Source: an uncultured virus (IMG/VR IMGVR_UViG_3300045256_000415)
Lineage: Duplodnaviria; Heunggongvirae; Uroviricota; Caudoviricetes
Virus record (IMG/VR): IMGVR_UViG_3300045256_000415
Strand: one strand, 5' to 3'
DNA: 64,000 bases
In this document: one piece after another, positions 1 to 64,000 of the stretch
How the letters are laid out: each line of letters opens with the position of its first letter
How positions within the stretch are numbered: the stretch's first letter is position 1
Notes under the pieces: model-generated
Database searches by the model: none
The model's input: only the letters and a program-made list of their open reading frames with translations
What the model was told of the DNA's origin: nothing
Program-made: the position numbers and the translations under genes

Positions 1-85
1 CACCGCCTGGAAGATCTGGGTGACGACTTGCGTCTCGACCTTCTGGGTGCTCTTCTGTTGCTGCTTCACCGCGTACGCTGGGGTG

Positions 86-409
86 TTATTCTTGAATGCG
101 AATTTCCGCAGCGGGGCTACCCTGCTTGGCCGGCGTCAGTGGAATTGTGTCTAGAATCTTCTGGTATTCCATCGCGAAGACGTACTCACCCAGCACATCC
201 TTTTGGGGCTGCTTGGTCGGGTAGAGCTTTAGTTGCCGGTTGATGACATCCACCTGGGTGATGTCCACGTCCTCGTAGGCGTAGGGCTGTGAGTAATTGC
301 CGTATGGCGTTACCACCGCGTTGTAGGGCTGTACGAAGCAGTGGTCCCCAGCGGATGCCAGTGTGGTCAGACCGAACACCAGTAACAGGGCCACGATCAG
401 GCGTGTCAT
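86..409 (-). CDS. Hypothetical protein with N-terminal signal peptide; probably frameshifted, with a second frame running off the window start
   Basis: MTRLIVALLLVFGLTTLASA signal-like N-terminus; after CAGGG near 122 another frame reads VAPLRKFAFKNNTPAYAVKQQQKSTQKVETQ to the window edge. Confidence 0.6.
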   Translation of the reverse strand: MTRLIVALLLVFGLTTLASAGDHCFVQPYNAVVTPYGNYSQPYAYEDVDITQVDVINRQLKLYPTKQPQKDVLGEYVFAMEYQKILDTIPLTPAKQGSPAAEIRIQE

Positions 410-957
410 GCGATCTTCAGTTTCTTCAGCACGAGCTTGGTTAGCCCAGCTGGGTCGTGAGGGTTCCAGGTTATGTAGTCACCGTACTCTTCCGTGAGCA
501 CTCTCTTCATAATTTCGGCTGCGGCTTTCGCCGTTTCGAGGGTATGGAAACGGCCCTCGTCCACATGCTTTTCCGTCGGGCTGTCGAGGAAGATATTCAG
601 CGGTGCGAATTTCTGGTCAAACAGCCTGACCAATTCCTTGAGCGGGGGTTGTACGGGGTCGTTGGCGAGTTCGGCGTAACAGCACTGGATCAGGATTGGG
701 CTATCGGTGATGATGTAGTCGAGGCCGGAGTGGAATAGAAGGCGGTCTTCGGCGTTGATTTGTTTGCCGAAGATGTACACTTGGTCGAAGGATCGGATAG
801 GGCGGCCCATGTAGGCCCAGGATTTGACGTACTCGTTGACGAGTTCGACCTTGAGGTCACGTACCTTCATCTCGTGGTAAATGTGGGCGGAGACAGTGCT
901 CTTACCGACTCCGGGGCGGCCAAAGAGGTTAATCCGCCTGTACTTGGGCTGTGCCAT
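406..957 (-). CDS. P-loop nucleotide kinase / AAA_28 (NadR/Ttd14-like) protein
   Basis: INLFGRPGVGKST Walker A, ELVNEYVK, IITDSP, EGRFH motifs; start taken at MAQPKY. Confidence 0.8.
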   Translation of the reverse strand: MAQPKYRRINLFGRPGVGKSTVSAHIYHEMKVRDLKVELVNEYVKSWAYMGRPIRSFDQVYIFGKQINAEDRLLFHSGLDYIITDSPILIQCCYAELANDPVQPPLKELVRLFDQKFAPLNIFLDSPTEKHVDEGRFHTLETAKAAAEIMKRVLTEEYGDYITWNPHDPAGLTKLVLKKLKIA

Positions 958-1120
958 GGTGACCCCACTTAATGAAGCGTTCACGGTCGTCAGGATGTAT
1001 GAGGGGGCTGTGACGTTTTGGCTTGCCTTCCTTGGCTACCGGGATGCTGTCCAGCGTCGAGTTTGGGTACTCACCGGGAGCCGAGGTCCAGTGCCCTTCC
1101 GAGATTTGACGCAGCTTCAT
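929..1120 (-). CDS. Small hypothetical protein with MKLRQISE N-terminus
   Basis: GAGGG SD before ATG; N-terminus resembles other putative head-internal proteins in this window. Confidence 0.6.
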   Translation of the reverse strand: MKLRQISEGHWTSAPGEYPNSTLDSIPVAKEGKPKRHSPLIHPDDRERFIKWGHHGTAQVQAD

Positions 1121-1133
1121 CGTTCCCTCGTCG

Positions 1134-1406
1134 TCACCTCATGAACAAAACGAAGGCTTTCTCATCGCCGAGCCTCACGAGGTGGTTCACTAGGACCGTA
1201 CTCTGAGCGTAGAACAGTTCCCGTTCCCTGGGGTAATCACCTAGCGCCATCAAGGTTTTGAGTTCGAACCGAGTCTTGCTCTCTGATATGGTCTTCTTGG
1301 CTTTCTCTTGCGTCTCCTTGCACTGGTCACACTTGATGATCCAGTGGCTAGTAGTTTCCAGGACTTTCATATAGAAGATTTGTCCAAGAATTCTAGCGAG
1401 ACTCAT
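1134..1406 (-). CDS. Hypothetical protein with CxxC
   Basis: 90-aa ORF in same-strand gene run; CDQC. Confidence 0.5.
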   Translation of the reverse strand: MSLARILGQIFYMKVLETTSHWIIKCDQCKETQEKAKKTISESKTRFELKTLMALGDYPRERELFYAQSTVLVNHLVRLGDEKAFVLFMR

Positions 1407-1477
1407 GCTGTCTTCGAATCAGCGTCAGCCGTGTTGTAGTCAAATGGCGGCGGTGCTGTAATCCATGGAGAGATATT

Positions 1478-2737
1478 GTGGGAATCTGCCATCGTCAAAC
1501 TAACGCCACCCTCTTCGATCTCCAGAAGTGGTTGACCAACGGCATAATCTCCAAACCTCAGTGGCAGAGGGATGATGCTTGGTCGCCGAAAAAGAAGGAG
1601 CAATTCGAAAAGACTGTCCTGGACAAGGCCAAAGTCGGTTCCGACATTCTCAGCGGCTGCGTCGTCCTATACAAGATCGAAGGTGATGATCGGCTGTGGT
1701 TGAGTGACGGTCTACAACGAACCTTGAACTCACAACGCCTGTATCAAAAGCTGGTTGCAGAGCGTGGCCCTATTGCTGCTGAACAATTATTATCTCGGAT
1801 CAGCGTGCCGATGCTAGAGATGAGATATATCAATGAAAAGGAAGCCAAAGACGAATTCCGACGGATGAATCAGGGAACTCCACTGACTGAGTTCGAACAG
1901 GCTAAGACTATCCTCACTGATCTCCCCAATTATCAGGATTGGGAAAATAGAATTCTTTCTCGCCTCCATACTGTGGTGTCAAACAGAATGTTGCAATTCG
2001 GAGTCCGGAACGCCGGCGCCAGGGGGCGTATAAAGGGCACCACGTCACGCAAAAAGGACCACAAGGACCAACGCGACGATTTCGCCCTGTTCCTCCGTTT
2101 CATAATCGAGGACAAAAACCCCCAAAAATACTATCTCGACGTGACTCACATCGACGATGAGAAGAAACGCACCAGTCTATTAGAACAACGACTCGCGGAC
2201 GCTCTACGTAACCTGGGGATTGACGAAGCTGAAAAGCGGCTTTATGCGTTCGAAGCCTATCTGACCGACGAGAGTCAGTACCTACGCGGTGTGTGGGACC
2301 GAATCGAAAAGACTCCGCCACAGTGGGATGCAAGTATTCAAACAGTCACCCCTTCGTGTCTCCGCTACCTGTTCCACGTTGCTCTCTACCGCAAAAACAA
2401 TCGGATCCCGCTGGATCGATACACGGCGTTCTTGACAAAGTTCTTCCCAGCCTGCCAGGGCACGCTACAAGTCACTTATCCCGACCTTGATGGTCGGAAA
2501 TGCGATGTCATCAATAGCGGCGATATTGTGGCTTTAGGTCGCGTTCAACAGAAGCTGGGCTGTATCTTCGATCCACAACTCGACCATAACAAAAAGCGGA
2601 AACGCCAGAAAACAGACCAACTGCTGCCGGGCATGCACAATGGGCATCGCAAGCCGTTCAGCAAGAACCCCGATGGAGATGACGAAGATGTGGTGCCGAT
2701 CTCGGCACGTGAAAATGTATCGGTCGGAGTTGGTTAA
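1478..2737 (+). CDS. DUF262/ParB-like (GmrS-type) domain protein with HNH-like C-terminus
   Basis: KPQWQRDDAW, DGLQR and FRRMNQGTPL match DUF262 QR/DGQQR/FxxxN motifs; C-terminal GHRKPFSK..VPISAREN; GGAG SD before GTG. Confidence 0.7.
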   Translation: MGICHRQTNATLFDLQKWLTNGIISKPQWQRDDAWSPKKKEQFEKTVLDKAKVGSDILSGCVVLYKIEGDDRLWLSDGLQRTLNSQRLYQKLVAERGPIAAEQLLSRISVPMLEMRYINEKEAKDEFRRMNQGTPLTEFEQAKTILTDLPNYQDWENRILSRLHTVVSNRMLQFGVRNAGARGRIKGTTSRKKDHKDQRDDFALFLRFIIEDKNPQKYYLDVTHIDDEKKRTSLLEQRLADALRNLGIDEAEKRLYAFEAYLTDESQYLRGVWDRIEKTPPQWDASIQTVTPSCLRYLFHVALYRKNNRIPLDRYTAFLTKFFPACQGTLQVTYPDLDGRKCDVINSGDIVALGRVQQKLGCIFDPQLDHNKKRKRQKTDQLLPGMHNGHRKPFSKNPDGDDEDVVPISARENVSVGVG

Positions 2738-2797
2738 AATAGATCGTGCTCAGTGATTGCGTGGAAGTCAAGACCAGCCTTGAACTTAGCCACGTTC

Positions 2798-4063
2798 TTA
2801 AGAGATAATCTGTTCATACTTCTTGATGGCCCGGATTTCTCGACAGCACCAAGACAGGAACTTACTAAGCAAATTGTGATTGTGGAAGTATGGGTGGCGG
2901 CAGAGCCGGACAAGCTCGATCGCCCTTAACTTGCTGATGTTCTGCCGCACCGTCGGGCCGAAAGCAGCGACGGCAACCAACTCCCCGTGGAAGTACGCGC
3001 CGAACCCGTGCCGACATCGATTGGACGTACCGAGATAATGGAAACTGCTCAGAAACCGGTTAATGTCCATGGCGGCTGCCGGGCGGAAGGACACGTCCGT
3101 CAGTGCGATTGTGGTCGGCTCCCTGATCGCCCGATCCAGAACCTCCAGCAACCGTTCTTTACCACGTATTGACCGAAATTCTCTCTCCCAAATCGTCCTG
3201 ATTTGGTACTGTGGGTAATATAATTGCACTAGAGTGGCTTTAGCTCGATCATTGCTCATCCCTTCTGGCAAGCTGTGCCAGTATTCACTATTAACCTCTA
3301 GTAGGATATCGTCGATTTTGAAATCGAATTTGTAGTTGCTGACTTCGAACTCTCGATCGTACGGGATGGCAAAACCATCCAACACTAGGGCTACATCATC
3401 ATTGAGTTTACTGGTTTTGAATGGCCGTGGTGCCGACAGGATTGCTTGGACGGTAGGGTCCGAAAGGTATTGCTCTTTGGAAATTTTCGACAATCTGTCT
3501 TTTAAATCGGAGTCAGCGTACGCGATCCGGACACCATTGCGGACTTTCAACCGATAGATCTCATCATGCCACAACTGCTTTGAACGCTGGCTGACACTGG
3601 TTTTCCATTTTGTGGCGAAGTCCTGGTCTTCTACCAGTTTCTTCCGAAGAGCCGCAGCGCCCAGTCTGGCCCCCTTTACCGCTCCGACGGCCATGCTTTG
3701 TTCGCGTACCGCTGCCGGAGTCTGTAAGCCAAGCTCTCGCATCGCTTTCTTAACTAAGTGATAGCTAATACCGAGATCGCGGGCCATGCATTTCCCAGAG
3801 CGGTTCAGATAGTTCAGACGAATGTAGGCATGCTGATCGGTGGTAAGTTCTTTGCTAACGATCTTGCTAAGCCTATTTCTTTGCTCGGCTGTCATACCGA
3901 GCTTGGCCGGTTTTATCCCTAGGAGTCTGGCCCGTGCCCCTAATGGTTTAGGGTGGAGGCCCAGTCGGCTGGCCAATTCACGAATAGAAGTGAACGGTAG
4001 ATCAGTTCGGATAGTTTCGTCATACAGTGACCAGTCGATCTTAATTCCACTAGGCATATACAT
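2798..4063 (-). CDS. HTH + DUF559-like PD-(D/E)XK endonuclease fused to a truncated Mom-like GNAT domain
   Basis: YKFDFKIDDILLEVNSEYWH nuclease motif; FLSSFHYLG, VAVAAFG, ELVRLC; stops at IIS where the homologue at 22695 continues SYAD. Confidence 0.75.
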   Translation of the reverse strand: MYMPSGIKIDWSLYDETIRTDLPFTSIRELASRLGLHPKPLGARARLLGIKPAKLGMTAEQRNRLSKIVSKELTTDQHAYIRLNYLNRSGKCMARDLGISYHLVKKAMRELGLQTPAAVREQSMAVGAVKGARLGAAALRKKLVEDQDFATKWKTSVSQRSKQLWHDEIYRLKVRNGVRIAYADSDLKDRLSKISKEQYLSDPTVQAILSAPRPFKTSKLNDDVALVLDGFAIPYDREFEVSNYKFDFKIDDILLEVNSEYWHSLPEGMSNDRAKATLVQLYYPQYQIRTIWEREFRSIRGKERLLEVLDRAIREPTTIALTDVSFRPAAAMDINRFLSSFHYLGTSNRCRHGFGAYFHGELVAVAAFGPTVRQNISKLRAIELVRLCRHPYFHNHNLLSKFLSWCCREIRAIKKYEQIIS

Positions 4064-4084
4064 CTCCGGAAACCGAAGATGTAT

Positions 4085-4113
4085 ATTTTATCAAAAGTCT
4101 TTCACTTTGTCAA
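4085..4113 (-). promoter_or_regulatory. Near-consensus sigma70 promoter for the 4063 endonuclease gene
   Basis: TTGACA (4113-4108), 17-nt spacer, TAAAAT (4090-4085). Confidence 0.8.
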
Positions 4114-4120
4114 TAGAGGT

Positions 4121-5194
4121 TTAAGACATGATGAGCCGCCACCTTACGACGATCTCAAAGTCCGCACTTTTCTTGACTGGGGTCTTGAGAATGCGATGGG
4201 AGAAGATCCGGAAGCCGTCCCGCAGTAAGCCGATCTCGCCGGAGAGCGGCGTCCCGTTGGAGTCCACCGGTGTCCGGTCCAGGGTGATGTCCCGGCCCCC
4301 AATGACCTTGTTCACGATCAGATAATAGGGGTTCAATTGGTCGAGGATCGAGTCGTCCGGAGCGGTACTGCCGGCAGCGACGATCTTGACCTGATCACCC
4401 TCCTTGAGCAGATCTACCTCCGACTCCGACAGGTCGAGGTTCACCGTGGCTGTACCGTTAGCACTAGCCAGGAGAGCCCCGCCGTCGCTGGAGCCATTCA
4501 GGAAGATGTCACGCGGGTCACACTCACAGGCCCCGACGCTCCCGACCTCCGCGGCCCCGACGAGGGCCACTTCAGTCAGGGTGAAGAAGTCGTTAGAAGT
4601 GACCCCAAGTCCGTTGTACTCCTCCTTCAAGAGAGTCGTCTCCATGACCACCACGTTGTTGATGGCCCGCACGTCATCTTGGAGCAGCGGGGTACCGGCC
4701 GGCTGGTAGGACGGTTCGAAGAAGATCCGCTCAATCCGCTTCAGAGGACGTTGCGGCTCCGAGATAGGGATAGCGTTGATGAGCCCGCCGTCGTATGCCG
4801 CCCCAGCCCCAAGGCTAATGGGGACATAGCCGCCGGTTATCGAGTCCTTGGTGTAGAAGCGAGTGTCGGCGGTGTCGAGTGGGTTGCCGTTGTTGTTGAA
4901 GGAGGCACCGAAGACGATATACTTGGCTGCGAACTCTTCCAGGTCGAGGTTGTGGGTGACCCAATCGCCAGCACCACTCCCTGCGTTGGGGTCCCAGACT
5001 TTCGAGTGCGGGATACGGTGAGCCAGGATCTCCTTGGCGAAGATCTTAATGAGGTTGGGTTCCCGCCACTTGTTGAGGGTGCGACCCCGGCGGTCCCGGA
5101 TCTCGAACTCAAGCTCACCGTCGTAAGACCGCATCACCCCTTTTGGAGTGTTCTTGGTGCCGTATTGTTCGGTAAGAATAATCTTCTGTGTCAT
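4121..5194 (-). CDS. Putative virion structural protein (baseplate/tail-collar-like)
   Basis: Pattern NLI..AKEILA, EYNG, TEVALVG, FSHRILKTPVKKSADFEIVVRWRL typical of tail-collar/baseplate proteins. Confidence 0.55.
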   Translation of the reverse strand: MTQKIILTEQYGTKNTPKGVMRSYDGELEFEIRDRRGRTLNKWREPNLIKIFAKEILAHRIPHSKVWDPNAGSGAGDWVTHNLDLEEFAAKYIVFGASFNNNGNPLDTADTRFYTKDSITGGYVPISLGAGAAYDGGLINAIPISEPQRPLKRIERIFFEPSYQPAGTPLLQDDVRAINNVVVMETTLLKEEYNGLGVTSNDFFTLTEVALVGAAEVGSVGACECDPRDIFLNGSSDGGALLASANGTATVNLDLSESEVDLLKEGDQVKIVAAGSTAPDDSILDQLNPYYLIVNKVIGGRDITLDRTPVDSNGTPLSGEIGLLRDGFRIFSHRILKTPVKKSADFEIVVRWRLIMS

Positions 5195-5206
5195 TGGATC
5201 TCTCGG

Positions 5207-5842
5207 TTACGGCACTACCACACTGGGGCCGTAGAAGGTCGCGGCCGGCACCCGCCTGATAATCACGGTGAAAGTGTCGCCGTTGGACAGCGATAGCCCG
5301 CTCAGCCGGATGGTAGTCGGCGGGCTTCCGATCAGCGAGGTGCTAGTCGGCTTCACCAGTAGCCCGTTAATGTACATGAAGACCCGCGAATTCGCAGCCA
5401 GATTACTCCGCAGAGTTTCTGGCACCTCTACGGTTGTGATATTGTTAGCGTTGCACACACCGCTGAAAACGATCTCCGAAGCCAAACCAGCCAAGAGATC
5501 CTGAACCGCGACGTACCAATCGGCCAAACTGACGACGTTCCCTTCGGTGTCGGGTTCGGTCAGAGAGATGGTCTGTGCCAGTGGCACCCAGGCGTTACCA
5601 GAGCGGATCTTGAGGGTGCTGGTGTTGAGGTCGAACCAGGGGGTACCTTCCCGGAACTGGCTTGGCTCATCGAAGGAAGACTGTTGAGACAGCAGACCGA
5701 TCAAAAATAGCCGTAAGTGGTCATACCGAGCTTGACCACTTGGCTGTGGGTAGTCATCGTGGTCTTGGCCGGTTAATCCGACGTCAGTATTGAAATCGAT
5801 ACGGGGTGCCGGAAATCTGATCCTGTTATCTGGAATGGCCAT
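5207..5842 (-). CDS. Putative virion structural protein
   Basis: Start at MAIPDN with GAGG SD; GTPWFDLNTSTLKIRSGNAW and MYINGLL beta-rich motifs seen in tail proteins. Confidence 0.55.
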   Translation of the reverse strand: MAIPDNRIRFPAPRIDFNTDVGLTGQDHDDYPQPSGQARYDHLRLFLIGLLSQQSSFDEPSQFREGTPWFDLNTSTLKIRSGNAWVPLAQTISLTEPDTEGNVVSLADWYVAVQDLLAGLASEIVFSGVCNANNITTVEVPETLRSNLAANSRVFMYINGLLVKPTSTSLIGSPPTTIRLSGLSLSNGDTFTVIIRRVPAATFYGPSVVVP

Positions 5843-7274
5843 GACGCCTCGTGAATTAGCTATTGCATCTTTGGTGGTTGTTCCGACCCCACTCAAACTT
5901 ACCAGCTCTGTGTTGGTCAAATGCCGCGGCTGTGGCAAGATTTGCCAAAAACAGTTTAAGTACGTTACCAAGTGTTGTCGCAACAGCAACAGATTATATG
6001 CCTGCTCGCCCTGTACCAATCGCGACATTATGAGCCGACCAGAAACAATTGCCAAAATCACCGCTTCTAATCGAGCGGGGGTTGAGAGTCGCCGCCAATC
6101 GCTCAAACGTCTGTGGAACAATCCAGAATATAGGGCTAAAATCACGAAAAGCAGTATAGCCCAGGCCGAACGGGAACATCAGCACCGCCGGACCAGGGCC
6201 GTTACTCTATGGGCAGACCCGGCATATCGCAAAATGGTATGTGATTCTTTGTCTGTCAACAGGGTCCCCCGCTCCAAGTCGCCGGAACAATTTGTCATAG
6301 ATGCCGTGGCGGTCCATGGTCAGACTTACGATTATTCTGGAGTTGTTTACGAGCATTGTGAGAAACATGTAGTCATTAAGTGTAATAAATGCGGACGTAG
6401 TTTCGAACAATTACCAATGGTACACTTACGTGGTTCTGGGTGCCCGACTTGCCCCGTCACTATCAGTCGCGGTCACCAGAGAATCTGCGACCAACTGACT
6501 GATTGGGGGATCAATTACACTATCAATGACCATAGTCTGGGTTTCGAGGTTGACATTCTAATACCTAAATATAATCTGGCTATAGAGTATCATGGTTTGT
6601 ACTGGCATTCTTATTGTACAAACGAGACTACTGCGCAACGGTGCGCTCATGCCAGGAAAGCGGATGGCTGCGATGCAGCCGGAATTCAGTTGCTTCAATT
6701 CTTTGAACACGAACGCCCAGAATTGATCGATGATCTAATCAGACACAAGTTACGGCTTACGACCACCAGGATACATGCCAGGAAATGCGGCCTCACCAGT
6801 GATTTCGACGGTACGGACTTTTTCGCCAACAATCATCTGGCGGGTTACAATCACGCGGATCGCACCATAGGACTAACTTTCGGCGGGGAGACAGTAGCCG
6901 CGATGAGCTTCAAAAACAGAGGGGATCGTGGTTATGAAATCATGCGATTCGCTTGTCGGGCCGGCAGCTCAGTGGTTGGGGCGGCATCAAGACTTGTGAA
7001 AGCTGCTGGCTACGATCGACTATTTACCTATGCCGATCGTCGTTTTAGTATCGGTGGAGTATATCGAGCCATTGGTATGAAACAAGTGGGGGTGACCAGA
7101 CCTGGTTACTTCTACACCAAGAACGGGAAGGTGTGGTCCCGAATCAAATTCCAGAAGCATAAATTAGCACGATTGCTTGACAATTTTGATCCCGCTCTTA
7201 CTGAAGCGGAAAACATGTTCAATAACGGTTATCGACGATTGTGGGATGCCGGACATCTCATATTTGTATTGTAG
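5790..7274 (+). CDS. Free-standing homing-endonuclease-like protein (Zn ribbons, DUF723-like repeat, PD-(D/E)XK, degenerate GNAT C-terminus); true start may be 5835/5841
   Basis: VHGQTYDYSGVVY..C..CG..HLRGSGCPTC; EVDILIPKYNLAIEYHGLYWHS; TYADRRFS; GYRRLWDAG; lower GC. Confidence 0.8.
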   Translation: MKSIRGAGNLILLSGMAMTPRELAIASLVVVPTPLKLTSSVLVKCRGCGKICQKQFKYVTKCCRNSNRLYACSPCTNRDIMSRPETIAKITASNRAGVESRRQSLKRLWNNPEYRAKITKSSIAQAEREHQHRRTRAVTLWADPAYRKMVCDSLSVNRVPRSKSPEQFVIDAVAVHGQTYDYSGVVYEHCEKHVVIKCNKCGRSFEQLPMVHLRGSGCPTCPVTISRGHQRICDQLTDWGINYTINDHSLGFEVDILIPKYNLAIEYHGLYWHSYCTNETTAQRCAHARKADGCDAAGIQLLQFFEHERPELIDDLIRHKLRLTTTRIHARKCGLTSDFDGTDFFANNHLAGYNHADRTIGLTFGGETVAAMSFKNRGDRGYEIMRFACRAGSSVVGAASRLVKAAGYDRLFTYADRRFSIGGVYRAIGMKQVGVTRPGYFYTKNGKVWSRIKFQKHKLARLLDNFDPALTEAENMFNNGYRRLWDAGHLIFVL

Positions 7275-7322
7275 ATGTGTTACATCCAATCGCAGACAAT
7301 TTATGGTGCTCATGCTTCAGTA

Positions 7323-8528
7323 TCACATTTTTGGCATGGCTGCTTGCTTGGCTGCCGCCTGCGGAGCCGCCCACTGCTGCTGGGGTGTCACCATCCCTTG
7401 CAGGCCCGGCTGCTGCGGCATCCCACCGCCCATCTGCTGGGCGATGGTGTTCTGGTCCTGCGGCCCCATCTGCTGGGCGATCTCGCGAGCCGCCTTCTCC
7501 TGGTTCTGCAGTTCCTGCTGCTTCTGCTTGAACGTCCCAGGAGCATCACCCTTGGCGAAGTCCATGATGTTCAGAAGTTGCGTTTCGAAGTCGGACGGCT
7601 TCTCCAGGGTCGCCGCCGAGATCCGGGCAATGGGCTGCGGGGCGTTGGTGGAAGCGTTGACGACGTACAGAATGATCGACTGGCCGTCCTCGGACTTCTT
7701 CCAGTTGATGCCCTGCCTCTTGAGTTGATCCTGGAGCGGACCCGTTCCTATACTCTGACCCAGGACCTGCAGGGCCCGAGCGAACTTGGTGAACAGGTCG
7801 CCCGGCTGAGCACCATTCGGTGTAGCCATTCCCTGCAATGTCTCGTTGAGACTACGCCCAAACATGCGACGACGAGACGGCAGCGGTACCCCAAGAGTCT
7901 GGGCCACCCGATCCTCAAATCGAACCGCCGGGCCGGTGGCCGACTGGCTGGCTCCGGTAGTGGCTTGCGGGTCGTCGGTGCTGTGTGGCTTGGCACCCTT
8001 CTTTCCCTGTGTGCCCGGCGGTGTGCCGGGTTTGTCGGAGCGGTGACTGTTCCGTTCCAGGGTGTTGTGGCCGATGGCGTTGGTTGGCGTCTTGTACTGT
8101 GCCTCATCGACGACCTTAAGGGCCGTGACAAGGAAGGCCCCAGGGTTGAGGCTCACGGTAGTGTCCTCAACCACAGGCTTCGCCACGGTCCGCGAGAAAG
8201 CGTTGATGATTTTGTCTGCGAAGCTCATGGGTTCCCTTTCCTCTCCAGCCTCGGCGACCAAGGCTGCTAGTTTGGCTTCTGAAATCGCCTTGATGGAGAA
8301 GGCGAGGATGGTACCACCACGTACTTTAGTAGTTTCGAGGTGAACCCCGGTTGCTGCAACTAGCGGCTCAAGGTCAGCTAGCAACCGAGCCACTAGCGGC
8401 CGGTCCTTTCTGAAGAGGAGCACCCCCTGTAGGTCACTTTCGTCACAGCACACACTATACTTGATCTTCTGTCGATCGCACCACTGATCGACGAACTGAC
8501 ACACAGTTTTCAGGCGTGGATTTAGCAT
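7323..8528 (-). CDS. Hypothetical protein, Q/P-rich C-terminus, possible head-internal protein
   Basis: 401-aa ORF; ISE, LNE type motifs; overlaps upstream gene stop. Confidence 0.65.
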   Translation of the reverse strand: MLNPRLKTVCQFVDQWCDRQKIKYSVCCDESDLQGVLLFRKDRPLVARLLADLEPLVAATGVHLETTKVRGGTILAFSIKAISEAKLAALVAEAGEEREPMSFADKIINAFSRTVAKPVVEDTTVSLNPGAFLVTALKVVDEAQYKTPTNAIGHNTLERNSHRSDKPGTPPGTQGKKGAKPHSTDDPQATTGASQSATGPAVRFEDRVAQTLGVPLPSRRRMFGRSLNETLQGMATPNGAQPGDLFTKFARALQVLGQSIGTGPLQDQLKRQGINWKKSEDGQSIILYVVNASTNAPQPIARISAATLEKPSDFETQLLNIMDFAKGDAPGTFKQKQQELQNQEKAAREIAQQMGPQDQNTIAQQMGGGMPQQPGLQGMVTPQQQWAAPQAAAKQAAMPKM

Positions 8529-9109
8529 GCCTTCACCGCCTCCCGGCGTGCCAACCGGGTGTTTAGCGGACGAGTGGGTTCACCTTTCTGAGCCGCGATC
8601 CGCCACCGAGCCAACTCCACCAACGTGACCTTCCGGTCTTCCACCATAATAACCCCGGTGCCGGTGACGTCCTCACCCAGCGTCCGGTAGTAATTGGTGA
8701 AGTAAGCGGCTACGGCGTTGACCAATATACTGAGATCGGCGGTGAGGAGGGTGCTGCGGCGGTTGGCTTGTAGAAATTCGCGGAGGAACCGGCGGTTCGG
8801 GCTAGTAACCCGCCACACGCCTAGCTCTACTTCCGGCCAGAACTGCAGCATTTTGGTTTTGTAACCGACCTTACAGCTATTCTTATCTACCGCAACGTTG
8901 AGTCCGGGCTTGGTCCGACGAAGGGCCAGGGCGAAATCGCCGGCCATTCGGGTCTTAAGACTGGAGAGTTTATGCTGCAGGTCAGCGACGAGTTGCTGGG
9001 CGTTCTGCAGTTGACGTACCAAATCCGTAGCAGAATCTAGGAGGTGCCACCCATCTCCTGGTGGTCCTTCCTCTAGAATGACGTTCAGACTCTCGTTGAG
9101 GTCAGTCAT
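8522..9109 (-). CDS. Hypothetical protein
   Basis: 195 aa, GGGAG SD, MTDLNES start. Confidence 0.65.
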   Translation of the reverse strand: MTDLNESLNVILEEGPPGDGWHLLDSATDLVRQLQNAQQLVADLQHKLSSLKTRMAGDFALALRRTKPGLNVAVDKNSCKVGYKTKMLQFWPEVELGVWRVTSPNRRFLREFLQANRRSTLLTADLSILVNAVAAYFTNYYRTLGEDVTGTGVIMVEDRKVTLVELARWRIAAQKGEPTRPLNTRLARREAVKAC

Positions 9110-9549
9110 CTACTACTCCCGCACGGCCTACTCTTTAATTTTGTGGAGACATCTACCGTCGCATAGTTCTCGACCCGAATTACAATTGAAGCAGAGAGTC
9201 TGCAGCCCCTCTGGAAAATCTTTAGGCATCGTATCTCCAGAGCACACGAGTGACCAGACTCGGCTTTAAATTTGATTATATTGTGGTTCCAGCACATAAT
9301 CTGGAAACCATATGGAAATTGATGGGATTTCAACCACCTGGTTAGATTATTGGTTCGGATACTTTGGAAATGCTGATTTCCGCCACCTTCAACATGGTCG
9401 ATGTTCAAAAATGGGAGTCTGACCTCTCCACATACGGCACATCGCCCACCGTAGTAACTAATTACCTCCTGTCGAATCGCGGCATATTTCGCACGCGATT
9501 CTTTCTTACCCATCGCAATACGCGGATTTCCCCAAAACTGATCCAACAC
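9106..9549 (-). pseudogene. Decayed tandem HNH-type endonuclease
   Basis: CAVC..LNIDHVEGGG..GFQIMCWNHN, then a shifted frame gives KDFPEGLQTLCFNCNSGRELCDGRCLH* ending at 9128. Confidence 0.7.
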
Positions 9550-9643
9550 GCCAACCGATACAGAGTCTAGCTTTCTTTAGTTCCGCTCTTAATTGCTATT
9601 TCTCTGCTGAACTGGACATGCAGTAGCTACCGCTGACGGGCTC

Positions 9644-10108
9644 TTACCTTGGTGTGCCGTCCGCCGCCGGGTTATACAGGTTGGACAATTCCATGGGCAG
9701 GTCGGGTGCCCCCGGCAGCATACTGGAGATCTGCTCGATCATTGACGAGTCGTGGTCGTCACGTACCTCATCATCATCGTCCACCAACCCCAAGCAATCC
9801 TCGCACTCGTCCACCTTATCGATGGCCGCACGAGCCTTGTCCGCCCCACCCATCAGGTCGATGAACCGCTTGGCAACCCGGAGTTGGAACTCACTGAAAT
9901 GGTCGCCATCGTCACAATCTCCCGCGCCGCAGTCCGGTTCTGCCAGGATGACCGTAGTCGATTCCTGGTCGTCCAAGACTGAATCATCGCGGGTAGCCGC
10001 GGAGCCACCACCCATCATGGTAGACATGCCCGTCATGGACGGAGACTCGACCATCGGATCGAGGCGGTCCATAAGACCCGCGATTAGATACTGCTGGTTG
10101 CGGCCCAT
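9644..10108 (-). CDS. Acidic hypothetical protein
   Basis: 154-aa D/E-rich ORF, MVES motif. Confidence 0.65.
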   Translation of the reverse strand: MGRNQQYLIAGLMDRLDPMVESPSMTGMSTMMGGGSAATRDDSVLDDQESTTVILAEPDCGAGDCDDGDHFSEFQLRVAKRFIDLMGGADKARAAIDKVDECEDCLGLVDDDDEVRDDHDSSMIEQISSMLPGAPDLPMELSNLYNPAADGTPR

Positions 10109-10241
10109 GGTTGTTCCCCGCCTGCGGTGATCCTATACCTATTTGATGTTTGCTTCACTGATAACTACCAAGGACCTGTAGAGTTCGGATCTCTCGCATC
10201 GGTCGCAAACATAAACTGGCTTCTCACCACAAGGAGACGAC

Positions 10242-10622
10242 ATGGCCGCTTACCCCCAGGACTTCCCCCTCGCTGAAAGCATCGAGGTGGTGAAGATCCT
10301 CCGCAAGAACGAAGTCAAGCAGAAGCTCCCCCTGTTCGCCCGGAACGTCTGGACGCTGCAGGGCTTCGCGATGAAGTCCACCATCGGTGACCCGGACTCG
10401 CCGGTGACCGCCCCCAGCGACGGCAACCTACTCCCCCCGATCATCCCAGACCCATCGCTGTTCGCCATCAAGCCGGACGGTTTCGATCCGGTCGAGGCCC
10501 TAGACAAGCTCAATGCCGCCTTCAGCGGCAACGACGTCCAGGCCCAGGTGACCGTGCCCTGGAAGCTGATCCTGAAATGGGCACTGGAAGAACTCGTCCA
10601 AGTGGTCGCATCCGCGGCCTAA
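10242..10622 (+). CDS. Hypothetical protein
   Basis: AAGGAG SD, GC3-rich codons, CAAACATA motif upstream. Confidence 0.75.
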   Translation: MAAYPQDFPLAESIEVVKILRKNEVKQKLPLFARNVWTLQGFAMKSTIGDPDSPVTAPSDGNLLPPIIPDPSLFAIKPDGFDPVEALDKLNAAFSGNDVQAQVTVPWKLILKWALEELVQVVASAA

Positions 10623-10735
10623 TTCCAACGCCGCCCCCACCAGGGGCGGCCTGATCCGATACTGAGGCATCCACCGATGATCCGCACACTCTTCTGCACA
10701 AACAGGTCGTCCAGAAGACGGCCCAAGCCATCACC

Positions 10736-11134
10736 ATGGTGCAGGTCGGGGAGAGTGGTGGGGCGATGGCTCCCACCGATCCGGGTCTATCTGGTGTCGC
10801 CAAGCAGTCCTGCGAGTGGACAGGGACGGTCATCCGGGCCGGCGACTACAACGATGCTAAAGTGAAGGCGGACGCCAAGAAACTGGCGGCAGTCTTCCTC
10901 GACGTGGCCGAACGGGTGAAGAAGGGTGAATTAACAGATGCCAATGCCATCATCGCCGCAACGAAGGCAGCGAATGATATGGCCATCGAGAACCGGAACG
11001 AGCGGCTGCCATGGTTTACGCGGATGAGCGATCTCCTCCGGCGTGGCTACGCGGATAACTCGATCCGTACTCCGGCTCAATTCGAGGCGACTTGGCGGGA
11101 GATTGCCCGCGGTTTGGAAGCCGCCGGTAACTAA
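10736..11134 (+). CDS. Hypothetical helical protein, possibly 5'-truncated
   Basis: 132-aa ORF; frame open back to TGA at 10652; no clear SD. Confidence 0.55.
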   Translation: MVQVGESGGAMAPTDPGLSGVAKQSCEWTGTVIRAGDYNDAKVKADAKKLAAVFLDVAERVKKGELTDANAIIAATKAANDMAIENRNERLPWFTRMSDLLRRGYADNSIRTPAQFEATWREIARGLEAAGN

Positions 11135-11142
11135 AACTCTGC

Positions 11143-11175
11143 TGGGCCAGTCCCACGATTAATGGGACTGGCCCA
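11143..11175. terminator. 13-bp perfect hairpin, probable terminator
   Basis: TGGGCCAGTCCCA-cgattaa-TGGGACTGGCCCA just after stop at 11134. Confidence 0.65.
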
Positions 11176-11239
11176 AACTCTATGGCAAATTTACTGGTAA
11201 CTAGGGAAACTTCCGCGAAGTCCTGAATCGGAGTCAATC

Positions 11240-11938
11240 ATGCCACTACCGTCCCTACAAGTCCTGGACATTGCTGCCAACGGCGATCCGTCGCTGTTTG
11301 AGAGTCTGATGGCTCAGGTTGGGTTCCGCGTCGTGCCGCGGGATGATGACCCGATGGCCACAAGTGTGCAAGCGGAGGCCGTCGCTGCGGTCGCTTCCGC
11401 CATCACCGAAGACGCCTACCACGGCGTGCGGATGAGCCCTTACCACAAGCAGGCGAAGTTGCTAGCAGAGCGGGCTGGCTATGTGGTGATGATCGAGAAC
11501 TGTGGCCCTCCTGGTGCCGACCCCTGTGCGGGCGATCTCGATGGCTGGATGGAGATGGGTGAGGAAGGCGAAGAGATGGCCATGGGCGGCGAAATCCCGC
11601 CGATGCCGGAAGAGGACCACGAGGTCCAGCAGATCGCTGCCCTCCCGATCGGCACCGATCTGGCCGCTGAGATCCTGGCGGTCATCAAGGGTGAAGGCCC
11701 CGCGGCCCTCGACGACGACATGGGCGGCGACGAGAGACTCCACGGCGAGATGCCGATGGGCGGTGAAGAGATGATGCCCGTCGATGAGGTCGGCGAGGGC
11801 GAGGCGATGCTCGCCCACGACGAAGATGGCGAGCCCAAGGATGAATTCGGTGGGGAAGAGGAAACCCCGGCCGAAGAGGAAACCCCGGCCGAAGAGGAAA
11901 CCCCGGCCGAAGAGGAAACCGAAGGTCGCCCGTTCTAA
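11240..11938 (+). CDS. Acidic hypothetical protein, paralogue of next gene
   Basis: GGAG SD; N-terminal ~85 aa similar to 11948 ORF; EEETPA repeats. Confidence 0.75.
   Translation: MPLPSLQVLDIAANGDPSLFESLMAQVGFRVVPRDDDPMATSVQAEAVAAVASAITEDAYHGVRMSPYHKQAKLLAERAGYVVMIENCGPPGADPCAGDLDGWMEMGEEGEEMAMGGEIPPMPEEDHEVQQIAALPIGTDLAAEILAVIKGEGPAALDDDMGGDERLHGEMPMGGEEMMPVDEVGEGEAMLAHDEDGEPKDEFGGEEETPAEEETPAEEETPAEEETEGRPF
11855..11920 (+). repeat. 18-bp coding tandem repeat (EEETPA x3 plus partial)
   Basis: GAAGAGGAAACCCCGGCC x3 then GAAGAGGAAACC. Confidence 0.95.
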
Positions 11939-11947
11939 GGACCAGCC

Positions 11948-12394
11948 ATGCCGACCCTGCGAGTTCTGCGACTGATCGCCAACGGTGACCCCCGCCTGTT
12001 CGAGCACCATCTCCGACAGGCTGGACTCACCATCGTTGGTCGGCGTGATCGCGACCCACTTCGCAACACTATGCAGGCGGAATCGGTCCTGGCTATCGCT
12101 TCCACCCTCAGCGAGGACGTGGATAACACGCTGGTGATGACTCCGTACCAGCGTCAACTCCGCGATCTCGCCGAGCAAGCCGGTTACGAGGTAGGGCTCA
12201 TCGAAGGGCTCGACCAGATGCCCGGCTCGTGGACCAACCCCATCCGCAACGTCCTCCGTGCACAAGGCGGACTCAAGGGCGGTGAAGAAGAGAAAGACCT
12301 GGCTGGCGGCGATCAAACGGCTGAAGGTGCTCCCCCACCGCCAGACGGTGGGGCTCCTCCGCCTCCTGGCGGTGAGCCTCCTCCGCCCACGTAA
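11948..12394 (+). CDS. Hypothetical protein, paralogue of 11240 ORF, Pro-rich tail
   Basis: IANGDPRLFE/AANGDPSLFE, MTPYQRQ/MSPYHKQ, AEQAGY/AERAGY. Confidence 0.75.
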   Translation: MPTLRVLRLIANGDPRLFEHHLRQAGLTIVGRRDRDPLRNTMQAESVLAIASTLSEDVDNTLVMTPYQRQLRDLAEQAGYEVGLIEGLDQMPGSWTNPIRNVLRAQGGLKGGEEEKDLAGGDQTAEGAPPPPDGGAPPPPGGEPPPPT

Positions 12395-12401
12395 CTAAGG
12401 C

Positions 12402-13094
12402 ATGAGTACCAAATCAACTCCTGAAGAATTCCCATTAGTTTCGGCCATCATGCTGGCAGGGCGCACTGCCCTACCAGACATCATCACGGCTATCGCCTGT
12501 TTCCAAGCACAGACTTACCCCTACAAAGAACTGGTCATTGTCAACAATGCCAAAAGTCAGTTCGACGCCGCTGCGCTCAACATCCAGGCCCAGCGGAACG
12601 TAGCTCTCGTTGACACCCCCTACCCGTTCTTCGCTGGGATGGCCAGGAATTTCGGCATCTCGACCGCCAACGGTCGAATTTTAGCTCAGTTCGACCCTGA
12701 CTACTGGTACGCCCCAAACCGTCTGGAATCGCAGATCGCCATGCTCGCCAGTGAAGAGGCAGCAGTGGTGGTCTTAGCCTCGACCCTCCAGTACAGCTAC
12801 GTGTCCGGTCGAGCCAGCTACCAACAGAACGACCGCAACGCCATTTTGGGGACGATGGTGTTCATCCGTCCCCAGAATCTAGACTACCCGAATATAGACA
12901 AACAAGAGGAACTTGGCCTCTTGCAGAAATTTCAGGACTCCGGGGCTAAGATAGTGGCGATGCCCGCCCCGGAACTGGCTTGCAAGATGTGCTACACAGC
13001 AGGCGAGAGAGCCCACAAACCGGTGAATACGAATCTTTCTAAGTCTCATTTCGAGGTCGTAAAGAAAATCGTGAAAGTCCGTCGTGGTGGTTGA
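12402..13094 (+). CDS. GT2-family glycosyltransferase
   Basis: PLVSAIM, QTYPYKELVIV, ARNFGI, AQFDPDYWY (DxD-like). Confidence 0.8.
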   Translation: MSTKSTPEEFPLVSAIMLAGRTALPDIITAIACFQAQTYPYKELVIVNNAKSQFDAAALNIQAQRNVALVDTPYPFFAGMARNFGISTANGRILAQFDPDYWYAPNRLESQIAMLASEEAAVVVLASTLQYSYVSGRASYQQNDRNAILGTMVFIRPQNLDYPNIDKQEELGLLQKFQDSGAKIVAMPAPELACKMCYTAGERAHKPVNTNLSKSHFEVVKKIVKVRRGG

Positions 13095-13312
13095 TATGCT
13101 CCAGACCTGATCGAGCATGTCGAAGAAGTCAGGGTCGCTAATATCTGTCGCCTCCGACACAATCTTGTGCGTCTCATAGAACTTGTTCGTCTTTTCGTCG
13201 AACCTATGGTAGATGAGGGTCCAGTACCGTTTCCCTGGACCTTTGAGAATGCGTTGGATACCGATGAGGATCTGGTGAGCTAGTTCTTTTCTTCTTTATC
13301 CAGTGCCGACAT
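13091..13312 (-). pseudogene. Frameshifted small protein of the [LY]xDP family
   Basis: MSALDKEE then 1-nt shift in an A run to ELAHQILIGIQ..TDISDPDFFDMLDQV; 3' end approximate. Confidence 0.45.
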
Positions 13313-13395
13313 ACATACCCTCCGCTGGGACCCGTTTTTCTGTGGCGGTCAAATATATTGTGTTAAACTCCGGCCAATAAGTTGGGGATTCCACC

Positions 13396-15156
13396 ATGGC
13401 AACCATCGCGGAACGGATCAGTAAGAGGCTCACCACACTACGGGAGAGCGTGGCAGACACATCGTGGAAGGACCCCCACAGTGGCAACTATGACCGCCAG
13501 AAGGCCGAAGACGCTCTGTTCCACACCATCGGGCCGCTGACTGAATTTCCGCGTTGGGCCAGTCGCTGGTCCAGCCCATCCGATCCAGTCCCCGGTTTCA
13601 CCCCCGGTGGCCCGGCTCCACGCTGGACCCAAGAAGAAGTCATCTACGCTTTCGCCGGTGACCCCCGCCTGATGTTCCACGCAGGTAGTAAGAATCACCC
13701 GCTGTCACCAACCTACGGGACCCGCGGCGGTGCTCCGCTGTTCCGGCTGGCCCGAAAGGTGGCCCGTCAGTTCAAGCGAGAACGCGACCAGTCTTTCATC
13801 GAAGAACTCTACCAGAACGGCTTCGTCGAATTGACCCGGCTCATGAAACCGGGCTACGATAAGGGACAAGCTGGCTTCATCTCCTTCGTCATCACCAACG
13901 TCGAAGGGGCCATGGTCAACGGCACCTCCGCCACCGGTGAAGCCGAAATCAAGGCCCGCGGTGACGTGGCCAAGGACTCCGGGCTCATCGGCCTCAACGG
14001 TCTTTTCAAGGCCAAAACCCCCGAAGACGCTCGGAAAGTCGCTGCTCAGATCAAAGGCAAGTACCAAGGGGATGGCGAACACAAGCACGACAAGCACGAC
14101 GACAACCCATTCGGTGCCTACTCCCACCGAATCTTCGCTCTGGCCAACAACTACGCTCAGGCCCTTGAATCGGGCGACAAGGAAGTCATCGATCGTGTTC
14201 GGAGTGCCATCGAAGACACGATCGATGAGATCGACGCCGCCAAAGACACCATGGTCCTGGGGGCCGGCACCGGCATTGGCCAGGCAGTTACAAACCATGA
14301 CCGCAAAACCAAGATCGGTATCAACAGCATGGATATGCCGACCGGCGACGGAACCGGCAGCATAGGCGATACCATCGGTGCCCCCACCGACGAGGTTGGT
14401 GCCGAACACGGCGAAATGAGCGAAGCCATCACCTTCGTGCTCAACATCGCCCTTGAACACGATCTTCAGGAGGTCCTCGGTAACGACCCCAAAGCCATGG
14501 AAATGGCGGCTCAGTTCGGCCTCAAGCCGGGCGAGAAGCTGGGTGGGCGGATGACCGCAGCCGAATACCGGTGTGTGCTTCGGAAACTCGGCCCGGTCGT
14601 CGCCAACTATCCCGGCAAGGGTCAGATGCGAACCAATGTCCAGATTCCGCGTGACATGAAAGGCTGGTGGGAGCCGGGTGAGGATCCGGAGATCGAACCG
14701 ATCCCGTCCGGCGGCACATGGCGGAGCATCTGGACCCGTGGCGGCTACATGCCGATGGAGAACGCTGAAATCGGCCGCGAATTCACCGAAGAGTACAAGG
14801 AATTCGCCAAGCTGGGTATCCAAGGCGTGAAGGCCCGTATGGACGCTGCGGCCCTCGGCAAAGAAGTCCTGTCGAAGGTATCTATCGGCCACGCCGTCAA
14901 CTCGGCCATGATTAAGGTCAAGTTACTGGGACAGATGTACCGCAGCAAACTGGGGATGGGCGAGAGCAAGATGCGAGCGGCTGGGATGCCGATTCTGGAG
15001 GATTACGATCCTCTGGACCGCCGGCTGGTTATGGAAGCTATCGACTACATCGTCCGGACTCTGACTCGTTCCATCGTCTTGGAGTCCCGGTTTCCCAGCA
15101 GCAAGCGTGAAGTGGCCATGGAGGATGCCGCCCTCGGCATCACTTGGACGCGGTAA
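13396..15156 (+). CDS. Divergent, insertion-expanded sigma70-like transcription factor
   Basis: Region 2-like LFRLARKVARQF..EELYQNGFVEL..GYDKGQAGFISF..VEGAM; region 3.2-like SMDMPTGDGTGSIGDTI; region 4-like MTAAEYRCVLRKLG..MENAEIGREF..NSAMIKVK. Confidence 0.65.
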   Translation: MATIAERISKRLTTLRESVADTSWKDPHSGNYDRQKAEDALFHTIGPLTEFPRWASRWSSPSDPVPGFTPGGPAPRWTQEEVIYAFAGDPRLMFHAGSKNHPLSPTYGTRGGAPLFRLARKVARQFKRERDQSFIEELYQNGFVELTRLMKPGYDKGQAGFISFVITNVEGAMVNGTSATGEAEIKARGDVAKDSGLIGLNGLFKAKTPEDARKVAAQIKGKYQGDGEHKHDKHDDNPFGAYSHRIFALANNYAQALESGDKEVIDRVRSAIEDTIDEIDAAKDTMVLGAGTGIGQAVTNHDRKTKIGINSMDMPTGDGTGSIGDTIGAPTDEVGAEHGEMSEAITFVLNIALEHDLQEVLGNDPKAMEMAAQFGLKPGEKLGGRMTAAEYRCVLRKLGPVVANYPGKGQMRTNVQIPRDMKGWWEPGEDPEIEPIPSGGTWRSIWTRGGYMPMENAEIGREFTEEYKEFAKLGIQGVKARMDAAALGKEVLSKVSIGHAVNSAMIKVKLLGQMYRSKLGMGESKMRAAGMPILEDYDPLDRRLVMEAIDYIVRTLTRSIVLESRFPSSKREVAMEDAALGITWTR

Positions 15157-15186
15157 CTATCTGGGCTCTAACCCAAGGCGGCCACG

Positions 15187-15602
15187 GTGAAGCTCGCGTC
15201 GGCACACCAACTCAGTCTGCTTGATTCGACCCTTGTGACCTATTTCCCCGTGCTATTAGAAGCTGGGGAGGGGCCACGCTGGTTTTAGATCAAAAACGCA
15301 GGCGGCATTCAGAACGATTGCCGTAGCAGTGACGGTTTAGTTTCCCATTGCACCGAATGTCGGCTGAAAGGTGAAACCCGCTGGCGTGACGGTAACCGAG
15401 CCAAATTAAGAGGAAAGACCAAACAATTTGTCGCCATTATGCGATAGAATATCTAAGCACGCATCCTTGTATCGATTGTGGTAATAGCAATATAATGGTC
15501 CTCGATTTCGACCACGTAGATCGATCCAACGTCAAAGAAGTATCAGGGAAGAGTGTCGGGATCAGCCTCAGCAAATTGAAATTTAGCGGAGGTATCCAAT
15601 GA
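15187..15602 (+). pseudogene. Fused remnants including a decayed HNH endonuclease
   Basis: LLEAGEGPRWF* then DGLVSHCTEC, frameshift, YLSTHPCIDCGNSNIMVLDFDHVD. Confidence 0.65.
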
Positions 15603-16666
15603 AGCTTAACAATGCGGTGCGATTTTCGGTCACAGAATCGCATCTATTCATCCTAGAACATGGTGAAGCTCCTAGATGGAGTTTTAATTACGATTCGTTT
15701 AAGCAGGACCCAGCCCCGGACATCCTGGTTCTGGGAGCCTATCGGCACCCGAACACCGGTAACAACCTCATCGGCGGCATCAACCTCAACTATCTCGACA
15801 AAGCCCAGCGGGACGACCTCGCCCGCGTCCTACCGCAGTTGATGCAACAAGGGAATCTGTACCAGCGATACCACCTCGGCAAGCGACTCCTACCAGGAGT
15901 CTTTAATAACTCATACCGGACCTACAACGCCAACCATATCCGCGGTGTCAACAAAGGTGTCTTCTATCCCAAGTACGGGATGATGCAAGCCGCCAAGGAC
16001 TTCCTCAAGAAGAAAATCGGCGGGCTCTTCAAGAGCAAGGCCCAGCGTGCCAAAGAAGCCGAACCAAAGTTCCCGCAGGACCTCAGCAAGATGCAGGACG
16101 CCCTGGATCAAGCAGTCACCAATCTTGGCCTGCAGGTGGCCAAAGGTGAGGAGCCAGAAGACACGCCGGAAATGGCTGCAGCCCGCCAGAACTTCATGCA
16201 GTTCAAGCTCGACCGAGCCAAGAGTATGGCCGACATCGAGCAGGAAGAGGACCAGCCGTACATCCAGGCCACCCAGAACTTTCAACAGACCCAACTACAG
16301 AGCGGACAGGCCACCCCACAGCAAGTAGGTCCGTACGCCGCCAAACAGGTCCAACAGTATCAAAGTATCCCGACGCCGCCGTCTCCTGAAATGACACCGC
16401 AGCAGATGGGCGGAGCTATTGAACAGGAACGGATCGAGAACCAGCGAGAGTTAACGAACCCGAACAATTCACTGGACCTCAACGGAAACGGCATCCCAGA
16501 CGACCAGGAGCCGGCACCACCGAAGCTGGACCAGGAGACACAGGACTATTTCGACGAACTTGATCGGCTCAACGAGTCGATTTCCTACTACTGCCCGAAA
16601 CTCAAGACCTATATCATCGAAGATCTCGGTGATGCCATCAAAGAAACGGTCTTGACTGAGTGGTAG
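15599..16666 (+). CDS. T4 gp2-like DNA end protector domain with long Q/P/E-rich extension
   Basis: DPAPDILVLG..GGINLNYL..R..Y..YRTYNANHI resembles gp2 family core; GGAGG SD. Confidence 0.55.
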   Translation: MKLNNAVRFSVTESHLFILEHGEAPRWSFNYDSFKQDPAPDILVLGAYRHPNTGNNLIGGINLNYLDKAQRDDLARVLPQLMQQGNLYQRYHLGKRLLPGVFNNSYRTYNANHIRGVNKGVFYPKYGMMQAAKDFLKKKIGGLFKSKAQRAKEAEPKFPQDLSKMQDALDQAVTNLGLQVAKGEEPEDTPEMAAARQNFMQFKLDRAKSMADIEQEEDQPYIQATQNFQQTQLQSGQATPQQVGPYAAKQVQQYQSIPTPPSPEMTPQQMGGAIEQERIENQRELTNPNNSLDLNGNGIPDDQEPAPPKLDQETQDYFDELDRLNESISYYCPKLKTYIIEDLGDAIKETVLTEW

Positions 16667-16918
16667 GGCCTGCTGCCGGGTGAGGAGATCGAAGAACCAC
16701 AGGTAGAGAAAACCCCGTGGCAGAGCCGACGAATCAGGATGAGGTGGATCTGTACAAGAACCTCCACCTGATGCGTGGTGCCGAAAAGAAGGCGGCCATG
16801 AAGAAGTTGGGCGTCGGGGTTGGTGGAAAGCCGCATCTGATGGCGTCGGCAATAGCGAACGCCGGGCTACTTAAACCGGGGTAGAAGTGGTGGGCACCGA
16901 TTTCTGAAGGTATTCTTC

Positions 16919-18556
16919 ATGAACCAGTTAGCGGAAACCCTTAACCCGAAGGACACCGCCGGACTCCGGCGGTTTTTCCAGACTTACGGTCATCTCTCAA
17001 CAAACGATCAGGCCCAGATCGCGAACGTCTCCGCAAAGACAATCCGCCGATTCAAGAAAAGAATCGGAATCGCCGGAAAAGTCACAAACGCCAAACCACC
17101 CAAGAGCACCACTACTCCAAGTCTCCCTACAGTCACCGCCCCACTCGACTGGCGGCACGATAAAGCATGGCTGGAGAAAATGGTCCAAATCTACAACGTC
17201 TGCCAACTGGCTCGGATCGTCGGGTTGTCTCGCAGTACCATACGCCCAATCTTGAAGCGGCACAAGCTCAAGTGCAAGACACTCAAAGAGGCGACCCGCT
17301 CCAAGAACAAGTACTGCAACCATGCATGGTGCCACCAGAATTATGTCATCCGCGGACTAAGCCAACAGAAATGTGCGAATCTGGCAGGAATTAGCCAGCA
17401 AACCTTCAGCGATTGGCTAAACCGCTTCAAGATCCCTGTTCGGGATAACGAGCAGGCCCAAACGGGCCGAAAAGCAATTACCCTCTGGGAGAAGGACCTC
17501 ATCGCCAAACTCCGCCAGCAGGAGACGGTGAGGCGAGTATACGTCCGCGAGGGCTACATTCACGTCCGCTACAAGAACTACTTCTGGGAGAACTACTACA
17601 CCAAGGCAGTGCCGCACCCCAAGCGGCCTTACACCTATTTCAAAATCACCGATGCTAACTCCAAAATCAATAAGGTGCCGCTGGTCTACCCAGAATATGG
17701 CGTCGATCTAGAAGGGAAAGCACTACACCCCGCCCACATCTGCCTGAGTCGGGCCGATCTGGACACAGCGTCGTTGATAGAGAAGCGTCTGGCCATCCAC
17801 GAATATGCCCGGCAGATCGTGAGCCGCGGTTGGGTCTGGCCTTCCTATCCGGAGACGGTCCTACAAGAGGACTTCAACAGGGTCGAGAACTTCGAGCTTG
17901 CCAAGTATCTTGAGAATGGCGGATTCACGGCTCTCCCAAAAGGGCTGACCTCGCCGCCGGGCCGTAAGCTGATGATGCACTTTTTCGATTTCTCTCGATT
18001 CTGGGATATCCTGTCTAGACCCCAGATGGTAGTGAGGTTCCTGAACACCCTAGAGCAGCGAACTGTCAAGTTCAACTTATTCAACCTACTCCTGACGGTG
18101 GCGGCCAATGAGGGCGGTGTGATCCGTGGCCCAGTCCCGAACATCCCAGATCCGGTGGTCTACGCGGCAATCTTTAGGCGGCTGAAACTACAGGGAACCA
18201 TTCTGGACGTGAAGGTTGGGTTGGGGAATCGGGCGGTAGCAGCGGCGGTGTCCGGTATTCGTTACACTACTGCGGACCCGACGTTCAGCTTCGCTTTGGA
18301 GCGTGGTTTCCCGTTCTTCACTGGTCTTGAGTACGATCCGTACGATGGGCAGCAGGTAGATGCGGCGATTTATGATGAGGGTTTTCGGGCACCGAATATG
18401 GAGTTGGTGTTGCCGTACCTTAAGAAGGCCAAGAAACTACTGGTTTTCTGCCCGTCTACCCACGCACATGAAGTGCGCAAATATAAACCGCAGACGGCAA
18501 TCCGTATTCGGGCCCGCTTTTTCCGGAAGACTCCGGACTACCTGTTTGCGTGGTAA
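16919..18556 (+). CDS. Multi-HTH protein with degenerate DNA methyltransferase-like C-terminus
   Basis: QAQIANVSAKTIRR, QLARIVGLSRSTI, SQQKCANLAGISQQTFSDWL HTHs; PVVYAAIF..ILDVKVGLGNRAVAA SAM-binding-like; no PPY catalytic motif. Confidence 0.6.
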   Translation: MNQLAETLNPKDTAGLRRFFQTYGHLSTNDQAQIANVSAKTIRRFKKRIGIAGKVTNAKPPKSTTTPSLPTVTAPLDWRHDKAWLEKMVQIYNVCQLARIVGLSRSTIRPILKRHKLKCKTLKEATRSKNKYCNHAWCHQNYVIRGLSQQKCANLAGISQQTFSDWLNRFKIPVRDNEQAQTGRKAITLWEKDLIAKLRQQETVRRVYVREGYIHVRYKNYFWENYYTKAVPHPKRPYTYFKITDANSKINKVPLVYPEYGVDLEGKALHPAHICLSRADLDTASLIEKRLAIHEYARQIVSRGWVWPSYPETVLQEDFNRVENFELAKYLENGGFTALPKGLTSPPGRKLMMHFFDFSRFWDILSRPQMVVRFLNTLEQRTVKFNLFNLLLTVAANEGGVIRGPVPNIPDPVVYAAIFRRLKLQGTILDVKVGLGNRAVAAAVSGIRYTTADPTFSFALERGFPFFTGLEYDPYDGQQVDAAIYDEGFRAPNMELVLPYLKKAKKLLVFCPSTHAHEVRKYKPQTAIRIRARFFRKTPDYLFAW

Positions 18557-18590
18557 TGCGAACAAACAAGTAGTCTGGCACACCTACTAC

Positions 18591-18877
18591 ATGAGCACCA
18601 TTAAGAATATTGCCCGAAGTGTAAGGAACCTGACAAAGAGTTCGGGGTCAATAAACGTCGAACTAACGGCCTGCAGGTCTGGTGTAAGGACTATATCAGA
18701 GACTGTCGAAAGTCTTGCCGCTACGAGAAAAGCGTCTACAACGCTCAATATTGCGGAAAGAACAGTGTTAGCTTAGGAATCGTGATTTTGATGTTCAACC
18801 TCGCGAAGCGGAATTGGACGGATGATGATGTGCGAAAGATGGCCCTCGCGTTAGCCGGCTCTGGTGTGGTGTCCTGA
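18591..18877 (+). pseudogene. Internally deleted HNH endonuclease remnant
   Basis: YCPKCK..FGVNKRRTNGLQVWCKD joined to VILMFNLAKRNWTDDDV; frameshift just after the ATG. Confidence 0.65.
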
Positions 18878-18930
18878 TCCCACCCAAAGATAACTCGTAG
18901 ATAATAGCACACTGGAGCGGAGTCAACCAC

Positions 18931-21900
18931 ATGGCACTCAGTCAGATCCCGAAGTACACAACCCTGAAAGACGAGCAGTTTCTGCAAGTCCAAGGACCTG
19001 ACGGGCTCACCACTGGCTACCAGTTCGATGCCCAAACGCGGGCATTGTACTTCAAAGAGTCGCAGGTCATCTTCCCCAGCTTCCACGGTGCTACACACAT
19101 CGCGGAAGACCCGGTACCGGAAGCCACTTGCGACTCCCGCGGCCTCATGTCGGCCGACGACAAGTGCAAACTCGACGCCCTACTCCAGACCCGCATCGGC
19201 GTACTCGGCTTCCAGGGTGCTGGTTTCCCCGACGACGGCGGTTGGCTCCAGGGCGACATCATCCTCGCAGCCGGCACCGAGTTCATCAGCCTGGAGCGGA
19301 TCGGCAACGTCGTCCGTTTCACCGTGGACAGCCCGGTGCCATTGAACTGTAGCTGCTTCCTGCCGGGAGCACGAGTGTTGATGCACGACGGCACCACCAA
19401 GGCCATCGAAACTGTCCGCACCGGTGACCTAGTAGTAACCCATAAGGGTCGCGTACGGCGGGTCAAGCAAACGTTCGCGACCCACCACGATGGGCCGGTC
19501 TACCGCTGGAAGGCCGACAAGCACTCCGGCGAGGGTTTCGCAATCACAGGCAACCACCCGGTGCTGGCCCTCAAGCGTGAGCACGCCTTCATGCCCTCCG
19601 GGAAGCCTCGAAAAGGCATCAAGGAACGTCCAGACTGGACGGAGGCACGAGAACTCGGCGTGGGTGACTTGGTGTCACGGAGGCGGTCCCACGGCTTCGT
19701 CGAAGCCGTTCAGACGATTGACCTATTGACCACCCTAGGCGAGGGATTCATTGAGCGTGACGGTCTGGTATTCTCATGTATCAAGGATGGACCAAGGGCT
19801 GGCCAGATCGACGGTCAATCGTATGGGGTGCCACGATTCATACAGGTCAACGATGACCTGCTTGATCTCATCGGCTACTATGCCGCCGATGGTTGTGCCA
19901 GTCGCAAGAACGGTTTACGCTTTACAGTCCACGCTAAAGAGATGAAATTCGGGGATATTGGTGCCGAGATCTGTCGCATTCTCTCGACCCTCTTCAGTCT
20001 GGAACCGAAGATAAACGGGCGGGCTACTCCCAAAACCCGAGATTTGCAGGTCTTCAGCATTCCACTCGTCGAACTATTCAGGAAGTGGTTCGGTGGTAGC
20101 AAGAAGAATAAGCGTTTCCCACAATGGGTAATGCACCTACCTCCCGCCCAACAGGCACGGATAGTGGCGGCCACCTTCCGTGGCGATGGTTACATCACGC
20201 ACACCGCCCGGAACGTCCAGTTCACGATGGGTCTGGCGTGCCGCCACCTGATCGACCAATGCCTGTGGATGGCAGAACGCTGCGGCTGGGAACCCTTCAA
20301 CCCAGAGCCGAAAGTACACGGCCGCCGCATTCGTTACCGTATGATGGTGTCGGCTAGTGCTGCACCCACACTCTGCGATCTCTTGGGTGTGGGACGTGCC
20401 ACCAAGAAACTGTCTCGTAAGTGGCGTGTGGGCGATCGCACCCTCCATCGAATCACCGAGTGGAGTGAAACGCACTACAAGGGTATTGTCTATAACTTCG
20501 AGGTGGACGAGGACAACTCATATGTCGTAGACGGCATCGAGGTGCACAACTGCGAAGAGTACCAACAGATCTTCTGGATTCAGGATGAGACGGACGTGTC
20601 GGCTATCCGACCGCCAACCTGTGGCGGGAAGACGCCGGGGGCCAACGTCTACGGCGAGGTCAAGTTCTACCTGTTCCCTGAATCCACCCTGGTCGACCCG
20701 AACAATCCGGCCTCAACCCTGAACAAGAAGGACAACTACCCGGCATTCATCTTCAAGCGGTACGATGACTCACTCGTGCCGGGCACCGGCGAACTGGAGA
20801 TCATTCTCAAGCGGAATTCCACCAACAAGCGACAGACGGAGATTGGCTGGGCATTTACCCCCGGTGCCGCTGGCGTGGCTCAGTGCGTCTGGTTCATGGG
20901 TCGCGACAACGACGGCAACCAAATCCGTTTCGACCTGGAGCCGAATGCCGAACCGGGCTTGCTAGGGTCGCTTCTGTATAAGGGCCACCTCATCACCAAG
21001 CAGATGGCGGTGATCGTCGGTTACACCCCGACGATCCTGTCCACCAACCAGTACACCGTCCGTCGTTGGGACGTGGACAACGCCAAGCCCATCGGTGATC
21101 CGTTCACGGCGAAGAACGTTTGGCAATATGCCAACCCAGAGAACCCGCTATCTGGCAAGAACCCCAAGACCCTTCTGCTCGATTCTACGGTGGACCTCCT
21201 GCCTATCGGGTCACTGGTGGACTTGTGGTCCTTCAAGGTGGGTGAAGTGGCCGGCGATCCGATCCGTCGCCACTACTTCTCCAAGAAGCCGACCCTCAAC
21301 CCCAATCACATCTGGACCTGGGTGGGCCAGGTGCAGTTCGGGGACGTGGCTATCGCCCGTGAAGAGGTGCTGGCCGGAGAGGGTTCGGAGGATAAGAACT
21401 CGGCGGTCCAGGTATCGGCTCTCCGCGACTTCGAGCGGAGTCTCTGGGGGCTTACCGGACAAGACGATCCGCTGGTGTCCTTCGACATCGCTTTGACTGC
21501 TGGTACGGAAGCCGCTGATATCAGCTATCAGCACCGGGCGGTGCTCGACACGACCATACCGGCTCTGAAGGTGGTGGCGGCTACAGACACGCCAGACGAC
21601 TTCTCGGAGCGGCCGGTCTGGCTGTGGAACCGCAAGGCCCTGTGCAATGCCCTGATCCGGGCGGATATCGGGCGGCCGACGTCCAGTGCCTTCGTCCCGT
21701 ACGACATCGTGCTACGGTCACCAATCGACGAGTACACCTGCAAGTACATGCGGATTGTCAAAAAGGGGATTGTCAACGGCCTCCACTACATTCGGGTGGC
21801 CGGGGTCCACTTCCACGACATGCCAGCATTCGGGACGGTGCGGGTGCTGTCGCCGTCTAGCAATCAGAATCTGGTGTACAACTACAATCGGAAGCTGGTC

Positions 21901-22653
21901 TTCCCGGCCATCCTCGGCCAGGAGTTCGTGGGGACCGCGGGAACGGTCGAGACTGGTGGCACCGAGCCAACTGGAGGCTACGAGGCTATCATCCAGGAAG
22001 ACTCACTCGACACCCTGGTCCTGGTCGGCGGGGCCGAGAATAACGTCGAATATCCGGGGCAGGTTGGCGATATCGTCGAACTACTGCACCAGGAGTACAA
22101 CAGCACGGTCGTCCGGGTCGAATTCTCCTACAACTCCTCGACGGGGTTGGTGGAGGTACAGTTCAAAGTGGGGACGCTGGACATGTCCCTGCCTTACGAA
22201 GAGGATGTGATCGCGGACGACGCCGACGATTACGTCCGGGGTCTGGCTCCGGGCTATGCCGTCAGTGCGGTGTACTCGCAGTCGGCTCCGTTCTCCGGCG
22301 TGGGTCCGCAACCGGATGCTTCGCCTGAGGGCTTCGTGGTCTACGACGGCGGGGCTCAGGTGGGTGGCACGCTACCGGAATACTGGAACACCTTGGAAGT
22401 TATGCTCCGGGACAATCAGGTCTGGATCTGGTGGAACCGTCTGCTGATTCCACCATCCCCCACGCTGTCTCAGGGTCTGCCGACGCCGGTAACTATCGAC
22501 ACGCCTTACTTCCCGATCGAACAGGACGCCACGCGGCAGTTCGGTAAGGTCGGGATGAGGTTGTGGCCGGGGGCTACGGTGCGGCGATTCGACGTTCGCA
22601 CCCAGATCACCCTGTTCAACGAATTCGTTTACGGACAACTCGAAGTGTCTTGA
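18931..22653 (+). CDS. Large putative virion (tail/baseplate) protein interrupted by an intein
   Basis: 1240 aa; ATCDSRGLMSADDKCKLD fibre-type motif shared with 35826 and 37352 ORFs; CAAAGATA upstream. Confidence 0.7.
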   Translation: MALSQIPKYTTLKDEQFLQVQGPDGLTTGYQFDAQTRALYFKESQVIFPSFHGATHIAEDPVPEATCDSRGLMSADDKCKLDALLQTRIGVLGFQGAGFPDDGGWLQGDIILAAGTEFISLERIGNVVRFTVDSPVPLNCSCFLPGARVLMHDGTTKAIETVRTGDLVVTHKGRVRRVKQTFATHHDGPVYRWKADKHSGEGFAITGNHPVLALKREHAFMPSGKPRKGIKERPDWTEARELGVGDLVSRRRSHGFVEAVQTIDLLTTLGEGFIERDGLVFSCIKDGPRAGQIDGQSYGVPRFIQVNDDLLDLIGYYAADGCASRKNGLRFTVHAKEMKFGDIGAEICRILSTLFSLEPKINGRATPKTRDLQVFSIPLVELFRKWFGGSKKNKRFPQWVMHLPPAQQARIVAATFRGDGYITHTARNVQFTMGLACRHLIDQCLWMAERCGWEPFNPEPKVHGRRIRYRMMVSASAAPTLCDLLGVGRATKKLSRKWRVGDRTLHRITEWSETHYKGIVYNFEVDEDNSYVVDGIEVHNCEEYQQIFWIQDETDVSAIRPPTCGGKTPGANVYGEVKFYLFPESTLVDPNNPASTLNKKDNYPAFIFKRYDDSLVPGTGELEIILKRNSTNKRQTEIGWAFTPGAAGVAQCVWFMGRDNDGNQIRFDLEPNAEPGLLGSLLYKGHLITKQMAVIVGYTPTILSTNQYTVRRWDVDNAKPIGDPFTAKNVWQYANPENPLSGKNPKTLLLDSTVDLLPIGSLVDLWSFKVGEVAGDPIRRHYFSKKPTLNPNHIWTWVGQVQFGDVAIAREEVLAGEGSEDKNSAVQVSALRDFERSLWGLTGQDDPLVSFDIALTAGTEAADISYQHRAVLDTTIPALKVVAATDTPDDFSERPVWLWNRKALCNALIRADIGRPTSSAFVPYDIVLRSPIDEYTCKYMRIVKKGIVNGLHYIRVAGVHFHDMPAFGTVRVLSPSSNQNLVYNYNRKLVFPAILGQEFVGTAGTVETGGTEPTGGYEAIIQEDSLDTLVLVGGAENNVEYPGQVGDIVELLHQEYNSTVVRVEFSYNSSTGLVEVQFKVGTLDMSLPYEEDVIADDADDYVRGLAPGYAVSAVYSQSAPFSGVGPQPDASPEGFVVYDGGAQVGGTLPEYWNTLEVMLRDNQVWIWWNRLLIPPSPTLSQGLPTPVTIDTPYFPIEQDATRQFGKVGMRLWPGATVRRFDVRTQITLFNEFVYGQLEVS
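19354..20550 (+). mobile_element. LAGLIDADG intein (399 aa)
   Basis: Block A CFLPGARV, block B ITGNHPVL, LIGYYAADG and ATFRGDG, VYNFEVDEDNSYVVDGIEVHN followed by Cys. Confidence 0.95.
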
Positions 22654-22678
22654 CAAAAGTCGTTCTCTGGTTTAAAAT
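22650..22678 (+). promoter_or_regulatory. Near-consensus sigma70 promoter
   Basis: TTGACA-17 nt-TAAAAT, then GAGGA SD and ATG at 22695. Confidence 0.8.
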
Positions 22679-22694
22679 AAAACCAGAGGACAAC

Positions 22695-24182
22695 ATGAAG
22701 CTATGCAAAAATGGCCACTCTATGGGCTCGGATTCGGGCTGTAGAGCCTGTCAAATCTCACGGTATGTCTCAAAAAAGTGGGAAAATCCGACAGCGGCAA
22801 TGTTAGAAAGCACCGCCACCAAAATATCAGGGTTGTCAAGCGAGGCGGCTAAAGTAAAACGAGCAGCTTATTTTTCGTCAGATCTGCATAAACAAAAAGC
22901 TTCCGCCCAAGCACGTCGCCTGGCTGAACATCGTAAACAAAATGGTATCTCATTTCTGCCTAAAAAATGCGATACCAAACCGGAATTGGTGGTAGAATCG
23001 GTACTGAAAACACTTAAATTAGAATACCGTAAGCAAGAACCGGTCGGGCCATATCTATTTGACTTCTACCTGCCAGACGCTAGAACACTTATTGAAGTGG
23101 ATGGTGAGTATTACCATAGCCGCCCAGAAGCGATCGCTAACGATCTAGCCAAAGAAGGATACATTCGTAATCAGCACCCTGGCGTAACAATTATAAGAAT
23201 CACAGAGCTGGACACGATGAAAAAGGGGTACGTAGAAAAGTTCCTACGGCGACAACTGTGCCTGTCAAGCCCGATCCAGCATACCATAGAGTTAGAGTCT
23301 TGTCAAGTCAAAGAATGCGATCTGGTTATTGCCAGCGATTTTTTGGCAAGATATCATTATCTGCCACGCTTTAGGAAGAGTACCAAAGCCGTACATGGCG
23401 TTTATCACCGTGGCGATTTGATTGCTGTCATAATTTATTCTAATCCCAGCTACCAAACCGTGGCTAAAAAGTATGGCTACAAACCTTCTATGGTTATCGA
23501 ACTGGCCAGATTCGTAATAGCTGACGGGTATCACGTCTACAATCTGGCTAGTTGGAGTCTCAGCCGTTCGATCAAACTACTCAAGAATAAATATGGGCTG
23601 ATAGTTAGTTATGCTGACCCACATTTTGGTTTTTCTGGACACATTTATAAGGCGTCCGGTTGGGAAGAAGTGGGCCAAACCCAAGCTAGTTACTACTATC
23701 TCGATCAGACTGGTGCTATTCTACACAAAAAAACTGTGTGGGATCACGCCAAAAAGATGGGAATGCCTGAAACTACTTATGCTACTGCTAATTTTTTACG
23801 GAAAGTTGAATGTGAACCCAAGACGATTTATGTCAGACGGCTCACCAAACTAAGCCCGAAAATCATCTCCCAGGACCAGACTGTTCCAGTTACTTGCCGG
23901 TGTGGTGCGGAAAGCCAAATTAGTAACTCTGCCTACAAGCGAGCCAAAAAGAAACACGGTTGCTGGGTGTGCTTAAGTTGCAGTATCGCAAATGGGTGGA
24001 AAGATGGGAAGTATAACACACGCTCAAGGAGATCGGGAACAAATTTGGATCAATTGGTCACTGTAATCTGCGAATGCGGAACATCCGCAACTATCAAGCA
24101 AAAGTCGCTCAATTACGCCATACGTAAACACAGTGCGTATGTCTGCATGAGTTGTGCTGTTAAAAAGTCGAGGGGCAGTTGA
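22695..24182 (+). CDS. DUF559-like endonuclease fused to Mom-like GNAT domain and C-terminal Zn ribbons
   Basis: YLFDFYLPDARTLIEVDGEYYH; FLARYHYL, IELARF, NLASWSLSRS, IVSYADP..GHIYKASGW; two CxCG..CxxC units; AT-rich. Confidence 0.8.
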   Translation: MKLCKNGHSMGSDSGCRACQISRYVSKKWENPTAAMLESTATKISGLSSEAAKVKRAAYFSSDLHKQKASAQARRLAEHRKQNGISFLPKKCDTKPELVVESVLKTLKLEYRKQEPVGPYLFDFYLPDARTLIEVDGEYYHSRPEAIANDLAKEGYIRNQHPGVTIIRITELDTMKKGYVEKFLRRQLCLSSPIQHTIELESCQVKECDLVIASDFLARYHYLPRFRKSTKAVHGVYHRGDLIAVIIYSNPSYQTVAKKYGYKPSMVIELARFVIADGYHVYNLASWSLSRSIKLLKNKYGLIVSYADPHFGFSGHIYKASGWEEVGQTQASYYYLDQTGAILHKKTVWDHAKKMGMPETTYATANFLRKVECEPKTIYVRRLTKLSPKIISQDQTVPVTCRCGAESQISNSAYKRAKKKHGCWVCLSCSIANGWKDGKYNTRSRRSGTNLDQLVTVICECGTSATIKQKSLNYAIRKHSAYVCMSCAVKKSRGS

Positions 24183-24580
24183 TGAAGGAACTGGCCTCCT
24201 TTGAGTTCCATGGCATTGATGCTCTTCTACCCAGGGAGAGCATCGTGCGTATGGGGAACGACACGGTGAGCATCCGGCTATTTCGACGGATGCGGACCGA
24301 GCCTTTGCCGGGGATGAAGCAGCCACTTCTGAACCATGCGATCATGGGACTGGAGACAGTCCTGGAGATTCTGTTCGAGGGGAAGCCGGCAGCTCGTCAC
24401 CGGTGGAAATTGTGCCGATTGAGGGGGAAGTCAGCGAAAGTGGTACAGAGAGGTGAGACGGACGAGCATGGGATCAGTGGGGATATAGCGGTCGGGTTGT
24501 CGTCACCGCCTCCGCAATTTCTCCTTTTGGTCTATGCTCCGAAGAGGCCCGTGAAGGCCACTCCTGTGGCTTCTTCCTGA
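24179..24580 (+). CDS. Hypothetical protein
   Basis: 133-aa ORF overlapping previous stop; GAGGGG SD. Confidence 0.6.
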   Translation: MMKELASFEFHGIDALLPRESIVRMGNDTVSIRLFRRMRTEPLPGMKQPLLNHAIMGLETVLEILFEGKPAARHRWKLCRLRGKSAKVVQRGETDEHGISGDIAVGLSSPPPQFLLLVYAPKRPVKATPVASS

Positions 24581-24665
24581 CTTGGCTGGTGCTGGCAGGC
24601 CCGAAGGCCGTCTCCGCTGCTAATGGCTCCCGTGCTAAAGGGAGAGCGACGGAAACGGCCTTCGA

Positions 24666-24983
24666 TTATGGAATTCGCCGGATGGTGGCGAGTTGGTGGA
24701 AGTTGGTCGTTTCGAGGCGGTTCTTGGCCTTGATGACTTTGGGGTTGTAGCGGGTGCGGATGTCTTCCGCGGTTGGCGTCTCTTGGTGGCCGAGCCCACT
24801 TGGATTGTGGGTGAATAGTGTGAGTATGAGTGCGGTCGCATCCGGCCCAGAGACCACTTCCGCCTTTAGCTCGATCAGTGGGCTAGTCCCTTGATCTTCT
24901 GGTGGATTGTAGATGCCCACAAGGTTGACTGTGCTTCCTACTGGGGCGTCGGGAACCGTCACTGCTTCGCGGTACCAGATCAT
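24666..24983 (-). CDS. Hypothetical protein
   Basis: Start MIWYRE in ATGA overlap with the upstream gene stop. Confidence 0.55.
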   Translation of the reverse strand: MIWYREAVTVPDAPVGSTVNLVGIYNPPEDQGTSPLIELKAEVVSGPDATALILTLFTHNPSGLGHQETPTAEDIRTRYNPKVIKAKNRLETTNFHQLATIRRIP

Positions 24984-25276
24984 TTCTTTTTTCGCCCTCG
25001 GTTGATGATCTGGTCGGATTCGATCATGCTCTGCGTGATTCGCTCGAACTTCTCGGTGGCGTCGTAGAGAGCGTCGATGACTTGGCCATCGCGTTCGAGC
25101 TTGATCACTCGTGGCAGGATGGTGCCGCCCCGGATCGTGTTGACACACTCCCTGGCGATCCCTTCGGCTTCTTGGGCGGAGTCTCCGATGCCGCCGAAGA
25201 AGACCCCTGCGAGGGCGATGCCGTCATCCTTATCTACGACGATCTTGGCGTACGCCACCATGAACTTGTCCGCCAT
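24980..25276 (-). CDS. Hypothetical protein
   Basis: 98 aa, AAGGGG SD, GC3-rich codons. Confidence 0.7.
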   Translation of the reverse strand: MADKFMVAYAKIVVDKDDGIALAGVFFGGIGDSAQEAEGIARECVNTIRGGTILPRVIKLERDGQVIDALYDATEKFERITQSMIESDQIINRGRKKK

Positions 25277-25353
25277 CGGGTTCCCCCTTTAGCTGAATCC
25301 CACGAGAGAGTAGGGCAGGTGCCTGAATCATAGCTGAATCATTTCTGGGTAGA

Positions 25354-25809
25354 TTACATCGTGCCTGTTGAGCCAAACCCCTTCTCACCCCGTTGGTTGT
25401 ATTCAGGGCTAAACTCATCGACCTCCTGGAATTCTCCATCGTACTGACGGTGGAGGATCACCTGGGCAATGCGCTGCCCCTTCTTGACGTGGTAGGATTC
25501 GCTGCCGAAGTTGATGAGGCTGACCACCACTTCGCCGCAGTACGTAGAGTCGATGATCCCACGGTTCGGCTCGACCCCGATCATCCACAGGCTCGACCGT
25601 CCGTCGATGGTGTAATACCAGCCCGGCGGAGCCGCGATTTTGATACCGGTCTTAACCAGACGTGCTTGACCGGGTGGGATGTCCTTCTCCTCCACAGAGG
25701 AGATGTCGTAGCCGGCATCAGTTGGACGAGCCCGGAACGGCATCTTGGCGTCCGGATGGATTCGCTGGATTTCAAGCCGCACATGAGGCTTGGTGGCAGT
25801 ACCTGTCAT
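25354..25809 (-). CDS. dut: dUTP diphosphatase (trimeric dUTPase)
   Basis: AGYDI, GRSS, GIIDSTYCGEV, RIAQ, RGEKGFGSTG motifs I-V. Confidence 0.95.
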   Translation of the reverse strand: MTGTATKPHVRLEIQRIHPDAKMPFRARPTDAGYDISSVEEKDIPPGQARLVKTGIKIAAPPGWYYTIDGRSSLWMIGVEPNRGIIDSTYCGEVVVSLINFGSESYHVKKGQRIAQVILHRQYDGEFQEVDEFSPEYNQRGEKGFGSTGTM

Positions 25810-25819
25810 AGGCGACACC

Positions 25820-26137
25820 ATGAGTTATTGGAAATATCGGGCTTACGACGCTCAACTCCGCATTCAGGAAGGGGTTGTCATCAGCCCGACAAGCGACGAC
25901 CAACTACCGTATCAAGTCCTCTTGCAGTTGCGACAACAAGGGCTACAAGGCATTGACATCAGACCTATCGACCGAGCAGAGTACAATCGCGAGGTTTATT
26001 TGAGGAAGCTCAAGGAGCGTGGTCAACCCCAATCTCAGTCAGTCTCCTCTCCATCAGCCGTGCCACACTCGTCAATACGTGGCGGGTGGCTGGGTAGGGC
26101 CGTCGTCTCACTCTTCCTCAGAAGAAGAGACGGCTAG
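25820..26137 (+). CDS. Small protein resembling the PilC/GspF N-terminal cytoplasmic segment
   Basis: MSYWKYRAYDAQLRIQEGVV..VLLQLRQQGLQGIDI. Confidence 0.5.
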   Translation: MSYWKYRAYDAQLRIQEGVVISPTSDDQLPYQVLLQLRQQGLQGIDIRPIDRAEYNREVYLRKLKERGQPQSQSVSSPSAVPHSSIRGGWLGRAVVSLFLRRRDG

Positions 26138-26812
26138 ATCGCGGATGACGTTGACCAGATCAGTTGTGATTGTGTCCACAACCCGGTCCAATGGCAAGAT
26201 TGAGTCCACGTATACGATATTCTTCGGACTCACGCTCCGGCTCACCAAAAGTGTCCGCTCTTCCGGGCCAGTCACCAGCCGATCGTATGCCTCTTCAACC
26301 TTGCGGAAGAACTCACTCGGCTTCCGTTCGAAGTGATCCGGGTTCCCTCGCGTGTCCAGCCGCTGCTTCCCAACCTGCCACGGGCACCGCAGCACGTACA
26401 GCCGGTCCATCTTCGGCGGGGTGATGAGTTGGAACAGCCGATCGATGTCGGCTAGATTCAACCCCTCAGCGGTGCCGTACACCAGGGCACTGATGAAGCT
26501 GGAGCGGTCAGCGAAGATGGTGCGACCGGAGGCCAGGGCGGGTTGGAGCTTCTGTTTGATGAAGCTGACGGTATCGACCATGTACAAGATCTGTCTGGAC
26601 AGGCTGTCAATCTTGATTTCGGGGTCGATTGTTTCGGGGTACTTGACGAGTTGGCGAAGGTGCTTGCCGAGCGGCGTGCTGCCGGGGTGGTTGGTCAGTT
26701 CGAGGTCGATCTGCCGGCCAAGCTTCTTGGGGAGGGCTTCAGCTACTGCCTTCATCGTGGTGGATTTACCCGCACCATCGTTGCCCTCGAAAACGACATA
26801 CAGACCACGCAT
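26108..26812 (-). CDS. tmk: Thymidylate kinase
   Basis: VVFEGNDGAGKST, HPGSTPLG, ADRSSFISALVYG, DHFE. Confidence 0.92.
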   Translation of the reverse strand: MRGLYVVFEGNDGAGKSTTMKAVAEALPKKLGRQIDLELTNHPGSTPLGKHLRQLVKYPETIDPEIKIDSLSRQILYMVDTVSFIKQKLQPALASGRTIFADRSSFISALVYGTAEGLNLADIDRLFQLITPPKMDRLYVLRCPWQVGKQRLDTRGNPDHFERKPSEFFRKVEEAYDRLVTGPEERTLLVSRSVSPKNIVYVDSILPLDRVVDTITTDLVNVIRDLAVSSSEEE

Positions 26813-26893
26813 CTGGGGTTCTCTCAGTTATAGCCGGAGGCGTCTACACGCCCGGTCAGGTGTCAAGGACTGTAACGAAGCTTTACCAGCTTC

Positions 26894-27430
26894 TCATTTG
26901 CGAGGGTTCTTGGGGATACACAACAGCTTGTGACAGTCCCACTCAGTCTCCAGGAAGCAGTACTCGCCCTTTACTGCCTTCAGAGCGTTGACCAACTTCC
27001 GGGACTGACCGGCTGCCTTCCACACTGCGGCTTCGTAATCGTGAAAGCGTGGTGGATTGGTAGGCCGCGTACCTGCCCGGAACAACTCCTGGGCTTTCAG
27101 GAGGTCACATCCATGCTCCTTGGCGATCAACCGGAACATCTCCTTGCGGAGATCACCAGCCAACCGCCACAGGTCACGGTCGAGCACCTTCGCCTTCTCA
27201 ACCGCGTCTCCGCTGGTGACGAAATAATCGTTCGGGTTGATCCCATCACGATCCAATCCGTAGTCCGCAGGGTTCACCCACGGAACGTGATCGTTCACCA
27301 CCAGTTCAAATACAGCGGCTGGCGGGTCACTTATTGCATCGCCAATTTTAGGGCACTGCTCGTCTTCGTCCATGTGGCTAACCTCGTAGAGTGAGTATGG
27401 TATATCTACGTAGGGGAGCCTCTGGCTCAT
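26894..27430 (-). CDS. Hypothetical protein
   Basis: 178-aa ORF. Confidence 0.6.
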   Translation of the reverse strand: MSQRLPYVDIPYSLYEVSHMDEDEQCPKIGDAISDPPAAVFELVVNDHVPWVNPADYGLDRDGINPNDYFVTSGDAVEKAKVLDRDLWRLAGDLRKEMFRLIAKEHGCDLLKAQELFRAGTRPTNPPRFHDYEAAVWKAAGQSRKLVNALKAVKGEYCFLETEWDCHKLLCIPKNPRK

Positions 27431-27706
27431 ACACCTTCGATGCCAGAAAGCGTCTCACAGTTCCTTAGGTAGGAACCATGAACTCGATTTTGAACCAACT
27501 TGCTAAATACCACCTACGGCACCAGATACCCGAATCGCACCAACCCAAGACCCAATCCACATCAAGCAGACTCAGCATCCATATCAGGAGATGGTAGAAG
27601 GACTCTGCGACATCGAATGGCGGAAACAGGTCATCGACGATGCCCTGCTCGATCCTGTGGCGAATCACCTACGTCGCCTTCTGGGAGTGGAGCCGGTTGC
27701 GTCCGA

Positions 27707-28039
27707 TCAGTAACTGTGGAAGCTATCTGGCCTTGTCAGCTTCTGGAGGTACTCCAACACAAGCTCCCACTCGCCCGAAGCCGGCAGCACTACCGCCCCA
27801 TCGACCTTAGCCACCACGTCGAAAATCCGCCTGATCCGGTCCACCCTGATCTCCCCCTCTATGGGATGATCACCGGGCCGGTAGAAGACAATGACGATGG
27901 CGTGATCGTAGTTGAAATAATTTCGGACCCGTAGATCTAGGTCCTCGATGTCGTCGAAGAGATGGCTGAGAGCGACATCGCTAGGTTTGTGTCGCACGTC
28001 GAAGATTTCGTGCGTCACTACCTTCGGCAGTTCTTTCAT
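27707..28039 (-). CDS. Hypothetical protein
   Basis: Start MKELPK; CGTATTTGAG motif upstream. Confidence 0.55.
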   Translation of the reverse strand: MKELPKVVTHEIFDVRHKPSDVALSHLFDDIEDLDLRVRNYFNYDHAIVIVFYRPGDHPIEGEIRVDRIRRIFDVVAKVDGAVVLPASGEWELVLEYLQKLTRPDSFHSY

Positions 28040-28099
28040 CGCGAGTCCCACGACTATTCCCCTTCAAACCCCCATCTCAAATACGGTTGGTATACACAG

Positions 28100-28123
28100 G
28101 GGGCCGCCCATTTAGGCGGCCCC
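28100..28123. terminator. GC-rich hairpin downstream of the 954-aa gene
   Basis: GGGGCCGCC-cattta-GGCGGCCCC. Confidence 0.6.
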
Positions 28124-28135
28124 GCTGCTTCCAGA

Positions 28136-31000
28136 TTACGCCCGTTGCTTCTGCCGACGCTTCTTAGTCATCGTCGCACAGCCTTCGCCACACTCCGCCA
28201 GCAGTTCGAAGGCCCGCTGAGCCACCGGGTAGTTGGTCCGGGCTTCCACCGCCGCACCCCAATTGTGGGGGACGATGCGGCAGGTAACCCCTTCCGCCAC
28301 CAAATGCTCCGCGAACGCCTCGGCGTTGCGTGGGAATCGGAACAGGGCCTTCCCCTCACCCACCATCGGCCCGCGGGCGTTGATGGTGAACAGCGGAATG
28401 TCCTGCTTCATGGCCACCTGACCGTTCGGACCAAAGAAGGTCGTTTCGAAGGTCACATCCGCCGGGTTGTGAAGCTGCAGGATCTCCTCGGCGTCGGCCA
28501 GGGCCTCGGCGAGGTTGTCCCGCTTCGGGGTCCGGCTCTTCTTGAGGAAGGCCGGCTTCCCATCTTTCTTGCCCTTCTCCTTCTTGCCACCGAACGGCGG
28601 GGCCTTCTTGCCACCGAACGGCGGGGCCTTCTTCCCGCCGCCCTTCTCCTCCTTGCCCTTAAGGAAGGCGGGCTTAGCACCTTCCACCACCAGCAGGCTG
28701 AACTGCGTCGTGTACTTGCCAGCACCCAGACCGCGGGCCCCTTCCTGAATCTGCTTCTTGATGTAGGCACCTAGCTTCTGGATATTCTCCTGAACCTGCT
28801 GGGTGGCCGCACCAGTCGCCTGGGGCTGAGCCGGACGAGCCGTCTGACCTGCGGCCTGAGGAGCCGGAGCCGCCGGCCGCGAGGCCGGACGCTGGAACTG
28901 TTGCGGAGCCGCGGCCGGACGAGCACCAGGGGCCGCGTTGGGAACCGCACCAGCGGTCGGTTGTGCCGTCATCGTCCCCGGAGTACCAGCCACCGCACTC
29001 TCACTCATCGATTGACCGGACAGCTTCTTCTCAGTGCCGGATAGCCACAGGTCGCTGCCGATCCCGTCGTCCCCGGACTTGGCCATCGCCTTGCCGTTCT
29101 GGGACTTCCCAAGCAGATTCTTGTCGCCATGGGTGGTCATCTCGGTGGGCTGCTTCGGCAGGTTCTCCTTCGGGCCGTCGCCCCCACCCAGCTTGGTCCC
29201 TTCCGGCTTGTTCATCGCCTCGTTTTCGACGAGGGGGTTGAAACCTGGGAACTTCCGCATCAGCCCTTCGAGGGTCGCCTGCACCTTGGTCGGGCAGGTC
29301 CGGGCGTTGACCCGACCGGCATGGTACGACCAGGAGTAGTTCAGGGCTTCAGCCAGATCCCGCGTCTTGGCCTTGGGGTTCCGCTCGATGAGGCTCCGGG
29401 CCGACTCCATGAAGTTCTTCAGGCACTCGATGATACCGGGGCCATTCTCGATAACCCGACGCCGCGACTCCATCGGCGGAGGCGACAGTGGGACGTCGTT
29501 GGGGCTGGCTCCGCCGGCCCCCGGCCCGCTCAGCCCGGCCATCGGGTCCATCATCTCGACGCCACACTCTGGGCATTCGGCGTCTTCGCCTTGGTAGCCA
29601 CAGCCGGGGCACTCCATATTGCCTGCTCCACCCAGGCCACCAGCTCCGCCGTCCATGCCCATTTCCAGCCCCGGTCCGACACCACCCGAGTCCATCTCAC
29701 CACCGATGGAGTCCTGGAGTTCGCCACCCATCGGACCTTCGTCCTCTAGGCCATCTAGACCGGATGCACCGCCCAGACCCGGCTCTTCTTCCTGGTCGAA
29801 CATTCCCTCACGGATGGTTCGCTTACCCACGAAAGGGCGGCGATTCTCACCCTCCGTCAGGGGCTCCGCGACCCAATAGGGGCCATTGGCGTCCCGACCT
29901 TCGAAGAACATGTACTCCTGGTTCTCGTTCATCAGGCTCAGGAGGGACGACTCGTCGATCACCACGCCGGCACCATGGGCGTCCAGGAGGTCCTGGAAAT
30001 CCTCAACGCAGACGGCGGAGGCGGTGCGGGCGTAGCTGTTGAACAGCCCCTGCACGTCGAACTCCTCGCCCATCAGCCGGGCCATGTTGTTCGGGCTCCA
30101 CTCCTTGCTTTCGCCGACGTGCCCAAGCTGCGGGCCGTCCGTGCCGGTGATCGGCCCGTCGGAGGGCATACCAGGACCTTCAGTGTGGGTCCAGGTGTCA
30201 GCCCCCGGCCCGTGGCCTTGCGGCAGGGTGCCGCCGTCAGACCAGCGGTCGCCGCCGAACGGCTCGGCCACGCCGGACCCGGTGTTCTTCTGCGGAGTGG
30301 TGAGGTTCAGGTCGCGAATCTTCTTCTGGTGGCCGTCGTTGGGCTCGCCGTGGGTGCTCTTGTGGCCGCCCTGCGACTTGTGCTCCGCGCCGTCGTCATC
30401 GACGTCGCACATGGCCGCCGTCTCGTTGTGGTCGCGGGGCCATTCCTTCCCGGCACCGGTCAACTCGGTGTCGTAGCTGCCCACGGTGTCCTGGGTGGGA
30501 GCACGTTCGGCGACACCCTTGCCAGCCGGCTTGGACATCTGGTACTCACCGGGATTGTAACCGGCTCCCTTGAAAGGGGGCTGCCACTCGTTCAGCGTTC
30601 GGCGGGTGTTCCTAACGCTCTCCATCTGAGGCGACGACCGACGCAGTATTAATTTTCCAGCACCGTATTCTTCGACTTCGAACCCCGCCCTCCGGACTTT
30701 CCGGAAGACTTGGTGGTATTCTCTGCTACGAGTGATGGCCATCAGTTCGCCGAGATCGACAACGGCTTCGTCATCGTCTCCCAGCAAAGCATCTAGCTCG
30801 GTTGCGAGGCCGTAGTTCGATCCCATTCCGTAATCACGTGGATCGCTAAATCCCGGCTCAAAGGCTTCGTTCTTAACGTTCATACCACCATCTCCAGTAA
30901 CGTCTTTGTTTTGACGTCTTTTCTTTTTGAAAAGACTTAAAGCCGCCGGTGCGATGGTGATCGCCCCGGTGCCCACGAATGATTCCGTGTGAGTTTCCAC
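28136..31000 (-). CDS. Large low-complexity protein, putative prohead core/internal head protein
   Basis: 954 aa, G/E/P-rich, many xxE sites (HTES, QMES, TLNE, LTEG, IREG, LVEN, MSES), CPGC..CPEC, KKAPPFGG x2. Confidence 0.7.
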   Translation of the reverse strand: METHTESFVGTGAITIAPAALSLFKKKRRQNKDVTGDGGMNVKNEAFEPGFSDPRDYGMGSNYGLATELDALLGDDDEAVVDLGELMAITRSREYHQVFRKVRRAGFEVEEYGAGKLILRRSSPQMESVRNTRRTLNEWQPPFKGAGYNPGEYQMSKPAGKGVAERAPTQDTVGSYDTELTGAGKEWPRDHNETAAMCDVDDDGAEHKSQGGHKSTHGEPNDGHQKKIRDLNLTTPQKNTGSGVAEPFGGDRWSDGGTLPQGHGPGADTWTHTEGPGMPSDGPITGTDGPQLGHVGESKEWSPNNMARLMGEEFDVQGLFNSYARTASAVCVEDFQDLLDAHGAGVVIDESSLLSLMNENQEYMFFEGRDANGPYWVAEPLTEGENRRPFVGKRTIREGMFDQEEEPGLGGASGLDGLEDEGPMGGELQDSIGGEMDSGGVGPGLEMGMDGGAGGLGGAGNMECPGCGYQGEDAECPECGVEMMDPMAGLSGPGAGGASPNDVPLSPPPMESRRRVIENGPGIIECLKNFMESARSLIERNPKAKTRDLAEALNYSWSYHAGRVNARTCPTKVQATLEGLMRKFPGFNPLVENEAMNKPEGTKLGGGDGPKENLPKQPTEMTTHGDKNLLGKSQNGKAMAKSGDDGIGSDLWLSGTEKKLSGQSMSESAVAGTPGTMTAQPTAGAVPNAAPGARPAAAPQQFQRPASRPAAPAPQAAGQTARPAQPQATGAATQQVQENIQKLGAYIKKQIQEGARGLGAGKYTTQFSLLVVEGAKPAFLKGKEEKGGGKKAPPFGGKKAPPFGGKKEKGKKDGKPAFLKKSRTPKRDNLAEALADAEEILQLHNPADVTFETTFFGPNGQVAMKQDIPLFTINARGPMVGEGKALFRFPRNAEAFAEHLVAEGVTCRIVPHNWGAAVEARTNYPVAQRAFELLAECGEGCATMTKKRRQKQRA

Positions 31001-31025
31001 GGTAATGTTTGCTCCGAATTAATCC

Positions 31026-31262
31026 TTAGAAACTCACCGAGTACCATTGCATCCGCGTATCAGAATGATGCCTCTTAGCGTGATTGACCCACTGGCAAAC
31101 TTTGTTGGCTGTGGTTTGATCCAACTTTTTGGTCGCGGTCGATCCGGCCCGCCATTTCCGGACATAAGCATTATGGCAATCAACGCATCGATTGCGATTC
31201 TTCTTAAACGGTCTATCACTACGGCCGCAGTCTCTACAGAATTTCGCTGGTGGCCTCGGCAA
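31026..31262 (-). pseudogene. Internally deleted HNH endonuclease remnant
   Basis: CRDC..CVDC N-terminus joined to VCQWVNHAKRHHSD, which matches the HNH tail of the 31785 protein. Confidence 0.6.
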
Positions 31263-31734
31263 TTATTGCGATAGACCATTTCGACTCTTTGAGGCCATCA
31301 CCGATCGAACCCTGATTATATTTGCTGATTGGCCTACCACCTAGCGGGTTCCCAGCAATGGGGATCTTGGCACGGGACACATCCGGAGCGTCCGCCGGAG
31401 ACGGCCCCAGCCCTAACCCCACCTCTGAGGTCTGCGGGGCTACGGTCATGTTCGTCAAAGAGTCCCCATTGGCTCTCGCTGGGTCCCCACGTGACGCAAC
31501 CAGTTGAGGAGGGCTCGGTTGATTGACAGCCCGCTGGTTGATCGGCTGCTCCGCACTCAACGCCGGAGCCTGCCCAAACGACACACTCTCCAGAAGCCCA
31601 AGAAGATCCTCAGCAAGCTCGTCTAATTCGTTTAACGTACCTTCTGGGCGTTTCCCTTTCTCTTTACGTACAACTTCTGTTTGACCAAGCTTATTGACAC
31701 GCACAATTATTTCACGACGGCTAGTGGTTCCCAT
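31234..31734 (-). CDS. Hypothetical protein, possible head-internal
   Basis: 166 aa; LLES, LKES motifs. Confidence 0.6.
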   Translation of the reverse strand: MGTTSRREIIVRVNKLGQTEVVRKEKGKRPEGTLNELDELAEDLLGLLESVSFGQAPALSAEQPINQRAVNQPSPPQLVASRGDPARANGDSLTNMTVAPQTSEVGLGLGPSPADAPDVSRAKIPIAGNPLGGRPISKYNQGSIGDGLKESKWSIAIIAEATSEIL

Positions 31735-31784
31735 GTAAGTATCTTGTCACGAACTCCATCTAAAACTACAACAACAACAACAAA

Positions 31785-32669
31785 TTGCGGAGAATACCCA
31801 TGATTTGCAAATGTGGACAGCCAAAACAACGACGACCATCAGGCAAATTGGTATGTCGTCGTTGCGTGCGGGAAAGACAGTTGAAATATCGACTAGCAAA
31901 CCCAGAGAAAGTACGACAATGGGAAATAAATTATCGTAACACACACGCGAATGAGCTAATAGAGAGAGTTAGAACCAGACGCCAAAGCAGCCACAAATTA
32001 TGGCTGATGGCAAAACTGACAACCATCAGGGCTCGGCGGTCTATAGATTGTACTATCACAATAGACGATCTCCTTGAATTGTGGGACGTGCAGAAGGGTC
32101 TATGCCGACACACCAAATTACCGATGACCACCAAAGAACACGATTATACAGCAGCAAGCGTTGATAGAATTGATTCAACACGTGGTTACACACGAGACAA
32201 CATCCAACTCGTGTGTAAGGCAATCAACTTAGGCAAGAAAAATTTCAAAGACAGCCGAATCGCTGAACTGATCGCGGGGTTACATGGCACACCAATCGCA
32301 GCACCACTACAGTATCGCACAGAGAAACGATATAGAAGATACCAAAAATCGCCCAAGCATTTTTTACAACATAAACTAAACATTTTACGCAGAAATGACA
32401 AGCATAAGGTTACAGTGTCATTAACGGAATTAGAGAAGAAATGGGTTGGAGTATGCTATGTAACACAATTACCAATTTTCCCGATTTTACACGACCCATT
32501 ATCAGCAAGTCTCGATAGAATCGATTCAAACCGTCCATATGACTCATCAAATACAATCATAACTTGCCAGTGGGCCAACTTGGCTAGAAACCATGGTGAT
32601 TTTGATGGCTTCATTAATTTCATAAGAACCATCAGAGCTAATTCACAACCAAACAACAACATCAGCTAA
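31785..32669 (+). CDS. Tandem-domain HNH-type homing endonuclease
   Basis: Two copies of C..T.LP..ASxDRIDS.R.Y..N..C..N; AT-rich; antisense to neighbours. Confidence 0.85.
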   Translation: MRRIPMICKCGQPKQRRPSGKLVCRRCVRERQLKYRLANPEKVRQWEINYRNTHANELIERVRTRRQSSHKLWLMAKLTTIRARRSIDCTITIDDLLELWDVQKGLCRHTKLPMTTKEHDYTAASVDRIDSTRGYTRDNIQLVCKAINLGKKNFKDSRIAELIAGLHGTPIAAPLQYRTEKRYRRYQKSPKHFLQHKLNILRRNDKHKVTVSLTELEKKWVGVCYVTQLPIFPILHDPLSASLDRIDSNRPYDSSNTIITCQWANLARNHGDFDGFINFIRTIRANSQPNNNIS

Positions 32670-32675
32670 CTTTGG

Positions 32676-33233
32676 TCAAAAACCCGTCTTCAACCGCCAA
32701 GCAGCTATTTGCCAGTTCTTCTGGGGGATCTTATTCACCAGTTGAGCATCGGACCGGTCCAGATACTCTACGTATGCCTTCCCGTCTACAATCACAAAGT
32801 CGCTCTTCAGCTTGTCCAACAGGAACTCCCGCACCCGCCGGTCCAGATCTCCACCTTCGAAAACCTGCCGCCGTGGATAAGTCAGAATCTGTGGGTTGTA
32901 GTACGGGAATATGGTTCCGCCCTGACCAAGCTTCGGAACCGCCACCGGCTCAGCCTTATCCACAATCTTCGGCGGCTGAGATTGCTGCTCCTTTACAATC
33001 ATATGTGGATAATGCTTCGAAAGGAACTCAAAAAGCTTATCCACTGCTCCCGGCATCCGCTCAAACTCCTTGAGCAGTTCTACCATCAGATCCTTGTTTT
33101 GGTTACAACCACGAGATTCTTGGAGCCGCCGCATAAACTTGCGATAAACGGCGGCATCGAGATGGAACAGCCACGCCTGCCACGACGGGGAGGTTGACAG
33201 GCTGCAGAACTTATCGACTTTCACTTTGAGCAT
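32676..33233 (-). CDS. Hypothetical protein
   Basis: 185-aa ORF in structural-gene strand. Confidence 0.6.
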   Translation of the reverse strand: MLKVKVDKFCSLSTSPSWQAWLFHLDAAVYRKFMRRLQESRGCNQNKDLMVELLKEFERMPGAVDKLFEFLSKHYPHMIVKEQQSQPPKIVDKAEPVAVPKLGQGGTIFPYYNPQILTYPRRQVFEGGDLDRRVREFLLDKLKSDFVIVDGKAYVEYLDRSDAQLVNKIPQKNWQIAAWRLKTGF

Positions 33234-33257
33234 AACACACGTTCTGCAGAGGGTCCA

Positions 33258-33522
33258 ATGGGGAAGGCTGAAAACAACCGGCTTCTAAAGCAACGCCGCC
33301 GAGACACCGGCATTTGTCCCACGTGTGCCACACGACCACTCGAAAAAGATCGCAGTGCTTGTTGAGTCTGTCTTGACAAGGCCAATACCCGTCGTAAGTC
33401 TAAGTACCGTGATGCCGTTCGAGAGTCAGCGTGCATGGTCGGTGCGGCAGCCACAAACTCGCCAGACTACTGAAAAAGCAAGGTTGGCCAACAGGGTATC
33501 AGATTTTACAGTTGAAACATAA
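33258..33522 (+). pseudogene. Zn-finger endonuclease remnant with nonsense codon
   Basis: MGKAENN..GICPTC..SAC*VCLDK with TGA at 33363 inside a CxxC; 3' end approximate. Confidence 0.55.
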
Positions 33523-33567
33523 TATTACCAGATCCTTCAATGGCAGTATCTGTCCTCATGTCTGCAC

Positions 33568-35822
33568 CTATCTGGCCGGGAATAGCACCGTCATCAATTG
33601 GTAACTCAGGTGCCGGATTCCGGCAGGATTGCCCTTGGCATCCTCAAACTCACCCTCGACAATCAGGCGAGCCACCATCTCGTTCAATTTCTCATCGAAA
33701 TGGAACGTGACGGTATCACCAGCCGGGAGCGGCACGAACGTCTTCCCATCCAGAGTCGGCCACGCGAACGCCACATGCCCCTTAGTCTTCAGGAACTTGG
33801 CGATGCACGGCTCAGCCTCAGACTCCCCACCACCGCAAGCCAGATCGGTACCGAAAGATCGCTTGACGATTATCCAGTCCTGCCCAGCGACATTGAGCAC
33901 CAGCCCACAGCAATTGCCGCTCTCCCAACTCCTTTCATACCACGCCAGATGCGACACCGACATCTGGCAGTCCAGCGTCTCGTCAACTGGCTCTGCTTGC
34001 GGCTCCGCCGGGGGTTCAGGAGTCTGAACTGGCTCCTCCACCTTAGCTTCGGCCACCTTCACCGACTTGACAGGAACCACAAAGTCCGGAAGCTGCGGAG
34101 TGGTCCGAGTCTGCCGCAAAACCACCTCTACCGTACCAGAGGTGCTCTGCGGGGCCAGACTCGGCAACCACACCGAAACCATCCCACCACCATGGCTGAA
34201 CGACAGCCCCAGGCCCTCATAGGCACTCTTGGCGTCGAGAAGGTTGTCGAATTCCCCCTTATCGAGGAACTGGACAGACCGCATCAGACCACTGCGGAAG
34301 TACTGAATCTTGGCGTTAGCCCGATGCTTACCGTCGATTCGTGCGTCAGCCCGGCTAATGACCGCCGTGTAGTCCCCAGCTAGCAGCGGCACCTGCACCG
34401 CGGTAGCCAGAGTCGAATGGATCAGCGGATCGAGAGTGACGACAGCTTCGCGTACCGCGTCCTCAGTCTTAGCGACCTGTGCTGCCAGATTCTGAGTCTT
34501 AGCCGGCGCCGCACTCTTACCGGAGTTAGCCGGCGGCGGTGGTGACGGATCGTTTTTCTCATCGCCTTTGAAGCCACTCACCCCGCCAGTTTTCAAGTTC
34601 GGGTACTGAGGGAACTTCGAGGGGTTGTCGCCCTTACACACGTCCGGGTAGCCAAGCTGCCGGAGCGTTTTGGTCGGGGACACGTTGACCGCTTCGTCAC
34701 TATTGCGGCCGTGCAACAGCACATTGGCACTACCAGCAGCAGAAGCAGCCAGCGACTCGATATCGTTGCGGATCTCGGCGTTCTTCTTGATTGACTTGCA
34801 ACGCTCCAAAGCACAGCACAGAGCGGCTTTCTGCTCGTCGAATAGGTCAGACATCGTTTGGACCCAGAACTTCACTATGTTCTGGTAGCCCGTCTTGATG
34901 ATGTTGGCCTCGATCAGGAACCGGTCACGGATTGCGTTGACGATCGGTTCGACGTCAATGTAGAAGATCTTCTGGAACCGCCCGGCTCCGATTGTCGCAC
35001 CGCAAGCGATCGGGCTCCGCGGATCTGAGATCGGACCATCTTCCTGGTCCCCGGTCACAGCGAGAACCCACGAACTGGTATCGTCCTGGACGCGGAACTT
35101 ATTAGCGGCGTAACCGGTCGGCCCAATCAGTTGTCGGTCGAAGACAATCTTATACTTCAATGGATCATCTGGATCGAATACGACCTTGCCACCCACGAGG
35201 GCCTTCGTCATACCCTCATTTGGCTCGACTTGCAGGTCGTCTGGCTCCACAGTCAGGCTACACGGCGGAGCCGTGCCGTCCGCTCCTGCGTCACCGGGAG
35301 GGCCAGTGAGAATGTAGTCGGGTCCCCGTGGACCCTGCTTGCCTTTGTCGCCCTTATCACCCTGTCGCCCACTGGTGTTGAACTGCTTCCGCAGCTTCAA
35401 GTCATCCACCAGTTCTGGGAAGTCGATGGTGAAGTCGAAGCCGTAAGTGTGCTGGTGGATGTGGAACGGCACATCTTGAGACAGCAATTCACCTGTTGGC
35501 CCGATGTTCTGGACCTTGACTGTCCCCTCTACTCCAACGAACTTATCACCTGAGTAGAGCCCAATCGTCCCCGACCGGAATGGGGCGGCACAGTCTGTCC
35601 CGATAATACTGCTCAACGGCGGAGGCAGGACCAGCCGATTGAGCTTCTTAAGATCAACCGCTGACATAGCCCCATCGTTACTGAACGTGGCCAATGGAAT
35701 GGTCACGCCAGTGGCGGTGAGCTTGATCCACGAACGGGTAGTGGCATCATACTTGAAGAAGAGGCCACTGTTCAGTTCGAAAATCATCCCGTGGCTAGGA
35801 TTCGGCGGGAATAGTGCAGTGC

Positions 35823-35826
<4 letters not shown>
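33568..35826 (-). CDS. Putative fibre/appendage protein with collagen-like repeats
   Basis: FPPNPSHG, LATFSNDGAMSAVDLKKL, GRQGDKGDKGKQGPRGP Gly-X-Y; Cys-rich; paralogous to 37352 ORF. Confidence 0.7.
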
Positions 35827-37352
<1,526 letters not shown>

Positions 37353-37443
37353 ATCCTATCTCAGTGCTGGCGGACGCCTCTTATTTTAACTATTTCTAGC
37401 TTTGTCCTCCGTGCAGTGACGACCCACGGCTCTAAACTACAGT

Positions 37444-37692
37444 ATGGAAAGCCTCCCCTTCCTGATCACCGGCGTTCCCCGTTCCGGCACCGGCTATATG
37501 GCCAAGCTGATGCAGGCTCTGGGGTATGACGTAGGCCACGAAATCATCAGGCCACACGGGATTAGCAGTTGGCTCTGGGCCGCTGATTCCCCAACTGTGC
37601 CATACGGTGCTCCACGCAACAGAGCCCAGATTGGAACAAGAATGTTGTTAACCCACGCTAGCCACTATGGTTATGAGATGCTGCAAATATAG
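37444..37692 (+). pseudogene. Internally deleted sulfotransferase-like gene
   Basis: FLITGVPRSGTGYM PAPS-binding loop and VGHE; only 82 aa, ending HYGY; 3'-phosphate motif absent. Confidence 0.6.
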
Positions 37693-37716
37693 GGAGAATC
37701 AACCAGGAGGATCAAC

Positions 37717-39210
37717 ATGCTCGAAGCTACACGACTGAAAGACGAGAACGAAGAGTGGCTGGTGGCGAAGCGGGGAGTGGTAGGGGTCGGCGTGGGCGAG
37801 AAATGGGTCGATGGCAAGCCAATCGATCAACCCGCTATCCTTGTCTTCGTCGAGAAGAAGCGGACCAAGCGTGGTGTCGCTCAGAAGTTCAGTGTCGCTG
37901 ATCTGGTGCCGGAAGAAATCGACGGCGTACCCACCGACGTGATCGAAGTGGGGAAGATCGTCAAACAAGGCTTCACCCAGCGGGTCCGGCCCATCAAGCC
38001 CGGCTTCTCGTGCGGCCACCACGACATCACCGCCGGCACCATGGGCGGGTTCTTCCTGGACGCTGACAACGAACCAGTCATCCTATCCAACAACCACGTT
38101 CTCGCCAACGAGAACAAGACCAAGGCTGGTGATCTGGTATATCAGCCCGGCCCATACGACACTCAAGCCAACCTGGACTTCCGGGGCTGGAACGATCCTG
38201 TCATCGACCTGCCCTATGTCGCCACCCTCAAGAAGTTCATCCTCTTAGGGAAGGACAACAACCCGCATGACTCGGCTGTCGCCCGCATCCACCAGAAGTT
38301 GATCCAGAACGGGTTGGTTGACTCCCTGTACCCGACCCTAAATCGGCCTCTGGCTGGTTTCGGCACTTTCGCTCCTGGGATGCAGGTCCAGAAGTGTGGG
38401 CGGACCACCGGTTACACAACCGGTCGGGTGATCGGCCTCAATGCCTCCTTCACCATCCAGTACGATTTCGGCCCCGCTCGCTTCGTCAACTGTGCGGTCC
38501 TGTCCGCGATGAGTAAGGGCGGCGACTCCGGCTCACTCATCATGGACATGAACATGAATGCCGTTGGCCTTCTGTTCGCCGGGAGCCCGAAAGTCACCAT
38601 CGCCAGCCCGATCCAGCCTGTGATCGATTTCTATGGGCTGAAACTGTGGAATCCGTCTGGCGTCACGGCTGGTGTGGACACCCTGGACTTCGGCGACAAG
38701 ACCTGGAACACCATCACAGCAGGTGGCACGGTCACGAATGATGGAAAAGTGGTGACGATTAACGGGCCGGCGAACAATTTCGCCTACCTGGAGTCGCCAC
38801 TAGCCAACTTCAACTCGGTACAGGTGACCGTGAACTCTGGGTCAGACCAGGGTGCCACGTGGGGGCCGGGTCTGACGGTGGTGTGGCCGACTGGCACCAT
38901 AAAGGTGAACGTGCGGCACAACAACAAGTTCGGTGGCTACTTCAATGGGACTTACAACATCGACGTCGGCTCGGTGAAGCCGAACACCGATTACGGGCTC
39001 CGCATCCGTAAGTCCACGGTGAAGACGTGGGTGGGTGAGGTCCGGGATGGGAATCGCTGGTACACGGTGATTGAACTACCGATGAGCATCTTCCCGCACC
39101 CGCCGGTTAGCGTGCGGGTGGGTAAGAATGATCTGGCTGGGAACCCGTCGAACCACTCGGACGCCGGGCCGGTTGGGAGTTGCACTTTCCGGGATTTCAC
39201 GCAGGACTAA
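37717..39210 (+). CDS. Trypsin-like serine protease (Nal1-like) with prodomain and C-terminal beta-sandwich
   Basis: LSNNHV (His), HDSAVA (Asp), GDSGS (Ser), KCGRTTGYT; AGGAGG SD. Confidence 0.9.
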   Translation: MLEATRLKDENEEWLVAKRGVVGVGVGEKWVDGKPIDQPAILVFVEKKRTKRGVAQKFSVADLVPEEIDGVPTDVIEVGKIVKQGFTQRVRPIKPGFSCGHHDITAGTMGGFFLDADNEPVILSNNHVLANENKTKAGDLVYQPGPYDTQANLDFRGWNDPVIDLPYVATLKKFILLGKDNNPHDSAVARIHQKLIQNGLVDSLYPTLNRPLAGFGTFAPGMQVQKCGRTTGYTTGRVIGLNASFTIQYDFGPARFVNCAVLSAMSKGGDSGSLIMDMNMNAVGLLFAGSPKVTIASPIQPVIDFYGLKLWNPSGVTAGVDTLDFGDKTWNTITAGGTVTNDGKVVTINGPANNFAYLESPLANFNSVQVTVNSGSDQGATWGPGLTVVWPTGTIKVNVRHNNKFGGYFNGTYNIDVGSVKPNTDYGLRIRKSTVKTWVGEVRDGNRWYTVIELPMSIFPHPPVSVRVGKNDLAGNPSNHSDAGPVGSCTFRDFTQD

Positions 39211-39222
39211 TCCGGAAACGGG

Positions 39223-39253
39223 ACGGCCCCGGCGATCTCTTCGCCGGGGCCGT
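39223..39253. terminator. 13-bp hairpin between convergent genes
   Basis: ACGGCCCCGGCGA-tctct-TCGCCGGGGCCGT. Confidence 0.7.
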
Positions 39254-39259
39254 GCTGTA

Positions 39260-39517
39260 TCAGTCGTCCTCGTCATCGAAATCGTCGTCGTCCAGGTCGT
39301 CATCGTCGTCGAGGTCCGAATCATCGTCATCGTCGAAGTTGTCGTCCAGGTCGTCATCCTCATCATCGTCATCGTCGAAGTTGTCGTCCAGGTCGTCATC
39401 CTCGTCATCGTCGAAGTCGTCGTCATCCGGATCGTCGTCGAGGCCGCCCTCGTCAGACATCGGGATGTTCGGCGAGAGGGTCGCCAGCCGGTTCTTCTCC
39501 AATTCGTCCAGCAGCAT
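39260..39517 (-). CDS. Extremely Asp-rich small protein
   Basis: AGGAG SD; C-terminal ~60 aa mostly D with repeated EDDDLDDNFDDDDD. Confidence 0.7.
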   Translation of the reverse strand: MLLDELEKNRLATLSPNIPMSDEGGLDDDPDDDDFDDDEDDDLDDNFDDDDDEDDDLDDNFDDDDDSDLDDDDDLDDDDFDDEDD

Positions 39518-39686
39518 TGGTCAGGCTCCTCAGTTGATGGCCCAGGGCTAACAGAGCGGTGTTCTTGGTGTCGGTTTCGAGAATAAGCCGACCCAGGGCA
39601 CCCGCAAGTTCCAGTTCGATCTTTACCGTAACACGGTTGTCTACCACGAAAGCTGGCAACGATGTCTTTGGGGTCTGGCTAGCCAT
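39453..39686 (-). CDS. Hypothetical protein
   Basis: Start MASQTP; overlaps acidic gene start. Confidence 0.5.
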   Translation of the reverse strand: MASQTPKTSLPAFVVDNRVTVKIELELAGALGRLILETDTKNTALLALGHQLRSLTNAAGRIGEEPAGDPLAEHPDV

Positions 39687-39767
39687 TACATACTCGCCGG
39701 CTTGAGCCGCTGGGCACAACACTACTGCAGATTTTTAAAGGCATACTGCAGGTTAGTGGTGGGTTGC

Positions 39768-39959
39768 TCAGACCGGCAAACAGATACCCAACTCAGCAAG
39801 AGACTCCGCCAACTTCTCCATGAGCATGGGATCGGCATAGTCAACCGCAATAATCTTGCGGACACTGGTGGCCCTGATGGTCCGCACCACTACCTCCCCA
39901 TCTTCGAAATCGATGGAGAAGGCTGGAAGGTTGACTATCTCAAAAGGAGTCATCTCCAC
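39768..39959 (-). CDS. Small protein of the [LY]xDP family
   Basis: AVDYADPMLMEKLAESL. Confidence 0.55.
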   Translation of the reverse strand: MEMTPFEIVNLPAFSIDFEDGEVVVRTIRATSVRKIIAVDYADPMLMEKLAESLAELGICLPV

Positions 39960-40140
39960 AAGTGATTCCCCACAAGGATGGAGACGTATAGTATAGCAAC
40001 CGTGGGTGCTGACGCTATACCCATCTGACGCTCAAGATACGGCCCACCCTCCTGGTCGGCCGTAATCATCGTGTTCACATCCACGCCATCTTTGTGATCG
40101 ATAGTACATTCTGTGCCTATCTTTACGGATGAACCGCATT

Positions 40141-42744
40141 TTAGTCGTTGCGAAGACGCACCTCATGCCCCCAACCCGGCCCGTTGGTCGTGCCTTCCGG
40201 CGTGGTGATCACAGTAATCATCGGGAATTCGCAGGGCTCGTGGTAGTTGCACAGGCCGTCGGTCAGCATCACCTGGACGTCTGCGATCAGCTTCTGGTCG
40301 ATCAACCATTGTACCGGTGCCGCCATGTCGGTGCCGCCCCGACCGTGCACCTTAAAGTGCTTCCAGTCGCCTCGCCGGTAGGTCGCCCAGCCCTGGAAGG
40401 CGTGGTCCCACAGCAGCACGTTGACCTTCGCTCGGCTCGCGATGGCGTCGATCTCGGCGAAAAACTGTTCCAGTTCCCGGCTCCCGATCGACCCGGACGT
40501 GTCCACGATCACGTTGACCGTTGCGGCGGCGTGGTGGCTGGTCCCCGGCACCCCGAACCGGTCGTGCCGGCGGTTGCGGCGGCTGAACGTCTTCCGCTGG
40601 TTACCGACGTGCTTGCCCAGGTAGTAGCGGAGCAGTTCACGCCACCGGACGACCGGCTTGGCCAACTGCTGGATGGCTTCGACAAGGTGTCCGGGGACGT
40701 GCCCCTGGCACTTGGCGGTCGCTTGATCCACCATGTCTTTCACGACCTGCCGGGCCTCGTCCTGAGACACATCGGTCTGGTTCCAGACGCTGTGGTCATC
40801 GATCGATTTGCCGTGGACGCCACCATAGTTGTAGGAGCCGTCATTCTCCTGCCCGCAGGATGGGCAGCACCTCGAACCCGGCTGCGGCTGACCCTGGGTG
40901 TTCGGGTCGGGCTGACCGCCCTGTCCCGGTTGGGGCTGGCCCTGCCCGCCCTCCCCTTGCTGGCCCTTGTCTTTCTTCTTGCCCTTCCCAGAACCGCTAC
41001 CAGATTGCTGGCCCTGGCCCTTGTGGGAACGCCCGCAGTTCGGGCACGTCGGCCCAAGTTGCTTCTGCTTCTTCTCCAGCAGGTCGTAGTAGTGTTCGGC
41101 GGTCCCGTCCTGTGCCCAATCCTCCGGAATCCAGATGATGTCGCTCTTGAAGGGCACGATGATCTCGGCGGTGGTGGACTCGTGGTAGCCGATCCGCGGC
41201 TTGTTCCGCGGGCCGTTGACGGTCATGTCGCAATTGTGCACCACCGCGTTCGACACCAGGTAGGTGTGGTCGGTCGTCTCAACGTTGCACACCGGACCGT
41301 CGTAGTCCTCATCGTCCACCTCAAGCAGCGGCACGTAAACGCACCCACCCGCATCGAAGTGGTGGTTCCGCTGTCGCCCCGGAGTCTGCTTGAACAATTC
41401 GCGAGCCTGCCAACCCCCTGACTCCATGACGAACAACCTCTCCGGCGGTAACGTGGTCCCGTTCAGGGCCCGCGTCCCCCGGTTGCTCTCATAGAGCCCA
41501 AACGGGATGTCGTGGGTGAAGCCGAGCATTTGGATCTGCAGGGCCAGCAACCGCGACACCGTGCCGGCGGAGTTACGCACACCGCTCTTCGATTCCGAGT
41601 TGTGGCCATCCCCGGCGAAATAGCCGGCCAGGAAGGATAATATAAGGCCACGGTCGCTGTGGTGGCGAATCCAACCGGGCACACGCTTCTGAGCGGCCCC
41701 CTGTCCGAACCAGTCGGCGAAGGCGCGAGCCAGGATGGGGCTGGTCACTTGAACTCGCACCCGCGTGCCATCAATGTCCACACGGGGCGAGAACCCGTAA
41801 GCCCCCAAAATGCGTTGGATTTCGGCGGCCAGTTCGACCTCGTTGGCCGACAGCGACCACTGCACCCCGGCCGAAAAATCGGCGGAGCAGGCCGACCCCT
41901 CAGCGACATACAGCCCCATCAACCACGCCATGTCACCATCGAGGTTCAGGACTTCGGTGCGGATCGATCCGTCGCCGTAGCGGGCGACGAAATCAGACAA
42001 GTCGAGGTGGCGGCTGTTGATCGTCTGGGCGTACTTGGGCACGACCAGGGCGAAGCCGGAGCGAGCCGGTCCTTGCCCACGAGTAGAAGCACAGCCGACG
42101 AGTTTGCCAGCCTCCACAAACTCTGGCTCCCCGTACTCCTTGATGGTCGTCTTGGGTTTGCCTGTAGTCCGGAGCTTCCAGGGGGCCACCAGGACCGGGT
42201 GTTCCGGAGTGACGCTGAACGGTAGCAGGAACCGTCCCTTAAGACGGACCATCTTCCCGCGATGGTGCCGCCGCATCGGGGCCACAACTTCGACCTCACG
42301 CCCAACCCGCCCGTACACGGCGTCCCCAGCGGTGAGTTCGCCGATAGCCTTGTCACCACCGCCGACGATGAGTTCGTCGGGTTTGCAACATGCGATGTTC
42401 CAGCCGTCTGGGTCGCGGCCGCTGACCCGCAGGCAGTGGAGCCGCACGATATGCTCGATCTCGTGCTGGATGACCGCGAAGCACTCCTTGACGGTCATGC
42501 TGTCCACGAACGGAGGGTAGTAGAGGCACTGGACCTCGCCGCCGTTCACGATCCGCACGCCCATCGTCCGGCGATGTTCGGGGAGCCAGGGCATGTTGGA
42601 CGGAATCCAGACCATGCTCATGGCGATGTGGCCGTACCAGGGTTCCCTGGTGAGGAGCCTGCAGCGGGCTTTCATCAACTTGTCGGACTGCTCGGCGGTG
42701 ACCGCGACTCGACCGCCGTTCGACCGCACCATGGACGCACTCAT
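40141..42744 (-). CDS. DUF2201-type HExxH metallopeptidase + vWA domain protein containing an intein
   Basis: QHEIEHIVRLH, WNIA/CDMTVN exteins, IDDHSVW, VIVDTSGSI MIDAS, GRGGTD, MLTDG; AGGAG SD. Confidence 0.9.
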   Translation of the reverse strand: MSASMVRSNGGRVAVTAEQSDKLMKARCRLLTREPWYGHIAMSMVWIPSNMPWLPEHRRTMGVRIVNGGEVQCLYYPPFVDSMTVKECFAVIQHEIEHIVRLHCLRVSGRDPDGWNIACCKPDELIVGGGDKAIGELTAGDAVYGRVGREVEVVAPMRRHHRGKMVRLKGRFLLPFSVTPEHPVLVAPWKLRTTGKPKTTIKEYGEPEFVEAGKLVGCASTRGQGPARSGFALVVPKYAQTINSRHLDLSDFVARYGDGSIRTEVLNLDGDMAWLMGLYVAEGSACSADFSAGVQWSLSANEVELAAEIQRILGAYGFSPRVDIDGTRVRVQVTSPILARAFADWFGQGAAQKRVPGWIRHHSDRGLILSFLAGYFAGDGHNSESKSGVRNSAGTVSRLLALQIQMLGFTHDIPFGLYESNRGTRALNGTTLPPERLFVMESGGWQARELFKQTPGRQRNHHFDAGGCVYVPLLEVDDEDYDGPVCNVETTDHTYLVSNAVVHNCDMTVNGPRNKPRIGYHESTTAEIIVPFKSDIIWIPEDWAQDGTAEHYYDLLEKKQKQLGPTCPNCGRSHKGQGQQSGSGSGKGKKKDKGQQGEGGQGQPQPGQGGQPDPNTQGQPQPGSRCCPSCGQENDGSYNYGGVHGKSIDDHSVWNQTDVSQDEARQVVKDMVDQATAKCQGHVPGHLVEAIQQLAKPVVRWRELLRYYLGKHVGNQRKTFSRRNRRHDRFGVPGTSHHAAATVNVIVDTSGSIGSRELEQFFAEIDAIASRAKVNVLLWDHAFQGWATYRRGDWKHFKVHGRGGTDMAAPVQWLIDQKLIADVQVMLTDGLCNYHEPCEFPMITVITTPEGTTNGPGWGHEVRLRND
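41233..42390 (-). mobile_element. LAGLIDADG intein (386 aa)
   Basis: CCKPDELI start, VTPEHPVL, LMGLYVAEG and FLAGYFAGDG, VCNVETTDHTYLVSNAVVHN followed by Cys. Confidence 0.93.
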
Positions 42745-42782
42745 CGTTATTCTCCTGTGACCGGGGTGACTGCGCCCTGATA

Positions 42783-42893
42783 TGGCAGCCTCGCCTCATC
42801 CAGTGAAGCAGACAACACTTGACACGCAGGGGTTCACGATCGGCGTTTTCGGGGTAGTGGCAACCTCGCCTCGTCCAGTAAAGCAGACAACAC
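42783..42893. repeat. 36-bp direct repeat x2 (33/36 identical) with 39-bp spacer
   Basis: TGGCAGCCTCGCCTCATCCAGTGAAGCAGACAACAC at 42783 and TGGCAACCTCGCCTCGTCCAGTAAAGCAGACAACAC at 42858. Confidence 0.9.
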
Positions 42894-43046
42894 AGGAGGC
42901 AGGCTGGCCAGAAGGTTATCAGGGAATGAGGGGTCAGCGTATTCGAACATCCCGATCATCCTACCCGCTCCCTTCGTCGCACCTATCGCCAGCACCGTAT
43001 ACCCATCATTCAAACTAATGTTATATACCACGAACTGATATTTCAA
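42834..43046 (-). CDS. Small protein of the [LY]xDP family
   Basis: MFEYADPSFPDNLLASL; TTG start. Confidence 0.5.
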   Translation of the reverse strand: MKYQFVVYNISLNDGYTVLAIGATKGAGRMIGMFEYADPSFPDNLLASLPPVLSALLDEARLPLPRKRRS

Positions 43047-43217
43047 CTATATCTTTCCTACCTTTTTCGGGTTGTAAATCCGATGGGTCCACCAAATCGC
43101 AATGCGATCTCCGTCCCGATCGTGCTGTAATTCCTCACGGTCGGACAACTAGGCAGTCTCTGATCGCCTCAGTCACCATACGGCTTAAATACAGCAAATT
43201 TAGGATAGGGGGCTGAC

Positions 43218-44933
43218 ATGCGATTAGCAGATATCGTCGGTAGCGAAATCCCGTGGGACCTGCTCTTCCTTTGTCTGGAAGATCTCGATTCAGTACGCAT
43301 GAACAAGCTCCGCCGCGACTCTCTAAAACGAGCCGCCGCAGCTCGGCCGCAGTCCCGCATCGCTCAAATCATCGATTCCTGGTTCCCAGCCGGCCAAGAA
43401 CGGATCGTCGTGCCTCTGAACGCCCCAGAAGGTGGGGTCGATCTGGAACGGCAACACGAACGTGACGATATGTTGACCAAAATCGCCGGAGCGTTCGAAA
43501 CCTTTGGGTTCATCGCCACTCCAAAATACCTAGACCAGAATATGGTCTACGATGAAGAGAACGGACGCCCCGTCAAATTCCAGCAAGCCATCGAACTCAT
43601 CAGCAAGGGTGAGAGGAAAGCCAAAGACGACCACCACAAGGTCCATTGGACATACACAAGCGTCCCGTCGGAAGTGGTCCGTTATCTCACCCGGATCACC
43701 CAAGAATACATGGACCTCACTTCATACGACAAAAGCAACAAAATCGGTACCGGCCAGAAAGGAATCATTATCAGTCGAAACATCACCGACGTCGCCACTA
43801 TGAGCACCGGCCGTCCGTGGACTAGTTGCATGAATCTCAAGGATGGATCCCACGCCAAAGACGTCGCCCGTGCTATAAGAGACGGGATGATCGTCGCATA
43901 CCTCGTTATGGGTAACGAAGAACAATTACAACAGATTGCTCAGGACACGACGCGACCGATCGACGCCATCGCTCGAATCGCCATCAAGCCCATGCGTCGG
44001 CACATGTCTAAAGTGGACATCACCAACAACATCCCTCCCGGTATCGGCTGGCCAGAAGATCGGGTATACCACGCCAACAGAGCGGACATCTCAGGATTCA
44101 AGGAGTCGGTAACGGCTTGGGTGAAGAACAAGATCTTAGGAATGATGGATAAGTCACAAGCCGGCAACTACACCGTCAAAGGCGGATATAGCGACAGCTT
44201 GGCGAGTTTCAACCCAGACAACGTTTTCTACGACGACGCCAAGATCCAGGAGAAGCTCAAAAAACTTCTGAAATTGAATTACCAGAGTTACTACGACTAC
44301 CAGCCGACCATCGAAGCGATCTATCGCCAACCGCGAGCAGAAATCTCTGATCAAGTTCGAGATATGGCATTCGAACTCTTGCTACGTCACCAAAAGCACA
44401 ATAAGCTCGCCGCTCTCAATAGCACCGACAAGAGTCTCAGAACCAACATGGAGCCGACTGAGAAGATGACAGTGCAGATGCTCCGCAAATTCCCAGAGGT
44501 ATTACCGACCATCCGTAACAGGCTATCACCGGTGGTTCGTGACTGGATTCTTGGACACACCAGTTCGGCGTTCTACGACTACATGAATCGCCTCATCGAT
44601 ACGACTGAAAAAGCACTGACGCCGCAACCACCCGATTACATGAAGAACCTCACGGCAATGGTTCAGCAGACGTTCAACCACCCCGCCCCCGCCGGACAGA
44701 TCAACGGTTACGACACTCAAGCCGAACTCCAGAAGTACGCCAAAGTAGATCTGCAAACAGCGATGCGGACCCTGAGCAAAATCAAGGTGGCGATCCGCAC
44801 CTTCGTGCAAGAGCAGGGCATTTTCCTTCCGAGTGGAATGCTAAACCGCATCAGGAATCTACTTGATTCCGCTGTAGCGGCCGGAGTGAACCCGGCACAA
44901 GTCCAGGGTATTATCGACCTACTGCCGACCTAA
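43218..44933 (+). CDS. Hypothetical large-phage protein with MSTGRxWTSCM motif
   Basis: 571 aa; IISR..DVATMSTGRPWTSCMNL..IVAYL..ARIAIKP..EDRVY; MRLADI N-terminus. Confidence 0.75.
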   Translation: MRLADIVGSEIPWDLLFLCLEDLDSVRMNKLRRDSLKRAAAARPQSRIAQIIDSWFPAGQERIVVPLNAPEGGVDLERQHERDDMLTKIAGAFETFGFIATPKYLDQNMVYDEENGRPVKFQQAIELISKGERKAKDDHHKVHWTYTSVPSEVVRYLTRITQEYMDLTSYDKSNKIGTGQKGIIISRNITDVATMSTGRPWTSCMNLKDGSHAKDVARAIRDGMIVAYLVMGNEEQLQQIAQDTTRPIDAIARIAIKPMRRHMSKVDITNNIPPGIGWPEDRVYHANRADISGFKESVTAWVKNKILGMMDKSQAGNYTVKGGYSDSLASFNPDNVFYDDAKIQEKLKKLLKLNYQSYYDYQPTIEAIYRQPRAEISDQVRDMAFELLLRHQKHNKLAALNSTDKSLRTNMEPTEKMTVQMLRKFPEVLPTIRNRLSPVVRDWILGHTSSAFYDYMNRLIDTTEKALTPQPPDYMKNLTAMVQQTFNHPAPAGQINGYDTQAELQKYAKVDLQTAMRTLSKIKVAIRTFVQEQGIFLPSGMLNRIRNLLDSAVAAGVNPAQVQGIIDLLPT

Positions 44934-44991
44934 AAACGTATGGGAACCATGAACTCGTCGCTTTTCAGGTGCCTGACGATAATCGAGGTCA

Positions 44992-45198
44992 CTATTTGTT
45001 GGACCAAGTGTGGTGATGGTGGGGACCACCCCGCCCGGCCTTAGTGAATTTGTCTTGGTTCCCGTAGAGGGTGTACTTGACGCGGCCGAAAGTGTGACCA
45101 GTCCCGGCAGCGATCTGCTCCATGGTCTGATCTGGGTGCTTCTTGAGATAGCTCTGGATATCAGCCAGAACTGTCTGCATGATTGTGCCGTGCTGCAT
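44992..45198 (-). CDS. Small HTH DNA-binding protein
   Basis: IQSYLKKHPDQTMEQIAAGTGHTFGRVKYTL; GGAG SD. Confidence 0.6.
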   Translation of the reverse strand: MQHGTIMQTVLADIQSYLKKHPDQTMEQIAAGTGHTFGRVKYTLYGNQDKFTKAGRGGPHHHHTWSNK

Positions 45199-45232
45199 GT
45201 TATCTCCATTGGTCGAGTAGTTTTTTAATACG

Positions 45233-45262
45233 AAAAGAGCCGCTGGGACCTCCCAGCGACTC
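45233..45262 (-). terminator. Intrinsic terminator after the AAA ATPase gene
   Basis: GAGTCGCTGGGA-gg-TCCCAGCGGCTC followed by TTTT on the minus strand. Confidence 0.65.
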
Positions 45263-45288
45263 CGGTCACCGTCACCCCTGACAGTGGA

Positions 45289-46647
45289 TCACGCTTCGTC
45301 GTCCACCACGCCCCACGACACCTTCGAGAGGACGCTCTGGAATTCCGGCCGTTCGGTGAGCCGGTCCACAAAGCTCTTCTTGTCGGAGCCGCTCCGCTTG
45401 TTGAACTTCGAGATCATCTTGGCCAGTCGCGGGTTGGAGATCACCGCGGCCCGTGCCTTCTCCTGGTGATCGTTCACGGCCCCGCCTTGGGTCACGAGAG
45501 CCCGGCAGAAGGCCACCACCACGTCCTTGTCGTTCGCGTGGTCAACCATAAAGCTGGCGAAGTCCAGGCAGACCGTGGCGATCTCGTCCTTCTCGATCTG
45601 ATTCTTGCAGAACGAGACGAGGCCCCACATCAGGCCAGTCAGTTGATTGCGGTCCAGCTTCTTGAGCTTACTCTCGTAGGCTTTGACCCCGTTGTTGATG
45701 AGTTCCCGCGGCTTGACCGGGCAGGAGTACCGGGAGAAGCTCTGAGCGAGTTCGCGGCCGAGCAGACCGGCGTAGACCTCGATCTTTGCCGATTCGCTGT
45801 ACTTCCCCTCCTTGACGACCTTCATCACGCGGGTCACCATTTCCCAGCCGCGGCGGGAGGGCTGGACCGAGAAGCCCATTTCGCCCTTGATGTCGCCGTC
45901 CAAGTGCTTGGTGTTCTGACTCGCGAACTCGATCACGTCGGTCGCGTCCCCGCCGTGCACGCTCGCCATGTAGTTGACCCACTCTTCGAGAGTCGTCTCA
46001 CCGCCGGAGAGCGTCAGGTGGCAGAAGCGGTTCAGGAAAGCCGGATCGTCGAACCCGCCCACGCGGTAGCCCTCGGTGAAGTTGCCCGCGGCCACGACGC
46101 ACCAGCCCGGCGGCAGGACGTACTGACCAACCCGGCGGTCCAGGACCAACTGGAAAATGGCCTGCAGAACGTCGTCCTGTGCCCGATTCACTTCGTCCAG
46201 GAACAGGATGCCTCGCTCGAACCTGGGCTGCAGGGCCTGCCGCAGGTTCTCGTAGCGGCGGAGCAGGTCCAGATTGGTGCCATCCAGCTTCTTGGCGATG
46301 CTCGCGGCCAGCTTCCCGGCGGTGTCGACCCCGTCCGTCCCCTTGGCGTCGATCCCCAGGACCTCCGCCAGCTTGAGGAAGACCTGGTCCGCAGACATGT
46401 CCGCGATCGGCATGTCAGCCGGCGGCAGGTAGTGGGTGCGGTTGTCTTCGCCGCGGTCCGGCAGACCCCGGATGTCGCTCGCCTCAAGCTGCGAGCAGCG
46501 GAGGTCGATGAAGCCCCAGCCGTTGTCCTCGGCGATCTGCTTCACGAGGGACGACTTGCCGAGCCCGCGATGGCCCCACACGAAAGGAGTGATATTCGCA
46601 TCGCGGCAGATGAGGACGGCTTCTTTGATGGTGCTGATCTTCGCCAT
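45289..46647 (-). CDS. MoxR-like AAA+ ATPase (AAA_5)
   Basis: WGHRGLGKS Walker A, IDLRCSQLEASDIRGLP, ILFLDEVNRA Walker B, VAAGN, DPAFLNRF. Confidence 0.92.
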   Translation of the reverse strand: MAKISTIKEAVLICRDANITPFVWGHRGLGKSSLVKQIAEDNGWGFIDLRCSQLEASDIRGLPDRGEDNRTHYLPPADMPIADMSADQVFLKLAEVLGIDAKGTDGVDTAGKLAASIAKKLDGTNLDLLRRYENLRQALQPRFERGILFLDEVNRAQDDVLQAIFQLVLDRRVGQYVLPPGWCVVAAGNFTEGYRVGGFDDPAFLNRFCHLTLSGGETTLEEWVNYMASVHGGDATDVIEFASQNTKHLDGDIKGEMGFSVQPSRRGWEMVTRVMKVVKEGKYSESAKIEVYAGLLGRELAQSFSRYSCPVKPRELINNGVKAYESKLKKLDRNQLTGLMWGLVSFCKNQIEKDEIATVCLDFASFMVDHANDKDVVVAFCRALVTQGGAVNDHQEKARAAVISNPRLAKMISKFNKRSGSDKKSFVDRLTERPEFQSVLSKVSWGVVDDEA

Positions 46648-47029
46648 GGTTCTCTCTAGCTCCTACTTGGTGGGGTGACGATCGGTTCGCGATTGACTGT
46701 GGCGGGGCAGCATTAAGTCGCTCATCCCCGTCTGTCTTCCACTTGTCATCGCATCCCTCTATGGCAGCAGGCAAAGGCTTCGTTAAATCGACCGTGAAAT
46801 GGTCAGTGCCCGCCGCCACAAATCGCTCAATCCAGAGTGTTGAGTCGGGGTGGTAAAGTGAGAATCGGTGGAGTCGCACAATCCGGTAGGTTGAACCACC
46901 GATTTCGCCCCACAATTCTACAAGGTCTTCGATTAACTCAATACGTCCATGATGGCCATGGGGGCGGTAAAACTTGATAGTATCCTTGGGTTGATGGCCC
47001 AGTGCCCCGTAGTACCGGCAGAGGCATAT

Positions 47030-47455
47030 TCAAACTGGAAGTGCGGGAACTTCTCTTCCAGATATATCACCAGGGCACTTGGGATCGATAACATTTGGGT
47101 TCTTGAGAGTCACGGGATCAATCCCCACCCTCTCCAGGAAGGTGGCCAGAAAGCCCTCTTGTGTCAGAATACGGTTCAGGTCTTCCACTTCCCACTTATC
47201 ACTAACGATATAACACAATTCGTCAGCAATCCAGGCCAGCCCCATCCGCTCGTAATTCCCCTTCGCCCACTGGAACCACCGCAGCACACTATCAGTCGTG
47301 CCGTGTTTGTGTTTGATGGTGGTCCCGTCCGACAGGACTGAGAAAGCGACCGCCACGTGGCTCATGTCGGCTAGCACCGACTCGCCGCACCGTAATTGGT
47401 ACAGGCCATCCACTTTGGCGTAACGGAATGGTTCTGCAGACGGGATCGACCCCAT
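47030..47455 (-). CDS. Hypothetical protein
   Basis: 141 aa, GGGAG upstream. Confidence 0.6.
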   Translation of the reverse strand: MGSIPSAEPFRYAKVDGLYQLRCGESVLADMSHVAVAFSVLSDGTTIKHKHGTTDSVLRWFQWAKGNYERMGLAWIADELCYIVSDKWEVEDLNRILTQEGFLATFLERVGIDPVTLKNPNVIDPKCPGDISGREVPALPV

Positions 47456-47518
47456 AGCTCAGCTCCCGAAAACCTCTGTCCCTTACGGTACGCGAGGCTT
47501 TCGGGGGTCGTTGGGGTT

Positions 47519-47992
47519 TTACTCTGCGGGCGGGTCCGGTGCCTTCTGCTCGAAGCCGGTGCAGGTCGCCTCGATCAGCTTGTCGGCTTCCCGGACCTGA
47601 ACCTCGTACAGCAGGTACTGCTGTTGCTGGTTGTAGTATTCGGAGCCGTCGGAGTTCTTGGCCTTGAGCCAAAACTTCTCGTCGTAGAACCACAGTTCCG
47701 GGGCCTGCGGCTCGACCTTCCCGGACTTCCGGTATACCAGAGCATTCCCGATCAACACCGCCACGTCCACGTCCGGGTTGGCGAAGTCAGCCTGCTGCTT
47801 GAGTTTCACCAGCAACATCTGACCATCCGGGGTATCGACCGTCTCAATGACGGTGATTTGGTGCATTACGACCCGGTTTTCGTGACGCAGCTTCCAGTCC
47901 ACGACGCCCTCCGGCAGCGGCTCTTGTCCCGCCGGAGGATTCAAGTTCGTAACCCGGTGTTTGTAACCCACCAGTTTGCGTCGTTTGGCCAT
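47519..47992 (-). CDS. Hypothetical protein
   Basis: 157 aa, GAGGG SD, GC3-rich codons. Confidence 0.7.
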   Translation of the reverse strand: MAKRRKLVGYKHRVTNLNPPAGQEPLPEGVVDWKLRHENRVVMHQITVIETVDTPDGQMLLVKLKQQADFANPDVDVAVLIGNALVYRKSGKVEPQAPELWFYDEKFWLKAKNSDGSEYYNQQQQYLLYEVQVREADKLIEATCTGFEQKAPDPPAE

Positions 47993-48153
47993 GAGTAGCC
48001 CTCAAAGGTTCCCAATACCTTGTGTCAGTCCGCGGCCGGGTCGTTAACCGCAGCCGAAGTGGGTTCACGGCGAGTCGGCTTGATGACAGGAGCAGTCATG
48101 TTCGGTTCTCCACAGGTTGAGGTGACTGATGGAACCCTGTGGCGACCCCTAAT

Positions 48154-48582
48154 CTACTCATTAACCTCGTAGAGAACCCGATAGAACTGCCGTTCCCGAC
48201 TGGCCGGATTGTCGATATGGTCTTCCAAGGTCGGCCCGGCATCCGCTTTGTAGTTCTTGAGAACGTCCAGCACCCGTCGGAGCATTAGCCCGGTCCCCTC
48301 GTCCTTGGTGTCCCGGAGTTTCAGGGTGATCGCCGCCATCAACGGACCACAAGGAACGTCGCAATCGGCCCAGAACTTATCCCGCCAGATGTAGCGGCGG
48401 GTGCCACCTTGGTAGAACAGGCCGATAGGCTCCGTGGACGGGTCCGCCAGATTGCGGACCGTGAACCCGACGATCTGCAACCCGCCCCGCAAACTGGCCA
48501 GATATGCGAATCCCTTGAGATCCACTTTCGGAAACTCAACGTGTTCGATCACCCCAAACAGTTGCGGTTGCTCGTTGCACAT
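48154..48582 (-). CDS. Hypothetical protein
   Basis: 142-aa ORF. Confidence 0.6.
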   Translation of the reverse strand: MCNEQPQLFGVIEHVEFPKVDLKGFAYLASLRGGLQIVGFTVRNLADPSTEPIGLFYQGGTRRYIWRDKFWADCDVPCGPLMAAITLKLRDTKDEGTGLMLRRVLDVLKNYKADAGPTLEDHIDNPASRERQFYRVLYEVNE

Positions 48583-48712
48583 TATACCAGGACCTCAGCC
48601 AAAGTGTTGCTGCGAGTGAGGGCTTCCTCGATCTGCTTTACCTTTCACCAGTTACCCCCACCGGAGAGAACGATGAACCAGAAGCAACTCGACACCGTGC
48701 TCGAAGAGATCA

Positions 48713-48937
48713 TCAGAAGGGGTTGAACAACATCGACCCCAAGGCAATGTGGTTCGCACCCCGCTCCTGAAATTTCTGGGCATCATCCAGATCGGTGATC
48801 CCGCCACCACCGATGATGATGGCGTCCGGGTAGCGTACTCGAATGTGCTTCACAACACCAGAGCCACCGGCAGTAGGGCCTTCCTGGACAGCCCGGAGAA
48901 TGGCCGGGTAGTTGCCGAAAGGAGCGGACACGATCAA
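48713..48937 (-). pseudogene. Collapsed dihydroorotate dehydrogenase-like gene
   Basis: IVSAPFGNY start, shifted-frame GLSRKALLPVAL, then IIGGGGI..GANHIALGSMLFNP FMN-barrel C-terminus in 74 codons. Confidence 0.65.
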
Positions 48938-48970
48938 CGGCTTCTCCGTAAATATGGAACGGAGGGCAAT

Positions 48971-49198
48971 ATGACAGATGAACCACGGTTTGTGAGTTCT
49001 AGCGAAATTTCACCATTCGCTATCACTAACTACAAGTATACCCTGCTCACCCAGATCCTGGGACGTGCGTGGTACTACGAGTGGAATGAGCAGGATCAGA
49101 AGTGGGGAAAGCTGAACGAGCACGACCCGGAGCCGCCCACCACTCTACCACCCGGCAAGTTCGATGGTCAGATCGTCGAGATCCCACGCATTAAATAG
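48971..49198 (+). CDS. Small hypothetical protein
   Basis: GGAGGG SD, MTDEPR start; WYYEWNEQDQKW motif like fibre-protein N-termini. Confidence 0.5.
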   Translation: MTDEPRFVSSSEISPFAITNYKYTLLTQILGRAWYYEWNEQDQKWGKLNEHDPEPPTTLPPGKFDGQIVEIPRIK

Positions 49199-49216
49199 GT
49201 CCCAAAGGGGGCTTGT

Positions 49217-50443
49217 ATGCTACTTCTCGACGACCCGCTCTTATTGTACCGCCGCCGCAAGGACTACCCACTCAAAGATTACCTCAAGCAGCATCTGAAT
49301 CACATCCACACCCTGCAATACCAGGGTGGTAAGGATATCGAGGCTACCTGTCGTCACCTCAACCGCGAACTAGCCAAATACGCCCAGACCAACTCACCGG
49401 TGTACGCCACCCACCACGGCGTCATCGACAAATCGCACCTAGGCGACAAAAACCGATGGTACGTCGGAGGCTTCCAGACCCACGCTGCAACCACCGGCGG
49501 TAGCACCACTGGTCTGCACTTCCACTACCTCCGTTGGGCCACCCACTATAACCAAATCGAGGGCGACTGTCACTACCGGGCCATTCTACAGGAATTCGGG
49601 CTAGACCGTCCCATCAGCATACTGTACCTGATGCTCGATCAGACCGACGACCGTGGCAACGACACTCTGACCAAGCTATACCACACCCAGAATATCCTCG
49701 TCTCCCACGGAGCGGGTCAACAGGCGATCGTCCACGAGGTCATCAAAAACCGCACCTACTACCACGACTATTTCGGCTTCTTCGATTCACTATTCGCTTA
49801 CCTGAGTGAAGAGAAAATCGACGTCATCCTAGCCCCCGGCCAGATAATTGCGGCCTTGGCTTGGAATGCCCGCCGACTCCGCCATACTGCCCCGATCTGC
49901 AAACTCCTCTCGAACACCGGCGCCAAGGTTGACCGGACGGACCTCGACTACCTCAAGGAGTCGGGCATTGTGGAGAATTGGTGTGACCACATGCGGTGTT
50001 GGGATGGCGGCATCACCTTCTTCACTTGTCGCCACCACACCTATCACCTACTAGACGGGCTAGCTTGGACCAAGAGCGACAAACAGAACCGGCTCATCAG
50101 TGACGACTATTACTCGCTACCGTCCCCGTTCATGAACTACTGGAACGGCGACTACGGCACCGTCGGCAAGGACTACCAGAAGTGCAAATGTGGGCGTTAC
50201 TACCGGTCATTCGAAATCAGCCGTACTCGCAGTGTTGTAATGGCTGGTGTTACTAACCACGAAGTCCGAGACCGAATTCTCAAGACGGACATCGACGTAT
50301 CCGGGATCAAGCGGGCCGAGACATCCGGAGCTTTTCTGCGACTGTTCACCAGCCGCCCATACTCCGCGACCGAACGGCAGGCCATAAGAAACACCCTCCC
50401 CAATCTGGAAATCAACTTCGTGACAGAGGTCCCAAATGGATAG
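49217..50443 (+). CDS. Divergent ANL adenylate-forming enzyme (PaaK/CapK-like)
   Basis: ATTGGSTTG, LSNTGA, PFMNYWNGD, CKCGR. Confidence 0.65.
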   Translation: MLLLDDPLLLYRRRKDYPLKDYLKQHLNHIHTLQYQGGKDIEATCRHLNRELAKYAQTNSPVYATHHGVIDKSHLGDKNRWYVGGFQTHAATTGGSTTGLHFHYLRWATHYNQIEGDCHYRAILQEFGLDRPISILYLMLDQTDDRGNDTLTKLYHTQNILVSHGAGQQAIVHEVIKNRTYYHDYFGFFDSLFAYLSEEKIDVILAPGQIIAALAWNARRLRHTAPICKLLSNTGAKVDRTDLDYLKESGIVENWCDHMRCWDGGITFFTCRHHTYHLLDGLAWTKSDKQNRLISDDYYSLPSPFMNYWNGDYGTVGKDYQKCKCGRYYRSFEISRTRSVVMAGVTNHEVRDRILKTDIDVSGIKRAETSGAFLRLFTSRPYSATERQAIRNTLPNLEINFVTEVPNG

Positions 50444-51245
50444 GCGGATGGAAGTCGTTGAAGCCCTGATGGATCTGAGCCGGGCTTCCCAACGTGTGGC
50501 CTCTCTCATCTCTCAGGGCGTCATCGGTGAGTTTAAAGACGAAACGGTCCTCTCGGCCCTCGGAGATAGCAAAGAGGTTATCGACGTCGCCCGCTTCACC
50601 GACTGGCCAGCGGCGGTCAATAGCGTTCGGATCGACACACTAGACTTCGCCGACCTCCGGGTCTTGGAATGGAACATCGGCCCCGTCCCGCCGAAGTGTC
50701 TGAACCTACAGACCGCCCGCAGTGTGGATTTAGTCACCGACGACTGGAAATTCAGCACTCAGCCGTCGAACGTCAAAATCATCAAGCCACAGGATCACCG
50801 TTCAGACTACGACGTCGGGGTCATCTGGGAATCGGCTGAGTTCGCTAAGGACCCAGCTATGGTTCTGGAACTCATGAAGAAATGCTGCCACAAGGTCTAC
50901 ATTCGGTTCCGTCCCTGGACTAGCCGTGACGGGGCGTTCATGTCGGGGACCGTCAACAAAGCCTTCCTCCACCTTGCCACCGATATGGACCACCAAGTCC
51001 TATTCAAAGTGGTACGGCCCCTAGCAACCTACGAAGCCCTTGTCAAGAGTGCCGGCATGCCGGTGCACGAACGGCGTGTCAACACCACCCAACCAGAAAC
51101 CTTCTTCACCACCAATGAAGAGGTCATGCGAGTGATTCGGGAACGGACCTGGGGGAAAATCTCCTTCGACCAAGCCGTCAAGATTATGGCTACTGATAGT
51201 GTGGATTACGTGCTGGGCCACTCGATCGAGGAGAAGCTGCGGTAA
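50436..51245 (+). CDS. Degenerate class I SAM methyltransferase-like protein
   Basis: LRVLEWNIG, YDVGVIWESAEF..DP..L, RFRPWTSRDG. Confidence 0.5.
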   Translation: MDRRMEVVEALMDLSRASQRVASLISQGVIGEFKDETVLSALGDSKEVIDVARFTDWPAAVNSVRIDTLDFADLRVLEWNIGPVPPKCLNLQTARSVDLVTDDWKFSTQPSNVKIIKPQDHRSDYDVGVIWESAEFAKDPAMVLELMKKCCHKVYIRFRPWTSRDGAFMSGTVNKAFLHLATDMDHQVLFKVVRPLATYEALVKSAGMPVHERRVNTTQPETFFTTNEEVMRVIRERTWGKISFDQAVKIMATDSVDYVLGHSIEEKLR

Positions 51246-51796
51246 TGGACCTCTCCATCATCCTACCATCGAGCCGCCCCCAGACACTAGCTCACGTTCT
51301 CACCTACATCCACAATCAGCGGACCGATGGGATTGACTTTGAGGTCATCGTCATCCAAGAAGCGGATGACTTCAACCCATTCATGAATTACCGCTATGGT
51401 AATAACTTCGAGATACTGAGGCAGGGCTTCCACCACGACCACGGAGCCACCGCTCGCGATCGCGGCTTAATTGCTGCTCGTGGTCAGTATGTGGTATTCT
51501 GGGATGATGACAACATCTACTACCCACATGCCGCCGCCAGTCTGTTCTGCACTGCTGTCGGTCACGACGTGGGGATCGTGAGAGTGCGGCATCAGGGGCT
51601 CGTCATCCCCTCCGGACCGCACGTGAAACCGGGCGATATCGATTCAATGTGCTTCTGCGTCAGAAAGGACTTGGCGGTTCAGGTGAAATGGACGGACGGG
51701 CAGGGCCGATACAACGACTTCCGGTGGATAACTCGACTGTTGGCCCTGTCTGAACGAATGAATCGCTCTCCGGTGATTGTCGGAGAACACCTATAG
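51245..51796 (+). CDS. GT2-family glycosyltransferase
   Basis: LSIILP, GATARDRGL..ARGQYVVFWDDDN, ND.RW. Confidence 0.85.
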   Translation: MDLSIILPSSRPQTLAHVLTYIHNQRTDGIDFEVIVIQEADDFNPFMNYRYGNNFEILRQGFHHDHGATARDRGLIAARGQYVVFWDDDNIYYPHAAASLFCTAVGHDVGIVRVRHQGLVIPSGPHVKPGDIDSMCFCVRKDLAVQVKWTDGQGRYNDFRWITRLLALSERMNRSPVIVGEHL

Positions 51797-52024
51797 ACCG
51801 TCCGGAATGTACTCCTTGAAATCGCACTTGTGGTTGGGATCACCCCACTTCTTGCAGACCAAGTCCCAGGAGTCACCCAGATCCCCGCGATAAATCTCCA
51901 CGATGATCCGACCCTTCCCGCACTTTGGGCACTTGTCGTAGTCCGGCCCCTCGGAAAATCGCTTCATCTTCTCCCACTCCGTGGCGGGCAACTCGTCCAG
52001 GTGCGGGGTTGGCCCGGCGAACAT
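51791..52024 (-). CDS. Small Zn-ribbon protein
   Basis: CPKCGKG..C..C. Confidence 0.55.
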   Translation of the reverse strand: MFAGPTPHLDELPATEWEKMKRFSEGPDYDKCPKCGKGRIIVEIYRGDLGDSWDLVCKKWGDPNHKCDFKEYIPDGL

Positions 52025-52063
52025 GCCGTAGCTATTCTCACCGTCACCTTTATGCCCAGCGGC

Positions 52064-53284
52064 TTAAACGGTGAGTCCGTTGAACTCATCGCTGTCCCCT
52101 GGCTGGCGATGGGCAGACGTGTCGATGTTTAGGGCCGCGACATCCTTCTCCCACTTCTCCAGATACCGCTTCTTGACCGCGTGCGTGTATCCGGTAGTGC
52201 CGGCCCTTAGCTCCGGCGGCACCCGGACTTCGACATTGTTCTCAATATCGTCCATGATTTTCTTGATGGCAGTATACCCAGCCTTGTTCCGTTTGCTCTT
52301 GCCCATCTCGGCGGTAGCTACCGCCATTGGGATCATACACTCTGGCAGGCCAGTCTTCTCGGTAGTGTAGCACGCGGCCATCGCCGCGAGCCACGCAAAC
52401 GGGTTGCCGGAGCAGTCCTCGAAAGCGGTAATAAGCATCCGCCGACAGATGTAGGCAGGGTCCTCGCCAGACACGACCCACTTACCCAACCAGTATAGAG
52501 CACCATCGGTGTCAGAATTCTGGATGGCTTCCTGGTAAGCGTGGGCCAGATCGAAATGCTCGTTCCCGCTGGCGTCAAAGACTATGTGCTTGTCCGGGAT
52601 CGCCTGATTCACATGTTCCACAGTGATGTGCTTGTCATCCGACAGGATTTCAATGCACGTCTCCATGGTGGTGATAGCCTTACGAGCATCACCACTGCAG
52701 CGGGTGATGAGAAGCTTGGCGGCTTCGGGGTCAATGACAACCTTATCGCCCTTAGCCTTATAGTGGGTCTTCACCCGCTTGATAAGGACAATCATCTCCT
52801 GAGGGCTGAGGGGCTTCGTCTCCAGGACGATGCACCGCGACAGGATCGTGGAATTGACCGCAAACTTGGGTTTCTCAGTGGTGGCACCAAATAGGACAAT
52901 GGTGCCGTCTTCGACGACGGGGAGCAGCACATCCTGCTGGGATTTCGAAAAGCGGTGGATTTCGTCTACGAAGACGAAGGTGTTTTTGGCCGCTTTCTGA
53001 GCAGCGGCGATGATTTTGCGGAGTTCTTCGACTTTAGCGTTGGTGGCATTGACGGCCACAAAGATGGCATCCACTTCCTTGGATAGTGCCCGGACCAGCG
53101 TGGTTTTGCCGGTTCCGGGCGGTCCCCAGATGATGGTGCTTTGAACCCGCTTCTTGTTTGCCATGCGGCGGAGTGGTTGTCCGTCGCCGACCAAGTGTGC
53201 TTGGCCGACGACTTCATCAAGACTCTGTGGCCGGAGTTGAGCCGCTAGCGGCGTTGTCCTCGCTGGCGGGTCGATTGTTGGCAT
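52064..53284 (-). CDS. rarA: Replication-associated recombination protein A (RarA/MgsA)
   Basis: PLAAQLRPQSLDEVVGQ, WGPPGTGKTT, FVDEIHRFSKSQQD, GATTE, GDAR, GEDPAYICRR; start MPTIDP. Confidence 0.93.
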   Translation of the reverse strand: MPTIDPPARTTPLAAQLRPQSLDEVVGQAHLVGDGQPLRRMANKKRVQSTIIWGPPGTGKTTLVRALSKEVDAIFVAVNATNAKVEELRKIIAAAQKAAKNTFVFVDEIHRFSKSQQDVLLPVVEDGTIVLFGATTEKPKFAVNSTILSRCIVLETKPLSPQEMIVLIKRVKTHYKAKGDKVVIDPEAAKLLITRCSGDARKAITTMETCIEILSDDKHITVEHVNQAIPDKHIVFDASGNEHFDLAHAYQEAIQNSDTDGALYWLGKWVVSGEDPAYICRRMLITAFEDCSGNPFAWLAAMAACYTTEKTGLPECMIPMAVATAEMGKSKRNKAGYTAIKKIMDDIENNVEVRVPPELRAGTTGYTHAVKKRYLEKWEKDVAALNIDTSAHRQPGDSDEFNGLTV

Positions 53285-53540
53285 TATCAGGCCCATGTAG
53301 CACGTAGGGAGCAGCGATATCGAGGAAGGCTTCGACCTTATCCAAGTCCAGAGGGTGAGCCAGAGTGTCGTTAATCCACTCAACCGGCGGGTAGCGATTG
53401 TCTTGGCCCGCCTTGGTGGACGACAGGAGTACACCCCATTTGACGAAGGGGTGGAACTGTTGGATTGGCTGCAACCGCATTCGGTTGGTGAACTGGTCGA
53501 TACCGGTGATCGTGACTTTGCGGATCGGTTCATGTACCAC
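53217..53540 (-). pseudogene. Truncated conserved-looking phage protein
   Basis: KVTITGID..PFVKWGVLLS..NRYPPVEWI N-terminus, then the frame runs into rarA. Confidence 0.4.
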
Positions 53541-53946
53541 TCAATACGGTCCAGCTAGTCTCATCAGGGTGGCGAATCGCCAAATGGTCGATCCTATCGA
53601 TCTTGAGGATCACCCGCCGGACCACAGGATCGGTGTCCTCCGGAACGATTGTGGCAACCGCAGCCGCCCTGACAACCCGATGACCTTCTTTGAGGAGAGA
53701 GGCGAAGTGAGGGCAGTATACGACGATTTGAGCTTTGAACCAGCCGTCGTCATAGCTCCATGCTATGACCTCCCCGACGACAGGGTTGTTCTCTTCATCT
53801 ACTACGAAGCCGCCGTCTTCTCCCGCTTTGCAGTAGGCCGGGTAGACCTTGCATAGCGGGAGTTCGGCGGCGGCTTTGAGGGCTGCTTCGGGGTAGACGT
53901 TGTTGTTGAGGGAGGGCGTATCAGCCTTGATTACTTCCACCCACAT
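53530..53946 (-). CDS. Protein resembling a catalytically dead T4 gp21-like prohead protease
   Basis: KADTPSLNNNVYP resembles AD..NxNGRxYP; ASLLKEG; no His/SSRG catalytic motifs; AAGGAG SD. Confidence 0.4.
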   Translation of the reverse strand: MWVEVIKADTPSLNNNVYPEAALKAAAELPLCKVYPAYCKAGEDGGFVVDEENNPVVGEVIAWSYDDGWFKAQIVVYCPHFASLLKEGHRVVRAAAVATIVPEDTDPVVRRVILKIDRIDHLAIRHPDETSWTVLSGT

Positions 53947-53978
53947 GGCCGGCTCCTTTGCCAGTGCAGACTATCTAC

Positions 53979-54584
53979 CTAGACGCTGGCGAGGATGCTC
54001 TGGACCGTCTGTTCTGAAATCCCCTGCTGCTCCATGATCTCGCCAATGCGGTCACTGTTCAGGAGGGTGGCCTGCTTCCACACACCGACGAAATGTTCGA
54101 ACAACCGCATGCTGCTCATTTTGTCCAGTTCCACCGTCACGTCAGCCCAGGACGAATCGGTCAAATTCCGACCGCCGGCCACGCCGCGGATTTCGCCGCC
54201 GGGGTAGGTGAAGAGGGCACACTTGATGTGGGAACCGCTAGAGATTCGCCACTTGAACTCAGGGAATTTCTCGGCGTGGTTGATGTGCCGGACGAGGCCC
54301 AGGACGTACTGCTTTTCGCAGTCCACGCAGGCGGTCTTTTTCCCCTTGCAGGACTTGTGCTCATAGTTGCCAACGAGGATACGGACGTCTTTGAGGCTCC
54401 GCATCCGTTCCAGGAATTCACGGGTTTCGGAGCGGTACTTCTCGCCCCATTCGCGAGAGTCGCCGCCGTCGGGCTGGATGCCGGCGTAGAGGTTGTGGGT
54501 GGCGATGAGCACCTTTTCCGGCTTCTCGTCTACGCACTCGTTGAGGAACTTGAAGTGGTCGTCGTTGGTTAGGAGCAGTCGCAT
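53979..54584 (-). CDS. PLD/Nuc-superfamily protein with a single variant HxK motif
   Basis: VRILVG, HIKCALF, GGRNLT; Cys cluster; GGAGG SD. Confidence 0.65.
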   Translation of the reverse strand: MRLLLTNDDHFKFLNECVDEKPEKVLIATHNLYAGIQPDGGDSREWGEKYRSETREFLERMRSLKDVRILVGNYEHKSCKGKKTACVDCEKQYVLGLVRHINHAEKFPEFKWRISSGSHIKCALFTYPGGEIRGVAGGRNLTDSSWADVTVELDKMSSMRLFEHFVGVWKQATLLNSDRIGEIMEQQGISEQTVQSILASV

Positions 54585-54622
54585 GGAGCCTCCGGAATGG
54601 TACGAGGCCCTCCTAAAATACA

Positions 54623-54658
54623 GCAACGGGCGAGGGTCCCGTATCCCTCGCCCGTTGC
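54623..54658. terminator. 14-bp perfect hairpin
   Basis: GCAACGGGCGAGGG-tcccgtat-CCCTCGCCCGTTGC. Confidence 0.6.
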
Positions 54659-54750
54659 CGCCGCAACCCCAGCGTCGTGCTGAGTGTCTCTACCGTACTT
54701 TTTAATACGTTTGCAACGTTTCGAAAGTTCGGGTGTTACTTTCCGAACCA

Positions 54751-55221
54751 CTAAACGCCGTTTTCGGCTTTCTCCGGTTTCTTAGCCAAGTGGGTCCGCT
54801 TCTTCGCCCCCTTCTTGACAACGAAGTCGTTGACGTTGCCGATTTCGTACCAGTGTTCCAAGGCGATCCATAGCCCCTCTTCGCCCTGAAACAGACCTTT
54901 CCGCTTGAGAACGGTGAAGTTGTTGGGGATCTTGACCTCGCCCATCTTGATGACCACCGGGATCACCAAGCACAGAACCCGCCCACAGCCCATCCGGTAG
55001 AAGATGGTAACGTAGGGCTTCTTACTAGCCCGAATCTCGTCAAACGAGATGAACAGACCAGGAACCTCCCAATCATGGGCACTCTCGTACGTGCTGCGAC
55101 AATCCTTGACGATGTAGGTAGTCCAGCCGTTGTAACCGTGGTAGAGGGCGGTGGTGGTGCCGGCGTGCTTAACATCCTTGGCGAAGTGGTCCATCAGAAT
55201 TATTGCATCATCACGCTTCAT
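54751..55221 (-). CDS. Hypothetical protein
   Basis: Start MKRDDA chosen to avoid overlap with upstream gene. Confidence 0.6.
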   Translation of the reverse strand: MKRDDAIILMDHFAKDVKHAGTTTALYHGYNGWTTYIVKDCRSTYESAHDWEVPGLFISFDEIRASKKPYVTIFYRMGCGRVLCLVIPVVIKMGEVKIPNNFTVLKRKGLFQGEEGLWIALEHWYEIGNVNDFVVKKGAKKRTHLAKKPEKAENGV

Positions 55222-55264
55222 ACAGCTTTTCCGTGTTGGGTGATGTCCTACCATCCAAACACGG

Positions 55265-55765
55265 TCAGCGACCGAAGATTGATTCCTGATCCTCGTTATC
55301 ATCCCAGATGGAAGAACCCGGTGGATCGGGTTCAGTAGCAGGCTTGCCCTGTCCGATGCGGCCAATCATGGTGGTGAGATTTTGGAAGGTCCGATCGAGC
55401 TTTCTGTCGATGGCCGATACCGCTCCGGCCGTCCGGTGAGCGATCTTCTCGGCGTTCTCGGACTGTTTCAGGGCGAGGTCGATTTTCTGATCGACGCTCA
55501 ATGCCCCGATCTTCGCGGCTTTGGCCTGCTCCCGCATCTTCTCGACTTCCTGCCACTGTTGCACTGTCCCTATATGGTTGTTGCCGCCACCTGGGGCAGG
55601 ACCATGGTAGGTGGCAGTGACTCCAGCCGGGTCATTGGGGGTGGCGGCGACTGCTTGGCTTGGTGGCAGGGAGTTGTTGAAACTGCCCGTATCGGAGCCG
55701 TTCGACTGCGGGGGTACGGTACCACTTTCAAGCACCGTATCGAGCATCTTTGTGAACAGCCCCAT
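55265..55765 (-). CDS. Hypothetical coiled-coil protein
   Basis: 166 aa; VLES; CAAAGATA upstream. Confidence 0.65.
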   Translation of the reverse strand: MGLFTKMLDTVLESGTVPPQSNGSDTGSFNNSLPPSQAVAATPNDPAGVTATYHGPAPGGGNNHIGTVQQWQEVEKMREQAKAAKIGALSVDQKIDLALKQSENAEKIAHRTAGAVSAIDRKLDRTFQNLTTMIGRIGQGKPATEPDPPGSSIWDDNEDQESIFGR

Positions 55766-55819
55766 AGTAGCCGCCTGTGTTGTGATTTCCTTACCTACCC
55801 TTTATCTTTGGAGGGACAG

Positions 55820-56039
55820 ATGCTTCCAGTAATTGGTAACGACAGCGAAGACATCTACATCACCGGAGACACCCACTTCGACCACGGGAACATAATTAGA
55901 TAACGCGGCAGAGATCCTAGGTGAGCACCGGCCGTTCACCCTCAAGGAGGTCGTGAGCCTCCTCAAGGACAAGCCGGGTTTCGGGCTCAATCCGAACGTG
56001 CCCCTCTTCTACAAGGGGCCATCGGAACACAACCACTAA
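55820..56039 (+). pseudogene. Internally deleted calcineurin-like metallophosphoesterase
   Basis: IYITGDTHFDHGNIIR* joined out of frame to DNAAEILGEHRPFTLKEV; GGAGG SD. Confidence 0.75.
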
Positions 56040-56251
56040 GCTCTAGTATTGGGCCGAGCAACGGGAACCTCCTGTTGCCCGGCGAATTGGTTAGCGATAT
56101 GAATCAGACGTCGAATCAGGATGGGCTTCGCCAGATGAAGGACTTCCTGGCCTTCCATTTCTCCCACATATCCTAGTATCTCCCCCGTCTGGGTGTCGAT
56201 CAGCTTATAGACACTACTACCCAGACCGCTGATGCCGGTCGTCGGTTCCAT
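56036..56251 (-). CDS. Small hypothetical protein
   Basis: MEPTTG.. ORF upstream-divergent from the tRNA; start uncertain. Confidence 0.4.
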   Translation of the reverse strand: MEPTTGISGLGSSVYKLIDTQTGEILGYVGEMEGQEVLHLAKPILIRRLIHIANQFAGQQEVPVARPNTRA

Positions 56252-56313
56252 CTTAAAACGCATACTACACCGTGGGTTCCGCCTTCGGGTCGCGAATCCA
56301 GAGAACAACACAA

Positions 56314-56385
56314 CTGGCGTGTCCTCCGTGGAGGAGGGCCAGTCTTATGAGCTGGTATTGCGGGGTTCGATTCCCCGACGCCCGA
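56314..56385 (+). tRNA. Non-canonical tRNA-Ile (anticodon UAU), no encoded CCA
   Basis: Acceptor CTGGCGT/ACGCCCG (1 mismatch), D stem CCTC/GAGG, anticodon arm CCAGT-CTTATGA-GCTGG, T arm CGGGG-TTCGATT-CCCCG. Confidence 0.75.
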
Positions 56386-56404
56386 TTTACTTTCGAACGC
56401 CAAC

Positions 56405-56433
56405 TTGACACAAACACTGGCGTGTTCTAGATT
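56405..56433 (+). promoter_or_regulatory. Sigma70-like promoter
   Basis: TTGACA-17 nt-TAGATT upstream of the 56469-58380 gene run. Confidence 0.6.
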
Positions 56434-56468
56434 TGGATGTCCCGTCCGGATCTAACCCTGAGAAAAAT

Positions 56469-56723
56469 ATGACAGCCATCTGTGCATGGTGCAAAAAGCA
56501 TCTGGGCGAGAAGGAACCGCTCGAAGTCCGAACCGAAACCCACGGCATCTGCGAGGCGTGTTTCGCCGAAATGGCGGAGCGAGTGCGACATGATGAAACA
56601 CCATACTTGGCAGAAGAAACTCTTGGAGAGCCCCAAGCATGGGGAACCGGGTTCCAAGAGGAAGAAACCACAGTCCACCACGGAGGAGCGGCGAATCGAA
56701 CGGAAAAGGCAACGGCGAGCTAG
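56469..56723 (+). CDS. Small Zn-binding protein
   Basis: ICAWCKK..THGICEAC. Confidence 0.55.
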   Translation: MTAICAWCKKHLGEKEPLEVRTETHGICEACFAEMAERVRHDETPYLAEETLGEPQAWGTGFQEEETTVHHGGAANRTEKATAS

Positions 56724-56771
56724 AAAAGTAGCCCAGCAGGCCAAGAAAAAGAAGTAGCGTATTTGAGCAGG

Positions 56772-56936
56772 ATGCTCAGCAACACCAAGCCAGAGGACCT
56801 AGTGGCCTGGATCATCGAGAAGGATATCAAGGTACTGAATGTGGCCGGGAACTCCGAGAAGTTTGCTCCCGGTATTGGAGAATTCGTGCGACTATTCCTA
56901 CTCGAAACAATCGAGCAGCTAAATGCCAGGGCGTAA
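56772..56936 (+). pseudogene. C-terminal fragment of a SLOG-family (MoCo-carrier/cpYpsA-like) protein
   Basis: WIIEKDIKVLNVAGNSEKFAPGI; N-terminal half missing. Confidence 0.65.
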
Positions 56937-57171
56937 GCTAGTCAAAATCCGCGGCCAGAAGTTCAAGATGAAGAGTCGGCCGGGGAAGTCGTACCGCAGT
57001 TATCACCTGTCAGTGCCACCGGATATCGCCAAGAAGATCCCGGAGGCCATGCGGTTCACCGTCGAACTCACCAACGACGGCATCCTGTTCAGGCCGCACA
57101 AGGAACCGGACCCGGTTCCACCCCCTCAACCGGCATGGTTAACCGACGCCTCCCGTCCTGCCACAGGCTGA
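56923..57171 (+). CDS. AbrB/MazE-like small DNA-binding protein
   Basis: SYHLSVPPDIA..FTVELTNDGILFRP. Confidence 0.6.
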   Translation: MPGRKLVKIRGQKFKMKSRPGKSYRSYHLSVPPDIAKKIPEAMRFTVELTNDGILFRPHKEPDPVPPPQPAWLTDASRPATG

Positions 57172-57222
57172 CAGCAAAACTAGGCTGGGTGGGTAAAACC
57201 TCACACAACCAGCCAGGTAGCT

Positions 57223-57753
57223 ATGGAAACTAAGAATTGCATGGACTGCGGTGAGCCTAAGCCATTACAGAATTTCGAGAGCATCGGGTGGCGTAAGGGC
57301 GTGCACCGCCGCAGGGCCGCGTGCCGTTCTTGTATGAAAGAACGACGAGCGAAAGAGGTCAAGTGCAGCCAGTGTGGGCGACCGAATGACTCCGACGGGA
57401 AGACTTGTTCGCATTGTCGGACCCGCCACAAAGAGCGGGCCTTGGCCGATCGACAAGCCGTATTCCAGCATTATGGACACCAATGCTCGTACTGTGGGTT
57501 GGCTGACGAGATGTTTCTCACAGTCGATCATGTTCACAACGACGGAGCCACCCACCGACGGGAGATCGGCAGGCAGAGTGGATCGCGGTTATGCCGATGG
57601 TTAAAAGCACGCCGCTTTCCGCCAGGATTCCAAACATTGTGCTTCAACTGCAACTGTGCTAAAGCGATCTACGGCGAAGAGGTTGTGAAAGAGAAATGGA
57701 AACTATTACGTTTACCAAAGTCAAGCTCCAATGGGGATTCTTCTCCAACATGA
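57223..57753 (+). CDS. HNH-type endonuclease with Zn fingers
   Basis: CSYC..LTVDHVHNDG..GFQTLCFNCN; overlaps the NADAR start. Confidence 0.8.
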   Translation: METKNCMDCGEPKPLQNFESIGWRKGVHRRRAACRSCMKERRAKEVKCSQCGRPNDSDGKTCSHCRTRHKERALADRQAVFQHYGHQCSYCGLADEMFLTVDHVHNDGATHRREIGRQSGSRLCRWLKARRFPPGFQTLCFNCNCAKAIYGEEVVKEKWKLLRLPKSSSNGDSSPT

Positions 57754-58202
57754 GCCCACACCCTGTCACCTACGAGGGACAGGTGTGGCGGACCACCGAA
57801 GCCCTGTTCCAGGCTCTCCGGTTCCCGAAGAACCCAACCATCCAGGAAGCCATCCGGCGTGAGAAATCGCCGATGACCGCCAAGATGGTGGCCAAGCGGG
57901 AGCGGAAGGAACGGACCATCGAGCCCGGCTCCGACCAGGACCTCGCCAACATGCGGCTGGTCCTGCGGCTCAAAATCGACCAGCACCCGTCTCTCCGGAA
58001 AGCCCTCCTGGAGACGGGTGAGGCTACCATAATCGAGGACTGTTCCAGTCGGCGTGCCTCCATCTGGGGTGCACGTTTTGTGGCTGGCGGGTGGGAGGGC
58101 GACAACCTGCTCGGAAAGCTGTGGGTAGAGTTGCGAGAGCAGCTTAAGGACCATGACCGCCAACGACATCTTGCAGGAGCTACTGGCGGAACTCCCGCCT
58201 AA
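57696..58202 (+). CDS. NADAR (YbiA-like) family protein
   Basis: FFSNM, TTEALFQA, LKIDQH, LLETG, IWG, GDNLLGKLWVELR. Confidence 0.9.
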   Translation: METITFTKVKLQWGFFSNMSPHPVTYEGQVWRTTEALFQALRFPKNPTIQEAIRREKSPMTAKMVAKRERKERTIEPGSDQDLANMRLVLRLKIDQHPSLRKALLETGEATIIEDCSSRRASIWGARFVAGGWEGDNLLGKLWVELREQLKDHDRQRHLAGATGGTPA

Positions 58203-58380
58203 ACCAACCTGCCTACAGATCGAAGCCTACCTCGACCAGACGTTCTTCCGTCTCCGATCTTACGTAGGTCCCATGGAACGGGAACGGCGGTCGGAGATCA
58301 CAGTCGATCTGCAGGAGCCAGACAGCTTGACTAAAGCCAAGGAATGGTTGGAAGGTCTGATCGCCGAACTGATCTACTAA
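58153..58380 (+). CDS. Small protein of the [LY]x[DE]P family
   Basis: TVDLQEPDSLTKAKEWL; AAGGA SD. Confidence 0.6.
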   Translation: MTANDILQELLAELPPKPTCLQIEAYLDQTFFRLRSYVGPMERERRSEITVDLQEPDSLTKAKEWLEGLIAELIY

Positions 58381-59753
58381 CCCATGTAGAACGGCGAGAA
58401 AATAACCACTTCACCGGCTCCACGCTCTTTCACGAGGGCGTGGAGCATCTGCATTGTCGAAGAATTATCCACGTTATCATCGACGATCAAGACCCGCTTC
58501 CCCTTCACGTCGTCGAGTCCTTCCCCACTATACAACTGCATGTACTGCTTGTAGTCGTCCATCTGCAGGGCCTTAATCGGTGGCTTCTTGTCTTGGTACG
58601 GCCCCAGCCCGGCGTCAAGGAACCCAATCTTGCTCTGCACCCAATAGTCGGCCCAACGCGGGTCCAGCGGCGTCAGGGATTCGCCGGGATCCACTGCCGG
58701 CAGCGTCTTCGCGTCCATGGTGCGGGTTTCTTGCTGAGCCTTGGCGATCCGTTCCGGTGTGAAGACCATGTTCTTGAGGTACTTGCCAGTCTGCACAGCC
58801 TCGTCGTGGTACTGCCACGCCCGCTCGTAGAGCGAACGAAAGTCGATAGCCACGTCCCGACCCAACAACTTATTCAAGGTCACTACCGGCGTCCCGGCCC
58901 CGCCCCTAGCCTTGAGAAGCCCAATCAGCTTACCGTTGAAGTCCGATGAAGACTCCGGGGCGACAATGAAGTCGAAAGGCTGAGGAAATAGACGAACGAA
59001 GTTGTTGACGGCCCGTTCCAGGACCTGACGCGACATCTCCTGTTCGCCAGCCGCGGTAGGATTCTTGATCTTCTTGGCCAAAGACTCCTTAGCATAATCC
59101 AGGATCTCACCAGAAAACTTGCCACGATCAAGCTCAGCATCCCGCAGCAGTGCCCTGGTAAGACCGGCCACCCGCCCGACCTTAAGCTTGGTCATCGCGT
59201 CAAGGTACGATGGCAATAGCGTCTTCAACTCCTGGAGTGCTGGCCAGTGCTCCTGAAACTCCGGATCACCCAGGTAGTTCTTATCCATCGTCTTGATGAT
59301 GCCGCGTAGATCTTTCCGGGTGAACTGGCCGGCATCGTCGAAGATCTTCCCCAGCATCTTCTGGACACGCTCGGCGTCGTCCTTACTGATGTTGATAGAA
59401 GGGAACTGAGACTCCACTTCTGGGCCGCGGTAAGATTCTCTCGGCACAACCGAGAAGGCGTAGTAAATCTTGGCCCCGCGGAAGCTAGCCCTGGCGTATG
59501 GCGAATCGGGCAGAACCGGTAATTGAGTTACACTGTTGAGTGGGTTGAGGTGAACAAGATCTTCGGGACTGTCCTCATCACGATACTGGTACGGGCGGTT
59601 CATGAAAAGGTCTACGAGCCCACCCGAACCCCTAGCACCACCGTGCTGGCCTTTACCGGTGGCAGCTTTCTTACGGGCGGCCTCGATCCCCGCTGGGTCG
59701 AGGCCGGTTGTATTGCCGAAGAAGATGCCTTCACGGATAGTACGTAGTCGCAT
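58377..59753 (-). CDS. Type I phosphoribosyltransferase-fold protein with large insertions
   Basis: FDFIVAPESSSDFN; KRVLIVDDNVDNSSTM PRPP-binding loop; MRLRTIRE N-terminus; GGAGG SD. Confidence 0.75.
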   Translation of the reverse strand: MRLRTIREGIFFGNTTGLDPAGIEAARKKAATGKGQHGGARGSGGLVDLFMNRPYQYRDEDSPEDLVHLNPLNSVTQLPVLPDSPYARASFRGAKIYYAFSVVPRESYRGPEVESQFPSINISKDDAERVQKMLGKIFDDAGQFTRKDLRGIIKTMDKNYLGDPEFQEHWPALQELKTLLPSYLDAMTKLKVGRVAGLTRALLRDAELDRGKFSGEILDYAKESLAKKIKNPTAAGEQEMSRQVLERAVNNFVRLFPQPFDFIVAPESSSDFNGKLIGLLKARGGAGTPVVTLNKLLGRDVAIDFRSLYERAWQYHDEAVQTGKYLKNMVFTPERIAKAQQETRTMDAKTLPAVDPGESLTPLDPRWADYWVQSKIGFLDAGLGPYQDKKPPIKALQMDDYKQYMQLYSGEGLDDVKGKRVLIVDDNVDNSSTMQMLHALVKERGAGEVVIFSPFYMG

Positions 59754-59782
59754 GTGGGGTGCCTCCTCCACCTATATTTGGC

Positions 59783-60535
59783 CTACCCCACCGCCTTCGC
59801 CACGAACATCACATCCCGGTCCAGGTCCTCGATCGGCCGATAGGCGTGACCCGGCCGTCCGAATCGGAACAACTGGAATCCCGTCATCTCCAACAGGAGC
59901 TTGACCTCATTCGGGAAGAAATACCGCTGGGTGTGCCACTCCTCCCGCGTCTCCAGTTTCCCCTCAGTCGGCACCCACCACTTGTAATGGCAGGTGACGG
60001 TGCTTTTCTCGGCACACAACTTCGGGGTCATGCTCCGAAGGATGTGGGTGCCGTTGTAAGAAATCTCGCGGAGCCGCGGAGCCGGCTTCTCCAGAAGAAT
60101 AGCCGGGCCGTACCAGACGTCAAACACGAACATACCACCCGGCCGGAGGTGGCTGCGGACGTTGCGGAGGGTGGCGATAACCTCCTCGTTGGCGTGCTGG
60201 TAGCCCAGGACCGCCGACATCATCGCCACCACATCGAACTGCTGGTCGAGGTTGAACGTCCGGGCGTTGCCCTGTTGAAACTTGACCTCTGGCACCTTCT
60301 GGCGGGCGATCGCCAGCATCTCATCAGAAAGGTCCACGCCGACGACGTTGAAGTCCTTCTTGAAGTATTGACTGTGGTTGCCAGTACCGCACCCCAGGTC
60401 CAGCAGGTCGGCCTTCCCGGACTTCTGCACAAGCTCAGCCGCAAGCTCCGAGACAGCACGGGCCTCGGCCAAGAACTGCTGGTCCTTGTATAGAGCGTCA
60501 TAGATGGCTGCGTAGTCCTTGCCGAACAGATTCAT
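59783..60535 (-). CDS. Class I SAM-dependent methyltransferase
   Basis: YDALY, LLDLGCGTGNH, GVDLS, HLRPGGMFVFD. Confidence 0.92.
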   Translation of the reverse strand: MNLFGKDYAAIYDALYKDQQFLAEARAVSELAAELVQKSGKADLLDLGCGTGNHSQYFKKDFNVVGVDLSDEMLAIARQKVPEVKFQQGNARTFNLDQQFDVVAMMSAVLGYQHANEEVIATLRNVRSHLRPGGMFVFDVWYGPAILLEKPAPRLREISYNGTHILRSMTPKLCAEKSTVTCHYKWWVPTEGKLETREEWHTQRYFFPNEVKLLLEMTGFQLFRFGRPGHAYRPIEDLDRDVMFVAKAVG

Positions 60536-61620
60536 AGGATCTCCAGGAGTGTGGTTGCGACCGTTCGAATCTGCTCTTCAGTGAGAGCTACGCCGGATGG
60601 CAGATACAAGCCATTCCGGGACAACCGATCCGTTACCGGGAAGTTGTCACCATCGACCAGGATATCGGGTTGCTCGTGGAGCCCGATGAAAAATGGCCGT
60701 GTCTCGATCCCCTTCTCACGGAGGGCCTTGATGACCGGCTTGGCGGGCCTGTCCAGGACAATACCGTACATCCAGTAGACGTTGGTCGCCCATTCTCGTT
60801 CAACCGGCCGCTGAATCGACGGGTGGTCCAGTAGCTGATGATACAGCTTGGCTATCTTCCGCTTAGCCTTGATATTCTGATCCAGCCGCTTGATCTGAGC
60901 CACACCAACCGCCGCTTGCAGATCGGTCATGCGGTAGTTGTGACCGAGAGCGGTATGTCGGAATCGGTCATCACCCTTTCCGAAGCATAGGTTGCGGAAA
61001 GAACGGAGATGGTCAGCCCAATAATCGGCATCGGTTAGGATCATCCCACCTTCGCCTGTGGTCACCAACTTATTGGAGTAGAAGCTGAAGCAGGACATGT
61101 GCCCGGCACTACCGGCCTTCCCGCGGCCATCCCATCGTTGGTATTCGCCGCCGTGAGCTTGGGCCGCGTCCTCAATGACGTACAACCCTTCGCTCTCGGC
61201 ATACTGCATCAGACTTTCCATATCCACCGGGTGCCCGTACATGTGCACCGGCATGATGGCTCTGGTCTTGTTAGTTCGGACCTGGGAGAGTTGCTCCAGA
61301 TCCATACACCAAGTATCTGGGTCCACGTCCACGAGAACGGGCTGGAGTTTGTTGCGAATGGCGGCTAGGGCACAAGAGATGATGGTGAACGAGGGCATAA
61401 TGATCTCGCTGCCCGGCGGTAGCTCCAGGGCAGCGACGGCGAGTTCGAGGGCGACGGTGCCATTGGCGACGGCGACTCCGTACCGCTTGCCGCAGTAGTC
61501 GGCCCATTGCTGCTCGAATTCCTGAACGTAACGACCGGCTGCGATCCAATTGTCCTCTACGCATTTGCGGAGGTTCTGCCATTCCTCATCGCCTATGAGG
61601 GGTTCGCATACCGGAATCAT
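60532..61620 (-). CDS. DegT/DnrJ/EryC1/StrS sugar aminotransferase (perosamine synthase-like)
   Basis: NGTVALELA, VHMYGHP, IEDAAQAHG, FSFYSNKLVTTGEGG, GHNYRM, GLYLPS. Confidence 0.95.
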   Translation of the reverse strand: MIPVCEPLIGDEEWQNLRKCVEDNWIAAGRYVQEFEQQWADYCGKRYGVAVANGTVALELAVAALELPPGSEIIMPSFTIISCALAAIRNKLQPVLVDVDPDTWCMDLEQLSQVRTNKTRAIMPVHMYGHPVDMESLMQYAESEGLYVIEDAAQAHGGEYQRWDGRGKAGSAGHMSCFSFYSNKLVTTGEGGMILTDADYWADHLRSFRNLCFGKGDDRFRHTALGHNYRMTDLQAAVGVAQIKRLDQNIKAKRKIAKLYHQLLDHPSIQRPVEREWATNVYWMYGIVLDRPAKPVIKALREKGIETRPFFIGLHEQPDILVDGDNFPVTDRLSRNGLYLPSGVALTEEQIRTVATTLLEIL

Positions 61621-62015
61621 CAGAACCGCTCCTTTTCAGCCACACCGGAGTAGGGGCCTTGCTTCACTTCAAGCATTACGGTATCTTCTTCCATGCGGAA
61701 ACCGTGGCCACCGGCAACAATGATGATGAGGTCGCCTTCCTTAAGTTCCCGACTGGCGATGAGTGTCTTGTCATCGTCGTAGAAGTCCACGTAGCACTTC
61801 CCTTTAAGAATGAGAAGGACTTCTGTGGTGCCGGTTAGTTCACGCTTGACAGGGTTGTGGAAGTGCCTGGGGACTTCACCGCCAGCTGGGTAGACGATAT
61901 AGCCTACCTGCTGGCCGACCTCATCAGAAGTAATGAACGTAGTCTTGTTGGGAAGCGGGGCCTTAGGCACAATATAGGCCAGGGTCCGACACTTGTAGTC
62001 CACTTGCTGGTACAC
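61620..62015 (-). CDS. Cupin-fold protein of sugar-nucleotide clusters
   Basis: HFH..TEVL..G..GGHGF..EVKQGPY. Confidence 0.85.
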   Translation of the reverse strand: MYQQVDYKCRTLAYIVPKAPLPNKTTFITSDEVGQQVGYIVYPAGGEVPRHFHNPVKRELTGTTEVLLILKGKCYVDFYDDDKTLIASRELKEGDLIIIVAGGHGFRMEEDTVMLEVKQGPYSGVAEKERF

Positions 62016-62016
62016 G

Positions 62017-62721
62017 TTATCTCTCGTGTGATGGTGGGATATGCTGGCCCTCTCGCGGGTGGTAGATGGCCAGAAGCGGGTCCACCCAGATTTGAAAGCC
62101 TAGTTCCTTGATATTCTGGCAGAGGCTGCGAACCTCTTCGTTGCCACAACGAGCCCCCTTCGCCAGAACTTCGTATTTCATGAAGGCACATCCCACCCCA
62201 TCCACCTCGAACAGTTGGTTGTTCTTGTAGCAGCGATGGTAAGGAGAGCGATTGATGAAATTGATACCGTCTTTGTGGTAAGCCCACGAATCCCGGAAAA
62301 AGACGCTTTTCTCGAAGTAGAGCATCGGCGAGATGACATGCTTGTCCCGAAGGATCATTTTCGAGATCACATCCGGACCCACTGTGATGTCAGAATCTAA
62401 AATCCAGGTGTAGTGGGCCTTCTCCATGACGGCGATATCGAGTGCCCGGTTCCAGAGTTGAGCAAGAGCTTGGAGCCGGCCAGGTTCGGCAAAGCTGCCG
62501 ATTTTTGGGGTGCCTTGGTCGATCTTCTCGACGATGGTTCGGAAGCCGTTGACCTTTTTCAGTTGCTCGTAGGTGTCATCCTTACTGTCGCCCTCTATAC
62601 AAATGTGCAAAACCTGCTTCCTGTCCAGTTGCCAGCGCGCCCTTTCGATAAAGGTACGGCGGACATCTGCTGCGTTGTCCCGAAACAGGCTACAGATAGC
62701 GACTTTATTCATGATGACCAT
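62017..62721 (-). CDS. GT-A fold glycosyltransferase-like protein
   Basis: EGDSKDDT, LAQLWN, WILDSD (DxD), EVDGVG, IYHP. Confidence 0.75.
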   Translation of the reverse strand: MVIMNKVAICSLFRDNAADVRRTFIERARWQLDRKQVLHICIEGDSKDDTYEQLKKVNGFRTIVEKIDQGTPKIGSFAEPGRLQALAQLWNRALDIAVMEKAHYTWILDSDITVGPDVISKMILRDKHVISPMLYFEKSVFFRDSWAYHKDGINFINRSPYHRCYKNNQLFEVDGVGCAFMKYEVLAKGARCGNEEVRSLCQNIKELGFQIWVDPLLAIYHPREGQHIPPSHER

Positions 62722-62961
62722 ACGTACCTAGCCATCACGAAGAGTGTGAAATGACAACTTTCGAACGGCTGCAGCAGATCATCGAAGAGTGCGTGGGCGC
62801 GGACATCAATGACACCCAGAGCCCGGAACAGGTGGGTCTGGACTCATTGCAAACTGCGGAGCTGTTTAGACTCATCCAACTTCGCACCGATCACCTTGAC
62901 CCAACTCCCGAAAGATGACTCGTAGACGATCTCCGTGTACGGCAGATCGACCTTGAACTCA

Positions 62962-63297
62962 TCACTCAAGTCGACAAATCATCGCTTTGAGCGTCCTAAA
63001 TAGGCTCCATTCCTCTTCCATCTTCAAAAGCAGTCCAGTAATAGAGTTCGGGTCCTCTAAGTACCATCGTGCGACTTGAGATCGTTCGGAAGGACCGTCG
63101 ATTCGCCACAACTGCAACAGGCCATCTTCATAGTAGATGTGAAACTTCGGAAGAGAATCAAACCATGTCACACTAAATTCAACAATCAGATACAGGATAC
63201 GGCCCTGTACTCGACGGATATGCAATTCCTCGTCCTCCACGATCTTGTCGCGGAAATGGTCATAGATTTTCTGCTCCAGTGCTGGAATGAGGTCCAT
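62962..63297 (-). CDS. Small protein of the [LY]xDP family
   Basis: RWYLEDPNSITGLL; start MDLIPA. Confidence 0.55.
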   Translation of the reverse strand: MDLIPALEQKIYDHFRDKIVEDEELHIRRVQGRILYLIVEFSVTWFDSLPKFHIYYEDGLLQLWRIDGPSERSQVARWYLEDPNSITGLLLKMEEEWSLFRTLKAMICRLE

Positions 63298-63310
63298 GTG
63301 TTTATAAACC

Positions 63311-64000
63311 ATGAACAAGCTTATCATCTATCACAGCAACTGCGGAGATGGATTCTGCTCCGCATGGCTCTGCCACTTGGTATGGCCAGACGCCGAATTC
63401 GTCGCCGCTAATTACGGCTGGGAACCACCAGACGTACACGGCAAGGACGTGCTGATCGTGGACTTCTCCTACGATCGTAAAGTCCTGGAGAAGATGGCTA
63501 AGGAAGCCGCAACCATTAAGGTCCTGGATCACCACGAGACAGCCCGCAACAACCTCGAAGGGTTGAGCTTCTGCGTCTTCGATATGTCCAAGTCGGGTGC
63601 CCATCTAACATGGGATTACCTAATCGCTGAGGGGCTGCTCCGTCCACACGAACACTGGCCGGCCCTCGGCCCTAACTACTTCGCCCCGGTCAAGGGCGAA
63701 CCCAAGCTTCACTGGCTGGTAGCCTACGTCGAAGACTACGACCTGCAGAACGAGGCTCTACCGAACTACGACGAAATCTGCACGGCCATCCGTAACCACG
63801 ACTTTACCTTCGAGGCGTATGACGCACTGGCGAAACGGTCGCCGGAGTCACTGGTGGAAGAAGGACGACCGGTATCACGCTATCAGAACTGGTTGATCGA
63901 TCATCACGTCAAGTACGCCGTGGTGGTCGAGATTAATGGCGTGAAGGGTATCGGTAGCCAATGCTCGATGAACAAGTTATGGACGAAAGTAGGGCGTGGG
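63311..64000 (+). CDS. DHH-family phosphoesterase (runs off window end)
   Basis: Manual translation: MNKLIIYHSNCGDGFCSAW..VLIVDFSY..VLDHHET..FDMSKSGAHLTW..YVEDYDL. Confidence 0.9.
   Translation, partial: MNKLIIYHSNCGDGFCSAWLCHLVWPDAEFVAANYGWEPPDVHGKDVLIVDFSYDRKVLEKMAKEAATIKVLDHHETARNNLEGLSFCVFDMSKSGAHLTWDYLIAEGLLRPHEHWPALGPNYFAPVKGEPKLHWLVAYVEDYDLQNEALPNYDEICTAIRNHDFTFEAYDALAKRSPESLVEEGRPVSRYQNWLIDHHVKYAVVVEINGVKGIGSQCSMNKLWTKVGRG

Follow-up and report, generated by a model that had tools for sequence, protein, structure and literature searches.

A probable Hef-type homing endonuclease gene with a Mom-family domain at a two-gene junction of an uncultured large phage

We analysed a 64,000-nt stretch of DNA from an uncultured virus of the Caudoviricetes (IMG/VR IMGVR_UViG_3300045256_000415), hereafter the window. 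Positions 22695-24182 of its plus strand form a real open reading frame that encodes a protein of 495 residues (P0001) and ends with a TGA at 24180-24182. The start is best placed at the ATG at 22695 rather than at the maximal GTG start at 22563. The same N-terminus (MKLCK..GH...C..C) is shared by 8 of 12 subfamily relatives. On the left lies a conserved gene that contains an intein here (18931..22653, plus strand), and on the right a gene (24182..24580, plus strand) whose ATG shares one base with the stop codon of the gene under study (TGATG). An initial annotation had described the gene as AT-rich, and its GC content is indeed 0.447, versus 0.563 across the window and 0.57-0.60 in the flanks, which is a foreign composition.

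The predicted fold of the full-length protein is confident (pLDDT 89); a complex prediction with two copies (homodimer) returned no call, with a score of 0.00. The protein begins with a Zn knuckle (C4/H8/C16/C19; 22704..22751), identified from its Cys/His pattern, the subfamily alignment and the structure prediction, and directly after it comes a helical region (residues 20-90; 22752-22964). A Vsr-like (EDxHD) nuclease domain (22965..23264) is followed by a Mom-family GNAT domain (23280..23864) and by two C-terminal Zn ribbons (C401/C403/C426/C429, 23880..24002; C459/C461/C484/C487, 24051..24176), all on the plus strand. The initial annotation had counted two Zn ribbons; both C-terminal ribbons were recovered, but with the N-terminal knuckle the Cys/His clusters total three. 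Relatives carry one to three of the C-terminal repeats.

The nuclease domain was recognized by marginal profile matches to Pfam Vsr (PF03852; 27.2 bits over residues 92-143, cut-off 27) and DUF559 (24.2 bits against 20.6), and the NCBIfam vsr match fell far under its cut-off. The EDxHD motif (E...D...x...H...D) is present as E97, D123, D136, H141 and D150, with K153 as a further motif residue. Within the 12-sequence subfamily, E97, D123, H141 and D150 do not vary. Among 64 wider relatives, D123, E134, H141 and D150 are each found in 63, K153 in all 64 and E97 in 39. This composite motif was defined through residues E25, D51, H64, H69 and D97 of Vsr, and Taylor 2011 assigned Hef-type proteins to the Vsr-like EDxHD homing endonuclease family (PMC3239194); the Hef family and its Vsr-like nuclease are already published. 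Two PHROG profiles, phrog_559 (E 3.3e-25, residues 91-352) and phrog_3339 "homing endonuclease" (E 9.8e-20, residues 42-348), span the nuclease and Mom region together. By tblastn, 237 phage records matched; among the matches listed, the annotations read Hef, Hef-like homing endonuclease or nuclease/acetyltransferase. A note on one of these says "similar to Hef [Bacteriophage U5]". The hef gene of phage U5 cleaves nrdB (PMC2988022). A megablast search of positions 18000-28000 against GenBank phages returned no match.

Pfam Mom (PF25680) matched residues 204-366 with 84.5 bits (E 1e-23, cut-off 27.1). A profile search against Mom had been named beforehand as a check, and its outcome, together with the Vsr and DUF559 matches, upholds the earlier claim that one gene joins a nuclease to a Mom-like domain. 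The motifs on which that claim had relied were located at H221-Y222-L223, E269-L-A-R-F273, S305-Y-A-D-P309 and G315.IYKASGW323. The best fold match in Foldseek was Mu Mom itself (8bv8_A, E 6e-11, TM-score on target 0.61). Residues H58, Y59, R111, S124, D149 and Y159 of Mu Mom correspond to H221, Y222, R272, S286, D308 and Y318, all of which are invariant in the 12-sequence subfamily. All 64 relatives match Pfam Mom and retain H221, Y222, R272, D308 and Y318, and position 286 is Ser or Thr in every one. Mu Mom also has a helix-turn-helix-like insertion (~175-209) that is essential for activity (PMC13219725). Its counterpart aligns in our protein, with a predicted strand at 342-344 and helices at 345-354 and 359-365, and its residues H344, K345 and E359 recur in 62, 64 and 64 of the 64 relatives, respectively.

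The initial annotation had called the Mom domain "apparently intact", which is nearly right: the six residues above are kept, but two others are not. The counterpart of Mu R151 is H310, and the six commonest residues in this column, which cover 60 of the 64 relatives, do not include Arg; Thr occupies it in 43. The dimer residue W48 is replaced by V211 in a variable column. In Mu Mom, R151A leaves no detectable activity in vivo, and W48 is needed for both dimer formation and activity (PMC13219725). The same source gives Gly-tRNA(Gly), not an acyl-CoA, as the donor for Mom, and therefore a lack of acetyl-CoA binding, which had been proposed as a refutation of a modifying role, is an outdated criterion. 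The Mom catalytic residues, five of them at 64 of 64, are conserved more strictly than DNA binding alone would demand. The value of the gene lies in the chance to ask what makes homing endonucleases of this family keep a Mom-type active site under such strict conservation.

The gene occupies a constant site. In all nine loci whose relative reaches 41% identity or more, it starts 23-47 nt past the upstream stop codon. Every ortholog has the 3' end of the upstream gene on its left, and this end is the candidate target. The phages that carry an ortholog there have upstream-gene copies only 35-46% identical. Empty sites are found as well. In two close relatives (L001 and L002), the gene order is retained but the Hef gene is missing and its place is taken by other small ORFs, and in empty-site relatives, among them L055 and L056, the downstream start overlaps the upstream stop as ATGA. 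The pair L010/L062, with flanks of 81-83% DNA identity, differs only by two clean insertions in L010 (3950-5688 and 7641-9223), each with one Hef-like gene; the ortholog in L010 is interrupted by an in-frame stop. Natural alleles of the target are available in both states, filled and empty (L010/L062, L055, L056), and so substrates for a cleavage or modification experiment are already defined. By eye, the last ~40 nt of the upstream gene showed no consistent difference between Hef-carrying and Hef-less alleles, and an ESM Atlas search with the intein-free upstream protein gave a best score of 0.80, which is chance level.

The distribution of the gene is patchy. Among 23 viral loci with the upstream gene, the ortholog is present in 4 and absent in 19. 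On the tree of the upstream protein, 7 carriers require 5 gains or losses, at least 4 of them forced by well-supported branches; the carrier label is neither significantly more scattered nor more clustered than chance (60 of 500 shuffles need as few changes). At short range, the Hef protein diverges three times faster than its neighbours (77% vs 93% identity, and 61% vs 86%). At long range, Hef identity (43-52%) and host identity (35-46%) are roughly parallel. The gene is intact and under purifying selection. Between the window and the 77%-identical relative L007, pN is 0.133 and pS 0.822 (pN/pS ~0.16), versus a pN of 0.03-0.08 and a pS of 0.61-0.69 for the flanking genes; the Mom-like domain alone has a pN of 0.125, which is purifying selection. 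Of the sequencing runs listed with window sequence, the best-matching ones may be the source of the window DNA. Contigs from the reads of four runs, all from one sample, contained no empty allele and no joint that skips the Hef gene. A 95-99% variant in those reads also carries the gene across the left junction. The 9 runs listed with window sequence are all DNA, with no RNA run among them.

The initial annotation had also assigned the gene its own promoter overlapping the upstream stop. A predicted sigma-70-like promoter, TTGACA-17 nt-TAAAAT, indeed lies at 22650..22678 (plus strand) across the stop codon at 22651-22653; it matches the consensus at 11 of 12 positions. Allowing up to one mismatch, this arrangement occurs only twice across the two strands of the 64 kb, where 0.19 copies are expected, and 2 of 100 shuffles reach two copies. 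The promoter runs into a 12-bp leader hairpin (22662..22691, plus strand) that holds the -10 hexamer at the top of its stem and in its loop, and the Shine-Dalgarno GAGG (22686-22689) in its 3' arm, 5 nt ahead of the ATG. The hairpin has a folding energy of -26.2 kcal/mol (z -6.1), and none of 200 shuffles was as stable. In L007, both promoter hexamers are unchanged and the hairpin is retained with two both-sided pair changes. We rejected the possibility that this hairpin terminates the upstream gene as an intrinsic terminator, because no U-tract follows it and the terminator scan lists none there. The read-derived variant, in a single contig at a depth of 4.9, has A to G changes at 22682 and 22685 in the 3' arm, which would still pair as G-U.

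Two paralogs lie in the same window. Paralog 1, a canonical Hef-like gene at 5790..7274 (plus strand; listed TTG start uncertain), matches phrog_3339 with E 2.4e-77. Paralog 2, at 2798..4113 (minus strand), is a Hef-like gene whose frame (ORF 2798-4063) breaks off within the Mom-like domain. Ahead of it lie a separate TTGACA-17-TAAAAT (4113-4085, minus strand) and a 14-bp hairpin over the Shine-Dalgarno sequence and start codon. Each of the two promoter copies precedes a Hef-like gene and joins a hairpin that buries a ribosome-binding site. The same design has been described for I-TevI, I-TevII, I-TevIII, segB and Aeh1 mobE (PMC2988022), and the paired promoter and hairpin suggest that T4-style control of homing endonuclease expression extends to uncultured large phages.

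Taken together, insertion polymorphism, patchy distribution, site constancy and family membership fit a selfish homing element, as the initial annotation had suggested as one option. We consider it probable (roughly 0.8) that 22695-24182 is a Hef-type free-standing homing endonuclease gene, a selfish cassette at a two-gene junction. The cassette would consist of the ORF and a leader of ~40 nt, inserted exactly between two translationally coupled genes of a large phage. During mixed infection, the Vsr-like nuclease would cut the DNA of a relative that lacks Hef, within or close to the conserved 3' end of the upstream gene. Repair by recombination with the genome that carries Hef would then copy the cassette into the same junction. 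DNA recognition would fall to the Zn knuckle, both C-terminal Zn ribbons and the Mom-like domain, whose strictly conserved pocket would hold an adenine of the target, most likely flipped out of the helix. Expression would be low and probably late. On read-through transcripts from the upstream gene, the ribosome-binding site would be buried in the 12-bp hairpin, whereas transcripts from the gene's own promoter, with its -10 in the loop, would lack the 5' arm and be translatable.

The strict conservation of the Mom-type residues also invites a different reading, a single-chain cut-and-protect system in which the Mom-like domain modifies adenines of the carrier phage with an aminoacyl-tRNA, as Mu Mom does, and the nuclease cuts DNA left unmodified, be it host DNA, competing phages or the Hef-less allele; in the last case the system would give a homing element self-immunity. 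The invariant residues, the Pfam and fold matches to Mom, the conserved counterpart of the essential insertion and the low pN of the domain are all in line with it, and such a role has been predicted for jumbo-phage REase-Mom fusions (PMC7824862). However, the absence of Arg at the R151 position and of Trp at the W48 position speaks against it, and so does the genomic pattern, which is that of an insertion at one specific site, with alleles that lack it, and not that of a genome-wide defence gene. Additionally, the Hef of phage U5, in 2005 work by Sandegren, reportedly also cut the DNA of its own phage in vitro. We regard this reading as possible but on balance unlikely. Its narrower form, in which an active Mom-like domain places an aminoacyl-derived group on an adenine of the element's own recognition site as built-in self-immunity, is a tentative proposal that we hold to be rather doubtful. 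If it were true, one polypeptide would protect the carrier genome and cut the unmodified allele of a co-infecting relative, a single-chain restriction-modification logic with tRNA-dependent base modification in place of methylation, and the His at the R151 position (Thr being commonest in the wider clade) would mark a donor or chemistry unlike that of Mu Mom.

It seems improbable that the gene is a resident nuclease, no longer mobile, which is inherited vertically at the junction, is repeatedly lost and serves the phage, for example in host-DNA degradation or competitor exclusion. Its presence at the same site in very divergent phages, its intactness under purifying selection and the reads without an empty allele agree with residence, and old vertical inheritance with repeated loss does explain part of the pattern, because over long distances the identities of Hef and of the host run roughly in parallel. 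Against residence stand the near-identical phage pairs in which one member has the cassette and the other cleanly lacks it, the in-frame stop in the L010 copy, and the low GC content with several paralogs per genome. The fast divergence at short range, combined with an identity that stays at 43-52% at long range, also opposes it and fits exchange between lineages better than a single clock. Decay does occur in the Hef family, as the truncated frame of paralog 2 and the stop in L010 indicate, yet it is very improbable that the gene under study is an inactive remnant, given its full length, its complete nuclease motif residues and Zn ligands, its pN/pS and its confident predicted fold. As a Hef-type homing endonuclease, the gene would be ordinary, a further member of a family that numbers in the thousands.

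Compared with Hef of phage U5 and Hef-like genes (PHROGs 3339 and 559; F-LimIII, VII, VIII and X of LIMEstone1; genes of Campylobacter, Acinetobacter, Yersinia and Proteus phages), the gene has the same Vsr-like nuclease and Mom-like module, and those genes likewise stand alone next to a conserved gene, occur several times per genome and are polymorphic for presence and absence. Identity to the listed phage proteins is only 23-27%, and among the best 150 representatives only ~8 match the protein over nearly its full length. Its DNA-binding repeats are Zn ribbons after the Mom-like domain, whereas Hef-like proteins have long N-terminal arrays. The Pfam Mom score of 84.5 bits compares with 25.7 for the canonical Hef of IBB_35 and 12.4 for that of Octan, and that of JC221 gave no match at E up to 1. 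The clade of the protein studied here is the nearest to Mom among the Hefs compared. At the R151 position, the canonical Hefs aligned here have Arg in place of its His. I-Bth0305I and other EDxHD homing endonucleases (PDB 3r3p) share the catalytic E, D, x, H and D residues, but the direct sequence match to 3r3p is weak (E 0.48), and I-Bth0305I is intron-encoded, with N-terminal NUMOD/HTH motifs, a C-terminal nuclease and no GNAT domain (PMC3239194).

Mu Mom (PDB 8bv8), a tRNA-dependent adenine N6 hypermodification enzyme, has the GNAT fold, the Mom-specific insertion and the six conserved residues in common with our domain. It differs in R151, W48 and W181, which are His, Val and Ile here, and in standing apart from the nuclease and Zn ribbons to which our domain is joined. 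Mu mom has a structured leader over its translation start that is opened by the Com protein; our gene also has a structured leader occluding the start, but no com-like gene is present here. A literature search did not find the Hef name tied to Mom, GNAT or acetyltransferase, beyond a PHROG name in a figure legend. The REase-Mom fusions that Iyer et al. 2021 reported from jumbo phages have the same architecture, come from the same kind of genome and carry the same cut-and-protect idea, and both the fusion and its restriction-modification-like role are already in print (PMC7824862). That role is predicted there, in the part of the paper on these fusions, without a Hef or homing framing, whereas the gene analysed here behaves as a site-specific mobile cassette.

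The gene is real and was described correctly by the initial annotation. Its maximal ORF (22563-24182) runs into the upstream gene (18931-22653, +), and the true start of the 495-aa product, P0001, is the ATG at 22695, preceded by GAGG at 22686-22689. The N-terminus MKLCK.GH...C..C is common to 8 of 12 aligned subfamily members; an identical protein in one database has a later-starting gene call of 460 aa. The gene is AT-rich, as first noted, with a GC content of 0.447 versus 0.563 for the window and 0.57-0.60 for the flanks. More low-GC islands (0.45-0.52) lie at 31000-33000 and 43000-45000; their ORFs have no Pfam match, and 43218-44933 also has no PHROG match.

Pfam searches of P0001 marginally supported the proposed DUF559-like nuclease (DUF559, 24.2 bits, cut-off 20.6; Vsr, 27.2 bits, cut-off 27), with REase_MTES_1575 scoring under its cut-off, and NCBIfam returned only weak vsr and DUF559 matches. 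The profile comparison with Mom, which the initial annotation had suggested, matched PF25680 at residues 204-366 (E 1e-23, 84.5 bits, cut-off 27.1). Among PDB sequences the top match was Mu Mom (8bv8, E 4.9e-5), followed by weaker matches to 3hrl (a DUF559-like protein) and 3r3p (the I-Bth0305I nuclease domain). AlphaFold2, given an alignment of 64 sequences, produced a confident model (pLDDT 89, pTM 0.66), whose top Foldseek matches are both 8bv8 chains (E 6e-11 and 1.4e-10, TM-score on target 0.61-0.65), with ordinary GNAT acetyltransferases ranking after them. The Mom-like domain is unusually close to Mom. The two anticipated Zn ribbons, predicted to bind DNA, come after this domain as CxC...CxxC repeats (residues 401-429 and 459-487), and an additional N-terminal cluster (C4/H8/C16/C19) brings the total to three. 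Relatives carry one, two or three C-terminal ribbon repeats.

The gene adds one member to the Hef-type homing endonucleases. P0001 matches phrog_1384 'Mom-like' (1.8e-30), as well as phrog_559 (3.3e-25) and phrog_3339 'homing endonuclease' (9.8e-20) over nuclease plus Mom. A tblastn search of 50,697 phage records matched 237, all below 60% identity; annotations among the matches listed are Hef, Hef-like homing endonuclease, homing endonuclease and 'nuclease/acetyltransferase', and one Campylobacter phage record notes 'similar to Hef [Bacteriophage U5]'. PMC2988022 cites the phage U5 protein Hef for its cleavage of nrdB as a homing endonuclease, and four Hef-like genes are listed for LIMEstone1 (PMC3296691). 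Fusions of a REase with Mom in jumbo phages were described earlier by Iyer et al. 2021 (PMC7824862), who predict a restriction-modification-like role for them. Our literature search found no paper connecting the name Hef with Mom, GNAT or acetyltransferase. Among 1.84 billion cluster representatives, 4912 matched at E <=0.001, 614 at <=1e-10 and 186 at <=1e-30; in most of the best 150 of the 4912, the module matching query residues ~93-383 is C-terminal, after a variable N-terminal arm, and only about 8 of these 150 match near full length. The alignment of 64 proteins comprised P0001, 8 subfamily members and 55 of the best 150 representatives (mostly top-scoring, plus a spread of lower-scoring ones), and all 64 match Pfam Mom.

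The Vsr-like nature of the Hef nuclease is already published: Taylor et al. 2011 (PMC3239194) derive EDxHD from residues E25, D51, H64, H69 and D97 of Vsr and count Hef-type proteins as family members. The P0001 counterparts are E97, D123, D136, H141 and D150. Across the 64 aligned sequences K153 is always present, D123, E134, H141 and D150 are each missing from just one, and E97 is retained in 39.

The homing reading, already proposed as a selfish element in the initial annotation, is well supported by genomic behaviour, namely filled and empty junctions and clean insertions. The window has no close relative in GenBank. Two IMG/VR contigs of 408 kb and 146 kb (L001 and L002) share its gene order, with an upstream protein 66-70% identical; both lack the Hef gene and the upstream-protein intein, and the site is occupied by a small ORF that differs between them. 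The subfamily alignment retrieved 45 loci, of which we inspected 13 (the full-length relatives and four partial ones). Where the relative shares at least 41% identity (nine loci), the homolog of the same upstream gene always ends just 5' of the Hef start; for the four more distant relatives (30-35%) it never does. The upstream proteins all have ...GQLE(V/L)x as their C-terminus. Searching with the upstream protein yielded 23 viral loci, with a Hef ortholog in 4 and none in 19. The junction is empty in L055 and L056, where the two flanking genes overlap as ATGA. On the maximum-likelihood tree of the upstream protein, seven carriers require five changes, at least four forced by well-supported branches; equally few sufficed, however, in 60 of 500 shuffles of the labels. 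The carriers L010 and L061 have Hef-less sisters, L062 and L057, respectively. The alignment of L010 with L062 (81-83% DNA identity) is broken only by two clean insertions, at 3950-5688 and 7641-9223 of L010, each containing one Hef-like gene; the former opens 2 nt past the stop codon of the upstream gene and extends a few nt beyond the Hef reading frame. The L010 ortholog has an in-frame stop (~5360) after the first Zn ribbon and before two further repeats, a sign of a decaying DNA-binding tail or else an error in sequencing. A second Hef-like gene lies beyond the thymidylate kinase gene in L007 (8583-9407), L010 (7675-8589) and L008 (5484-6191, minus strand), and is absent from L062 and, by tblastn, from the window.

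In a comparison with its L007 counterpart, whose protein is 76% identical, the gene shows a pN of 0.133 and a pS of 0.822, with pN 0.080 in the nuclease, 0.125 in the Mom-like domain and 0.193 in the C-terminal ribbons; flanking genes have pN 0.03-0.08 and pS 0.61-0.69. Hef identity is 77% versus 93% for the upstream protein between the window and L007, 61% versus 86% between L010 and L061, and 43-52% versus 35-46% among distant hosts. Such quick divergence at short range, levelling off at long range, fits between-lineage exchange, although the argument is soft.

The upstream gene also contains a 399-aa intein (CFLPGA...VHN|C) with a LAGLIDADG-like motif (19354-20550, residues 142-540), absent from all relatives examined (L001, L002, L007, L010, L032-L035); one gene therefore carries two independent selfish elements. 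Elsewhere in the window, a DUF2201 metallopeptidase/VWA-like protein (40141-42744, -) has a mid-protein LAGLIDADG_3 match (residues 368-407), probably a second intein. A Hef-like paralog at 5790-7274 (+) strongly matches phrog_3339 (E 2.4e-77); another (2798-4063, -) ends inside its Mom-like domain, and adjoining these paralogs is a weak GmrSD N-terminal domain match (1478-2737, +; 29.6 bits, under cut-off). The dUTPase (25354-25821, -) is 56% identical to that of L007 (6668-7090), versus 87-96% for neighbouring genes, and DNA homology is interrupted at 25416-25818, which looks like allelic replacement of dut. A 545-aa protein of several helix-turn-helix motifs (16919-18556, +) matches 'HNH endonuclease' PHROGs only in their DNA-binding parts; L001, L002, L007 and L055 have it at the same location, so it is probably not mobile.

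The gene's own predicted promoter, as initially proposed, is present as TTGACA-17-TAAAAT at 22650-22678, the best promoter-like site of the region. With at most one mismatch, this motif occurs twice in the window versus 0.19 expected, the second time upstream of paralog 2798-4063. A 12-bp leader hairpin (22662-22691; -26.2 kcal/mol, z -6.1) places the -10 hexamer at the stem top and in the loop, and the Shine-Dalgarno inside the 3' arm. Both hexamers and the hairpin persist in L007, where two of the base pairs differ in both partners. In six of six folded orthologous leaders, including L032 with its uncertain start, a hairpin lies no more than ~12 nt from the assigned start. Four of these hairpins touch or contain the start codon, the one in L007 stops 3 nt short, and only two of the six have z < -3. 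In paralog 2798-4063, a 14-bp hairpin (z -4.5) over the ribosome-binding site covers GGAG and the first two AUG bases, and the promoter lies upstream of the entire hairpin, unlike the P0001 gene, whose -10 is within its own hairpin. Edgell, Gibb and Belfort (PMC2988022) describe the same promoter-hairpin design in I-TevI, I-TevII, I-TevIII, segB and Aeh1 mobE, wherein long transcripts sequester the ribosome-binding site and late-promoter transcripts lack the inhibitory arm.

As described in PMC13219725, Mu Mom moves glycine from Gly-tRNA(Gly) onto adenine N6. The enzyme cannot do without R111, S124 or a helix-turn-helix-like insertion (~175-209); its activity is much lower with D149A, drastically lower with H58A, Y59A, Y159A, W48A and W181A, and undetectable in vivo with R151A. 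Residues were mapped through the 241-aa Mu protein. The "apparently intact" domain of the initial annotation holds for H58, Y59, R111, S124, D149 and Y159 (P0001 H221, Y222, R272, S286, D308 and Y318), but not for R151, W48 and W181, which are H310, V211 and I342. H221, Y222, R272, D308 and Y318 are invariant in all 64 sequences, and the S286 column holds 56 Ser and 8 Thr. The R151 column has Thr (43), His (8), Ser (4), Ile (2), Met (2) and Gln (1) as its six commonest residues, Arg not being among them. Therefore, the Mom-like pocket is strongly constrained family-wide, yet is no copy of Mu's. The domain may serve to read a base or to modify one. Unlike P0001 with its His, the canonical Hefs aligned (JC221, IBB_35, Octan and window 5790-7274) have Arg at the R151 position, and Asn or Asp at that of D149.
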